The notes beneath the pieces are model-generated. The model searched no databases and was not told the origin of the DNA. It saw only the letters and a list, made by a program, of their open reading frames with translations. 64,000 nucleotides of DNA from Hypanus sabinus. Lineage: Eukaryota. The position numbers were made by a program, and so were the translations under genes. Positions 1 through 64,000 of the stretch are shown here, piece by piece; positions within the stretch are counted from its first letter, which is position 1, and every line of letters begins with the position of its first letter. The DNA lies in the NCBI RefSeq assembly GCF_030144855.1, contig NC_082715.1, positions 31,620,001 through 31,684,000 on the forward strand. The letters are read 5' to 3'.

Positions 1-356
1 CATTCCCTTTTCCCTCTCTCACCTTATCTCCTTGCCCACCCATCGCCTCCCTTGGTGCTCCTCCCCCCTTTTCTTTCTTCCACGGCCTTCTGTCCTCTTC
101 AGTCAGATTCCCCCTTCTCCTGCCCTGTATCTCTTTCATCAATCAACTTCCCAGCTCTTTAATTCATTCCTCCCCCTTCAGGTTTCACCTATCACCTTGT
201 GTTTCTCTCTCCCCTGCCCAACCTTATCTATCTATTACTCAGCTTTTTTTTCCCCAGTCTTGCCAAAGTGTCTTGGCCCGAAACATTGACCGTACTCTTT
301 TCCATAAATGCTGCCCGGCCTGCTGAGTTCCTTCAGTATTATGTGTGTGTTGCTTG
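1..356 (+). mobile_element. Penelope-like element 3' end/pLTR fragment
   Basis: Pyrimidine-rich tract followed by a degenerate hammerhead-like motif (256-291) and 'gatgctgcc..gcctgctgagttcc..cagcattttgtgtgtgttgc'-type pLTR sequence, also seen at 7391-7604, 14601-14698, 35437-35498 and next to the GIY-YIG ORF at 43.2 kb. Confidence 0.75.
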
Positions 357-2243
357 AATCTGCCCAATCTCCTTATTATTTGGAACCATTTTAGAATCAC
401 TGACATTTTAGGACACTCATTATCTCCATAAACAGCACCTTCACAACACTGAGATACAAATCATCAGTCTTGGGAATTTATCAGCTTTCAGTCCCCAAAT
501 TACTGATGGATTCCATTTCTATAAACTGGGTCAGTGGATTAAGTATATTTAGGCAAAATATTCAAATAGAGGGTGGAACAAGTTTATTGGAATAGTCAAT
601 TCTTGAGAGGAACAGATGAAGTGGCTGAGAAATGGTGATGAGGGCAATTCCAATGACGCTGTTGTTCCAATATTTTGCTGGAAGAAATCTCAGCTCATCA
701 AGAACCGTGCTTCAAAGAAAGAGCTAAATAATTTTTGAGTCAAATAAGATTGAGCTTTATTTCTGTGGAAAATTATGCTATATCTAGAGATGAAGTAGAA
801 ATTTCTGAAAGCCTAGAGTTGATCCTTGGTGGACACCAAAGCAGTTTTGCATAACATCCAAGCTAGAGATAGTATGTCAAAAGCAAGATTTAAGCCACAG
901 AGCTGTCCAACAGTCATGTCCAAGAAGAGGTTCAGACCATACTCCCAGAACACTAAATCTCCCATAAAATGTAGGAGATAACATAGCCCTGAAACTCACT
1001 AGACATAGGTATCATGATTGCAAGATTTAGTGGACAGCCAAATGTTCTCTGACAATTAACTCATTGCCATATGCCACAATATGGTTCCACTATCTACAAC
1101 TCTAGAGTATGATGCAATATTTGCCACTTGCCAATACAGGTACAACTAACTACAACAAGTTTCAATACCACCAAGGTCAGAACAAGTCACTTGATTAGCA
1201 TCCCACTCTTCTGAAAAAAATCATTCCCTCCAACACAATGTATCAACAATGCAGTGTGCATCATCTCTCCTTTGCCTCTCGTAACAGTCTGCAGGCACAT
1301 AGGAACACTGTAGAATCAGATGTTCTCCTCCAAGTCACTTCTTCACAATCATTGGGTTAAAGTCCTAGAAATTCCTCTGAAGAGTCCTTCCTCTGCATGG
1401 CTTGCACTAATCATGAAGGCAGCCACACTCACTTACTAATGGTAGTTATGGTTGAGAAAAAACACAAGACATTCCTATGATAGCCATATCATGAATTTAG
1501 GAAAAAAAGATTATGACATCTTGAAAACATTTCATTTAGAAACATTTTATTCATGACGTTGTGAAGCACTTTTTGTGTTGTATATGCTACTTTAAAACAC
1601 TAAATGACAGTAATTTTGCACATTCCAGTTTTACAAACAGGGAACTCCTCTAAAAGGTACCATAATTATGAATTTAATCCAACATTCCAATTTTACAAAT
1701 AGGGGACTTATCTAAAATTAATTATGAATTATGAATTCATATAATTATGAATTTAATCCAACTCACATGCCTTAATAATGTGATATATTTCAAACTGCCT
1801 TAGAGCTAATAAGGTAGATGACAATGCATTTTAAGATTAAATAGATGAATGTTAAAAATGAGTGAACTACAAGAAAATTAAAAATGCTGATATCTTCAAT
1901 AATTATTTGATCTACGTATAATTTTGCAATGTTCAAGCTCTACAAAATCTAATCCTTCCGGCAGGCCCAAAGCCACACACAGCAGTGGAAGGTAAGTGAA
2001 TAATCTAATAAGAGTCACTTCAACACAGGTCAGTGCATTGATACTCTCTCATACTGCAAGCATTTGTAATTTAGTTCTTGCAAATACAACCTGGAATGGA
2101 TCAAACCAGTTGCAACAAGACAAAATCTATGATTTATTGGCTAACATCCTAACATGCTTTTTGAGTGTATCCAGAAACTTCATCAGGCATGTGATCTCAC
2201 TACTGGTCACTATTATTAACAAAAGCAAACAAAAATACTGTAC

Positions 2244-2384
2244 CTGGAGATGAGTGAAATACTTCTTTGAGAGCCAGTTCACACATTGCTGTTCTTTAGA
2301 TGCATTGTAATATTTTTCTAGACTCTGTATTCTTGCACATTTTTGGGATAAAGGAGATTGCATTGGACATGTTGCAGTATCAAT
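2244..2384 (-). CDS. FAM228B: FAM228 coding exon 2 (IDTATCPMQS...NWLSKKYFTHLQ)
   Basis: Acceptor ttcctttattttgaag|ATT, donor CAG|gtacag, 141 nt, phase 0/0, open frame within ORF 2127..2390. Confidence 0.7.
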
Positions 2385-5300
2385 CTTCAAAATAAAGGAA
2401 ATTCACTAAAGTTAACATAAACTTTGGAAAAAGAGACCAGGCAGTATTGATTATAGTTTTAGTAAAGCCTTGTTTTATATCCCATTTCTAATTGTATTGT
2501 CAATACTTTTGTCCAGGAAAGAGCTCTAGCCACTCTCTGCATTCTATAACACGTTGTAACCAAAATCGCCACCTTTTCATTCCAGTTGGAGCATTCCAAG
2601 TGACTTCATCATCTGTCCAAAAGAACTAATATAAAAACCGTACACACTTAAGTGTACATCACATTGTTCTGAGCTTGATCACGAATGCACTGTGTTTTAG
2701 GTTGTGTACCACAAAGGCAAGTACAAGTCACATTTGAATTAAAAAAAAATGTTTGTGCCTGTGATGCTGCTGCAAGTTTTCCATTGCATCTGCGCATGTA
2801 TGAATTTATGCCGTTGACAGTAAATTTGACTGACTTTGCTTAATTTTCAGAAAGCATTTGATAAAGTGCTGCATCAAAGATGATCACAGAAAGTAAAAGA
2901 TTATAGTGTAGGAGTTAACATCTTGTTTTAGCACAATTGTCTGGCAAACAAGAAACAGGGAAGGCATAAATGAGTCCCTTTCTGGGCTGGAAGATACTGT
3001 GTATGCCATAGAAAGATGCTAGTGCTTCAACCTTTTACAATATACAATATGTGTAAATGTTATGATTACAGGCATCAAAAGGTATAGTTGGTAAATTTGC
3101 TGATAATACAAATAAAGGTCCAAAGTAAATTTTGAAGATGAGCTATGGATGCTACAAAAGTGACTGGGCAAGATTTAGCAAATAAATACAATAAGAGAAA
3201 ATGTGAAATATTCCATTAAAGCAAAAAAATAAAATCAAAATCAAAATGGTGAGAAATTGACAGAGAAATCTGGGTATCTGGCCACAATTTGCAAAGGATG
3301 TTACACAGGCATACGTAATGTTATGGTTTAATGACAAGGGAAATTAAAACAAAATTTAAAAAGTTATGCTTCGACTTTATAGGGCATTGGTGAGTTTACA
3401 TATAAAGGACAGTGTTCAACATTGATTTCCTTATTTAAAGGAGAATGTTAATGTGTTAAGACTGCAAATTTGCAAATGTTACTCCACTCTTTAAGAAGGG
3501 GAAGAGGCAAAAGACAAGAAGTTATAGGCCTGTTAGCCTGACCTCAGTGGTTGGGAAGATAATAGAGTCAATTATAAGGGATGTGGTTTTGGGGTACTTG
3601 GTAGCACATGATAAAATAGGTCAAAGTCCATAAGACATAAGAGCAGAATTTGTCCATTCAGCCCATCAAGTCTGCTCCACCATTTGATCATGGCTGTTTT
3701 ATTTTCCTTCTTAATCATATTCTCCTCCCTTCTCCCCATAACCTTTGATGCCCTTACAAAACAAGGACCAAAAAATATACCCAATGACTTGGCCTCCACA
3801 GCCATCTATGGTAATGAATTCTACAGATTCACCACCCTCTGGCGAAAGAAATTCCTCATCCAAAGGGATGTCCTTCTATTCTATTTCTGTAAAGGGAAAT
3901 CTTGCCTGACAGGTTGCTGGGACTAAGCAGATTAATGGTTCTACACGGAATGCATGGACCTACGGGCCTGTTTCTGTATGGTAGTGTCCTATGACTCTAA
4001 TGGGGAGAATATGCTTATATTTACTATAACTTGACAGGATGTGATAGAACTAAATCCCGAGTTGTCCTAACATGGTGAATCTGGAATTAATTCAATTATT
4101 TGTTTAACTCAGATGAAGAGAAATCGTTTCGCCAGAGGATTCTGAATTCGCCAGAGGATTCTTGTCTTCTCCAAAGAGTGGTAGAAACAAATGTCAAATA
4201 TTTTTAAGGTAAAAGGTATATAAATACTTGATAGGCAAGGGATGAAAAGTACCTTTGGATAAACAGGTATGCAAAGTTGAGGGTACATTCAGATTGTCTA
4301 TGGTTAAGTTGCAAAGAAAGCTTGAGAAGCCAAGTGGCCAATTCCTGCTCGTAATTAATATTTCAGCAAACTTAAAGAGGGCTATTGCAAGTTTAAAGTA
4401 AGAATAATTCAAAAATTAAGCCTCTGACAGTCAGCATGTTGGCAGTTATTAATGAATAATAGATCTAGAGAGGACAAGAGGCAAGTAGGAAGTGTGCATG
4501 AGAATCAGGAATTTTATATATGATATCACCTCCACAATCTGGGGTCAAGAATCCTGGCCAAAGAAATGGGCAAAGAGACCAAGGGTGCAAAGGAAGAGCT
4601 TAATGTTTTAGACTTGGAATTCAAAGAGTTGGTGATGTAAGGGTTGAAGCTGAGACCTCTGCAGGACTGATCATTCATAATCAAAGAGAGATGTAGCTCA
4701 AATAGGATAGCAAAACTGTAGCAAGGTTGGGAACAGGAAGAAGAGATTGGGTAAAAGGAAAATGAAAGGGGAGAACAATTTGGAGATGTGTTAGAATTCA
4801 AAAACTATTGAAGTTTGTACTGTATTCTTTGATATCTGAATGGAAGGGAACGACAGATCAGGATACAATAGAATGAAATAGAATGAATTAGTGCTGGTGC
4901 AGGAAAAGAATCAAAAGCATATATATGATAGCACATGGCATTTTAATCTCAGACACCTTAAAACTCTGAAGTATGATAAACATAAGTGGTTTGCAAATGT
5001 CCACAGATATAGCTTGGAGAGTATTCTAACTGGCTGCATCACCCTCGGGTTTAGGAGGGGGGCTATTACACAGGATTAAAAGAAGCTACAGGAAGTTGTA
5101 AAATTAGTCAGCTCCATAATGGGTAGTAGCTGCCATAGTATCCAGGACATTTTCGAGGAACAGTGCTTCAGAAAGGTGGTGTCCATTATTAAGGACCCCC
5201 AACACCCAGGACGTACCCCCTTCTCATTATTACCATCAGGAAGAAGGTACTGAAGCCTAAAGGCACACAGTCAGCAATTCAGGAACAGCTTCTTCCCCTC

Positions 5301-5388
5301 TGCCATCCGATTTCCAAATGGACATTGAACCCATGAACACTATATCACTACTTCTTTTATATCTATTTTTCTACTACTTATTTAAGTT

Positions 5389-5431
<43 letters not shown>

Positions 5432-8400
5432 TATATATACACACACACATACATAAACATACACCTATACTGTAATTCAGTTTCATATTCCTATTATGTA
5501 TTGCATCCTACTGCAGCCTCAAAGTCAACAGATTTCATGACATATGCCAGAGATACTAAACCTGATTCTGATCCTGGGGTTTATTAGACTAGATTTGGAA
5601 TAATATATCTAATCTAATAAATAGAAATTAAAGTAAATTAAGCAAAGCTGTGGTATAAATGCAACCCAAAGTATCTTTGGTTGTGTTCAACCCGGTTGCA
5701 GAGCCCATGCAACAACATCTCCCTCACCAGCATATTCTCCTTTAGAGGTTTAGATGAAGCAACAGGCTGATAGAAGACAGAAGACAAACACATCCTCTGT
5801 ACCACAGACAATGAATCTAGCCAAATCAGCAGGCAAAACTTTTTATGCCGACCCATATAATCCTTAAAAAAAGTACTAAACTCACACTACCCCATAACTC
5901 TCCATTTTTCTTTCATCCATGTGCCTGTCCAAGAGCCTCTTAAATACCCCTAATGTTTTAGCCTCCACCACCACCCTGGCAAGTCATTCCAGGCATTCAC
6001 AACCCTCTGTGTAAAAAACTTACCCCTGATATCTCCACTAAACTTCCCTCCCTTAATTTTGTACATATGTCCTCTGGTGTTTGCTGTTGGTGCTCTGGGA
6101 AACAGGTACTGACTATCCACCCTATCTATGCCTCTCATAATCTTGTAGACCTCTATCAGTCCCCTCTCATTTTTCTACACTCCAAAGAGAAAAGTCCCAG
6201 CTCTGCTAACTTTGCTTCATATGACTTGTTCTCCAAACCAGGAAACATCCTGGTAAATCTCCTCTGCACCCTCTCCATAGCTTGCACATCCGTCCTATAA
6301 TGAGGTGACCAGAATTGAACACAATACTCTAAGTGCGGTCTCACCAGAGATTTGTAGAGTTGCAACATGACCTCTCTACTCTTGAACTCAATCCCCCTAT
6401 TAACGAAGGCTAACATCCCATAGGCCTTCTTAAGTACCCTATCAACCTACACAACGACCTTGAGGGATGTATGGATTTGAACACCAAGGTCCCTTTGTTC
6501 ATCCACACTCTTAAGTAACTGACCATTAATCCTGTACTCAGTCTTCTGGTTTGTCCTTCCAAAATGCATACCTCACACTTATCTGGATTGAACTCCATCT
6601 GCTATTTTTCTGCCCAACTCTGCAGCCTGTCTATATCTTCTTGTAACCTTGGACAACTTACAACTCCATCCACAACTTCTCCAATCATCGTGTCATCCGC
6701 AAACTTACTCACCCATCCTTCTGCCTCTACATCCAGGTCATTTATAAAAATCACAAACAGCAGGGGTCCCAGGACAGATCCCTGCAGCATTCCACTAGTC
6801 ACCGACCTCCAGGCAGAATACTTTCCTTCCACAACAACCCTCTGTTTTCTTCCTTTAAGCCAATTTTTTATCCAAACAGCCAAGGTTCCACTTATCCCAT
6901 GCCTCATGACTTTCTGGATGAGTCTCCCATGAGGGACCTTGTCAAATGCTTTGCTAAAGTCCATGTAGACCACATCCACTGCCCTACCCTTATCAATTTC
7001 TTTTGTTACCTCTTCAAAAAACTCAATCAGGCTCATGAGGCATGATCTTCCCTTCACAAAGCCATGTTGACTATCCATGAGTAGACTGTACTTCTCCAAA
7101 TGTTCATAGATCCTATCCTTAAGAATCCTTTCCAGTAGTTTGCATACCACCGACATAAGACTCACCGGTCTATAGTTACCAGGTTTCTCCCTACTACCTT
7201 TTTTAAACAAGGGAACTCTATTTGCCATTCTCCAGTCCTCCGGCATTTTCCCTGCAGCCAAAGAGGATTCAAAAGCTCAGAATACAAAAGCTCAGGATCT
7301 TTCATTGGGTATAAAATTAATGAGTACTTAGAAAGATGATTCATTAGAGTAGAATCTAGTAGAGAAAGAATGATTTTGAGTAAATGGCAAACAAGAGAAA
7401 ATCTGCAGATGCTAGAAATCCAAGCAACATACACAAAATGTTGGAGGAACTCAGCAGGCCAGGCAGAATCTATGGAAAAAAGTACTGTCAATGGTTCAGG
7501 CCAAGAACTGTCGACTGGCCTGCGGACGGGTCTCGGGCCGAAAAGTCAACTCCACTTTTTCCTGGCCCACAGTGTTCCTCCAGCACTTTTGTGTATGTTG
7601 CTTAAGTAAATGGCAATTGGCTAATATATGAAATATGGATTTTTACAGGATTTTTGCACTGACTCTATGTAACTACAACAAAATAGTTTACCAATATAAC
7701 AATTTAATTTAAAATGCAAGCAAAGCAATTGCATCTATGGCTGATTAAACTACTATTAGTAGACATCAAGCTTTTAAGGCTTCAAGTTGGGGCAGCATCC
7801 AGGCTTTGAACTCATTTTACATACTATGTGCAATGTTGTCCAGCACAGGTAGATGTGGTGCAGTTTGATTTAGCAGAATGCAGATAATTTATGAATAAAT
7901 TATTAATGAAGAATATGCAGTGAATTTCACATTCCTGCATTTTCAAGAAAAAGATTTGGCATTGAAAGCAGTAAGAATTAACATAATGTTAGAGGAAATA
8001 AGACAACGAATAGATAAGATCAAATCACAAAAAATGGTTTTCATTAAAATGAGTATGTTGAAAATATTTAGATTTCGAAATCATATAGGTAGAGACTAAC
8101 AGTACATTGTAGATTATTGCTTTAATCACAAAATTTGGTTTTAGGCTGTCAACAACTTTAAGACGGAGAATGGCAAGATCTTAGAAATGTGGGTTTAATC
8201 TAGCTTCGAAGAAAAGTGGGAAGGTTTGCGCCATCCACTTTTATTTTGCACCACCCGTAACTACAGGGTAATTATTCCTAATGTTTGCAACGCTGAGGTT
8301 GTCCTGACATCATAAACAAATATTCTGGACGAAATGTAACATTCGGTGTTTAACCACAATAAAGGCAATAAAGAAGTCCCATATCAACCGCTGATCTTTG

Positions 8401-9052
8401 CACTCTCTTTAGCAACACTAATCCAGTGACCAGCACAAACTGCGTCCAATTTTTCCCGTCAATATGACGACCGTGCCTGGATCTTCGAGCTTGAGCCCTC
8501 TAACTCGGTTGCTGGAGAGTTCACTCCCGGTAGGTAACCCGCACCTCAAAGTTTAACACCCAGACAACCTGAAAGCAGTGAGTCCCGGTTTCGGGGCATT
8601 TATGGAGAGGCGGTGGGGGGGGGGGGGGGGGGGTGGAGTGAAATTCATTAAAATGTGAAATTACCAGGCGCTTGCACGGGAAGAACCAGGAATAATGAGG
8701 ATTTACTTAGTTTTCCGAGCTAGTTTCTTCATTACCTGTAGCCCCTCTTTTTACAAATGTTTTGCATTCACCCATCCTCCCATTTACGACTTTGGACTGG
8801 CATACTTATCAGTTCTACTATGGCATCCAGTACAGGACAAGTACTAATGGGCTTTACAATGATACACTAATCAAATACATCGAGGGTTGGGGGGCACGTG
8901 ATTCATGAGAGTTCGGGCAATTAATCTGAGTTTATCACGTTAAACGACACGGCGGCCGTCACCTCAGAGCGCTGACTGTCCGTTGGAGACCCCTCGCCGG
9001 GAAACGGCCGGTGCACGGTGATCTGCCCCGCGCCGCCCCTCCTCGAGCCCAT
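2244..9052 (-). CDS. FAM228B: FAM228-family protein, 5' partial (coding exons 8963-9052 and 2244-2384; rest lies left of the window)
   Basis: GCCATGG Kozak start in a CpG island and a phase-0 GT-AG intron. Translation MGSRRGGAGQITVHRPFP...VNWLSKKYFTHLQ resembles recalled fish FAM228 N-termini (G-x-IT-x-H-x-PF; WLS-x3-F-x2-LQ at an exon end). Adjacent to PFN4, as in mammals. Paralog A versus B cannot be resolved. Confidence 0.7.
2835..4370 (+). mobile_element. Highly degenerate CR1 LINE fragments, with an inverted CR1 3' fragment at about 3630-3875
   Basis: Remnants of FQKAFDKV, KFAD-x-TK and YRPVSLTSVVGK motifs and CR1 3' UTR sequence; many stops. Confidence 0.6.
4960..5575 (+). mobile_element. 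Rex1/Babar-type LINE 3' fragment
   Basis: ESILTGCIT motif and 3' tail taaacctgattctgat; homologous to 46.7-47.3 kb. Confidence 0.75.
5391..5429. repeat. (AC)n microsatellite
   Basis: About 19 perfect AC units. Confidence 0.95.
5880..7272 (-). mobile_element. CR1 LINE, 5'-truncated, RT region (in FAM228 intron 1)
   Basis: ORFs 6602..7261 (NYRPVSL, DFSKAFDKVPH, QGSVLGPLLF, FADDT), 6156..6416 (VRPHLEYCVQFWSP) and 5950..6138 (FFTQRVV); frameshifted. Confidence 0.92.
7391..7604. mobile_element. Penelope-like fold-back insertion (inverted pLTR pair) with 12-bp TSD
   Basis: agtaaatggcaa at 7379-7390 and 7605-7616; 7422-7450 is the near reverse complement of 7574-7603. Confidence 0.8.
8615..8633 (+). 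repeat. G19 homopolymer (G-quadruplex-capable)
   Basis: 19 consecutive G. Confidence 0.9.
8963..9052 (-). CDS. FAM228B: FAM228 coding exon 1 (MGSRRGGAGQITVHRPFPGEGSPTDSQRSE)
   Basis: ccggccATGG start, 90 nt, donor GAG|gtgacg, CpG-rich context. Confidence 0.7.
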
Positions 9053-9198
9053 GGCCGGTGCCCCGCGCTCGGCTCAGTGCCGGCCTCCCAGCCGCTTCGA
9101 TAGAAACGCCGTGGCCTGCCTCGCCATCTAGTTCTGTTTAAGGGTAAACTAGATTCTTTCTCCTCGCGTCACCTATAAACAATGTGCTAAATGGCTTC

Positions 9199-9212
9199 GT
9201 CTCTATGGCGAC
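9199..9212. promoter_or_regulatory. RFX X-box-like motif GTCTCTATGGCGAC
   Basis: Imperfect palindrome resembling GTTGCCATGGCAAC, about 150 bp upstream of the FAM228 ATG. Confidence 0.55.
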
Positions 9213-10741
9213 GCAACGCTTTTGTGATTGATTTTAGGCGGAGCTCTGGACATGGGGAGGACGCGGTGAAGCTGATTGGGGCTGGAGCAATGGATTGAGT
9301 CAACTCTCAGGCAGGGGAGGCGGTAGAGATGGCAGGAAGCAACTGAGAAGATGAAGGTAGTGAGCGGGAAGGAGGAATGGAAGAATAAGCGACCGATTGA
9401 TGATTGTATTGGCTTGTCCAAGTAACGAAGGCAGTACTGTAGACATGATTTAAATAAGGAAGAGTTTAAGGTTCTGTTGAGTTTTGAATGTGGTCCTGTT
9501 TCTGAAGTCAATTCATTAGACCAAGGATTTGAAGAAAGTATTAAGAGATCTTGTGGGTGCAAAACTTTTAAGGGATGGGTCAATCATAGTATTTTGTAAA
9601 GAGGGCATGCAATGTGAGAAAACTTTGGGGTTAATAGACATGGGAGGAAAGAAAGTAACACCAAGAAATTATATTAAATGTCATTGACTTTGGGAGTAAT
9701 CTCTGGAGTGCCCGTAGATGTATCGATGGACCAAGTTTAAAAATAATTTAATTAGGGAAAAGTTATGGTTGCTAAACGTTTAAAAGGATTTTGTGGTGAA
9801 GTTAGAACTGATAGCTTATTGGTGTTGATTAAATTGATGGGGAAAAAGTTGCTGGATAGGGTTAATTTAGGTTACATGAGTTATATGGTTCGTCTATGGG
9901 CCACCCTCCTGAGATGTTTTCAATCCCTTCATGTAGCAGCTGTGTGAAAGGATAAAAAGAGGTGTTGTAGAAGTGATGGAGACCATGATTATCCCAATTG
10001 TGGAGAAGGTGTTAGGCTAAATTGTAGCAATTGTGGAGGAAAACATAGCTCTGCTTATACAGGATGTCATCTGTATAAGAAAACTGGGAGTGCAGTGTGT
10101 TCAAGTGGAAATGGGCATGTGATATATGGAGGCTCTGCAGAAAGTACTGAAAACAATGTCAGTGAAACTTATTATTATCCAGAAATCAGATAGTTTAAAG
10201 ACAGGTGTGTAAAGCGCATAATTGTGTAATAAAGGATTCCCTGAATGTTGATAAACTGAAGTTTGTCACTTTTATGGCAGATGTGGTAAATTGTACAGCA
10301 CAAACTAAAAGCAGGACAGAAAAAAATATTAAAAACTGAAGAAAAGCATCTAGAGATAAGAGATAACTCTAGACATTATTAATGATGCCTTACAAGGAGG
10401 AGTAAATAATGTTCAGACTTCAAAGCAGAGTTGTTAATATTTTTTCTAATCTTACAATGGAATGCTAAAAGCCTGTTAGCTAATAGTGAGGAGCTTAAGA
10501 AATTTATTGACTTCCAAATAAGCTTTATGTTATATGTGTACAGTAAACCTGGTTGAAATCTTGTCTAAGATACAGGGTTACGTTGATATAAGACGCGATC
10601 GGAAATGAGCAATGGAGGAGGAGTGGCTACATTTGTCAAAAATGGGATAGCACACAGGTTGGAGTTGCTTATGAGACAATTGTGGTTGAAATTCGGGGAA
10701 AGGATAGTAAAGTACCGATAATAAAAATTTATTACCCTTGT

Positions 10742-10934
10742 TGTGGTGAACTATGTATACCTGTCTGGACACGCCCCTCTGCTGACTGCTCCTGTGGCTC
10801 CTCCCACAGACCCCGGTATAAAGGCGATTGGGGCACTGCTCCTCCCTCAGTCTCCGAGATGTCGTGCTCCGTTTTGTTGTTAATAAAAGCCTATCGTTCA
10901 CTTCCAGTCTCCGAGAGTTATTGATGGTGCATCA
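10742..10934 (+). mobile_element. Solo LTR, 193 bp, 5-bp TSD
   Basis: TG...CA termini; TSD cttgt at 10737-10741 and 10935-10939; TATA-like ggtataaagg followed by aataaa. Confidence 0.85.
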
Positions 10935-11667
10935 CTTGTGAAATGTTTAAAACCTGATGCATTGGAAAGTATGTGTGGAAATGGGAAAAATAAGGTGTGG
11001 GGATTTCAATGCTCAGTACTATGTGGAGTTGCAGTGACATAAATATGTATGGGATGGTAGTGGAAGACTCCCTGGAAGAAAAGTGCTTGGTGTGCTTGAA
11101 TGATGCTAAGAGTACAAGGATAAATCTACTTAACACAGTTTCTGCTCTAGACCTTACTCTAGTATCATAGGCTATAGCAAAGGTGTTGAACTAGGAATAG
11201 ATGTGCATCAGAGAAACAGATCTCAAAGCCCTGGATGGAATTGTGATGTATATGGTGATTTATGTGAAAATAGATTACCTGATCATTTGTTTTTGGAGGA
11301 TATTGAGTTGAGTAATAATACCTTGTGTTCTGTACTCAACTCAGTAGCTAAGGAATCAAATCATTGATTCAGATCATTGAGAGATGATAACAGGAGAGCT
11401 GTTTCCTGGTGGATGGATGAATATAAAAAAGCTGTGAAGGAACAGACTAAAGCTTCTAGGGAAGTTAGGCAGTGTTACTCTTGTTCATCTTTATACAATA
11501 TAAAGGAGCTCAAGTTGTAGTTAGAAAAGTAGTGATAAGGACAAAGAAAATGCATTGGAAAATGGTCTGTGATAGCATTAGGCAAGAGATCCAGCTAGCG
11601 GAGGTTTGGAGCATAATACAGAAAATGGGGGAATTTAGAAAACTGGTTACTTTACCAGTTTTGTATA

Positions 11668-11747
11668 GTGAGAGTAAGCGTTCGGCATGGACCAGAAGGG
11701 CCAAGATGGCCTGTTTCCGTGCTGTAATAGTTATATGGTTATATGGT
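11668..11747 (+). mobile_element. Short CR1 3'-end insertion
   Basis: Near-identical reverse complement of the CR1 3' terminus at 19843-19920, with tandem (gttatatg) tail. Confidence 0.75.
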
Positions 11748-11863
11748 GGGGAGAAGGTTGCAGTTACTGACTCAGAAAAAAGCAGAATTATTAGCAAACA
11801 CATATGTTAGTATACATAGTTCAGCAAATTTAGGTAAAGAAGAAAGGTCTTAATATAATATAG

Positions 11864-12856
11864 TGTTACGTACCCCGTAACTGGGTGTCTAACCAGCAAA
11901 GATAGAAGAATCCGTTGGAGTCTGGTGGTACTATGTTCAAACAGTGTTTATTAGTAAAATATACAAATCAATATCAACAATGCAAATACATAGATAATAC
12001 ACATTAGCAATACCATACCTAAAAGTGTGAGTATAATAATAATCGATAATAAACAAGCTCTATCGATGTCTAGGGGATAATGAATTATCATATGTGAATA
12101 TAAAGTTCAGTTCAGTTCATTTGTGCTGAGGTAGTTGTTGGTCATTGTGTTGTAATTGTTGGAGAGAGAGAGAGAGCGAGCGAGCGAGCAGTAATGGCTA
12201 CTGACAGGCAAACCTTCCTTTACTTTCTTGATCTGTCGATGTGTTGTGGCCATTCAGGTATGACCCCTCTGTCCTTCAGCTGGACCATTCTTCTGTGGTG
12301 GACTCGTCACCCAGGCAAGGATGGACACACACACAAGCCCCCCCCCCCAACCGGCCCTGCTATAACATTGTGTGTTAAACTGACTGATCCTTTGTTCGGT
12401 CCCCGATGCCCCACACCTTCCCATGGGTTCCAACACTCAAGCAGTGCTCACTAGTGTGTCTCCTGGTGTGTCTGAGGGGTGTCTCCCCAGACCTCACTTT
12501 TATCCCTACTCACGGGATCTCAGGTGTCAATCAGTTTTGAATGGCTTTGTCCATCAAACCAGCCACTCCAGCTGTCCACTGAGGAATTTTAATGAACAGA
12601 ATGGTATAAGGTAAACAATCCTCTCAGAAGCCATAAGTCTTTCAGAAGTCATAATATGGTGAATCAACAAGCCTCTCTCCCCTTGCTTTATCGCTTTCTT
12701 ATCTGTAGCAGATGTTCCAATTCCAACATGTTTTCCCTTACATCTCTCTCTCATTAGCAGCATAGCAACAGTAACGGTTTGTGATTCTCCCGGGGGTGGG
12801 GGACATAGGCAACACTGCACCCCACTGCCCATCAGAGCTGTTCATCCTTCGTAACA
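11864..12856 (-). mobile_element. Solo LTR, 993 bp, Gypsy-like, 4-bp TSD
   Basis: Terminal inverted repeat tgttacg...cgtaaca; TSD atag at 11860-11863 and 12857-12860; minus-strand AATAAA near 11947. Orientation is tentative. Confidence 0.85.
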
Positions 12857-14600
12857 ATAGAAATGGTTTTGGAAAGCAATCCTCCAGAGAAAAAAGAATG
12901 CTCCAATTTCTGTTTGAATGTTGAATTGACATTGTCTGACTCAAAAGGGCTATTAATGATGCTGGGCAGAAATTACCTGGGAAAGATCATATTTGTTATG
13001 TTTACACAGTTATCAGATTTGAAACTTGTGTTGGTTTTGAAATTCTTTAATATAATTTGGGTTCGAGGGCAGGAGGGCTCCTGCTTCCTGGGAATTAGTG
13101 GTTGTAATTTCTTTTTTTTAAACTTGGTCATGATCAATCAGATCATTTCAGTTACAGTATAGACCTATTTCACTAATTCATTATGGAATGAATGGTTTTC
13201 TTATTTGTGGAAAGTGGTGGAAAATTAGCTGTATATCAATCTGGATTTTGTAAAGGGAGAATGACCATGTACTTGGTGTTACTGTAACTTTAGAATTTGA
13301 CAATATAAGTAAGGCCCAAGTTAATAATGAATAAATGGTAGCAGTTTTCTTTGAGAAAGCTTATGGCAAGTTATGGACCCAAGGGTTGCTGCTTAAATGG
13401 GAAAAGATGGAAAAAGGTGGTAGAATGTTCAACTGAATTCAAGATTTTTATTGAGATAGGAAGATGCAAGTTAGGCTGGGAACAACATTTTCTAAGGAAT
13501 AGAGATAGAGAATGGGACTCCACAGGGAAATGTGTGTAGACCACTCCTTTTTAACATTATGATTAAAGATAAATAATCATTTTCTTAATTGTTGGCTTAG
13601 ACATTTCCAAGTTGTTATATGTTGCTGAGGGTGTGGAAGAGAGGCAGGGATAAAAATTGTGTATTTAGGAAAATGCAGGCAGCTATTAATGAAGTAGTGG
13701 AATGGTGATGTCAGTGGGGTTTAAACTGTCTGTCGCAAAGACTAAAGTTATTTTTCTAAAAGGAAGATTACACCCACAATTGATCTCAAGTTATAAGGTA
13801 AATCTCAATCATGAGTCAGTGGTGAAGTTTCCAGATATGTGGATGGACACAAGGCTAACATGGAAGGTACTTGTTTATAAAATCTTAGAGAAGTGTAATA
13901 AAGACCTTGATGTGTTCAAGTGCTTAGTTAGGTGTGATTTGGGTGTAGGCAGGAAGTCACTTAAATAAATAAATAGATTTTTGCTTTAATCAGATCCTGT
14001 CTTTGATTATAGTGGTGTTAATTTTAAGGCCTCACCAGCGGCCTTAAAGGCCCTAGATATAATTAAAGCATTGAGATTATGTTGTGGTGCTATTAAATCA
14101 TCCCCAATGTTGTCATTAATGGTAGAAATGATTAAAGTACCTTTACATCTAACCCTAAACTTCCAAAGCTCTCCTGCCTTTCTAACTATTTCCTTGCCAA
14201 TCTGCCAGAGTATCTCCTTGGCATGTATGTCATCAACAGCCCAGATAATGTTGCTCTCAGAGCAGTGGTTTTGTAGAAAATTGCTGGCTGCTGGCAATTT
14301 CCCAGCTTCCATGCAGCACAATTCCTGTGTGGGAAGTCAGAAATGAGCCCAGAGGCAGATTCCAGCAGACCTTACTGCCCATTCTGTCTCTGTGCTCAGT
14401 ACAAACCTCGGACAGACAACAAAGGGGATTTTCGGCTCATGTTGCACAGTCCCATTACTTTATGTAGTGTCTTGATTGAAAAGAAATATAGGTTTGTGTT
14501 CTTTTTTTTTGGTATTTTAGTTAATTTTTATATATAATGAATCTTAATTAAAAACCTGATCATCAGAGACATTTAAAAGTAGCTTCAAGAGCTTTGAGCA

Positions 14601-14698
14601 ACACATACAAATACTGGAGGAACTCAGAAGGCCAGGCAGCATCTATGGAAAAAAGTGCAGTTGACGTTTCGGGCCGAAACCCTTCAGCAGGCTTAAGT
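14601..14698 (-). mobile_element. Penelope pLTR fragment with minimal hammerhead-like motif
   Basis: Minus strand reads CTGCTGA AGGGTTTCGGCCC GAAAC GTC; flanking tttgagca duplication at 14593-14600 and 14699-14706. Confidence 0.8.
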
Positions 14699-16712
14699 TT
14701 TGAGCAGCGGACTAAGCTCAGGCAATATTGGATGTGTGGGCTCAAAATGTAAGTATGGTGGAAGGAGTATTGCCAATATTTTTTGGCTGAAAACATATCG
14801 GCAAAGTGACTGATTAGTACAGCAAATAGTACCAAACACATGTTAGGAAAAGTTTTCTTAAATCACAATTTAATTCAGTGTTACAAAGGGATATACATAA
14901 TTTGTAGCTTGGTCAAAGAGGTAGGTTTTGTTTTGAAAAAGAAAGAAGAGGCAGAGAGAAAAATCTAGGGCTGAGAGACAAGGCAGCTGTGGGTAGAGGC
15001 ACCCAGATGTTTGAAAATCTTTTAGGGATGGAAGTGATTGTAGAGGTAAGATTTTGCTGAAGGTGGAGCAGTTACTGCTTAAAATACTAGATGTCTGTAG
15101 CAGTCAAAAATAAAGTTACCCAACTGCAAAGTATATAATACATCTACTTCCATTCCTGGGATACCTTTTTGGTTCTTCATATATTTATTTTGTTAGTTAC
15201 CCTGTTCTTATACTTTTGCCTTTTCCTTGGCAGTAACTTTTCGTATCTTCTCTACTTTTTTTAAAACTCTTGTGCTTTTATGCACTTCAGAAGATTCTGC
15301 TTTAGCTCTTGATCTCACAGATAACTTCCCTTTTGTTTTGTCTGGATTTTTTATGCATCATTGGGTGATCTAGGTTTATCAGTTCTGCCCTATTTCTAAG
15401 GTCATGCTTCCTGTTACTCTGAGAATGATTAAATTTTGTGTAGCTGTTTTCAAACACTTTCACAATTTAATTTCTCTGTCTAGTATAGTTATCCAAATTT
15501 AATGTATTTTCTCCTTTTTTCTTTTTAATAACTTTGATAAATTTAACTGAATTGTAATCTTTTACATGAAAGTGTTCTCCCTCTGATGCTCCTTCTACCT
15601 GCCCAATAGCATTCACTAAAACTAAATCTTTAATAGCTCCTCCCTTCTGTCATATGAGCATCACTCATCTACAACCTATGCCCCTTTTTGTTAGACTTGT
15701 TACATACTGCGTAAAGAAATTCTGCTGAATACAGTTTAGAAATTCTCTTGTCTTCTTTTTTACACTGACTAAATCTCATTTAAAATAAGGGAAATCAAAA
15801 TCTCTCTATTCCTGCCACAGAGGTAGAGCAGATAAATTTACTCCTTTTGGACCCTTGAACTGTTTGGAATTCAGTATATTAGTGTGATTACCCCTAGGTT
15901 TATGTAGTTTTTAAAAATATAATCCACATAGGTTTAAGTGATAATCTTCCCAACATATCAATCATTCTTAGTTACGATTCTCTCTTTAACAATATGATCA
16001 ATGGCCTCTTTTTATTACCCTCTTCTCTATCTCGTCTGTAATCCTTGTAAGCAGGTTACTTGTCCACTTTAAGTTGTGTTTTGATCAGTAATAACTAACA
16101 TACTTCCACTTGTTCTTGTCCCTCTTGCTGACCTGCTGCAATGCAGTTTTTAAATCATACATATTGCAACCACAGAAAACATCCACACAGATGAAAATCA
16201 AATGCATGGCAGAGTTGATTATGTTGAATTTCTTAAGCTTTGTTCCACACTATAAAGCAATTTGAGAGTTCAGTCATATTCCTGATCCCAGTAAAGGCAC
16301 GGGCCAACATTTGGGGTGAGGAGATTAGATATCTTTTACGAAGTGCTCCATCCTGCTCTCAATATTTTGGCATTGATAGAGCCACCCCATTTCAGCTTCT
16401 GACCTGTAGTGACTTTTTAAATGTTGGTAGTGGAGGACTTACACATTTTGGATTGATTTGATATTACCACTTGTGTAGCATTAATGGTTTTATGTTGAAT
16501 GCAGGGTTTATCTTTATTGGGATGATTTTAACTTGATGTTTATGCAATTGGTTGGTTGGTTATTTTAGTTCTAATCTTTCAATGCCAGAGCCAGTGATAA
16601 CAAGAATACAAATTTAGCATGAAGATAATTTCGATTGAAGTAACCTTTGTCTTGGATTTTGAAATTATGATTATGATATAATATTACTTTGTTTCCTCAG
16701 GATAAATTAAAA

Positions 16713-16829
16713 ATGGGCGAGTACCATGATTTGTTAACTCAATCCCTTTTAGCAACAAATCATGTTCAGGACTGTGCAATCATAGAACTGAAAAATCTCT
16801 CTGTGATGACAGCCTCTATAGGATTCAAA
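16713..16829 (+). CDS. PFN4: PFN4 coding exon 1 (exon starts at 16701)
   Basis: Acceptor ttcctcag|16701, donor AAA|gtaagc. Confidence 0.9.
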
Positions 16830-19069
16830 GTAAGCATTTCGAATTCTTTACAATATTAGATGATGATTTCGATACTGTGGATAATACATCAGTAAGTATG
16901 TTATAAGGTGCAAGAAAATAAATCTGTCAATTTTACCAGAGACAGGTGAGAGTGAATTTTTTCCAATTCCCATGAGAAGAGAAAGTACTGGTATGGAGGC
17001 ACTTGGAAAATTTCTTTATTTCTTCCAGTGGGAATAGGACACTGAGTTTTACTGATAGGTTACAGTCTATGAATTGAAATGTTAAGGATTTTTTTTTCCA
17101 AAGACACTTTTGAGTATTTTTAAGTCAGTAACTACAGCACCTTTTGTAGATTGTACATACCGCAGCCATGTTATTCTCATATTTAAAGTCTTTGATGAGT
17201 TACCAACTCATTAGGCTCTTTTGTCCTGAATGGCTTTAAGCTCCAAGCATTGTTAAAAATGCACTCATCTAGATAATTGGAGGGTATTCCATTACACTCA
17301 ATAAATTCATGACTCATCCCTTGGTGAAAAGGATTTGAGAAATCATTCATTGTAGGATATCCAGCACATGATGTTATTATAATCACACTACTTATTTGAC
17401 TGACTGAGTCACTGATCAACTGTAACTCCTAGGATATTGATTATGGAGAAACCTGATGCCCAGTGACTTCAGTTTTATCTTTGATGCCACATTTGGGTAA
17501 ATGTTTGGGTAAATGTTGTCTTGATGTTAAAGGCAATCACTCTTACCTCATCTCTGAAATTCAGTGGCTTTGTCCATGTTTCCACTGAGGGTGTAAAGAG
17601 GTGTTGAGTTAGTGAAACTCAAACTGAGCACCTGAACAGATGAAAGATAATTCAAGCTGCTGTGGATATATTGATTAGTAAAGAGTTGAAAGCCAATTTT
17701 GCAATATAAATCTTGAAATATTAATCTAGAGAAAGCATATGTAGAACAAGAAAGAATTATTTTGGACAAATGTCCTTTGATCAATCAAATGGTTTCAAGG
17801 TCTGACTGATATACTCAGTTACTTGTTGTGTTATAGTGAAGTTAGCCTCACCTGTAACAAACCACAGAATGTCTGACAAATAAAATAAAGATTTTCAATA
17901 ACATGAAGGACTTTGTTTTTTGTCAGTTGGATACAGAGGAAATTCGAGCCTTCTGGAATGCTTTCAAGCAACCAGACATCATTCAAGAATATGGCCTCTT
18001 CTTCAGAAATGTAAATTACATATGTGTCAGAGCAGATAAGGATTCAATATACAGCAAACATGTAAGATGAGAATTTTCTCAATCTAAAATTAATCCATTT
18101 CTGTTCACTTTATTTATGTGTTGTAAACTATGCACCAAAGCCTCTTCGATGGATATAAATTGTTAGTTCATGAAACAGTTTGAACTGTTAGTATAGATCT
18201 GAATAAGAAATATTTGAGGCATAGATAATTTGTTAAAGTTTTATAAGCTGGTTTATTGGTCTAAAGTATAATTTTCTTTTAATTTATTTTTACTTGCATT
18301 TTATAAAGGGAGTGTCAAACCTGATTTTCATACATTTTGAGTCTTATATTCAAACCATCTATCAGCATTTTTTTTTGTTGGGTTAATTTAAAAGTAATGC
18401 ATTGCAATGAACCAAACAGTTTAATAAGTTGTACTATTTGTTTTGAACAGAATGATAGGGGTCTTATATTTGTAAAGACTGGAATGTATATAATCTGTGC
18501 CACCTACGCAAAGGGGATGTACCCAAGTGTATGTGTTGAAGCTGTGGAAAAATTAGGTGAGTATTGGGCAAATTTTATTCTTCTATTTGTAGAAGACATG
18601 CAGTATGTTTACAGTACATACATTTTTAGAAGCTATTTTTAATATCCTGACAAGAAACTTACTAAGCAAGATCAGTGATGTGGAATGAGAAGAAATGTAG
18701 CAACTCATATATAAATGGGATTAAATAACAAAGAGCCAAGATTTAGGGTTAATATCAGTCATGCTCATAATGGTGAAGAAGTCGGGCAGTTTTTACAAAA
18801 TCAGGTATTGCTATTTCAGTAAAGACAGAATAAGCATATTTTTCTTTTAATTCATTTCACTATTATTACAAAAAGGAATATTAAATCTAAGTGTTATGCA
18901 ATTTTTGAAGATTTCATCTTTCTCTAGTCTGATGGATGGGCAAATTTTTTTATGATTCATACAAAAAATGGGCTTCACAAGCTCAAGTAATGTCTGCCTC
19001 TTGTGAAAACATCTAATAGAAATTTGTTTCTTTATTTAAGGTGACTACTTCAAAACAAAGGGCAAATAG
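16713..19069 (+). CDS. PFN4: Profilin-4, 128 aa; exons 16713-16829, 17927-18061, 18451-18556, 19041-19069
   Basis: Spliced product MGEYHDLLTQSLLATNHVQDCAIIELKNLSVMTASIGFK/LDTEEIRAFWNAFKQPDIIQEYGLFFRNVNYICVRADKDSIYSKH/NDRGLIFVKTGMYIICATYAKGMYPSVCVEAVEKLG/DYFKTKGK* matches recalled PFN4 motifs (CVRAD, ATY-x2-GMYPS-x-CVEA-x-E-x-LGDY). All introns GT-AG with phases 0, 0, 1. Confidence 0.93.
17927..18061 (+). CDS. PFN4: PFN4 coding exon 2
   Basis: ttttttgtcag|TTG ... CAT|gtaaga, 135 nt. Confidence 0.92.
18451..18556 (+). CDS. PFN4: PFN4 coding exon 3
   Basis: ttttgaacag|AAT ... TTAG|gtgagt, 106 nt. Confidence 0.93.
19041..19069 (+). CDS. PFN4: PFN4 coding exon 4
   Basis: tttatttaag|GT GAC TAC ... 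AAA TAG; candidate AATAAA at 19303-19308. Confidence 0.9.
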
Positions 19070-19459
19070 TTGGATCAAAGACTGGATGTATGGTGATTCA
19101 CGTGTATCCAAAAACACACTGAATAAGGGAAAGCAACTTGGTAAATTATGCTTGATTTTCTAAGGCCCAGGCACATCATAGGCTTTCCTCCATCTACCAC
19201 TCTATCAGAAACAAAGTCAATGAATGTTTCATCTAAGATATGGAAGATATTGCTAAAATCTGTAACACTTTACATAGTATTAGGAAACCTTTTACTTCTA
19301 GAAATAAATTCAAAACCTTGTAAACCTTATAGTTTACAAGTCCTACTCCTTCACACTACTGTAACCTTCCTTTTTGTATCCGTGTTCCTATATAAATTAT
19401 GACTTACAGTGTTTGTCATTGCTCAGAATAACATAGAATATATAACTCTAAAAGCAAAT

Positions 19460-22180
19460 CTGTGCTGGATCCTCGTCTTCCTGACCAACAGTCCACAATC
19501 AGTAAGGATGGGCACCTCCACCATGATTATTCTCAACACAGGTGTCCTACAAAGTTGTATTCTCAGTCTCTTACTTTCCTCACTATAGTCTTAAAATTGT
19601 GTGGCCAGATCCTGCTCCAATTCCATCTACAAATTTGCAGATGTTACCATTGTAGTGGCCTCTTAACTCAAATGACAATGAATCGGAGTACTGGAATGAG
19701 AAAGAGAGCCTAGTGACATGGTGTCATAACCAACAACCTTTCCATCAATGTCAGCAAAACAAACAAGCTGATCATTGACTTCAGGAAGGAGGTCAGTACA
19801 GATGTTACTTCTGGTATCGGTGGTGTTGAATTTGAGACTCTATATAACCATATAACAATTACAGCATGGAAACAGGCCATCTTGGCCCTTCTAGTCTGTG
19901 CCAAATGCTTACTCTCACCTAGTCCCACCGACCTGCACTCAGCCCATAACCCTCCATTCCTTTCCTGTCCATATACCTATCCAATTTTTTAAAAAATGAC
20001 AATACCAGACCTGCCTCTACCACTACTACTGGAAGCTCGTTCCACACAGCTACCACTCTCTGAGTAAAGAATTTCACCCTCGTGTTACCCCTAAACTTCT
20101 GCCCCTTAACTCTCAACTCATGTCCTCGTTTGAATCTCCCCCACTCTCAATGGAAAAAGCCTATCCACGTCAACTCTATCTACCCCCCTCATAATTTTAA
20201 ATGCCTCTATCAAGTCCCCCCTCAACCTTCTATGTTCCAAAGAATAAAGGCCTAACTTGTTCAACCTTTCTCTGTAACTTAGGTGCTGAAACCCAGGTAA
20301 CATTCTAGTAAATCGTCTCTGTACTCTCACTATTTTGTTGACATTTTTCCTATAATTCGGTGACCAGAACTGTACACAATACTCAAAATTCGGCCTCACC
20401 AATGCCTTGTACAATTTTTACATTACATCCCAACTATACTCAATGCCCTGATTTATAAAGGCCAGCATACCAAAAGCTTTCTTCACCTGTCCACATGAGA
20501 TTCCACCTTCAAGGAACTATGCACCGTTATTCCTAGATCACTCTGTTCTACTGCATTCCTCAATGCCCTACCATTTACCATGTATGTCCTATTTTGATTA
20601 TTCCTACCAAAATGTAGCACCTCACACTTACCAGCATTAAACTCCATCTGCCATCTTTCAGCCCACTCTTCTAGCTGGCCTAAATCTCTCTGCAAGCTTT
20701 GAAAACCTACTTCATTACCCACACCACCACCTATCTTAGTATCATCTGCATACTTACTAATCCAATTTACCACCCTATCATCCAGATCATTAATGTATAT
20801 GACAAACAACACTGGACCCAATACAGATCCCTGAGGCACACCACTAGTCACCGGCCTCCAACTTGACAAACAGTTATCCACCACTACTCTCTGGCATGTC
20901 CCATCCAGTCACTGTTGAATCCATTTTACTACTTCAATATTAATACCTAACGATTGAACCTTCCTAACTAACCTTCCCTATGGAACCCTGTCAAAGGCCT
21001 TGCTGCAGTCCATATAGACAACATCCACGGCTTTACCCTCAACAACTTTCCTAGTAACCTCTTCAAAAAATTCAGTAAGATTTGTCAAACATGACCTTCC
21101 ACGCACAAATCCATGTTGACTGCTCCGAATCAGACCCTGTCTATTCAGATAGTTATATATACCATCTCTAAGAATACTTTCCATTAATTTACCCACCACT
21201 GACATCAAACTGACAAGCCTATAATTGCTAGGTTTACTCTTAGAACCCTTTTTAAACTATGGAACCACGAGCAATACGTCAATCCTCCAGCACCATCCCC
21301 TTTTCTAATGACATTTGAAATATTTCTGTCAGAGCCCCTGTTATTTCTACACTAACTTCCCTCAAGGTCCTAAGGAATACCCTGTCAAGACCCAGAGACT
21401 TATCCACTTTTATATTCTTTAAAAGCTCCAGTACTTCCTCCTCTTTAATCATCATAGTTTCCATAACTACCCTACTTGTTTCCTTTACCTTACACAATTC
21501 AATATCCTTCTCCAGTTGAAAGCTTCAAGTTTCTAAGTCTGATTATCTCCAGTAGCCTATCCCAGTCTAACCAGGTAGACACCACTGCCAATAAAGCTCA
21601 TATGTGCTTCTGCCTCTTTAAGAGGCTAAAGGAATTTGGCATGTCCTGTTTGACGCTAACCAATTTTTTTTAATCAAGGTGCCATAGAAATCCTATCTCA
21701 ATGCATCACAACTTGGTATGACAATTGCAACTGCAAGAAACTGTTGAGTTGTGGATATAGCTTAGCACATTACAGATATCAGACCCATGCAGATAAAGTT
21801 ACCAACATAATCAAAGACCCCACCCATCCTGGACATTCTGTCTTCTCCCCCCTCATATCAGGCAGAAGATACAAAAGACTGAAAGCATGTACCACCAGCA
21901 GATTTTATTCTTTTCCACTGGACAGATTTCATTCCACTGTTATAAGACTATTGAATGATTTCCTAAAATGATAAGATGGACTCTTGATCTCGCAATCTAC
22001 CTCTTGATGGCTTTCCTCCTTTTTTTCCTGCCTGCTCTGTAACAGAAACACTTCATTCTGCACTCTATTGTTGTTTTTCCCATGAAGTACCTAAATGAAC
22101 TTGTAATGAAATGTACAGACTGTATGTAAGACTAGTTTTTCACTGTCTAGTTGCATGTGACAATAAGCAAATTTACCAAT
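19460..22180 (+). mobile_element. Rex1/Babar-type LINE remnant split by a nested CR1 (host parts about 19460-19840 and 21510-22180)
   Basis: NNLSINVSKTNKLIIDFRK before the insertion; VESFKFL and IKDPTHPGH after it. Confidence 0.75.
19843..21510 (-). mobile_element. CR1 LINE, 5'-truncated, nested
   Basis: ORFs 20483..20884 (GVPQGSVLGP, YADDTK), 20118..20414 and 20978..21208; tandem-repeat 3' tail at 19843-19860. Confidence 0.92.
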
Positions 22181-22799
22181 GTTATTATTCCATTTTGTTA
22201 TTAAAATATTGAACATTGTTTATTAAAACAATTTCATTTTTCATAAAATACTAAATATTAGAATATAACACTAAACTCAATTCCTCTTATGCCAACTATT
22301 TCATCTCAGTATATGAATTCACTCTCAACTCTCCTGTACTTAATCTACATTTCTTTTGAATGCATCTAAGCTTTTAGGCTCAACCATTTCATATGGTAGG
22401 TAGTTTCCCATTCCAGCTTCTCTCTGAATAAAGACTTAAGAAAGACTGGAAAAAAAGAACAATTCTCTTCAGTTGTTAGATGTCCATCACATGGCATAGG
22501 ATTATTCCATAATGTAAAAGCATTTAGAGTATAAATTTATGTTGGTTGTTTGCATGAAATTGTTACCACATTACCTCCATAGGCAAAGAATGCCCCTTAC
22601 TTACTGAAGAGGCTGGAGACTACATTTCCTTATTGTCTGTTTACTCGGAGTCATTTGATCACATGGTGCCACATTATTTCTGTTCAATTCATTTCAATTG
22701 CAATTAAATTTCACGTGACTTGTGCAGAGAGTAATTTTTATTTTTGTTTCTCTGCATTTGATGCCCAAACCCACAAATGATCCCAGAAATGTGTAATGT

Positions 22800-25700
22800 A
22801 CAAGACCATAAGTTATAGGAGCAGAATTAGGCCATTTGGCCCATCAAGTTTGCTCCACCATTTTATCATGGCTGATCCATTCCAATCTCTGCCTTCTCCC
22901 TGTATCCCTTAATGCCCTGACTAATCAAGAAGCTATCGACCTCTGCCTTAAATATACAAAAAGTCTTGGCCTTCACAGCAGCCTGTGACAAAGAATTTCA
23001 CAGATTCACCACTCTCTGGCTAATAAAATTGCTCCTCCATCTCCATTCTAAAAGGATGCCCCTCTTTTCTGAAGCTGTGTCCTCTGGTCCTAGACTCTCC
23101 CAACATAGGAAACATCCTCTCCACATCCACTCTACCATTTGGTAGGTTTCATTGAGGTCACCCCTCAATCTTCTGAATTCTAGTGAATAAAGGCCCACAG
23201 CCACAAGACACTCTTCATATAACAAACCATTCAATCCTAGCATCACTTTCATGAACCTCCTTTGACTCCTCTCCAGCTTCAGCACATCCTTTCAAAGGGG
23301 CCTAAAACGGCTCACAATACTCCAAGTGAGACCTCACAAGTGCTTTATAAAATCTCCTTGCTTTTATATTCTAGTCTTCTTGAAGTGAATGCTATTACTG
23401 CATTTGCCTTCCTCACCACAGACACAACCTGTAAATTAACCTTTGGGGAATCCTGCACAAGGACGTCCAAGGCTCTTTCTGCCTCAGTCTGTTATATTTT
23501 CTCTCCATTTAGAAAATAGTTAACCTTTCATTTCTTCTACCAAAGTGCATGATCATACACTATATTCCATCTGCCAATTCTTTACTCATTTTCCTAATCT
23601 AAGTTCTTCTGTAGCCTGTCTACTTCCTCAAAACTACTTGTCTCTTCATCTATCTTTGTATCACATGCATTTCTTTGCCATTCTCTGCCATTTCTTTGCC
23701 CATTCTCCCAATCTGTCTAAGTCCTTCCTGAAAACTACCAGCCCCTCCACCTATCTTCATATTGTCTGCAAACTTTGCAACAAAGCCATCAATTCCATCA
23801 TCCATATCATTGACATATAACATAAAGAATTGGCCCCAACATAGACCCCTGTGGAATCCACTAGTCACCAGCAGCCAGTCAGAAAAGGCTCCCTTTATTC
23901 CCACTCTTTGCCTCCTGCCAATCAGCCACCACTTTATCTATGCTGGAAACTTTCTTGTAATAGCTTGTTAAGCAGCCTCATGTATGGCACCTTGTCAAAG
24001 GCCTTCTGAAAAAACACATCAACCAATTCTCCTTTGTCTATCCTGCTTGTTATTTCTTCAAAAAATTCCAACAGACTTGTCAGAAAAGATTTTTCTTTGA
24101 GAAAACTGCTGACCACAGCCTATTTTATCATGTGCCTCTAAGCACCCTGGCTAGTGATTCTTGAAAGGTCATTACTAATACTTCTACCATCTCTTCAGCC
24201 ATCCCCTTCAGAACTCCGGCGTGTACACCATCTGATCCAGTTGACTTGTCTAACTTCCAACGTTTCTTCTCTATGATAATGGTAACATCACATACTTCAT
24301 GACCCGACACATGGAACTTCCACCATCCTGCTCGTCTTTCCTACACTGAAATCTGATGCAAAATACTTAATAAGTTCATCCACCATTTCTTTGCCCTTCA
24401 TTGTTACCTCTCTAGCATTGTTTTCCAGCAGTCCAATATGCACTCTCCCCTCTCTTTTACACTATGTATCTGAAGGAAGAAACTTTTGGTATCCTCTTCA
24501 ATATTACTACTAGCTTACTTACATATTCCATCTTTACCTTCTGTATGACTTTTTTTAGTTGCCTTCTGTTGGTTTTTAAAACTTTACCAAGCCTCTAACT
24601 TCCCACTAATTTTTGCTCTATTACATGCCTTCTCTTTGGCTTTTATGTTGACTCTGATACTCCTTTTAGCCTTGGTTAGAGTACTTCTTCCTCTTTAGGA
24701 TATATACTCTATATCCTGTGTCTTCTGAATTGCTTCCAGAAATTCCAGCCATTGCTGCTCTGCCATCATCCCTGTGAGTGTTCTTTTCCAATCAATCTCT
24801 CATGCCTCTGAAATTTCCTTTACTCCATTGTAATACTGAAGTTCTCTAATCATAGAAACATAGAAAACCTACGGCACAATACAGGCCCGTTGGCCCACAA
24901 AGCTGTGCCGAACATGTCCTTAACTTAGAAATTACCCAGGGTTACCCATATCCCTCTATTTTTCTAAGCTCCATGTGCCTATCCAGAAGTTTCTTAAAAG
25001 ACCATATCGTATCCACCTCCACCACCGTCGCTGAAAGCCCATTCCACGCTCTCACCACTCTGCATTTTAAAAAAATTAGTTAAAAAAAACTTACCCGACA
25101 TCCTTTCTGTACCTACTTCCAAGACCCTTAAAACTGTTCCTTCTCGTGCTAGCTATTTCAGCCCTGGGAAAAAGCCTGACTATCCACACAATCAATGTCT
25201 CTCATCACCTTGTACACCTCTATCAGGTTAACTCTCATTCTCCGTCGCTCCAAGGAGAAAAGGCCGAGTTCACTCAACCTATTTCTCATAGGGCATGCTC
25301 CTCAAACCAGGCAACTTCCTTGTAAATCTCCTCTTCACTTTTTCTATGGCTTCCACATTCTTTCTGTAGTGAGGCAACCAGAATTGAGCACAATACTCTA
25401 AGTGGGGTCTGACCAAGGTCCTATATAGCTGCAACATTACCTCTCAGCTCTTAAACTCAATCCCATGATTGAAGGCCAATGCACCATATGCCTTCTTAAC
25501 CACAGAGTCAACCTGTGCAGTAGCTCTGAGTGTCCTATGGATTTGGACCCCAAGATCCCTCTGATCCTCCACACTGCCAAGAGTCTCACCATTAATACTA
25601 TATTCTGCCATCATATTTGACCTACCAAAATGAACCACCTCACACTTATCTGGGTTGAACTCCATCTGCCACTTCTCAGTCGTATCAATGTCCCGCTGTA

Positions 25701-28470
25701 ACCTGTGACAGCCCTCCATAACACCCACAACCTTTGTGTCATCAGCAAATTTACTAACCCATCCCTCCACTTCCACATCCAGGTCATCTGTAAAAATCAC
25801 AAAGTGTAGGGGTCCTAGAACAGATCCCTGAGGCACACCACTAGTCACCGATCTCCATGCAGAATATGGCCCATCTACAACCACTCTTTGCCTTCTGTAG
25901 GCAAGCCAGTTCTGGATCCATAAAGCAATGTCCCCTTGGATCCCATGCCTCCTTACTTTCTCAATAAGCTTTGCATGGGGTACCTTATCAACTGCCTTAC
26001 TGAAATCCATATACACCACATCTACGGCTCTACCTTCATCAAAGTGTTTAGTCACATCCTCAAAAAATTCAATGCTCATAAGGCGCAACCTGCCTTTGAC
26101 AAAGCCAAGCTGACTGTTCCTAATTATATTATGCCTCTCCAAATGTTCATAAATCCCGCTCCTCAGGATCTTCTCCATCAGATTACTAACCACTTTAGTA
26201 AGATTCACTGGTTTTAATTTGCTGGACTATCTCTACACCCTTTCTTGAATAAGGGAACAACATCTGCAACTCTCCAATCCTCTAGAACCTCTCCCGTCCA
26301 CATTGATGACACAAAGATCATTGCCAGAGGCTCAGCAACCTGCTCCCTCGCCCCCCACAGTAGCCTGAGGTACATCCTGTTTGGACCCAGTGACTTATCC
26401 AACTTGATGCTTTCCAAAAGCTCCAGCACATCCTCTTCCTTAATATCTAAATCCTCAAGCTTTTCAGTCCACTGTAAGTCATCACTACAATTGCCAAGGT
26501 CCATTTCCATGCGAATACCGAAGCAAAGTACTCACTATGTAACTCTGCTATCTCCTCTGGCTCCATACACACTTTTCCACTGTCACACTTGATTGGTCCT
26601 ATTTTCTCACATCTTATCCTCTTGCTCTTCACGTAGTTGCAGAATGCCTTGGGGTTTTCCTTAATCCTGTTCGCCAAGGCCTTCTCATGGCTCCTTCTGG
26701 CTCAGCTAATTTCATGCTTAAACTCCTTCCTGCTGGCCTTATGATCCTCTAGATCTCTATTATTACCTAGTTTTTTGAACCTTTTGTAAGCTTTTCTTCT
26801 TGACTAGATTTACAACAGCCTTTGTACACCACAGTTCCTGTACCCTACCATCCTTTTCCTGTCTCATTGAAACGTACCTACGCAGAACTCCATGCAAATA
26901 TCCCCTGAATATTTGCCACATTTCTTCTGTACGTTTCCCTGAGAATTTTTTTCCAATTTATGCTTCCAAGTTCCTGCCTGATAGCCTCATATTTCCCCTT
27001 ACTCCAAATAAACACCTTCCTAACTTGACTGTTCCTATCCCTCTCCAGTGCTATGGTAAAGGAGATAGAATTGTGATCACTATCTCCAAAATGTTCTCCC
27101 ACTGGGAGATCTGACACCTGACCAGGTTCATTTCCCAATACCAGATCAAGTACAGCCTCTCCTCTTGTAGGCTTATCTACATATTGTGTCAAGAACCTTC
27201 CTGGACACACTTAACGAACTCCACCCCATCTAAACCCCTCACTCTAGGGAGATGCCAATTGATATTTGGGAAATTAAAATCTCCCACCACAACAACCCTG
27301 TTATTGTTACACCTTTCCAGAATCTGTCTCCCTATCTGCTCCTCGATGTCCGTTACTATTGTTTATAAAAAAAACCTAGTAGTTATTAACCCCTTCCTGT
27401 TCCTAACTTCCACCGATAGAGACTCTGTACTCAATCCTTCCATAACTTCCTCCTTTTCTGCAGCCGTGACATTATCTCTGATCAACAGCTCCACACTCCT
27501 ATCTTTTAGCCTCCCTCCCTGTCCTTTCTGAAACACCTGAAGCCTGGCACTCGAAGTAACCATTCCTGCCCGAGCCATCCAAGTCTCTGTAATGGGAAAA
27601 ACATCATAGCTCCAAGTACTGATCCACGCTATAAGCTCATCTGCTTTGCTCATAATACTCTGCATTAAAATAGACACATCTCAAACCATCGATCTGAGCG
27701 CATCCCTTCTCTATCACCTGCATAACCTCCCCCTTGCACTATCTCCAAGCTTTCTCAATTTTGGTTCACAATGTCCAATCCAGAATAGCTGATCCCCTCG
27801 TGGGTCAACCACCAGTTGTTCTAAAAAGCCATCATGTAGGTACTCAAGAAATTGCTCTCTGGAATCCTGAACCAAGCTGATTTTCCCAATATTGAAGTCC
27901 CCCATGACTATTGTATGACCTTTTGGCATGCAGTTTCTACCTTCCGTTGTCATTTGTCAACTTCATCCTTAATACTGTTTGGGGGCCTGTATACATCTCA
28001 CATCAGGGTCATTTTACCCTTACAGATCCTTAGCTCTATCCACAATGATTTAACGCCTTCTGACCCTATGTCACCTCTTTCTAATGATTTGATTTCATTT
28101 TTTTTTTTACCAACAGAGCAAACCTCCCCTCTTTGTTTTCCTGGCTATCCTTTTGATACAATATTTATCTTTGGACATTGAGCTCCCAGCTATAATCTTT
28201 CAGCCACGTCCAGCTTTCCCTTCCCATAAAACAGCCGCAAAGCTCTGCTTTTTAAATGTTGAACATGGACCTGACCAAAAGGTTGCTCTTTCTACACACT
28301 CCCTCTTGCTGAATGGTCGCTCAACTCAGAGAAACTGCTGCAGAGCTCTGCTTCATACATCTTTAAACCCAGACTTGACTTACAAGCAGCTCTCGTTCAC
28401 ACTGCCCCTTGCAAATTGGTTGCTCCTTAACTCAGAGAAACTGCCGCGAAGCTCTGCCTTTAAAATCTCG
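22800..28470 (-). mobile_element. Older CR1 LINE (parts about 22800-24840 and 27750-28470) hosting a younger CR1
   Basis: FADNMKIGG, FQKAFDKVP and IVMGDFN motifs; tandem 5' UTR-like units (aactcagagaaactgc at about 28323 and 28429); homologous to the 55.4-61.9 kb element. Confidence 0.85.
24851..27740 (-). mobile_element. Younger CR1 LINE (APE and RT), nested
   Basis: ORFs 25444..26208 (RT), 26878..27210 (LDLVL, GDSDH endonuclease) and 27363..27677 (ITETW); (catagaaa) tail at 24851-24868. Confidence 0.92.
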
Positions 28471-28471
28471 A

Positions 28472-29327
28472 TCACTGTACTGTTCGCGGGGAGAAGGGAG
28501 AAGTTAAACACGACCGGAATACAGCAAAACTCGAAGCGGGTTCCTTATGTCCAATTTAGTTTTCACAGCTCATGGCCTCTGTCCCGCTTACTCACGTTTT
28601 TTTCCGCTGAAAAAACTCAGCGGGTTTGTCTTTAAGCGCTGGGTGCTTGGACTCAGGGTACCGAAGCAGTTTTGAGACATTGCCTCATTAGACAGCCTCC
28701 GGGCCCGCCGCCAGATGCCTTGGCCAGGTGCGGCTGGGGTGAGAGGGCAAGGTCAGTCAGGGCCGGAGGTCGCAGTCCGGAGCGAGCGGCCGACAGGACG
28801 CCCGCCCGCCCGCCCGCCTTGCAGGATCTGTCGGCCGACAAAAGTTTGTTTCAGTAGATCGCAGCGCGGTAGCTGCTCTGATACTTACGAAGCGCTAAGC
28901 CCGAATTAGGTCGCCTGCGAATATTTTAGCACCGGGTTCCCCATGAACATTCGGTATGGTAAACAGGTTCAGAGGCAGCGATGGCACTTCCCGCCGGCCG
29001 CCCGAGGCCAAACAGTGATCCCTGGCGCGAGGGTTTCACTGCGGTTAGGCGACTCGCGTGGGTTCAACAGTGAGCGTGACCGGGACCGAGGAAAGGTGCA
29101 GCTGACTCATATCGTTTCCTCCTGGCCCGGTGGTTGGGGACCACTAAATTACACCGAGCAGTTGGGGGGTGGGGACAGCTATACGCGTGCACACTGGGCA
29201 GAAAGAACGGAACTAAAACCCCGCAACCCGGAAATAATCTCTCTACAGTATTTGTGTATTTATTTCTTTTTTTCGGGATAATCTGGGAAAGTCTCAAAGA
29301 TCGACTAGTCATTCGTTGGCGACCACT
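28472..29327. mobile_element. GC/CpG-rich non-autonomous hAT-like element(s) carrying a 28S-derived segment
   Basis: hAT/Charlie-type termini ggttggggaccacta (about 29132-29146) and gttggcgaccacta (about 29315-29328); left end not identified. Confidence 0.5.
28837..29052 (-). pseudogene. Diverged fragment of the 28S rRNA 3' end
   Basis: gacaaaag...tttcagtagatcgcagcgcggtagctgctctgatacttacgaa...aggtcgcctgcgaatattttagcaccgggttccccatgaac...cccgaggccaa aligns by eye to the reverse complement of the vertebrate 28S 3' terminus (tttcaatagatcgcagcgagggagctgctctgctacgtacgaa...aggtcgtctacgaatggtttagcgccaggttccccacgaac...tccgaggccaa), with substitutions and deletions. Confidence 0.85.
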
Positions 29328-29569
29328 AAGTTAACGTTTATGTATAGGCTAAGAAGTGACACAGTATTTTGGTTAAGCAATGAAAATCTCCAACAAGAGA
29401 ATTTAACTAGCTGCTCTTGACATTCAATGACAATACCTCATTGAGTTCCCCCATCATCAACATCCTGGTGAGCAATAGTAATCAGATATTGAGAATCTTG
29501 CCACAACCATCACTTTCTACCACTTAAAAGACTGAATCTGGAGTGTGACAATCAGAATTCCTTCTAGCC

Positions 29570-29649
29570 CGGGTGTTCCCAACCAGGGGTCCATGGACCC
29601 CTTGCTTAATGATATTGGTCTATTGCATAAACAAAGTTGGGTACCCCTG
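29570..29649. mobile_element. 80-bp hAT/Charlie-type MITE
   Basis: Ends cgggtgttcccaac / gttgggtacccctg; flanking 8-mers ttctagcc / ctctagac fit the NTCTAGAN target. Confidence 0.7.
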
Positions 29650-30244
29650 CTCTAGACTAGATGACTCATCTCCAATGGTATTCACTAAACTTCATGATAC
29701 CCAAAAGAAAGCACCTCATTTAATTGGCACCCCTTCCAGGACCCTAAACGTGTCATTTTTTCTGTCACCTACACAAAGTGGCTGCAGCGTGTAACATTTA
29801 GATATAATCAATTGATCAACTATATACTCTAGCAATAGTACCCAAACTAGTTCCAAAATCTAAAGACAAAGGCAGCAGAAACAAAGACACCATCACCTAT
29901 GCATTTCCCTCATAATTTCATAAGTATTACTGTACCTTCAATAATTACTGATCTAAATCCTAGAATTCCTCCTTCCTAGGATTGGGAGAGACCCTTAAAC
30001 AGAAGGATTGTAGTGATTCAAGATGGGGGCTAATTATCACTTTCTAAAGGCAATTTATAGGCCAGCTAGGCCACATCCTTAAAAAATAAAATTAAAAAAG
30101 GTGTTCCTAGACTTTACTTTCTTTCTGGGAAGGATTTGGGCATGCAAGCTCCTTCTTTAGAGTAGAAGCACCATACTGAATTTGCCACCAAAGAACAAAC
30201 TGCCTGTTGCAAACTCTCTGAGTTATGGGCATTTAGAGGTACCA

Positions 30245-30456
30245 TGTGGCGACCCACTTTCTGCGCAGGCGAAACGGCTCACAAATAGCCAGCGCGCGGG
30301 GAGAGACTTTGGTAATGCCCCTCTGACGTCATTTCCGCCCGGAGAGGGTGGGCACTAGGGATTAAATGCCAGCACCGCGAAATTTGAATAAACTAGTCTC
30401 GAAATGACTTGCCGACTGTGTGTAGTCTCTAGCTCTGTATGTAGTACATCGCTACA
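30245..30456 (+). mobile_element. Solo LTR, 212 bp, 4-bp TSD
   Basis: tgtggcga...tcgctaca termini; TSD acca at 30241-30244 and 30457-30460; aataaa inside; CpGs retained. Confidence 0.85.
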
Positions 30457-31990
30457 ACCACACATTTTCATGGCACTCTCAAAACAACAGCCTTTCTAAT
30501 CAATCAATTATCTAATTTGCTATTTATATTACTTTATAAATTAGTTGGACTTCTCACAGCAGTGGCCACAATGATAAAAAAAATCACTGGCTCCAAAGTG
30601 ATCAGTAGCTGCATTTCAGAATTAATCTTCAGGCTCTATAGTATTTTAGGAAGTTCTGAGTTAGATAAATACACTTTATATGTATAAATCTTTACCTCTA
30701 GAAAGCAGAAGGGATCTTATGAAAACAGACTTTTAGCATTGACTTTTATTATTTTTGTGAAAAATATGTTTGCATTGAGATAAGCCATTTATCTGCATGT
30801 TTCCAAAATAATCAAAATGATTGCACCATTTACAATAATCCTGCAGAATATTAAGAATGTAAAAGACAGTATGAAAAGACTTACATTTAAAAACAGCACT
30901 AATATTGAAATCATTTTACTCAAAACATTTTAATAAATTGTTCTCAAAAGCTGGTATAGTACAAATACCACCTTTTGATGGAACTGAAGCAATAAACAAT
31001 CGATACATTGTAATTCAAAGTTAATGTGAGGTACAGTCAAAGTACAGGGCTAGATCATACTGCTCTCTAGCTGATAACTTACAAGAGAAATGCGAATGAA
31101 CACCATCACTTGGACTATCTTATTCCTGATTTCTATGCTTGAGTATTACGATGTCGATACCGAGTTGGAGGTCAAATGCTGTGACATACAACATCACACT
31201 TCACCACGCAGTTGTTTCTGTTATTCAAGTTTACACCAAACAGCACAGCCACCTTCATCTTGTTGGAGTCACCAAACTAGATGAGCGAATTATTTTACTC
31301 ATCTTTGTTTCCATTAGTTTAATGATTGAGTACTGAATTTAATTTGATTTTTTAAAAAAATTTCAGAACTATTTCAATTATTCTTAAATGTATCACATCC
31401 TCAGGCAGGGTTCACTAACTGAGGTCCAGGGATTGTTCTGTATTACAGATGCTCCCTAGGAAGCCGTTGATTCAAGGGGTCTCAAAAAGTCTACCTGGAG
31501 GAATAATGCAGGTTGAAGTACTAACAAAAGAAATGGGTACGTTTGAGTGCAATTTGTCCAAGTCTATTTCATGACAAATATAAAAAAGGGAAGACCAGAG
31601 GATTATATCACACTTGAACTCAGCTTTCAATTACAGAAGCTGTTTCATTTGGAACTTCTATTTTAACCAGCAGATAATTATTGAGGACAGTTACCTGTAT
31701 TCCTTTTTGCACAGAATCAAAAGGTTGCTAATTTACATAGCACATTTTCCCCAATTTACTTTTCAAATATGAGACAGCAGTAGTTTTGAATATTAAAGAA
31801 GCTTTTACCCCAATTAGAACTTACACCAAAAGGTTTTTTTTGTTCCAAGGTTTGCCCACATAAATAAATGTCAATGTGCTAGAATATACAACACATCTAA
31901 AACTGCTTTGGCAGATGCTGTATTGGAATTGGTGATATGCTGTATATCTCCAATGCATAGCCAGCATGATCACATATGTACATAACCACA

Positions 31991-32758
31991 CTATTTCAAA
32001 TCTTTGTCTAATGTCATAATAAAATTGTTTATTTTCTCTTTCATTTTCTCGTCAATGAACTTCTTGAATTGTTCCCATTCCTGTAACCGGTCATGCTTCT
32101 GTTTCTCCACTTCTTTTTGATAAATACTATCGATGCTGGCCATACGACGCAGTTCTTTGTGTGTCAAACACTGGATATCACCATCATCTGCATTTCTTCC
32201 CAAGGACATGGTTGACTTAGACCTTCTGAAACAAGATGACCCTGAAGCAATTTCATTAACAGAGGAGGGCATGTGAGATCTTTTCTTCATATATTGTTTC
32301 CCCACAAGCCTTGCATCAAATTCATCTCGAACATAAGAGTTCGGACTGGTTCTGCCATTTAATCCAGCCCAAGTACCCAACAAATTTACATGTTGCTGTC
32401 CAGATTGTAAATTATTTTGTGTTGACGCAGCCATTTTACTCCTTCCAGTAAACAAAGGATTCATTTTAACACCCTTTGAATCCCAGTCTGAATTTGTCTC
32501 TTCTTTGTCTCCCCTGCTTGCGGCTTTTAATTGCACAATTAAATCATCTAATTTAAATTTCTGGAGTATTGATTTTTGTCTCAGCATATTGTGAAGTTCC
32601 TCTGTTACAGTTGTACTTTCTTGCTGCAATGATGACAGAGCAATGCAATGGCCACGGTACAGATGGTCCAGTCTATTGTGCAGGAACATATCTTCCTTTT
32701 TGTTTCTCAAGTGAGCATCCACTGTTGGCAATGGGGAGCTCTTTGCTGACTTGCTCAT
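31991..32758 (-). CDS. Uncharacterised coiled-coil protein (255 aa from ATG 32758; 276 aa if started at ATG 34481 through exon 34471-34488 spliced to 32810)
   Basis: Longest ORF in the window with no TE motifs. Helical N- and C-terminal blocks around a Ser/Gly/Asn-rich linker; splice acceptor aatattttag|32810 upstream; candidate minus-strand AATAAA at 30745-30750. Confidence 0.75.
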   Translation of the reverse strand: MSKSAKSSPLPTVDAHLRNKKEDMFLHNRLDHLYRGHCIALSSLQQESTTVTEELHNMLRQKSILQKFKLDDLIVQLKAASRGDKEETNSDWDSKGVKMNPLFTGRSKMAASTQNNLQSGQQHVNLLGTWAGLNGRTSPNSYVRDEFDARLVGKQYMKKRSHMPSSVNEIASGSSCFRRSKSTMSLGRNADDGDIQCLTHKELRRMASIDSIYQKEVEKQKHDRLQEWEQFKKFIDEKMKEKINNFIMTLDKDLK

Positions 32759-33369
32759 AATTGTATTATGGGTGGACTTTATTTCCCAGCAGACCACTTG
32801 ATTTGCTGAGCTAAAATATTAGTGCTGATGATAAAAGAATATATGTTAATTATGCATGCTTTGTTTGGGTATAAAAACATTGAAAGCTTAACTCTTTTGG
32901 CTAAACTATTTTTACTTTCAACATCTTTCATAGCATTCATTAATGTGACTATTGATATTTTAGTAATAGTGACAACTGTAAATGCGCAATGCCCTTGTCT
33001 CTCAAACCTCCCAAGTTGCTTCTTGATGTTTGATTAAATGCTCCCTCAGTAGCAAAGTGACTCTCACCTCCCCCTAGCAAAAGGCTCTCTTCTCCATCTT
33101 TACACCTTGGCTCTGACAAGATCTGAAGCTTTTATATAGCACTGTCCACAACACCTTTCAATTATTTATCTATCCAATTAGATTTATTTTGAAGCTATAT
33201 CATTTATAATATCCCCTCACTCATTGTATATTATCACCTATAAACAAAACTGCATCATCTCCATTGGACAATGAGTGCATCAAAACACTAATGGACAGTA
33301 GTAAATGCAACAGGTGAGAATGAGGTCAGATAGGACTTTTACTTATCATTTGTGAGATAGTTGTAATAT

Positions 33370-33615
33370 TCTTAGCTCTGTGGGTTTAAGGCCCACTCAA
33401 AAACACAAAAATCTTGGTGCCATCTTGCCATCTTTTGGATGAGACATTAAACCAAAGTTGATTGCTCTCAGTGGTGGAAGTACAGGGTGCTATGGATAGT
33501 TTCTAGGAAGGACAGTCAGGTCCTGTTCAATCATATTCCTTGCTCAGCAGTTAAAAAATAGATTATTATACTACAGATCGTTGTGAGCATATTGACTTCT
33601 GAGCTTCCTAAAAAA
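33370..33615 (+). mobile_element. Deu-domain SINE remnant (SacSINE1/AmnSINE1-like)
   Basis: gccatcttttggatgagacattaaaccaaag...tgctctc resembles the recalled Deu core GGATGAGACGTTAAACCGAGG...TGCTCTC. Confidence 0.6.
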
Positions 33616-35436
33616 GTAACTTCACTTCAGAAGGACTGCTATCACTGGTTCAAAATTCAAAGTAAATTCATTATCACAGTATGTACAGTATATTTCACAA
33701 TATACTACCTTGAGATTTATTTTCTTGCAGGCAATCACAGTAGAACACCAAAATACAATATAATCAATGAAAAAAATTCCTTACCTGCAAGTTCCCCTCT
33801 AAATCATTCTGTTTTGGAAGTGCACTGCCATTCCTTCACTGCCAAGCCCAAATCTTGGGACTCCCTAGCTAACAGCACCAAGGCCTGTCTTCATCAGAAG
33901 GACTGCAGTTATTCATAAAGGTAGCTTATTACCATCATCTCATGGTCCAGTTATGGACTGGCAATAATCACCCACTTCCCATAAATGACTAAAAAGTTAA
34001 ACTGAAAACCAAAGAAGAAGGCAAAGAAACTAATTTTCCCAGATGGGTGTTGCAATCTGTACTTTACTTTTCCAGATTTTGGTGGGAGGGGGAGAAGTGG
34101 AAGTCATTAATTAAAAGAAGCTATAGAAAGGGACAACCTTAATTAGGTCCTAAGGGATGATTACATTATTGGACATTGATATTTACTTTTATTTATCAAA
34201 TTCAATATTCATTAATCAGAATATTTGTTCTTGCTGTCCAATAAACCATAGTTCTAAACAAGGTTCTCAGAAGAATAACAATATGCAGGTATCTTACAAT
34301 ATGAAAGTTAACTTTCACAACTGAACTATGATGTACCACAGTATCAGAACAAATTTGCAACTGCTCATACTGAGAATTACTTTCTGGAATATTTTCTGAC
34401 AATATACACTTACAGATGCAGTAATTATATATTTTCAATATAACACGTTAAATTTTGCAAAAATGCTTACCTCTGACCCATAACTCTCCTGATAAAAACC
34501 ATTTAAGATAATTAATGTAACTACCTTCCATATATAATTGAATTTAAGTTTAAATAACTTGTTTCATTTCGGAACTGTGCATTCAATGCACATGACTAGG
34601 AACTTTTCTCTGCACTAGAAGCTTTAAATCCTTGCTGAGCCAATCTGGCAATTCCCATTAACCCTTGCATAATCGTGCTCCTGAGATTCAGGAACACCAG
34701 TAATTCTGAATCAGTTCATGAACAAAAGTACAATGAGAATAAATTGCCATACATTTCCAAATTGATTTGTCTTTGGAGTTTGACAAGATTCATTTTGTAA
34801 AAACAGTTAAAACTCTTTAAAATGATGTAAAATATTTATTGATCTCCAAAAGGTAAGCAATGTGTTAACGTTTTTGTTTCAGTTTGTCACTATAGTAATG
34901 CTGCATTTAGCATTGCTAAATTCTCGGATTTAATCCATGCTATGTTTACTCCCAAATTGTTGGTTTCAGGTGTCTCTTTATAATGAAAATGAACAAAGCA
35001 TATTATGCTATATCTTCTTTTATTCAGCTTCTTGTATTTCATCCTTGTTTGTCAAGAACGAAATAGCTGAAAAGGTCAAGTGTTCAGCCTCAGCTTATGT
35101 ACCACCTTGTTGTATCATCGGTGGGTCTGCATGACTAGGCTTGCATGATAATTATTTGGCTAGTTGATGGGGGGGAATACCAACCATTGTGTATTAATTA
35201 CAAATTATGATATCACTTTACAATGTACGAGTTCAAATGGTCAAATATCTTTCTCTAAATCCAGTTTCCTGCATTACTCTTACTAACGGTAGTAGCCCAT
35301 ATATTTCTGAAAAAAGAGTATTTTCAGAATATGATCATACCAGATTTATTTAACTACCGTATATTACCACTTTAAATTGTTATTTTCTGTGTATTGGCTC
35401 TTAATTTATTTAAAATGTATCCTATCATTTTCTGAT

Positions 35437-35498
35437 AGATACCAGCATTTTGTGTGTGTTGTTTGAATTTCCAGCATCTGCAGATTTCCTCGTCTTTG
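35437..35498 (+). mobile_element. Tiny Penelope pLTR 3' insertion with 11-bp TSD
   Basis: cattttctgat at 35426-35436 and 35499-35509. Confidence 0.7.
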
Positions 35499-37379
35499 CA
35501 TTTTCTGATGGGTTTTTGTTGAGAGAAGTTTCTGTCAACTTATATAACTTAGACTACTACAGAAACTTCACGTGACCATTCTTTCCATATGAGACAAGGC
35601 AGAGGGACCTATCCAATCTGTTACTGCTACCAACCGAAAAAGAATCAATAAACTCTTTGGAGGGGCTGTTCTTGCAAATTCTTCATTCAACTTTCATCAG
35701 GCCTACAGTAGAAGGTTCCTTCCTTTTCTACTGGGATTCTTGTGTGTTCCTAATGCAATTAATAAAGGTGCTCAATTTCATCTAAAAAGTTCCTTTGACA
35801 TTTAAAACTCAAGATTTCCATAAGTCAACAAGAATTCTACAATTTCCCCCCAAGGGTTCTTAAAATAATTCTATCAGTCTTTTCCCTTGTCCACTTGGTA
35901 ACCTCTTGTTGTGACAGAGCTTGAATTAAGTCATGATTGAACCCTGGGTCATTGAAACATGAGGTGGCAGCTCCATTAACTGCACCACCCATGGTTGAGG
36001 AAAAAGATTGGGAAAAGTGTTGGGGTGCTGTGTCATCAGTCTGTACTGAGCTTGGATCTATTAGTTAAGATCACAAAAGACACACGTTGCAGATTAATTT
36101 ACAGGAGCAGCCAAATTTGAGACTATAAATGGATTAATTCAAAGACTTGTAAGATCAGAGAAATCCATGCATAGTGGTTGATGCTTCCTCTTTCCAAGAT
36201 GAGGTTGTGATTTTATAAGTGAAGATCCTAGAACTTCAGCAGGGATATCATCTGCTCGTGAGACATTGTTTTTAAGAAGGCACGTGGTCTTTTCAACTTA
36301 TTACTGATCATAAGGCCTGAAGGATGTTTTGCTACAGAATGGATTCAGTGGCACTCTTGGAGTATGCACTTAATTTGAACAGAATGGCTCATTAACAGCA
36401 TTTTAGCAGCATTCATGTGCACTAAATCAACCTGAGACTAAATTGAAATCTTAGATTTATATAATTAAAAAAGACAAGCCAGAAGTATGAATGGAATACT
36501 CTTCATTACCTGGATAGGTACAGCTCCAACACCACTCAAAAATCTGAATATCACAATGGCACAATATGACTGTGGTATCTGCCATCTACAAAATGCTTTA
36601 GTGCAAATGTCACCAGCCTTGACTACTCCCATAGCACCTACCAAATGCAAGATCCAGGTCATCAAGACAATCTTACAGGTTTGTTATCTTCAAGGATAGG
36701 GGAATTAGTTATATTGCATAGAATTTGTGGATCCAACTCACTATTGACATCAGCTGGATGTTTTGTAGGCTTTGGGAGTGAGTACACAAGGATGTCATGG
36801 ACCAACCACCATTCAGAAGAGGAGATCTTAATAGATCTCCAGTCATAATCAGAAGTATTATTTTGCTGTCACTTGTAACTTTATTCACAATAGAGATAGG
36901 TTAAAAATAATTTCTGTATTGAGAATGCCACTTCACAAATCAATCATATTCCCTCACTAATTTTCCTGTAACTTATTCCCCACACATTTCCATCCCTTGT
37001 ACACAAGGGGCAATTTACAGTAGCCTTTTAAACTTTCCATGTGCATGCATTTGACATGCGATGAATCCAGAACATCAATGGGTAGAGTGAATGTGCAAAC
37101 TCCACATGGACAGGATGGGGGGGAGGGAAGGTAGAGGACTCAGGTTTAAGTCAAGACTGCAGAAGCTGTGCAGGGTGTGCCACTATGCTGCCAAATAGTG
37201 TAAATATATATTCATGAACCAAGCTTATGTTTTTAAATGAGTTTTAAGAATATCAGTGAATTTTCACCATACATTTGATTGCTTCCATACTTCAGGGGAC
37301 TTCCAATTGTTCTCAGAAGAGATGACAACACCTCTTTGTTGATTTCTAAATGGTATTTCTGTTCGTATCAATTTGGGAA

Positions 37380-37640
37380 TGACAAAATCTTTTCTACCAT
37401 TTCACTGTGTCTATTGTCTTGTTTGTTAATTATTGTACTGTCTAGCACTGTTTTGTGCGCTTTATGTAGTCCCATGTAGGTCTGAAGTCTAATGTAGTTT
37501 TGTGTTGCTTCAGGTAGTCTAGTGTAGTTTTGTGTTGTTTCATGTAGCACCATGGTCCTGGAGGAACGTTATTTCGGTTTTACTGTGTACTGTACCAGCA
37601 GTTATGGTTGAAATGACAATAAAAGCGACTTGACTTGACA
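37380..37640 (+). mobile_element. LINE 3' UTR remnant with (gactt) tail
   Basis: aataaaagcgacttgacttgac terminus; internal 29-bp tandem duplication. Confidence 0.55.
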
Positions 37641-38021
37641 AATGCAGGAACTCTCTTGGCTCATTGCAGAATAGATGCAAACGAAATTGCCTAACATTTG
37701 CAAAGAACTGGCTATACAATTGAGTTGAACTACTAAAACCAAAATCACAGCTATTAAATTTAAGAACTACAGGTACCATGAATGCACAGGATTTGTAAAT
37801 GAAGACAAATTAAAAATATATGTTTATTTAATTTGCAAGAGTTGGCTAGATATGGGAAATGAGATTTAAATGCTTGACAAATTTTATCAAGAAATACCTT
37901 ACTTGCTGAATATAAATGCATCTTTTAGCTTTGTGGATACAAAGTGATTCACAATACTGAAGGAAAGTCTTCTGAAAAGGCTCATGTATAACATGGAAAA
38001 GCATTTAGTCAAAGACAACCA

Positions 38022-38925
38022 CAACCAGAATCAGGTTTAGTATCACTACATAGATTGTGAACTTTGGTTTCCAGAAGCAGTATAGTGAAAGACATAAGCT
38101 TACAACAAGTTAAAATAAGTGTGAAAGAGGAATAACGAGGCAGTGTACACAGGTTCATGGACTGTTCAGAAATTTGATGGCAGAGGGGAAGAATCTGTTC
38201 CTAAGTTGTTTGGTGTGGGCCTTCAAGCTACTGTACCTTTATTGACGGTAGTAATGAGAGGAAAGCATGTCCTGGATGCTGAGTGACTTTGTTAACAACA
38301 CCATATTCTCGAGGCACTGACCTTTGAAGATGTCTTCGACGGTGGATTGGATTGCACCCATGATGGAGATGGCAGAGTCTACAATCCTCTGCAGCCTCTT
38401 GCGATCCTGCACATTGGAGGCACCATACTGGACAGTGATGCCACAAGTCAGAATGCTCTCTACTGCACATCTGCAGAAAGTGGGAAGCGACTTTGGTGAT
38501 GTTCCAAACCTCCTCAAACTCCAAATCAAGTGGAACTACTGGGATGCCTTTTTTTATGATTGCATCAGTAGGCTGGGCTCAAGACACATTCTACGAAATG
38601 CTGATACCCAGGAAGTTGAAGCTGCTCATCCTTCCCAATGGTGTCTGCTCGATGAGGGCTGATTCTCCTAACTTGCCTCTCCTAATGTCCCCAATCAATT
38701 CCTTGATCTTGCTGACATTGAGTGGGACACTACTCAAGCAGCCATCTATTTCACTTCTGTATGTTCTTCATCACTATCTGAGATCCTGCCAACAACAGTG
38801 GTGTCACTGGTGAATTTATATATCCTATCTGAGCTGCAGCTAGTCACACAGTCTTGAGTGTAAACAGAGTAGAGCAGTGGGCTAAGTACACATCCTTGAG
38901 GTGCATCTGCATTGATTGTTAGCAA
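38022..38925 (-). mobile_element. Rex1/Babar-type LINE 3' fragment
   Basis: APQGCVLSPLLYS and ESILTCGIT; agaatcaggttt tail. Confidence 0.8.
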
Positions 38926-39825
38926 GGATAAATACAAATCAATACTACCACAGATCAACAAGCAATTGAACAAGGCAGCTGTCCACTGTCATTGCTGGTT
39001 AATAAAATAACCCTCATGTTCAATAAAATAACAAAAGCAAAACTGGAAGACTTGCTCGGCAGAATAAAACACAACAGTCAGTCCATTAAATCATACCTGT
39101 TCTAGTCTTTGCATTTGATATTGCTGAGTGAATCTCATCCCAAAACATTACATTTACTTTAGAATTCACATCCTTGTTTTCATACTTCTAATGGTCTATT
39201 TTCTCCCTATATTCATAATCCAGCCTATCAACCACTCAGATTACCTGTGTTCCTTAAATTCTCATCCTTATCTCTGAATTTAGTCACTTCACCTCTGGTG
39301 CCAATTTGATTATCAAAATCATTTCCCTTGAAAATACTTTCCTCCTTTAAAATGCTCCCTAAGATAATTCTCTTCGACTTAGATCAACCTGGTTATGGTC
39401 TGCATTTATATCTTTAAATTGTAATTTTTTGGATAGTGTTGTGATGAAGCACGTAGGAATGTTACAGGTGCCTTAAAATACAAGTCCTTATTATTGTTAC
39501 AATGGTATTAAATACCACTGCAGAACACCAAGGACTATAGCAATTGATTTGAAGAAAAGACCATCAGGTGGATACCATCTAACAATGTAGCTATTAACTA
39601 GGAAAAAAATAGTACTCACGAGAAAGAGAAGAATGATTGAAAGTGGAAGACTACAGAATGCCATATGATAAGATTATCCTATTAAAATAGTACATATTTG
39701 GATTAAACTAAATAGTGACATGAGGGTGCAATACTGATAAAATATAAAAAAACCAACCAACCAAATGAAAATGAAAGGTTGCCTCAAGGAAAGGTTGCCT
39801 TAAAAAAATTAACATCCATCTATAA

Positions 39826-40231
39826 TACTGTGCACATAAATATAGCTAGGAAGCCTAAGACTTTTGCACAGTACTGTACTGTACTGCTGCCACACAAAAA
39901 AAAAACAAATATGACATACGTGAGTGATGATAAACCTGATTCTGATATGGGTCTCTTTTGTGGACTGAGAGTGGGAAGGGGACAAGGAGTCATATTTGGT
40001 AAAAAGGGAAGGAGCAGGAAGCACCAAAAGACATTCTGTAATGATCCATCAATTCTGTATGCACTCACACCATTCCCGCCCTGGTGCTCCACCCTCACCA
40101 TTCCCAACATACTTTGCTCCCGCCAGATTTACAAACTCGCTCTCCTCTTCAAGTTAACAACAAATACAGTACTGTGCAAAGGTCTTAGGCACCCTAGCTA
40201 TGTCCCTGCGCCTAGAATTTTGCACTCTGTA
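39826..40231. mobile_element. Pair of tiny Tc1/mariner-like MITE ends flanking about 290 bp
   Basis: 39853-39878 and 40165-40190 are 25/26 reverse complements with TA-flanked CAGT termini. Confidence 0.6.
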
Positions 40232-41303
40232 TAACTGGAATTGTAAACATCAAAATTAATAGCATGACACAAACCTAAAAACAATGAAGGAAAATATCAG
40301 CAAATCTTAAAGAACATGACATTAGACCTCACAAAGAACCACCAGTTAGTGTTCTTTGAAAATCTAGCAGAATATTCATTATTAAAAGGAGAAGCACTGA
40401 CAATTGTTAGGACAATATGGAGGTTACAGCCAAACTATAGATACACCTGGCTAAGAAACAGGGTAAATACAAGAATCTTAAATCAAAGGTCAGACTGAAG
40501 ATAAAATTATTTTTCTTTAATTTTCTAACCACTACAAGGAGTAAATGGTCAGAAATCAACAACCAATTGTAATCCTTCTTAAAGACTAACACCAGCTAAA
40601 TTACCAATTCTTTTGATTTGAAAGTATGTGCTGTACAATTTAACTTGCTTTGGAATATAGATAAATTTGTTTTACTGTACTGTACTAATAAATTGGACAG
40701 TAAGGCAAACAAATGTACATGATGATAGTGTTGTCTTTTGATGATCTCCCAACACTTCACTCACCCTCCCTCTAGATTGTGACAATTGCATTCTGATCCA
40801 CCAACAAGGTCTTGTCTGTAGACTCAAACAATTTCATTTAATAGAAAATATTAGAAATATTCAGCAGGTGAAACAGTGTCTGTGAAGATGCAGATCAGGT
40901 ATCATATTTGTAAACTTCTGTCCAAACCTCTGAATATTTCCACCTCTTTTAAAAAAAAAGTTCAGGAATCCATCATCTGTAATACTTAATGGAAATGCAG
41001 TATCTGGGAACACAAAACAATATTAATATAAGCTGAAGCCAGATTATTTTTTTAAAAAAGTGATCTTTACTTTTCACTTTCTAAAGCTGTACTATATTGA
41101 ATTCGAGTAGATAAAATTTACACACCAAAGTATCTCCAGAATTTTCTGTTTTATGGGGGGCAGAGTTAGTACTAACCATAACATTTTGATACCCACAATG
41201 AGCAAGTGAAAGAGTCAATTTTATTTCCATTTTTCTCCCTACACTCCAGCATCACAGTTGTCAAAGCGGAACTTCACAGAAGTTATATTAGATCTAGTAG
41301 ACG

Positions 41304-41375
41304 TCAAAATGAACTGAGGCCTGTTAATTTTCTGATCTGTTCAAATGTGAGCCAAAATGTCAATGACCAAGGTGC
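41304..41375 (-). CDS. SLC25A27: SLC25A27 exon 9
   Basis: [23 protein letters not shown]; minus-strand AATAAA at 41220-41225. Confidence 0.95.
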   Translation of the reverse strand, partial: APWSLTFWLTFEQIRKLTGLSSF

Positions 41376-44300
41376 CTGAAATAGAAATTAAAATCAAATC
41401 AACTAAATAAAATCCTTTCCATGCAAACGTGTTTTAAAGTCAGAAATTTTAGGCATTACATAAAATTTTCAATATTTACCATTCTTGCCCAAGTTGGCAG
41501 AAACCCTTTATATAATGACAATAATCCTTCTCTCTTTATTGTCTGCTTCAGACAATCATACGTGGACGTATATAGTAAGCCCCTAGTAACAAAAACAAAA
41601 GGCAAATAAATAAGTACAACAAAATTCTCAGAGTTAATTAATACAATAAAATCACTTTTAAAACAAATGTGTGTACAAAGCCCATTAGGTAAATAAAGTA
41701 TAGATGAATTTAGAAAGAATGTAAACATTTTGTATTTCAGCTTAACGATTTTATTTGGCCACACAAAGCAATGGATAATTTGCCAAGCATCAAATGCACT
41801 TCTGTACCAAGATATACGATTGATAATTTTTCCAGCTTTGTGATGACAAAAATATGTAATTGAGTTATCTTTTTATTGCAAGGTATTTTCAAAGTATGTA
41901 CAGTGGATTACAGTTACTTGGGGAATTGGTTAATCAGAGCAGCCACATACCTGGGAAAACTCTCAGAGAACAAAAACAAATCAAAAACATTGCTGGGACA
42001 CCTTTCATTTATTTGGGACACCACAACACTTAATTTGGACAGGAGGCTGTTGCCGAACAGTTTCTAAATAGTCTTAGTCACATGCATTTGTGTCGCCATT
42101 AGACGCTACACCCTACTTGGAGTGAACAGATTTTAAACAGCATCAGTTGTATGTGTTTGTGTTCAACAAGCTGTGATCTTTGTCACTGATTGTTAGTAAG
42201 AAATAAGCAGAATGGCAATCCAGAACTATTTTGCTCACTGCGGTTTCAAACATTGAGGCCTGGAAATGTCAGAAAAGCCCGAGGTGAAAAAGAAACAATT
42301 TCACTATTTCAACAAGTTAGGAACTACAAAGAACTTGAAGGTACCAACAATAATCTTGAATGTTACCTTTGGTCCCCCCAAACATTTGTCTCTCCGCTGT
42401 GGCCCCCAGTATATTTGATAAGTATACATTTGAATATGACAACAGCCACACCACCCGGTACACTGCTTTGACTGGCAGACTAAACCAGGAGAGGGTAGTT
42501 GGCAGGCCTCATACCCCAGTGAGATTGGGACATGCCTGTCCTAGCATGTGAAGTCAGCTCTAGCGGATTGGGCAAATGAGATCTACAGTGTGGTCAAGAA
42601 GGTGATTCTGCAGCTCTGTGGAGAGCAAGGGGCATGACGAGGCACAGTCGTGGTCATCTACCACTATCAGGGAACAACCCAATTGTGAAATCTACTTGTA
42701 CCACTGGACATGAACTTCCGAAGTTGAGAGAGCTTAACTGCTCCAGTGCAACAACTTTGCCACTTTAAAAACTCTCCCGCACAGGTCTCCTGCCTTCATT
42801 GGATACAACGGATAATCCATCAGTAGTACTGGGAGTGTTCCGATTTGTCCTGTATTCAAATGTATAATGTGTTAATCAGTTAAATGGAACCAGATGGGGG
42901 AGGAGATACAAAGAAGAAACTCAGGTGGGATAGGTGTGTGGGTAATGGGTAGATGAACCAGGTTGGGAGTATGATGAATCTGGGAGAAGGAAGGAGACAA
43001 CTGGAAAATGAAAGGAGAATTTAAGATGGGCCACTAGGAGTGGGAAAGGAACACTGTGGGTTACATGAATTTGGAAAATTCACTGTTGATATCATTGGGC
43101 TACAGGCTTCCTAAGTGTTTGAGGTTGACCGCAACAAGGCAGTAGAGAAGTACAAGGACAAGCAGGTTGATGTGAGAATATCAAGACGTACAAACAAGCT
43201 GGATGAACTCAGCAGGCCGGGCAGCATCTGTTGAAAGAAGCAGTCAACATTTTGGGTTGAGACCCTTCGTCAGGACTAAAGAAGGAGGGGGCAGGGGCCC
43301 TATAAAGAAGGTGGGGGGAGGGTGGAAGGTGCCAGGTGGAAAACCAATCAGAGGAAAGATCAAGGGGTGGGGGAGGGGAAGCAGGGAGGGGATAGGCAAG
43401 AGAGGTGAAGAAGGAATCTGAGGGGAAAGCACTATGGGTAGTAGAAGAAAGCAGATTTGTGAGAGGTTATAGGCAGCTAGAAGAGGAGGCAGAGTGAAGG
43501 TGTGATGGGGGAAGGGAGAGGGAGGGAATTACCGGAAGTTGGAGAATTCGATGCTCATACCAAGGGGGTGGAGACTACCCAGACGGTACATGAGATGTTG
43601 TTCCTCCAACCGAAGTTTGGCCTCATCATGGCAGTAGAGGAGGCCATGTATGGACATATCCAAATGGGAATGTGAAGGAGAGTTGAAGTGAGTGGCAACC
43701 GGGAGATCCTGTCTGTTGTGGCGGACAGAGTGTAGGTGCTCGACGAAGTGGTCTCCCAATCTGCATCGGGTCTCGCCGATGAAGAGGAGGCCGCACCGGG
43801 AGTACGGGTTGCAATAGATTACCCCAACAGACTCACAAGTAAAGTGTTGCCTCACCTAGAAGGACTGTTTGGGGCCCTAAATGGTGGTAAGAGAGGAGGT
43901 GTAGGGACAAGTGTAGCACTTACACTTGCAGGGATAAGTGCCGGGTGGGAGATCTGTGGGGAGGGACGTGTGGACCAGGCAGTCGCGGAGGGAACGATCC
44001 TTGCAAAATGCAGAAAGGGGTAGAGAGGGAAAGATGTCCTTAGTGGTGGGGTCTTGTTGAAGGTGGTGGAAGTTGCAGAGGATAATATGCTGGATCCGGA
44101 GGCTGGTGGGGTGATAGGTGAGGACAAGGGGAACACAGTCCCTCTTGTGGTGACGGGAGGATGAGGTGAGGGCTGAAGTGTGGGAAATGGAGGAGATGTG
44201 AGTGAGGGCATCATTGATGACGGCAGAAGGGAAACCGTGATTCTTAAAGAAAGAGGACATTTGGGATGTCCTGGAACGGAAAGCCTCATCCTTGGAGCAG

Positions 44301-47300
44301 ATGCGGCGGAGACGGAGGAAGTGGGAATAGGGAATAGAATTTTTGCATTTGGCAGGGTGGGAAGAGGTATAATCAAGCTAGTTATGGGAGTCAGTGGGTA
44401 TGTGAGAATAGGAAGGTGAAAAGAAATGGCATGTAACTGGAAGCTCTGAATGCAGCAGACAAAGTTGGAGGAAGGGCACATAAACCTCCTGAGGTTTCCT
44501 AGAAGAGGGCTTTCTACAATTCTCTACATAATGGACTACAGACTATCAGACTTTATTTAATAATGGTACACAGGATAGTGCCTTTACTTAAGAAGGGCAG
44601 TAAAGAAAAACTTGGCAATTATGGACTAGAAAGCCTAACATATGTGCTAAGTAAATTACTGAAGGATAGGATAGACACACTTTTGAAAAGAAAGGCAATG
44701 ATTAGGGATAGTCAGCATTGCTTTGTGCATGGGAGATCTTGTCTCCTATATATTGATAACTAAGAAGGTCAATAAAGGTAGGGTGGCCGGCGTAGTCTGT
44801 ATGGACTTCAGCAAGGCCTTTGATACAGCTGCTCTGGTACATTAGGTTGAGATCCAGAGAGTGCTGGCTAACTAGATATAGAATTGGCTTGAGAGTAAGC
44901 AAAGGGTGATATTAGAAGGTTGTTTTTTGACTAGAGGCCCATTTCTAGTGGTGTGCCTTGGTTGAGAATGAACAAGGCATGGTTAGTTTGACACTGACAG
45001 TAAAATAAGTGATAATATAGACAGTGAAGGGTAATAGTAGAATTACAGTGGGATCTTGATCAGCTAGGTAAGTGGGTCGAGGAATGGTGAATGTAATTTA
45101 ATTCAGATATGTGCAAAGTGTTGCATTTAGAGAAGTCAAACAAGAGTAGGACTTACACGGTAAATCATAGGTCCCTGGGGAGAGTTGTACAACAAAGGGA
45201 TCTAGGAGTACAAGTACATAGATCCCTGAAAGTGGCATCAGAGCCATAAAGGGCTGCTTTTGGCACATTGATCTTCATCAGGCAAGGTACTGAGTATAGG
45301 AGTTGGGATATTATTACCACAAGATGTTGGTGAGGCTGCACTTGGAGTACTATGTCCCATTTAGGTCACCTGCTATAAGACGCCATTATGCTGGAAAGAA
45401 TGGAGATAGGATTCACAATTATGATACTGGCACTAGATTTTAGGGTTAAAAACACAGGCTAGGACTTTATTCCTTGAAGTAGTGGAGACTGGAGTACAGT
45501 GGTACTTGAAGTTATGAGGGGCGTAGACAGGATGAAAGCACAAAGTCTTTTCCCCAGGGTTGAAGGAATCAAGAACTAGAGTGATAGGTTTATGTGAGAA
45601 GGGACAGACTTAAAAGGGACCCAAGGAGTACTTTTTCATGCAGAGGGTGGTAAATATACAGAATGAGTTGCTGGAGGAAACAGTAGAAGTGGATGCAAAA
45701 ACAACATTTAAAAGACTTTAAGACATGGCTAGGATATGTTTAAAAATATGAGAAAATTCAATTAGTTTGGAAGGACATCTTGGTAGACATAGATGAGCTG
45801 GGCCAAAGGGTCTGTTTCCATGCTGTACGACTCTATATAGTCAAGCATGGCATATATATTGTAATTTCCTATATCACCTGATTCCACTTGCTTCAAAAAG
45901 GCAACAAATATACCAGTGCCTAAGAAGAATAATGTGAGCTGCCTTAATGACAATCACCCAGTAGCACTCACATCGACAGTGATGAAATGCTTTGAGAGGC
46001 TAGTCATGACTAGACTGAACTCCTGCCTCAGCAAGGACCTGGATCCATTGCAATTTGCCTATCGCCGCAAAAGTCAACCGCAGATGCAATCTCTGTGGCT
46101 CTTCATATGGCTTTAGACCACCTGCACAACACAAATACCTATGACAGGATGCTGTTCACTGACTATAGCTCAGCATTTGATACCATCATTCCTGATTGAG
46201 AACTTACAGAACCTGGGCCTCTGTACCTCCCTCTGTAATTGGATCCTTCATTTCCTAACAGGAATACCACAATCTGTTCAGATTGGTGATAACACATCCT
46301 CCTCGGTGACAATTCACACTGGTGCACTTCAGGGGTGTGTAATTATCCCACTGCTCTCTCTATATACCCATGACTGTGTGGCTAGGCAGAGCTCAAATAC
46401 CATCTATAAATTTGCTGATGATACAACCATTGTTGGTAGAATCTCAGATAGTGACAAGAGGGCATACAGGAGTGAGATATGCCAAATAGTGGAGTGATGT
46501 CACAGCAACAACCTTGTACTTATTGTCAGTAAGACGAAAGAGCTGATTGTGAACGAAGGGTAAGATAAAAGAACACATACCAGTCCTCAGAGGGATCAGA
46601 AGTGGAGAGAGTGAGCAGTTTCAAGTTCCTGGGTGTCAAGATCTCTGAGGATCTAACCTGGTCCCAATGTATCAATGCAGTTATGAAGAAGGCAAGGCAG
46701 CAACTATACTTCATTAGGAGTTTGAAGAGATTTGGTATGTCAACAAATACACTCAAAAACTTCTATAGATGTACATTGGAGAGCATTCTGAAAGGCTGCA
46801 TCACTGGCTGGTATGGGGGAGCTACGGCACAGGACCAAAACAAGCTGCAGAGGGTTGAAAAATTTAGTCGACTCCATCTTGGGTACTGGCCTACAAAGCA
46901 CCCAGGACATCTTCAACAAGCAGTGTCTCAGAAAGGCAGCATCTATTATTAAGGACCTCCAGCACCCGGGGCATGCCCTTTTCTCACTGTTACCATCAGG
47001 TAGAGTACAGAAGCCTGACGGCACACACTCAGCGATTCAGGAACAGCTTCTTCCCCTCTGCTCGCTGATCCCTAAATGGGCATTGAATCCTTTAACACTA
47101 CCTCACTTTCTAAATATTTATCATTTCTGTTTTTTTGCATTAAACAAATAGAAATTTTAATCTATTCAATAATGTATACAATAATTAATTTACTTATTTA
47201 TTCTTATTATTTTATTTTTTCTTCTCTATTATGTATTGCATTGAACTGCCGCTGCTAAGTTTACAAATTTCACGACACATGGCAGTGATAATAAACCTGA

Positions 47301-50300
47301 TTCTGATTCCTTAAAGATTATTTCCCACAAGCAAGCATTTTACACACTCCAAATATGATTGCTTTCTACCTATAGTAGAAATATGTTTGCATCTGAACAG
47401 AAATTAAATTTACCACACTAACCTTCCTTGTTTGTCTCTTGTCTGATTCATTATTCTGGTTTTAATGACATCTGCAGGTGTTCCCATGGTAGCAGCAACT
47501 AGTCCTGCACAAATGCTGAATAGAAGAATTCTGTAATATATTTGCTACAAATTTTAATTTAGAAGGACTTTAACACAGTGCCATTTTCCATTTGTCTTAT
47601 ATTACTTTGAAATTACCTGTTAATGTATAGTGCAGGAAGGGAAATGGCACTGAATGATTTAATACTACTGAAAAAGAAATATATATGTACTGAAAAATAC
47701 AATCTTTGTGACAAAAACTGACAGAAGAATCAAGACTGAATCAAATGTGCAAGACCTGTGATTATCAGTTAAGATTAAATGATCTATTATTTTAAAAGTG
47801 CCCATTTTAGATAACTTTTTAGATAATTAACACCCAGCTTGAATGATGAGCAACCCAGATTGCTAGCTGAACATGACATAAAGGTGAATAAAAGTATCAA
47901 CATACAAATGAACTAGGAGCAGCAGTGGGCCACTATGACCTGGGCCTGCTCAGCTACTTAAAAAATACATAGCTGATTTGAATGCAATGTCAACTCAGCA
48001 TTTCCATATATCTGTGGTAACCTTTCCAGATGTGGTTTCAGTACTCTATGCAAATTATGCCCAGTTCCCACTACATCTCAAAGCTCTACAATATATTATT
48101 TACAAAAAAAATTCCTACCAAAACAAACAATTTCACATTACACTCCATTTGCCGGCTTGTTGCCTACCCTCATCTATTCTCTTTATGATCTCAAGGCCTC
48201 TTCATAACTTACTTTTTTTAACCTATCAGCAAATTTAACAACAATACTTTGGTACCTTCGTTCAAGGCATTTATATAAATTGTAGGAAGTTAAAACTCCA
48301 CGGAAGCTAAATAGGCAATCTGATGAGAGCATCAAAAGAAACTGCTCAAACATCAGGGTTTCCATAACATACAACTTTTCCCCTTAGTTTTCAACTATAA
48401 ATGACTGCCAGCCATAAATAAGGAAATATCTACTTATAAAGAAGATACACAGTACAAAAGATCTTAATTCATAATGTCAGAAGAAAACTTATACAGTTAA
48501 ACTATAAATTTGGCACATGAAAATGTGGAATGGTGAAGGAGAGGAGGGGAAGTAATTACTGGAAGTTGGAGAAATCAGTGTTCATGCCATTAGGTTAGAG
48601 GCTATCCACATGGAATATAAAGAGTTTCCCTCCCTCCAACCTGAGTGTGGCCTCATTGTGGCAATAGAGGAAAATATGAAGGTGCTGTTTCAGCATAGTT
48701 TCTAAACTATTGGATATTATTCAATTATTAACACAACACACTGTTGCTTTATATTTTTCAAAAAGACATTCGAGTAGCACAATGAATTTTCCAGTGAACC
48801 CCAGTAAACTTAAGGTGAGCAAAGGAAAAGGGTACTGGTGAGTCAAAAAGAGTGGAGGAATCAGCACTGAGTTAGATGCTGAACCATCAGTATTTCTGAT
48901 GAATGGGATGGTGGTGGATTATTGGAGTTTTATTGGTTAGTATAACAGTTTGGAAGTGGTTATTTAGGATAGTCAGTACCTTGATAAAGCGTGGCACAAG
49001 CTACCATCCTTCAGAGCTGTGTTTCGTAATAAGAAGTGTTTCACTGTGTCATAGGTAGTTAGATCTGAAAATAAAGTCACAGAAAAAAATCAAATGAAAA
49101 TGAATTTATATCGTGACGACTTATCTAAAATAATGAAGATGCTTCACTTTTTAAAGGCACTAGACATCCATTAATTAATCAATGACACCAATTTGATGAA
49201 AATAAAACTATGAAATCATGGCATCAAGGGTTACAGGGAACAGGCTGGGAACTGCGGAGGCTGGGAGGGGATAGAAAAAAAGGATCAGCCATGACTGAAT
49301 GTTGGAGCAGACTCGATGAGCCAGATGGCCTAATTCTGCTCCTACGTCTTATGGTCTAATCAAATTGCTTGGCATCTAAATACTGGCAGCAACTTAAGAA
49401 ACAGTATAATTAAAACTTTACTTATGCTAAATACATTTTAAGGTTTTAACCTACAAGCTGGTACTTCTTTGGACTGTGGGAGGAAACTAGAGCACACAGA
49501 GAAAACCCCTGTGCTCACAGGGAGAACATACAATCTCCGTACAGGCAGAGCGAGAACTGAAATTGGGTCAGCTATACTGTAAAGCATTGTGCTAACCACT
49601 ATGCTACTGTGCTGCCTTACATTCACAGTAGAACACAGTAGAATCAATGAAAAACTACACACAAAGACTTGTTTACCTCGCATTTTAATTAAAACTCAGT
49701 AGAGTTCTGGGTTAACCTCAGCACATTCCACCTGTACTACTTCTAACTATCAATGTCATGTTTGAATAAAGTCTTTTGGCATTATGGCAATTATTTTGTT
49801 AACATATTTTGGCAAACATGGATTTTTCAGATTACCTCCCAGGCTGACTAAGGCGGCTCTCTGCACATTTGGTATCCAACCTGCCCACAATCCTCGAATT
49901 CCACCTTCGGACAAAATTTTGACAAAAGCGTGGTAGACTCCATGGATCCTAGAAACAAAATTATACATTACAAAGGTCTTCAAAGTGAAACCGCAAGAAA
50001 GAAATCAAATCTATGACAAGTACATCAAATGTAATTTCCTTGGTGCCTCACCATTTTTCGCTGCACATTTATTCAAATACTCATTCTAGTGCCCATCCCT
50101 CACTGTATCGTTGTGATTCTTGTGGTGAAGGTTATTGGTAGGGTTCAGGAATTTATATCAGCAACAATGAAGGAATCCTTAATTATTTCCCAATGATGCT
50201 GGTGTGCGACTTGTAGGAAACCCGCCACTGCCCGTAAGGAGTCTGTACATTCTCCCCATGGTGGCATGGGTTCCCTCCGAGTTCTCTGGTTCCCTCCCGC

Positions 50301-53300
50301 AGTTCAAACATGTACCAGTTGGTAGGGTAGATGTTCATTGTAAACTGTCCCATGACTAGATTAGGATTAAATCGGTGGATTGTTGGGTGGCATGGCTTAA
50401 AGGTCCTATTCCATGTAGTATCTCAATAAATAAATAAAAATAATTTTTTTTAAAAATGTGCAGGTAGAGGAGTTCCAATTCGTCCATTGCCCTTACCCTT
50501 CCACAGTGAAGTTGTATAACTACGGTGATTTCAAAGAAGGATGACAGACAGGTTACTGTGGCTGCAGTCACTGCACTGGTGGTGGACAGGGAGAATTCAA
50601 GGTTTTGTGTTATTTTAAGGACATCACTCCCAGCTCTGGTTTGACTTTCCACTTCAGCAGCTTCAGTTTTCCAAACTTATCCTGATAGCTAAAGATACTT
50701 CAGCTAAGTAACTTCCAACTAGGATCTTTTGCATGATCTGTCATCTAGAAGAACATATAGTTCTAAACAGTGTTCGCAATATCAATGACAAAGGTCTCTT
50801 AGACTCATTTGTAGATACTGGGGATATTTGAATTTTCCAGATTCAAAATGATAAGTTTTTTTATTATAAAGATTATGGATATATATATATGTATATATCT
50901 CTATAATATAGATTCACAGCAGCATTATATAAATGAACAGCACAGTAGCCTCAAAGGATTGACTCCTTTTGTTCCTGAAATGCAAGGCATTTATTAAGTT
51001 TACAAAAATATATGATTTAACAATATGTCTCACCTTGGAGGCTTTCCTTCAAGTCGCCTTCTCCCCTCCATCTGCATCTGAACTTTCACCAGATCTGTTG
51101 GGCTGGCAAAAAATTGTCCAATGGCACCAGATATCATTCCTCCCAGTACAGCTTTCCTGCCCAAAGGTAGATACAAGTAAAAAGCACAATTGGATTTTAA
51201 TCTTTCATTGTTTTTCCATATATATTCCTTCCATGGAATTTGTGCCTCTTCATCATTTCATCAAAGTGTGAAAAACTGTCTCAGAATCACAATGCCAGGA
51301 TTAAATTATCCAAAACTTACTTTATTTGAATATGTTACCTTGATCATTTATTTTAAACCTTTCTTTGTTGCCCATCAATTTCTCCCACCCTGTATGCATT
51401 ATTTTTATTTAACAGACTGTATTTTTTCCACTTCTGACGTTACAACTAAATACTAAAATGTTGACTTAAAAGAGTAACAGATTTGAAAGCTCAGTCTGTT
51501 ACAAACGTTACTAGCTTTTGGCTTGATTCTGCTGGCACCATGTCTAATGCTATATAATACCTATTACTTTGTCATATATTAAGATTTATTTTATTTCTTA
51601 CATCCAGCTCACAACATGAGGGAGTAAGAATCTTTTATGTTGCATCTCTATCCCAATGTACAAGTAATAGGAAGGGGAACGTGAGAGGATATTACCCAAA
51701 CACTAAGACTGTGTATATATTTTTTTTGTATACATGTTTGTACTGTCTGGTTCACAATCAGACCAACATACAGTCAGATATGCAATTAGATCAATGTGTA
51801 TTGATGAATCTGATGGCCTGGTGAAAGAAGCTATCCCAGAGACGGTTGGTCCTGGCCTTAAAACTGTGGTATTGTTTGCCAAATGGAAGCAGCTGAAACA
51901 GTTCGTGGTTGGTGTGGCTAGAGTCCCTGATGATCCCCTGGGCCCTTTTTACGCACCTGCTGCTGTAAGTGTCCTGAATAGAGGGAAGTTCACATCCGCA
52001 GATGTGCTGGGCTGTCCGCACATCTTATCAATGAGAGATGATAAGGTAGCAGTGAGGGAAACACAGTGCCTAAAACGTTATTGAAAAGGGCAACTAAATG
52101 ATTGATTAAATAATCAGATTGCAGACTTGTGAAATTAATAGTGCATGAATTGAGAAGGAAGTGTACATTAGATATGGTGAATTCAATGTCAAATCAATAG
52201 CACAAAGAAATAAATCCCAAATTAGCAGTGGGAATGCACAGAAAACATAAGGTACTTTTGCTTTAATGCTATGTATTTTAAATTTGTAATGTTATGTATT
52301 TTAAATTTGTAATTATTCATTTTCAAAGGAATAAGATAGACTACTTGTAATATTTAACTTACAGTATGTCAGAGAATAACTGGCAGTGATTAGATGTGAG
52401 TGGATGTCATATTGTATCTACATTGATTACAGGAGGTACACTACTTTGACAGCAAATTTCATGCTCTTTATTAGATTATCTACCTGCAATAATCAGAATT
52501 TCTTTGAAAATGCAGCATTTTAAATAATCCAATGATTATTATATCCTGTGTAGTCTTCCACAGTCAGTAACTCTAACATACCTCCCTTAAGGACTCAAAC
52601 TAGGGCCAAAAGGACAATTAACCCAACTCAAAATATCAAAACCATAGTGTTGTGTACATGAGTGCAGTGTGCCACAGCAAAAGGAAAGCAGCTAGAAATG
52701 AATTACAAGGTCATTGGTATTCATTGTGGGAAATGTGTCTAAACTGCTGGCTACTGGCGAAAATAAAAATAATAAATCCTTTTCCTTCATCTTTCTATTT
52801 TTGACATTTGTGTAAAGGATACTACAAAAGACCTTTATGTTAACCAAGAAAAAAGTGAACCAAGTTGATAATCTTATTTCACAGTTGTCCTTCACATTTA
52901 CCACAAAGGGAAGTAGCCATCATCGTTCTTCTTAAGTAGTGAATCACGAAGCTGTTCGTATGCAACCATCCGTACACCTGAATACACTGGTACCCAACAC
53001 AGAGAAATGAAAGAATATTAGTGAGAATAAAGGCCACGTTCAGAATGCAAACACAATAAGTGGATATTACACTAATTTTTCTTTTTGCTTTCAGCACATC
53101 ATACTTTTACCAAAATGGTGAGAGGATGGTGGACAATCTGCTGACAAGTCTATTCATTTTCAACCAGTTTATGAATCACAAAACATTGCTTTCTAACATA
53201 TCCTGACATATGTGTATGTCGATACGGCCAATTAGCACTTGCATCATCTCTCATCACAGCACCCGGGACCTGGATCAACTGTGGGAGAATTTGTCACCGT

Positions 53301-54948
53301 AGTGATTACAGAGCTAGTAGAGCACTGTATCACAGCTCTAGAAACCCACTTTCAATTCTGATCACTGGTACATCTGCATGCAGTTTGTATGTTCTCCCTG
53401 TGACCATGTGCATTTCCTCCCACACGCCAAAACTGTGCAGGTTGGGAGATTATTTGGCCTCCATAAATTGTCTGTATTATACAAATAACAGGTAGAATCT
53501 GGGGGGTGGGGAAAATAATCAATAGAAAGTACAAAGAATAAATGGGTTAGGGTAGAATTAGTGTAATAAAATTAAGTGTGTGTTTGTGAGAATTCAGTGG
53601 GCCAAAGGGCCTACTTTAATGCAGAATCCTTCCCCAACTCTATGACATCCCATAATCTACCTTGCTACTTTTGATGTCATGTCAGATTTTAATTCACATT
53701 GCTCCAGTTTTTCATAGATCCTTTATATTTAGGCTTACATGCTGTAAGCCACCTAATGAATATATAAAATGCAAGCTGCTAGCTTTACAGAAAATAGTTC
53801 TTTATGTGATAAAGTTAGTATCATGCACTTCTGCAATGAGGCAGCAAAGTATGTCACAGAATGAACACAGCACTCAACATTTCTAACCATTAAGTGTAAT
53901 CCAAGAGAAACTTGTATATCAAGAAAATGGGCACAGGAATGGTACAGCATTGAATTAAAACTTTGATTACTTAACGAATAAAACAGTACAACATTTTTCA
54001 ACAGGCTATCACCTATATGTCTGTAGATGGCAGGAGTGACACCTTGCCACAGCCTAAACAGGCCCTCCTCTTTAACTATTCCAAAGGCTGTCTGTATCAT
54101 TCCCCTGTAAGGCTTCGATGTTTTATGCAATTGATCAGCTGCTTCCCCTTGAATCTGAAGTCTTGTTTTAGTCAAATCAAGTGGAAACGTTACTAAAACA
54201 GAAAAAGGGTAATTAACATAATAACAAATAAATATAACATAGAATTAATAAAATTCTATAAACTATCAGCCTGGATCTGTACAGTTTGCAAATATGCTAC
54301 CAAATATTCTGGTGCCTGTTTTACAATCATAAGCAGCCATTCATAACATACCTACATATTTATGCAAGCTACTCCCAGTGTTTCTATACCGAACCTTATA
54401 TCAGTTATCATTTAACAAAAGTCAAACATCGCTCTCTTTAGTACTCCAATACCTCTCATGCATTCAGGACTTTTTTTTTAAACCAAGCTGACTTTGCATT
54501 CCTATGACTATTCACTTTAATTCTTTCTGAAACTTTCCTAATTTAAAAAAAATACAACTCACAAGATATGTGTTGACAATACTTCTAAACTATTGGGTTT
54601 CTTTACAATGGCGTTTCCTTAGTTTTCAAAAAAAATTATGATCAGATGTGTATATTTATTCTCTTGCTAAACTTATCAAACAACTTTTGACCCTAACAGT
54701 GAATCACTCCTCCCCCTCAGGAGTGAGGTGAATCGGTCTGATTTAGTTGCAATTAATTGGGCAGCTGGATAGTTAATAAAAATACAACCGATCTAAATGC
54801 AAACGGAAAACTTTTGAACCTTACACACAAAAGGTCAAAATGTACCACCTGTCTCTGCCACAGCGGCGGCGCAGGCCGTCAGCACAAACTTAGCAGGCAG
54901 GGCATGCCTGGCCCAGGCTGGCTGTTGCCCACCGCCCTGCCGGCTCAT
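41304..54948 (-). CDS. SLC25A27: Mitochondrial uncoupling protein 4 (SLC25A27), 317 aa, 9 exons: 54849-54948, 54013-54192, 52902-52986, 51034-51156, 49836-49948, 48980-49064, 47423-47515, 41480-41582, 41304-41375
   Basis: 954-nt spliced ORF, all introns GT-AG and phase-consistent. Three carrier signatures ([24 protein letters not shown]) and UCP4-type strings [38 protein letters not shown] and [15 protein letters not shown]. Confidence 0.97.
41480..41582 (-). CDS. SLC25A27: SLC25A27 exon 8
   Basis: [34 protein letters not shown], 103 nt, phase-0 donor. Confidence 0.95.
41899..42365. mobile_element. Tigger/pogo-like non-autonomous DNA transposon remnant
   Basis: ta|cagtggattacagttacttgggg terminus; degenerate. 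Confidence 0.45.
43188..44405 (-). mobile_element. Penelope-like retroelement, 5'-truncated (RT C-terminus, GIY-YIG endonuclease, pLTR)
   Basis: ORF 43529..43855 FTCES-x-GVIYC...CGLLFIGET...LGDHFVEH (PLE GIY-YIG); ORF 43877..44260 PLVLTYHP linker; hammerhead-like motif at 43242-43277. Confidence 0.92.
44540..45838 (+). mobile_element. Degenerate CR1 LINE
   Basis: [22 protein letters not shown] and MDFSKAFD remnants and CR1 3' UTR. Confidence 0.8.
45870..47310 (+). mobile_element. Rex1/Babar-type LINE, RT region to 3' tail
   Basis: [38 protein letters not shown] and SFKFLGV; tail aataaacctgattctgattc. Confidence 0.9.
47423..47515 (-). CDS. SLC25A27: SLC25A27 exon 7
   Basis: [30 protein letters not shown], 93 nt. 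Confidence 0.95.
48530..48672 (-). mobile_element. Small Penelope GIY-YIG C-terminal fragment
   Basis: Homologous to 43510-43640. Confidence 0.6.
48980..49064 (-). CDS. SLC25A27: SLC25A27 exon 6
   Basis: [28 protein letters not shown], 85 nt. Confidence 0.95.
49445..49616 (-). mobile_element. tRNA-derived SINE (HE1/V-SINE-like)
   Basis: Head ggcagcacagtagcatagtggttagcac (A box) and central tgtatgttctccc...ttcctcccacagtccaaaga; relatives at about 50220-50435 (+), 53260-53645 (+) and 36965-37190 (-). Confidence 0.7.
49836..49948 (-). CDS. SLC25A27: SLC25A27 exon 5
   Basis: [37 protein letters not shown], 113 nt. Confidence 0.95.
51034..51156 (-). CDS. SLC25A27: SLC25A27 exon 4
   Basis: [40 protein letters not shown], 123 nt. 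Confidence 0.95.
51570..52025 (-). mobile_element. Rex1/Babar-type LINE 3' fragment
   Basis: ORF 51791..52021 ([20 protein letters not shown]). Confidence 0.7.
52902..52986 (-). CDS. SLC25A27: SLC25A27 exon 3
   Basis: [29 protein letters not shown], 85 nt. Confidence 0.95.
53260..53645 (+). mobile_element. HE1-like SINE remnant
   Basis: gtttgtatgttctccctgtgacc...ttcctcccacacgccaaaa core and CR1-like tail. Confidence 0.55.
54013..54192 (-). CDS. SLC25A27: SLC25A27 exon 2
   Basis: [16 protein letters not shown]...PAIYRHI, 180 nt. Confidence 0.95.
54849..54948 (-). CDS. SLC25A27: SLC25A27 exon 1 (MSRQGGG...[14 protein letters not shown])
   Basis: ATG at 54948; donor ACAG|gtggta. Confidence 0.88.
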
Positions 54949-55335
54949 CGCACTGAGTCAGCCCGGAGAGCACACTCCGATGGATCAAACATTAAAAAAA
55001 AAGAAACGATAATCAGCGGTGCGCATGTATTTTCTGACGCAAAGGAAAAGGTTACGCGTCGTGTCCGAATAAGAATGCAGCCGGCAGACAGGCGCCGGTC
55101 AGAGTGAGCGAGATCGAGCCGTGAGGAACTAGGCCGCTGGACCGGGGGCGGTGGCGGAGCCGCCGACTGCCCGGTTCTCGATGCAGACGGGAAGGGGAAT
55201 GTCCGTTCAGAGTGCGCCTGCTCGCACCGACTCACCGGCAAAGGGCTGCGAGCATTGACCGTGCTGAACGAGGGACAACTCATTGCGTTCAAATATTTGA
55301 ACGACAAAGTGCAGATTTGATCGAGAACAGAAGAC
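54850..55335 (-). promoter_or_regulatory. CpG island / promoter of SLC25A27
   Basis: CpG-rich; GC box gggggcggtgg; NRF1-like tgcgcatg (about 55020) and tgcgcctgc (about 55213); strong minus-strand donor CCG|gtgagt at 55236 suggests a 5' UTR exon. Confidence 0.7.
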
Positions 55336-55446
55336 AAGAAGGAAATTAAGTCTCACATTAAATGTTTTAGGTGTCTGCATTTTAACCTTTATTATTTTGT
55401 ACTGTGTTTAAGTATCAGGCGTTTAGCGTCGCAGCGAGGCATGGAC

Positions 55447-58400
55447 GAGTCCATAAAACCACAAGATAGAGGAGCTGAATTAGGCCATTTGGCCCATCGC
55501 GTCTGCTCTGCCATTTCATCATGGCTGATCCAATTTTCCTCTCGGCCCCAATCTTCTGCCTTCTTGCTGTATCACTTTATACCCTCAATCAAGAATCCAT
55601 TAACCTCTGCCTTAAATTTACCCAAGGACTTGACCTGCACAGCTGTCTGTGGCAAATAATTCCACAGATTCACCACTCTCTGCTAAAGAATTCCTCCTCC
55701 TCTCTGTTCTAAAAGGACACCCTTCTACTCTGAGGCTGTATCCTCTCATCTTAGTCTCTTCCACCATAGAAAACATCCTCTCCAGATCCACTCTTTCAAC
55801 ATTCTTCTGAATTCTAGTGAATACAGGCCCAGACCCATCAAATGCCCTTCATATGTCTAGAGATTCAATCCTGGAAGAATTTTCATGAAACTATTGAGCC
55901 CTCTCCAGTTTCAGCACATACTTTCTAAGATAAAGATAAGGGTCCCAAATCTGCTCACAATACTTATAGTGGGGTCTGACCAATGCTTTATAAAGTCTCA
56001 ACATTACAATCTTTACATTCTAGTCCTCTTGAAATGAATGCTAATATTGCATTTGCCTTCCTCACCACAGACTCAGCCTGTGAATTAACCTTTAGGGAAT
56101 CCTGCACAAGGACACCCAAGTTACTTTGCACCTCAGTTTTTTGTGTATTTTATCCCCATTTAGAAAATAGTCAACCCTTTCATTTCTTCAACCAAAGTGC
56201 ATGACTATACACTTCCCAACTCTGTATTCCATCTGCCATTTCTTTGTCCATTCTCCCAATCTGTCTAAGTCTTTCCTGAAAACTACCTGCCCCTCCACCT
56301 ATCTTCATATTGTCTGCAAACATTGCAACAAAGCCATCAATTCCATTATCTAAATCATTGACATATAATGTAGAAAGAATTGGTCCCAACACAAAACCCC
56401 GAGGAACACCACTAGTCACTGGCAGCCAGCCAGAAAAGGATCCCCTTCTTCCCATTCTTTGCCTCCTGCCAATCAGTCACTTCTTTATCCATGCTAGAAT
56501 GTTTCCTGTAATAGCATACACACTGAGCTTGTTATGCAGCCTTGTGTGGCACCTTGTCAAGGACCTTCTGAAAATCCAAGTACACAACATCAACCGATTC
56601 TCCTTTGACTATCCTGCTTGTTATTTCTTCCAAGAATTCCAACAGAATGTCAGGGAAGATTTTCCCTTGAGGAAACTATGCTGACTACAGCTTATTTTAT
56701 CATCTGCCTCCAAGTTCACTGAGACCTCATCCTTAATAATCGACTCCCAACATCTTCCCAACCACAGACGTCAGACTAACTGGCCAATAGGTTCATTTCT
56801 TCTGCCTCTCTCCTGGAAGAGTGGAGTGACATTTGCAATTTTCCAGTCTTCCAGAACCATTCCAGAATCTAGTGACTCTTGAAGTATCATTACTAATGCC
56901 TCCACAATCTCTTCAGCCACTTCTTTCAGATCAATGGCATGTGCACCATCTGATCCAGATACTTATCTACCTGCTGACCTTTCAGTTTCACAAGAACCTT
57001 CTCTCTAGTTATGGTAATTTTACACACTTCATGCCCTTTGACACCGGAAACTTCCACCATACTGCTAGTGTCTTCCACAATGACGACTGATGCAAAATAC
57101 TTATTCACTATTTCTGCCATTTCGTTGTCCCCCATTATTACTTTTCCAGCATCATTTTCCAGGGGTTCTATATCCACTCTTACCTCTTTTTTTCATTATA
57201 TGAATCTGAAGTAACTTTTGGTATCTTGTTTAATATTATCGGCTAGCTTACTTTGGTATTCCATCTTTACCTTCTTAATGACTTTTTCAGTTGCCTTCTG
57301 TTGGTTTTTAAAAGGTGCAATAATAACGGGGTTGTCGTGATGGGAGATTTTAATTTCCCAATATTGATTGGCATCTCCCTTGAGCAAAGGGTTTAGATGG
57401 GATGGAATTTGTTAGGTGTGTTCATAAAGTTTCCTGACACAATTTGTAGGTAAGCCTACAAGAGGAGAGGCTGTACTTGATCTGGTATTGGGAAATGAAC
57501 CTGGTCAGGTGTCAAGTCTCTCAGTGGGAGAGCATTTTGGAGATAGTGATCACAATTCTATCTCCTTTACCATAGCATTGGAGAGGACTAGGAGCAGACA
57601 AGTTAGGAAAATGTTTAATTGGAGTAAGGGGAAACATGAGGCTATCAGGCAGGAACTTGGAAGCATAAATTGAGTGGGTGTTCTCAGGGAAATGTATGGC
57701 AGAAATGTGGCAAATGTTCAGGGGATATTTGCGTGGCGTTCTGCATAGGTTCATTCCATTGAGACAGAAAGGTTGGCAGCATACAAGAACCATGGTGTAC
57801 AAAGGCTGATGAAAATCTAGTCAAGAAGAAAAGCGTACGGAAGGTCAAAATAACTAGGTAATGATAGAGATCTATAAAATTATAAGGCTAGCAGGAAGCT
57901 TAAGAATGAAATTAGGAGAGCCAGAAGGGGCCGTGAGAAGGACTTGGCAAGCAGGGATAAGGATAACCTCAAGGCGTTCTACAAGTGTGTGAAGAGCAAG
58001 AAGATTAGACGTGAGAGTTTAAGACCAATCAAGTGTGACAGTGGGAAAGTGTATATGGAACCTGAGGAGGTAGCTGAGGTACTTAATGAATATTTTGCTT
58101 CAGTATTCACTATAGAAAAGGACGTTGGCGATTGTAGGGATGACTTACAGTGGACTGAAAAGCTTGAGCATGTAGATATTTAGAACGAGGATGTGCTGGA
58201 GCTTCTGGAAAGTATCAAGTTGGATATGTCATCAGGACTGGATGGGATGTACCCCAGGTTACTGTGGGAAGCGAGGGAGGAGATTGTTGAGCCTCTGGCA
58301 ATGATCTTTCCATCATCGATGTGGATGGGAGAGGTTCCGGAGGATTGGAGGGTGACAGATGTTGTTCCCTTATTCAAGAAAGGGAGTAGAGATATCCCAG

Positions 58401-61400
58401 GAAATTATAGACCAGTGAGACTTACTTCAGTGGTTGGTAAATTGATGGAAAAGATCATGAGAGGCAGGATTTATGAACATTTGGAGAGGCATAATAAGAT
58501 TAGGTATAGTCAGCATGGTTTTGTCAAAGGCAGGACGTGCCTTATGAGCCTGATTGAATTTTTTGAGGATGTGACTAAACACATTGATGAAGGTAGAGCA
58601 GTTGGTATAGTGTATATGGATTTCAGTAAGGCATTTGATAAGGTACCCCATGCAAGGCTTATTGAGAATGTAAGGAGGCATGGATTCAAGGGGACCTTGC
58701 TTTGTGGATCCAGAACTGGCTTGCCCACAGAAGGCACAGAGTGGTTGTAGATGGGTCATATTCTGCATGGAGGTCAGGGACCAATGGTGTGGCTCAGGGA
58801 TCTGTTCTGGGACTTTACTCTTTGTGATTTTTATAAATGACCTGGATGAGGAAGAGAAGGGATGGGTTAGTAAATTTGCTGATGACACAAAGGTTGGGGG
58901 TATTGTGCATGGTGTGGAGGGCTGTCAGAGGTTAAGCGGGACATCAATAGGATGCAAAGCTGGGCTGAGAAGTGGCAGATGGAGTTCTACCCAGAGAAGT
59001 GTGAAGTGGTTCATTTTGGTAGGTCAAATATGATAGCAGAATGGTAAGACTCGGCAGTGTGGAGGATCAGAGAGATCTTGGGGTCTAAGTCCATTGGACA
59101 CTCAAAGCTGCTGTGCAAGTTGATTCTGTGGTTAAGAAGGCGTACGGTGAATTGGCCTTCATCAATTGTGGAATTGAATTTAGGAGCCGAGAGGTAATGT
59201 TGCAGCGATATAGGACCCTGGTCGGACCCCACTTGGAGTACTGTGCTTAGCTCTGGTCTCCTCACTACAGGAAGGGCATGGAAACTGTAGAAAAGGTGTA
59301 GATGAGATTTACAAGAATGTTGCTGGATTGGGGAGCATGCCTTATGAGAATAGGTTGAGTGAACTTGGCCGTTTCTCCTTGGAGTGATGAAGGATGAGAG
59401 GTGACCTGATAGAGGTGTATAAGATGACTAGAGACATTGATCGTGTGGATAGTCAGAAGCTTTTTCCCAGGACTGAAATAGCTAAGATGAGAGGGCACAG
59501 TTTTAAGCTGCTTGGAAGTAGGTACAGAGGGGATGTCAAGGGTATGTTTTTTTACGCAGAGAGGTGAGAGTGTGGAATGGGCTGCCGGCAACGGTAGTGG
59601 AGACGGATACAATAGGGTTAAGAGACTCCTGGATAGGTACATGGAGCTTAGAAAAATAGAGGGCTATGGGTAACCCTTGGTTATTTCTAAAGTGCGTGTT
59701 CAGTACAACATTGTGAACCAAAGGGCCTGTATTGTGCTGTAGTGTTTTCTATGTTTCCCAATCCTCTAAATTCCCACTAATTTTTGCTCTATTATATGCC
59801 CTCTTGTAGGCTTTGCCTTCTCTTGTTAGTCATGGTTGTGTCATTTTTCTTTTAAAATACTTCTTCCTCTTTGGGAAGTATGGATCCTGTGCCTTCTAAA
59901 TTGCTTCCAGAGATTCCAGCTATTGCCACTGCCGTCGTCCCTGCCAGTGTTCTTTTCGAGTCAATTCTGGCCAACTCCTCTGTCATGTCTCTGTAATTCC
60001 CTTTACTCCACTGTAGTACTGATACATCTGACTTTAGCTTCCCCTTCTCAAATTTCAGGGTAAATTTGATCATGTTATGAGCACTTTCCTCAAATGGCTC
60101 TTTTACCTTAAACTCCCTAATCAATTCTGGTTCATTGCACAACACCCAATAAAGAATAGCTGATCGTCTAGTAGGCTTAACCATGAGCTGCTCTAAAATG
60201 CCATCTCATAGGCTGTCTAGAAATTCCCCCTCCTTGAGTACAGCACTAATCTGACTCTCCCAATCTACCTGCATAATGAAGTCTCCCATGCCTATTATTG
60301 CGTTGGCATTTCTATCTCCCACTGTAATTTGCGGATCACATCCTTACTACTGTTTGGGTGTCTGTATGCAACCAATCAGGGTCTTTTTACCCTTGCAGTT
60401 CCTTAGCTCTATCCACAATGATTCAACACATTCCAACCCTCTTTCACCTCTTTCTAATGATTTGATTTCATTTTTTACCAACAGAGTAACACCACCCCCT
60501 CTGCCTTCCCCCTCCTTTCAATACAACGTGTATCCTTGGACATTAAGCTCTCAGTGATAATCTTTCAGCCATGATTTACTGATGCCTACAATATCATATC
60601 TGCAACTGTGCTGCAAGTTAATCTACCTTATTCTGTATACCACACACATTCCGATACAACACCTATAGTTCTGTATTCAGCCTTTATAATTTTGTTGCAC
60701 CATGCTCAACCTTTTGATTCCTAACTTTGTCTGAGGTCTTATCAACATCTGCCTCCACAACCTCTTCACTAACAGTTCTGGCACTCTGGTTCCAATCCCC
60801 CTGAAACTCTAGCTTAAACCCCACCATGCTGCATTAATAAACCTTCCCACTACGATACTAGTCCCCCTCCAGTTCAGGTGCAAACTATCCCTTCTGTACA
60901 GGTCCCACCTTCCCTGGGAGAGAGTCCGATGATACAAAAAAATCTCTTGACCTCCCTCCTACATCAACTCCTCAGCCACAAATTAAACTGCATAATCTTC
61001 CTAGTTCTGGCCTCACTAGCATGTGGCACAGGTAGCAATCCAAGATCACATTCCCAGAGGTTCTACCCTTTAACTTAGCACCCAACTCCATGAACTCCCT
61101 ATGCAGAACCTCGTCACTTGTCCTTCCAATGTCATTGGTACCTAAATGGACTATGACTTGTGGTTTTTCACTTTCCCACTTAAGAATCCCGGACCCTGGC
61201 ACCCAGAAGGCAACATACCATCCAGGAAACTCCTTCTTGCCCACATATCCTCTTGTCCATGCCCGATTTAACAAATCTCTTATAACCACTGCACATCTCT
61301 TCTTTCCTCTTCCATTCTGAGTCACAGAGGCAGACAGTGCCAGAGAACCAACCACTGTGATTTTCCTCTGTTAGTTGATATCTCCTGACGGTATCCAAAG

Positions 61401-61900
61401 TGATATACCTGTCGTTGAAGGGATGGTCACAGGGATACTCTGCACTGGCTCCTTAATCCTTTTCCTTTTCCAGACTATCACCCAGTTTCATGTGTCCTGC
61501 ACCTTGGGTGTAACTACCTCTCAATATGTTCCATCTATCGCCCCTTCAGCCTTCCAAATGATCCGGAATTAATTCAGCTCCAACACCTTAACACAATTGT
61601 TAGAAGCTGCAGCTGGATGCACTTCTCGCGGTTGTAGTGGTCAGGGACACTGGAGGTCTCCCTGCCTTCCCACATCCTGCAAGAGGAGCATTGCACGATT
61701 CTACTGTCCCACCTGAGCAGATATAAAGTGAAGGATAAACTTGAGCTTTTCTTTCCTTTGCTTTCTCTGAGTGAAGCCTCAAAAGAGTCAAGCTTTAGTT
61801 TATAATTTTGCTCACTGATGACGACAAAATCTGAACCTTTGATATCCAGGATCTGCATCCCTTGCTCTAACACAAGCCCTTACTACCCCTACCTTTCATT
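55447..61900 (-). mobile_element. Near full-length degenerate CR1 LINE (ORF1 and ORF2), split by a nested CR1
   Basis: ORF1 zinc finger VQCSSCRMWE and SGNH-esterase VHLGTNDIG (60972-61873); ORF2 APE and RT remnants; host sequence is continuous across 57313/59754. Confidence 0.88.
57314..59753 (+). mobile_element. Younger CR1 LINE, nested; same subfamily as 24851-27740
   Basis: ORFs 57488..57673 and 58193..58750 (DFSKAFDKVPH); tttctatgtttc tail; near-identical peptides to the 25-27 kb copy. Confidence 0.92.
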
Positions 61901-62645
61901 CTTCCACTCCACCTGAGCATCCTATAATACACCCTCTTGGTCCCCAGGCAAGCAAAAATCGAGGGAGCAAAGATGCCAATTCAGTACACCAATTTAAAAC
62001 ACAAATCCTGACACAAGCCTGAACAAAAGAACAGGAAACTTAATGCAGATCAAACAAACTTTTTGACAAGCTTGGATATTCAATAGGAATAAAGATCCGA
62101 AGTCACCTGTTCCAGTCTGATGATTCAGGAAAAGTGAACTTGTCGGGGAGCTATGATAAATTGGTAAAAAGTCTGTAAGGTTTGGGATAAATATGTTGTC
62201 ACAAAAGAAGTGATGGGTCCTGCTAAATCTAGATGACAAGATACTTAGAAGCAGGATAAAGCAAGAAATGGAAACATGCCAAAGACAGGAACAGTAGAAG
62301 GTCTGGAAATGTACAGAGTGGAGGGATGAAATTAGAAATCAAGCATTAAATATATAGATGAGCAAATTCAAAGAAAATCTAAAGATGTTTTACAAAGTGC
62401 AAGAGGATAACGAAAGAACGCATATTAGGGATGAAAAAGTAACTTACATGTGGAAGCAGACAATGTGGTAAGGTTCTTAATGACTATTTTTGCAATGCAT
62501 TCACAAGAGAGAGTTTGACGTGGCATTTCAGGTAAATGCCATGAAACATTGGATGGGATAAACATAATAAAATGAGTGTTAACAGATTTAACATTTTAAA
62601 AAAGAATAATTTACCAGGTGCAGAGGAGAAAATTTCTGTTTGATT

Positions 62646-64000
62646 TCAGAATCAGAATCAGGTTTGATGTCATTGGCATTTGTTGTGAAATTTTTTGTTT
62701 CGCTGCCCCAGTAAATTACAATACATAATAAAAAGTATAAAATACAATAAGAAATATATACATATTAAATTACATATTGTAGTGCAAAAAGAGAGGGAAA
62801 ATACCGAGGTAGTGTTCATGGGTTCATTGTCCATTCTGAAATCAGATGGGAGAGGGCAAAGAGGCATTTACTGAAATGTTGAGTGTGTGTCTTCAGGCTC
62901 CTGTACCCCCTCCTTGATGGTAGCAATGAGAAGAGGGCATGTCCTGGGTGATGGGGTCCTTAATAAAGGATGCCACCTTTTTGAGGCAGTGCCTTTTGAA
63001 GATGTCCTGGATTCTTGGAAGAATAGTGCCCATGATGGACCTGGCAGAGTTTACTTCTTTCTGCAGCTTTTTCAAATCCTATGCAGTGGCCACTTCATAC
63101 CAGGTCCAGTTGGTGATGCAACCAGTCAGAATGCTTTCCTCATTACATCTGTAGAAATTTGCGAGTGTCTTGGATAGCATACCAATTCTCTTAAAATCCC
63201 TAATGAAATATCACTGTTGCCATGCCTTCTTTGTAATTGCACCAATATGTTTGGCCCAGGATGGATCCTCAGAGAAGTTGACAGCCAGAAACTCGAAACC
63301 GCTCCCTCGATCCATTTCTAATCCCTCAAGGAAGACTGGTGGGTGTTCCATCAACTTCCCTTCCTTCAGTCCACAATTCCTTGGTCTTACTGATAATGAG
63401 TGCAAGATTATTGCTGCAACACCACTCAACCAGCTGATTTATCTTGCTCCAGTACACCTCTTCATCAGTGTCTGAAATTCTGCCAACAATAGTTGTGACA
63501 TTAGCAAATTTATAGATGGTGTTTGAGCTGTGCTTAGCCACACAGTCATGGGTGTAGAGAATAGAGCAGTGGGCTAAGCACACATACTTGAGCTGTGCCA
63601 GCATTGATTTACAGTGAGATGTTAATTCTGATCCATACAGCTTGCGGTCTCCCATTGAGGAAGTCGAGAATCCATTTGCAGAGGGAGGTCCAGAGGCCCA
63701 GGTTATGGAGCTTGTTGACTTGAACTGAGGGTATGATTGTGTTGCATGGTGAGCTATAGTCAGCAAATGGCAGCCTGATGTAGTTACTGCTATTGTGCAG
63801 GTGATCCAAGGCCAAATGGAGAGCCAGTGAGATTGCATCCATTGCAGGGGTATTGTGACAATAGGCAAATTGCAGTGTGCCTAGGTTTTTGCTTAGACAG
63901 GAGTTAATTCTTGCCATGACCAACCTCTCAAGATACTTCATCAGATTAGATGTGAGTGCCACTGGAGGATAGGTGTTGAGGCACCTTACCCTGCTCTTCT
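62646..64000 (-). mobile_element. Rex1/Babar-type LINE, runs off the right edge
   Basis: LQFAY, DAISLALH and DYSS motifs; tail tcagaatcagaatcaggttt. Confidence 0.88.

What the first reader, a model, noticed from the sequence alone, without database searches (positions are those of the whole stretch)
28472..29327. 28S rRNA 3'-end segment carried inside a hAT-like DNA transposon
Seen: about 215 bp (28837-29052, minus strand) homologous to the extreme 3' end of 28S rRNA, ending at the mature terminus (cttttgtc). It is diverged and has internal deletions, yet the whole block keeps many CpGs, has no poly(A) tail, and lies next to two hAT/Charlie-type terminal motifs (about 29132-29146 and 29315-29328). 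Known: 28S-3'-derived mobile elements exist as LINE-mobilised SINE28 in mammals. Inference: this may instead be rDNA captured and amplified by a cut-and-paste MITE family; strong divergence from rRNA together with retained CpGs suggests a recently copied family rather than a single old pseudogene.
Basis: partly seen in the sequence, partly recalled or inferred. Interest (0 to 1): 0.72.

Follow-up and report, generated by a model that had tools for sequence, protein, structure and literature searches.

The report
hAT-type transposon copy carrying 28S tail
This is one roughly 850-base copy of a very abundant, immobile "cut-and-paste"-type repeat of a cartilaginous-fish genome whose middle is a decayed copy of the last part of the large ribosomal RNA gene; it is a tidy curiosity already met many times by this scan, with the one odd feature that this old copy has kept all its CpG sites.

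Summary
Minus strand 28837-28958 is homologous to the last ~136 nt of eukaryotic 28S rRNA (79.5% to a reference tail that Rfam places at LSU 3297-3399). It lacks 14 nt, runs to the mature terminus and has no A-tail. Homology up to ~29030-29052 is weak.

The block about 28483-29328 has CpG o/e 1.00, against 0.27 for the window. Two exact copies of TAGTGGTC(C/G)CCAAC lie at 29133-29146 and 29315-29328.

The block is a multi-copy family. In three relatives' DNA contig sets, summed depth is 10^3-10^4 times single-copy depth. More than 100 distinct contigs cover single sites. The family edge falls exactly at 29328, the hAT-type terminus.

The capture reading is supported. At 6 of 6 testable sites the family majority letter is the canonical 28S letter where this copy differs.

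Not supported:
- "Recent": the insertion is orthologous in relatives about 3-4% diverged, and other copies differ from it by 8-18%.
- An intact MITE: there is no left inverted repeat and no 8-bp duplication here.

CpG retention is confined to the element and is not explained by youth; the copy is probably unmethylated.

This scan has already reported the same family at ten or more other places in this genome. No paper describing it was found; Dfam and Repbase could not be checked.

The parts
28483..29328 (-). This copy of the repeat family, about 846 bp. The right edge is exact; the left edge is good to about +-10 bp.
   Evidence: summed contig depth falls from about 12,000-43,000 (29281-29341) to 19-82 (29342-29402). 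A contig from another copy (record 16) stops matching exactly at 29328. On the left, depth rises from 231 to 1,208 to 3,450 across 28366-28548, and 'goes back' joints of the flanking tandem unit end at 28469-28482.
29315..29328 (-). Outer hAT-type terminal motif TAGTGGTCGCCAAC (terminal TAGTG fits YARNG).
   Evidence: Exact pattern hit. It coincides with the family edge. hAT definition and similar inverted repeats are in PMC3014272.
29133..29146 (-). Inner second copy of the terminal motif, TAGTGGTCCCCAAC. The family majority has G at 29146, giving CAGTGGTCCCCAAC.
   Evidence: exact hit. table 3 (29146 A>G in 11,112 of 11,160 depth). Family contigs run through it (records 5, 6, 15), so it is internal to the amplified unit.
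29147..29314 (-). Right arm between the two terminal motifs. It is not rDNA-like, has 46% G+C and still has CpG o/e 1.06.
   Evidence: Depth 26,000-34,000 in X1.
29053..29132 (-). Stretch between the inner motif and the recognisable 28S part. Its origin is undecided (more 28S, or the transposon's own sequence).
   Evidence: No Rfam LSU hit. High family depth.
28959..29052 (-). Probable upstream continuation of the 28S fragment, in a variable expansion-segment region. Support is weak.
   Evidence: The alignment to L002 reaches 29030, but the upstream part alone has p about 0.04. No Rfam hit.
28837..28958 (-). 28S rRNA 3'-end fragment, corresponding to the last ~136 nt of LSU rRNA. It has a 14-nt internal deletion and ends at the mature terminus ...CTTTTGTC.
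   Evidence: Family-majority letters equal canonical 28S letters at 6/6 sites.
28693..28836 (-). 76% G+C sequence directly continuing past the 28S terminus; inferred to be 3' external transcribed spacer. It contains (CGCC)5 at 28799-28818.
   Evidence: A composition break lies at about 28693. Long loose ends at 28699 in X1 and X3 go on into different GC-rich sequence (table 7). The spacer identity is an inference; the host rDNA was not available.
28483..28692 (-). Left arm, 48% G+C, CpG o/e 0.99. At 28483-28609 it has 10-20 times lower family depth than the core.
   Evidence: table 2. A variant joining 28558 to 28610 exists in another copy (table 5)..
28478..28487 (+). Possible remnant of the left inverted repeat (TACTGTTCGC against the expected TAGTGGTCGC, 8/10). 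It overlaps the end of the flanking tandem unit, so the terminus looks truncated.
   Evidence: Seen by eye. Not found by pattern search with up to 3 mismatches in 14 or by local alignment. My estimate of chance is about 0.01 for a 30-bp search space.

Best explanation
This is a fixed, immobile copy of a non-autonomous hAT-type DNA transposon family.

Inferred history: in an ancestor of this group of cartilaginous fishes, such an element acquired about 350 bp of the host rDNA unit. The piece comprised the last ~135-215 nt of 28S and the first ~140 nt of the spacer behind it. The most likely route is template switching during repair after excision, or use of a second terminus; an extra internal copy of the terminal motif lies about 95-190 bp upstream of the 28S piece (29133-29146 against 29052 or 28958).

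The chimera was then mobilised in trans by a hAT transposase and spread to thousands of sites.

This copy inserted downstream of a mitochondrial-carrier (UCP4-like) gene before the split from at least two related organisms. It has lost its left terminus and target duplication, and has since changed at about 3% of sites.

Shown here: the 28S homology, the multi-copy family, the family edge at the hAT-type terminus, the shared insertion, and descent from a more 28S-like ancestor.

Inferred: the capture mechanism, the spacer identity, and mobilisation by a hAT transposase.
For: 28S homology through L017/L002 and Rfam.

Multi-copy family in organisms A, B and C:
- 14,350-19,678 contigs were laid on the 1.8 kb stretch.
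- Summed depth in the element core is 8,000-177,000, against 6-21 in unique flank.
- 60-110 distinct contigs cover single sites.

Family edge exactly at 29328, at TAGTGGTCGCCAAC (record 16).

The terminal motif fits YARNG and is 14/16 identical to the hAT-N3_AC inverted repeat CAGTGGTTCCCAACCT. It is also near the SPIN repeat CAGYGGTTCTCAACCT (PMC3014272). The right flank AGTTAACG has the TTAA core of the NYYTARRN target.

There is no A-tail or microsatellite tail, and the rDNA-like part continues past the mature 3' end.

At 6/6 sites the family majority equals canonical 28S where this copy differs.

Junction-bridging contigs of single-copy depth exist in organisms A and C (records 3, 7, 31).

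Earlier reports of this scan describe the same family elsewhere in the genome. These are leads, not evidence.
Against: - In this copy there is no left inverted repeat and no 8-bp duplication (GATCACTG or neighbouring 8-mers on the left, AGTTAACG on the right).
- The left 130 bp has 10-20 times less family depth than the core, so the canonical left end of the family was not seen here.
- No hAT transposase lies in the window.
- The host's own 28S and spacer were not available, so 'host rDNA' and 'spacer' are inferred.
Confidence: 0.75

Rival explanations
1. The repeat unit is real, but the hAT-like motifs belong to neighbouring or nested MITE fragments. The rDNA-bearing unit would have spread by another route: another DNA-transposon superfamily, Helitron-like capture, or duplication of a composite.
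For: - Both motifs have the same orientation and no inverted partner was found.
- There is no target duplication.
- An unrelated abundant MITE with a similar CAGGGGT(T/A)CCCAAC terminus lies 250 bp away.
- The left 130 bp has much lower depth.
Against: - The family edge coincides to the base with the outer motif (record 16).
- Contigs of many copies run from the rDNA part through the inner motif to the outer one (records 5, 6, 15).
- The ends do not fit Helitron termini (no 5' TC and no 3' hairpin plus CTRR between A and T).
- Independent earlier reports classify full copies as hAT (unverified).
Confidence: 0.12
2. It is a retroposed rRNA-derived element of the SINE28 kind, or a processed 28S pseudogene copied by LINE machinery.
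For: The same part of 28S (the 3' end) gave rise to SINE28 in mammals (PMC4994717). LINE reverse-transcriptase fragments are frequent in the window. A 2-unit GGGAGAA repeat lies at the minus-strand 3' end.
Against: - There is no A-rich tail.
- The homology runs past the mature rRNA end into spacer-like DNA.
- About 275 bp of non-rDNA sequence with hAT-type termini belongs to the amplified unit.
- Depth is lowest, not highest, at the would-be 3' end. That is the opposite of 5' truncation.
Confidence: 0.03
3. It is a dispersed fragment of the rDNA array (an orphon or a relic of a former nucleolar organiser), not a mobile element.
For: The 28S end is followed without a break by GC-rich, CpG-rich spacer-like sequence.
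Against: - There are thousands of copy-equivalents with the same non-rDNA arms in three organisms.
- Only about 350 bp is rDNA-like.
- There is no further rRNA in the window.
- The 14-nt deletion is not flagged as private to this copy among the rows shown (65 indel rows were not shown, so this is weak).
Confidence: 0.03

Closest known systems
Non-autonomous hAT families of the Charlie/SPIN type (e.g. hAT-N3_AC and SPIN_NA of Anolis, PMC3014272; MER5 of mammals, the latter from memory)
   Same: Terminal motif YARNG. The inverted-repeat sequence CAGTGGT(C/T)C(C/T)CAACC is 14/16 identical. Sizes are a few hundred bases and copy numbers are in the thousands. The target has a TA-centred core.
   Different: The interior is host rDNA (28S 3' end plus spacer). 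A second, internal copy of the terminus is present. This copy lacks the left terminus and the 8-bp duplication.
Host-fragment capture by DNA transposons (Pack-MULE type transduplication), and Pokey/mPok of Daphnia with rDNA spacer repeats inside a piggyBac element (PMC10946416 table 2, PMC3849761)
   Same: A cut-and-paste element carries a piece of host DNA, in Pokey's case rDNA spacer, and spreads it.
   Different: A different superfamily (hAT) and a different cargo (28S coding end plus 3' spacer). There is no sign that the family targets rDNA. Copy number is far higher.
SINE28 (mammals; PMC4994717)
   Same: [quoted passage not shown]
   Different: SINE28 is an RNA-mediated, Pol III-transcribed, LINE-dependent, low-copy element (27 loci in human). 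The element here has no tail, includes spacer beyond the mature end, has DNA-transposon termini and occurs in thousands of copies.
Second rDNA-carrying family reported by this scan in the same genome (pogo/Tigger-like, 28S 5' end plus ITS2; notes s1-228281, s1-191509)
   Same: The same genome and the same kind of cargo (an end of 28S with adjoining spacer) inside a non-autonomous DNA transposon.
   Different: The other end of 28S and a different superfamily. Not examined here.

Membership tests
hAT superfamily (non-autonomous member) | Terminal motif 5'-YARNG | tested here: met
   The right end reads TAGTG on the minus strand (29324-29328). The family majority of the inner copy reads CAGTG. 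Definition from PMC3014272.
hAT superfamily (non-autonomous member) | Pair of short terminal inverted repeats | tested here: not met
   There is no plus-strand partner with up to 3 of 14 mismatches anywhere near. Local alignment of the right end against 27900-28900 is not above shuffles. Only an 8/10 remnant lies at 28478-28487. This holds for this copy; the family could not be tested.
hAT superfamily (non-autonomous member) | 8-bp target site duplication | tested here: not met
   The right flank is AGTTAACG (29329-29336). The left flank at the best boundary is GATCACTG. The nearest look-alike, AGTTAAAC at 28502-28509, matches 6/8 and is not significant (my estimate p about 0.25). The left terminus appears truncated, so the test is uninformative for the family.
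hAT superfamily (non-autonomous member) | Inverted-repeat sequence like that of described hAT families | tested here: met
   CAGTGGTCCCCAACCA against hAT-N3_AC CAGTGGTTCCCAACCT is 14/16. The SPIN repeat is CAGYGGTTCTCAACCT (PMC3014272 table 1).
hAT superfamily (non-autonomous member) | Autonomous partner encoding a hAT transposase with matching termini | not tested
   None lies in the window (ORFs of 130 aa or more give only RVT_1 and Mito_carr). The genome could not be searched.
Interspersed repeat family | Many copies sharing the same edges | tested here: met
   depth is 10^3-10^4 times single-copy in three organisms, more than 100 contigs cover single sites, and the right edge is sharp at 29328. 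The left edge is less sharp.
28S (LSU) rRNA-derived sequence | Significant similarity to the 3' end of LSU rRNA | tested here: met
   Indirect but strong. The window matches L017 (E 8e-19; 97/122) and L017 matches Rfam RF02543 at 3297-3399 (E 3e-08). The direct Rfam hit is weak (9.7 bits).
28S (LSU) rRNA-derived sequence | Derived from the host's own rDNA, with spacer continuity | not testable with these tools
Host rDNA was not available. rRNA-like contigs are filtered from read laying.
SINE28 / processed rRNA retro-copy | 3' A-rich tail directly after the RNA's end | tested here: not met
   After ...CTTTTGTC comes GGCCGACAGATCC... and 76% G+C DNA.
CpG island (sequence criteria: 200 bp or more, G+C 50% or more, o/e 0.6 or more) | Length, G+C and CpG o/e | tested here: met
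   846 bp, G+C 55.6%, o/e 1.00, TpG+CpA o/e 0.90. The flanks have o/e 0.50 and 0.16. It is one of three such blocks in 64 kb.
CpG island (functional sense) | Unmethylated in the germ line | not testable with these tools
   Only indirect. Three CpG losses were seen, against about 10-26 expected under 5-15-fold CpG hypermutation.

The most novel reading that the evidence does not exclude
The family's copies, or at least this one, behave as DNA-encoded non-methylated CpG islands. An insertion older than the split from 3-4% diverged relatives has kept CpG o/e 1.0 in every sub-block, including the non-rDNA arms, and the block is sharply confined to the element. If this holds family-wide, a hAT element with rDNA cargo has seeded thousands of orphan CpG islands across these genomes, with possible effects on chromatin and transcription.
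Probability: 0.2. Interest if true: 0.55.

Novelty: new member of a known kind. Interest (0 to 1): 0.3.

Why it matters
The mechanism is ordinary (cargo capture by a non-autonomous DNA transposon), but the case has several practical consequences.
- It scatters thousands of 28S look-alikes through the genome. These can mislead rRNA annotation, rDNA FISH and copy-number estimates, and RNA-seq rRNA filtering.
- A 2024 review of rDNA inside transposons (PMC10946416, table 2) lists no DNA transposon with 28S coding sequence. A documented hAT family with 28S plus spacer cargo would add a case next to Pokey and SINE28.
- The CpG retention of an old copy offers a natural test of whether CpG-dense inserted DNA escapes methylation in a cartilaginous fish.

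Tried and rejected
1. Rfam at gathering threshold on the whole window found nothing. Permissive scans gave only a 42-nt weak LSU hit and nothing upstream.
2. No second copy lies in the window (self-BLAST).
3. Attempts to fetch other copies all failed. The 112-aa spurious ORF found no protein. Exact 19-22-mers of the family were absent from genome contigs and viral contigs. The search of earlier findings by sequence was blank.
4. Left inverted repeat and duplication: pattern search, local alignment and inspection gave only an 8/10 remnant.
5. A hairpin behind the 28S end is not better than shuffles (z = -0.99).
6. A promoter-type explanation for the CpG island (5' end of a neighbouring gene) is rejected. 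The carrier gene runs on the minus strand from about 54.2 kb to 41.5 kb with its own island at 54.7-55.5 kb. The element lies downstream of it and of the 268-aa ORF, and the flanks are CpG-poor.
7. Helitron ends were considered and do not fit.

Full report
**What is there**

The plus strand 28483-29328 is a G+C-rich (55.6%), CpG-rich block in an otherwise CpG-poor window (CpG o/e 1.00 against 0.27).

Read on the minus strand, 28958->28837 resembles the end of 28S rRNA. I could not use a remembered 28S as a reference. I therefore scanned metagenome contigs for an 18-mer of the conserved core and obtained three contigs with 28S-type tails.

L017's tail is placed by Rfam at LSU_rRNA_eukarya positions 3297-3399 of 3401 (43.7 bits, E 3.1e-08). 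L011's tail is placed at 3320-3401.

The window aligns to L017 with 97/122 identities, score 60.5 against 10.2+-1.4 for shuffles (BLAST E 8e-19). The alignment has one 14-nt gap: the window lacks GTCAGCCCTCGATC, which is the 3' strand of the last long helix. It then ends CAAACTTTTGTC, against CAAGCTTTTGTC at the reference terminus.

Rfam on the window itself gives only a weak hit at the right place and strand (28849-28890, model 3335-3376, 9.7 bits). The alignment to L002 reaches 29030, but the upstream part alone is borderline (p about 0.04), and Rfam sees nothing there.

Past the terminus there is no A-run. The sequence continues into 144 bp of 76% G+C DNA with (CGCC)5. I read this as 3' external spacer; that is an inference.

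**The hAT-type motifs**

YAGTGGTCSCCAAC matches exactly only at 29133-29146 and 29315-29328, both on the minus strand. Chance expectation for exact hits in 64 kb is about 0.002 by my arithmetic.

The terminal TAGTG fits the YARNG end of hAT elements. The motif is close to inverted repeats printed for lizard hAT families: hAT-N3_AC CAGTGGTTCCCAACCT is 14/16 identical to the inner motif with the family-majority G at 29146, and SPIN reads CAGYGGTTCTCAACCT (PMC3014272).

**Is it a family?**

There is no second copy in the window. Public runs answer the question.

Twenty runs from 11 studies and 10 organism labels hold part of the stretch. None holds more than 27% of the sampled words, so none is the source species.

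I laid three DNA contig sets (organisms A, B, C) and one RNA-like set on 28000-29800 at 80% likeness.

- Unique flank has depth 6-21.
- The core 28610-29341 has summed depth about 2,700-60,000 (X1), 15,000-177,000 (X3) and 900-36,000 (X5).
- Up to 60-110 distinct contigs cover single sites.

The tool warns that summed depth is not a copy number. As an order of magnitude it means thousands of copy-equivalents.

The right edge is sharp. Depth falls to 19-82 from 29342, and a contig from another copy (record 16) stops matching exactly at 29328. So the outer motif is the true end of the amplified unit.

Contigs of other copies run from the rDNA part through the inner motif into the right arm (records 5, 6, 15). 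The inner motif is therefore internal to the family.

The left edge is softer. Depth rises across 28427-28548, the flanking ~105-bp tandem unit ends at 28469-28482 (joints in table 5), and 28483-28609 has 10-20 times less depth than the core.

**Capture and descent**

Within 28837-29030 the family majority differs from this copy at six alignable sites. At all six the majority letter is the letter of the canonical 28S tails of L002 and L017.

The family ancestor was therefore more 28S-like than this copy. That is what one expects if an rDNA piece was captured once and then amplified and decayed.

**Age**

Contigs of single-copy depth from organisms A and C bridge both junctions of this very insertion (records 3, 7, 31). 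Their unique flanks differ from the window by about 2.7-4.5%. That fits the 21-27% share of intact 31-mers.

The insertion therefore predates the split of these taxa. The longer contigs of other copies differ from this one by about 8-18% (table 8). 'Recently copied' is not supported.

**hAT hallmarks in this copy**

No left inverted repeat was found by pattern search or local alignment. By eye, 28478-28487 (TACTGTTCGC) matches the expected TAGTGGTCGC at 8/10 but overlaps the flanking tandem unit.

The 8-mers next to the ends do not match (GATCACTG against AGTTAACG). The left terminus seems truncated and the copy is immobile.

I could not fetch any other copy. Family-level inverted repeats and duplications therefore rest on earlier notes of this scan, which I could not verify.

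**CpG**

All six sub-blocks, including the non-rDNA arms (28483-28692 o/e 0.99; 29147-29328 o/e 1.06), have o/e 0.78-1.36. TpG+CpA is not in excess (0.90). The immediate flanks are CpG-poor (0.50 and 0.16) with TpG/CpA excess.

There are 26 sites where the family majority differs from this copy.

- Three are CpG-to-TpG/CpA losses in this copy.
- Four are CpGs that only this copy has.
- The remaining 19 are non-CpG differences, or 2.65% per non-CpG site.

At that rate, 5-15-fold CpG hypermutation would predict about 10-26 losses of 64 (P of 3 or fewer = 8e-3 to 1e-8). These figures assume that the shown majority differences are complete.

Youth cannot explain this, because the insertion is shared with relatives. 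A neighbouring promoter cannot either. The carrier gene's exons (Mito_carr at 53756-54175 and 41459-41764, minus strand) and its island at 54.7-55.5 kb lie elsewhere.

The likeliest reading is that this CpG-dense insert has stayed unmethylated. This is untested.

**Comparison with what is known**

The mechanism is ordinary cargo capture by a non-autonomous DNA transposon. A 2024 review lists, as rDNA inside transposons, only Pokey (spacer repeats), 5S-derived SINEs and TRIMs, and SINE28 (PMC10946416 table 2).

SINE28 uses the same part of 28S but is RNA-mediated and low-copy (PMC4994717). Full-text searches found no report of a hAT family with 28S cargo. Dfam and Repbase could not be consulted.

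This scan has already reported the same family at ten or more other places in this genome, and a second family carrying the 28S 5' end.

**Verdict**

This is a new member of a known kind, of modest interest. CpG retention is the one feature worth a follow-up.

Noticed in passing
L017:230-520 (metagenome contig MDSP01083123.1): A 28S 3' tail (Rfam LSU 3297-3399, E 3e-08) followed by about 100 nt of GC-rich downstream sequence sits inside AT-rich non-rDNA DNA of an unknown organism. It may be a parallel case of an rDNA end out of place.
   Followed up: partly
L002:1-1760: A chimeric-looking metagenome contig. It is AT-rich and coding-like up to about 1540, then 28S-3'-like to its end. There is no Rfam hit at gathering threshold.
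   Followed up: partly
window 28217-28482: Three ~105-bp tandem-like units (motif AACTCAGAGAAACTGCYGC..AGCTCTGC), of low copy number in relatives (depth 120-460), abut the element's left edge.
   Followed up: partly
window 28000-28240: A very high-copy repeat with a T-run (summed depth up to 130,000 in X1 and 450,000 in X3). It is unrelated to the finding.
   Followed up: no
window 29562-29657: A ~95-bp palindromic MITE with inverted repeat CTAGAGCAGGGGT(T/A)CCCAAC. It is very abundant in all three DNA sets and prominent in the RNA-like contig set (depth 4,867).
   Followed up: partly
window 8100-9500 and 54700-55500: The two other CpG islands of the window. The first lies next to a LINE reverse-transcriptase ORF (6602-7261, minus strand). 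The second lies 5' of the first Mito_carr exon (53756-54175, minus strand) of the UCP4-like gene.
   Followed up: partly
window 31991-32797 (-): A 268-aa ORF without any Pfam match, downstream of the carrier gene. It is the 'orphan ORF' of note s1-200178.
   Followed up: no
window 28526-28542, 28610-28626, 29219-29233: The short motif GCGGG(G)TT occurs twice in the left arm and, inverted, in the right arm. It could be subterminal transposase-binding repeats or chance.
   Followed up: no
window 29001 and 28699 (table 7): A few long contigs match the element up to these points and then go on into different GC-rich sequence. They may be the true rDNA unit or a subfamily with longer expansion segment or spacer.
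   Followed up: no
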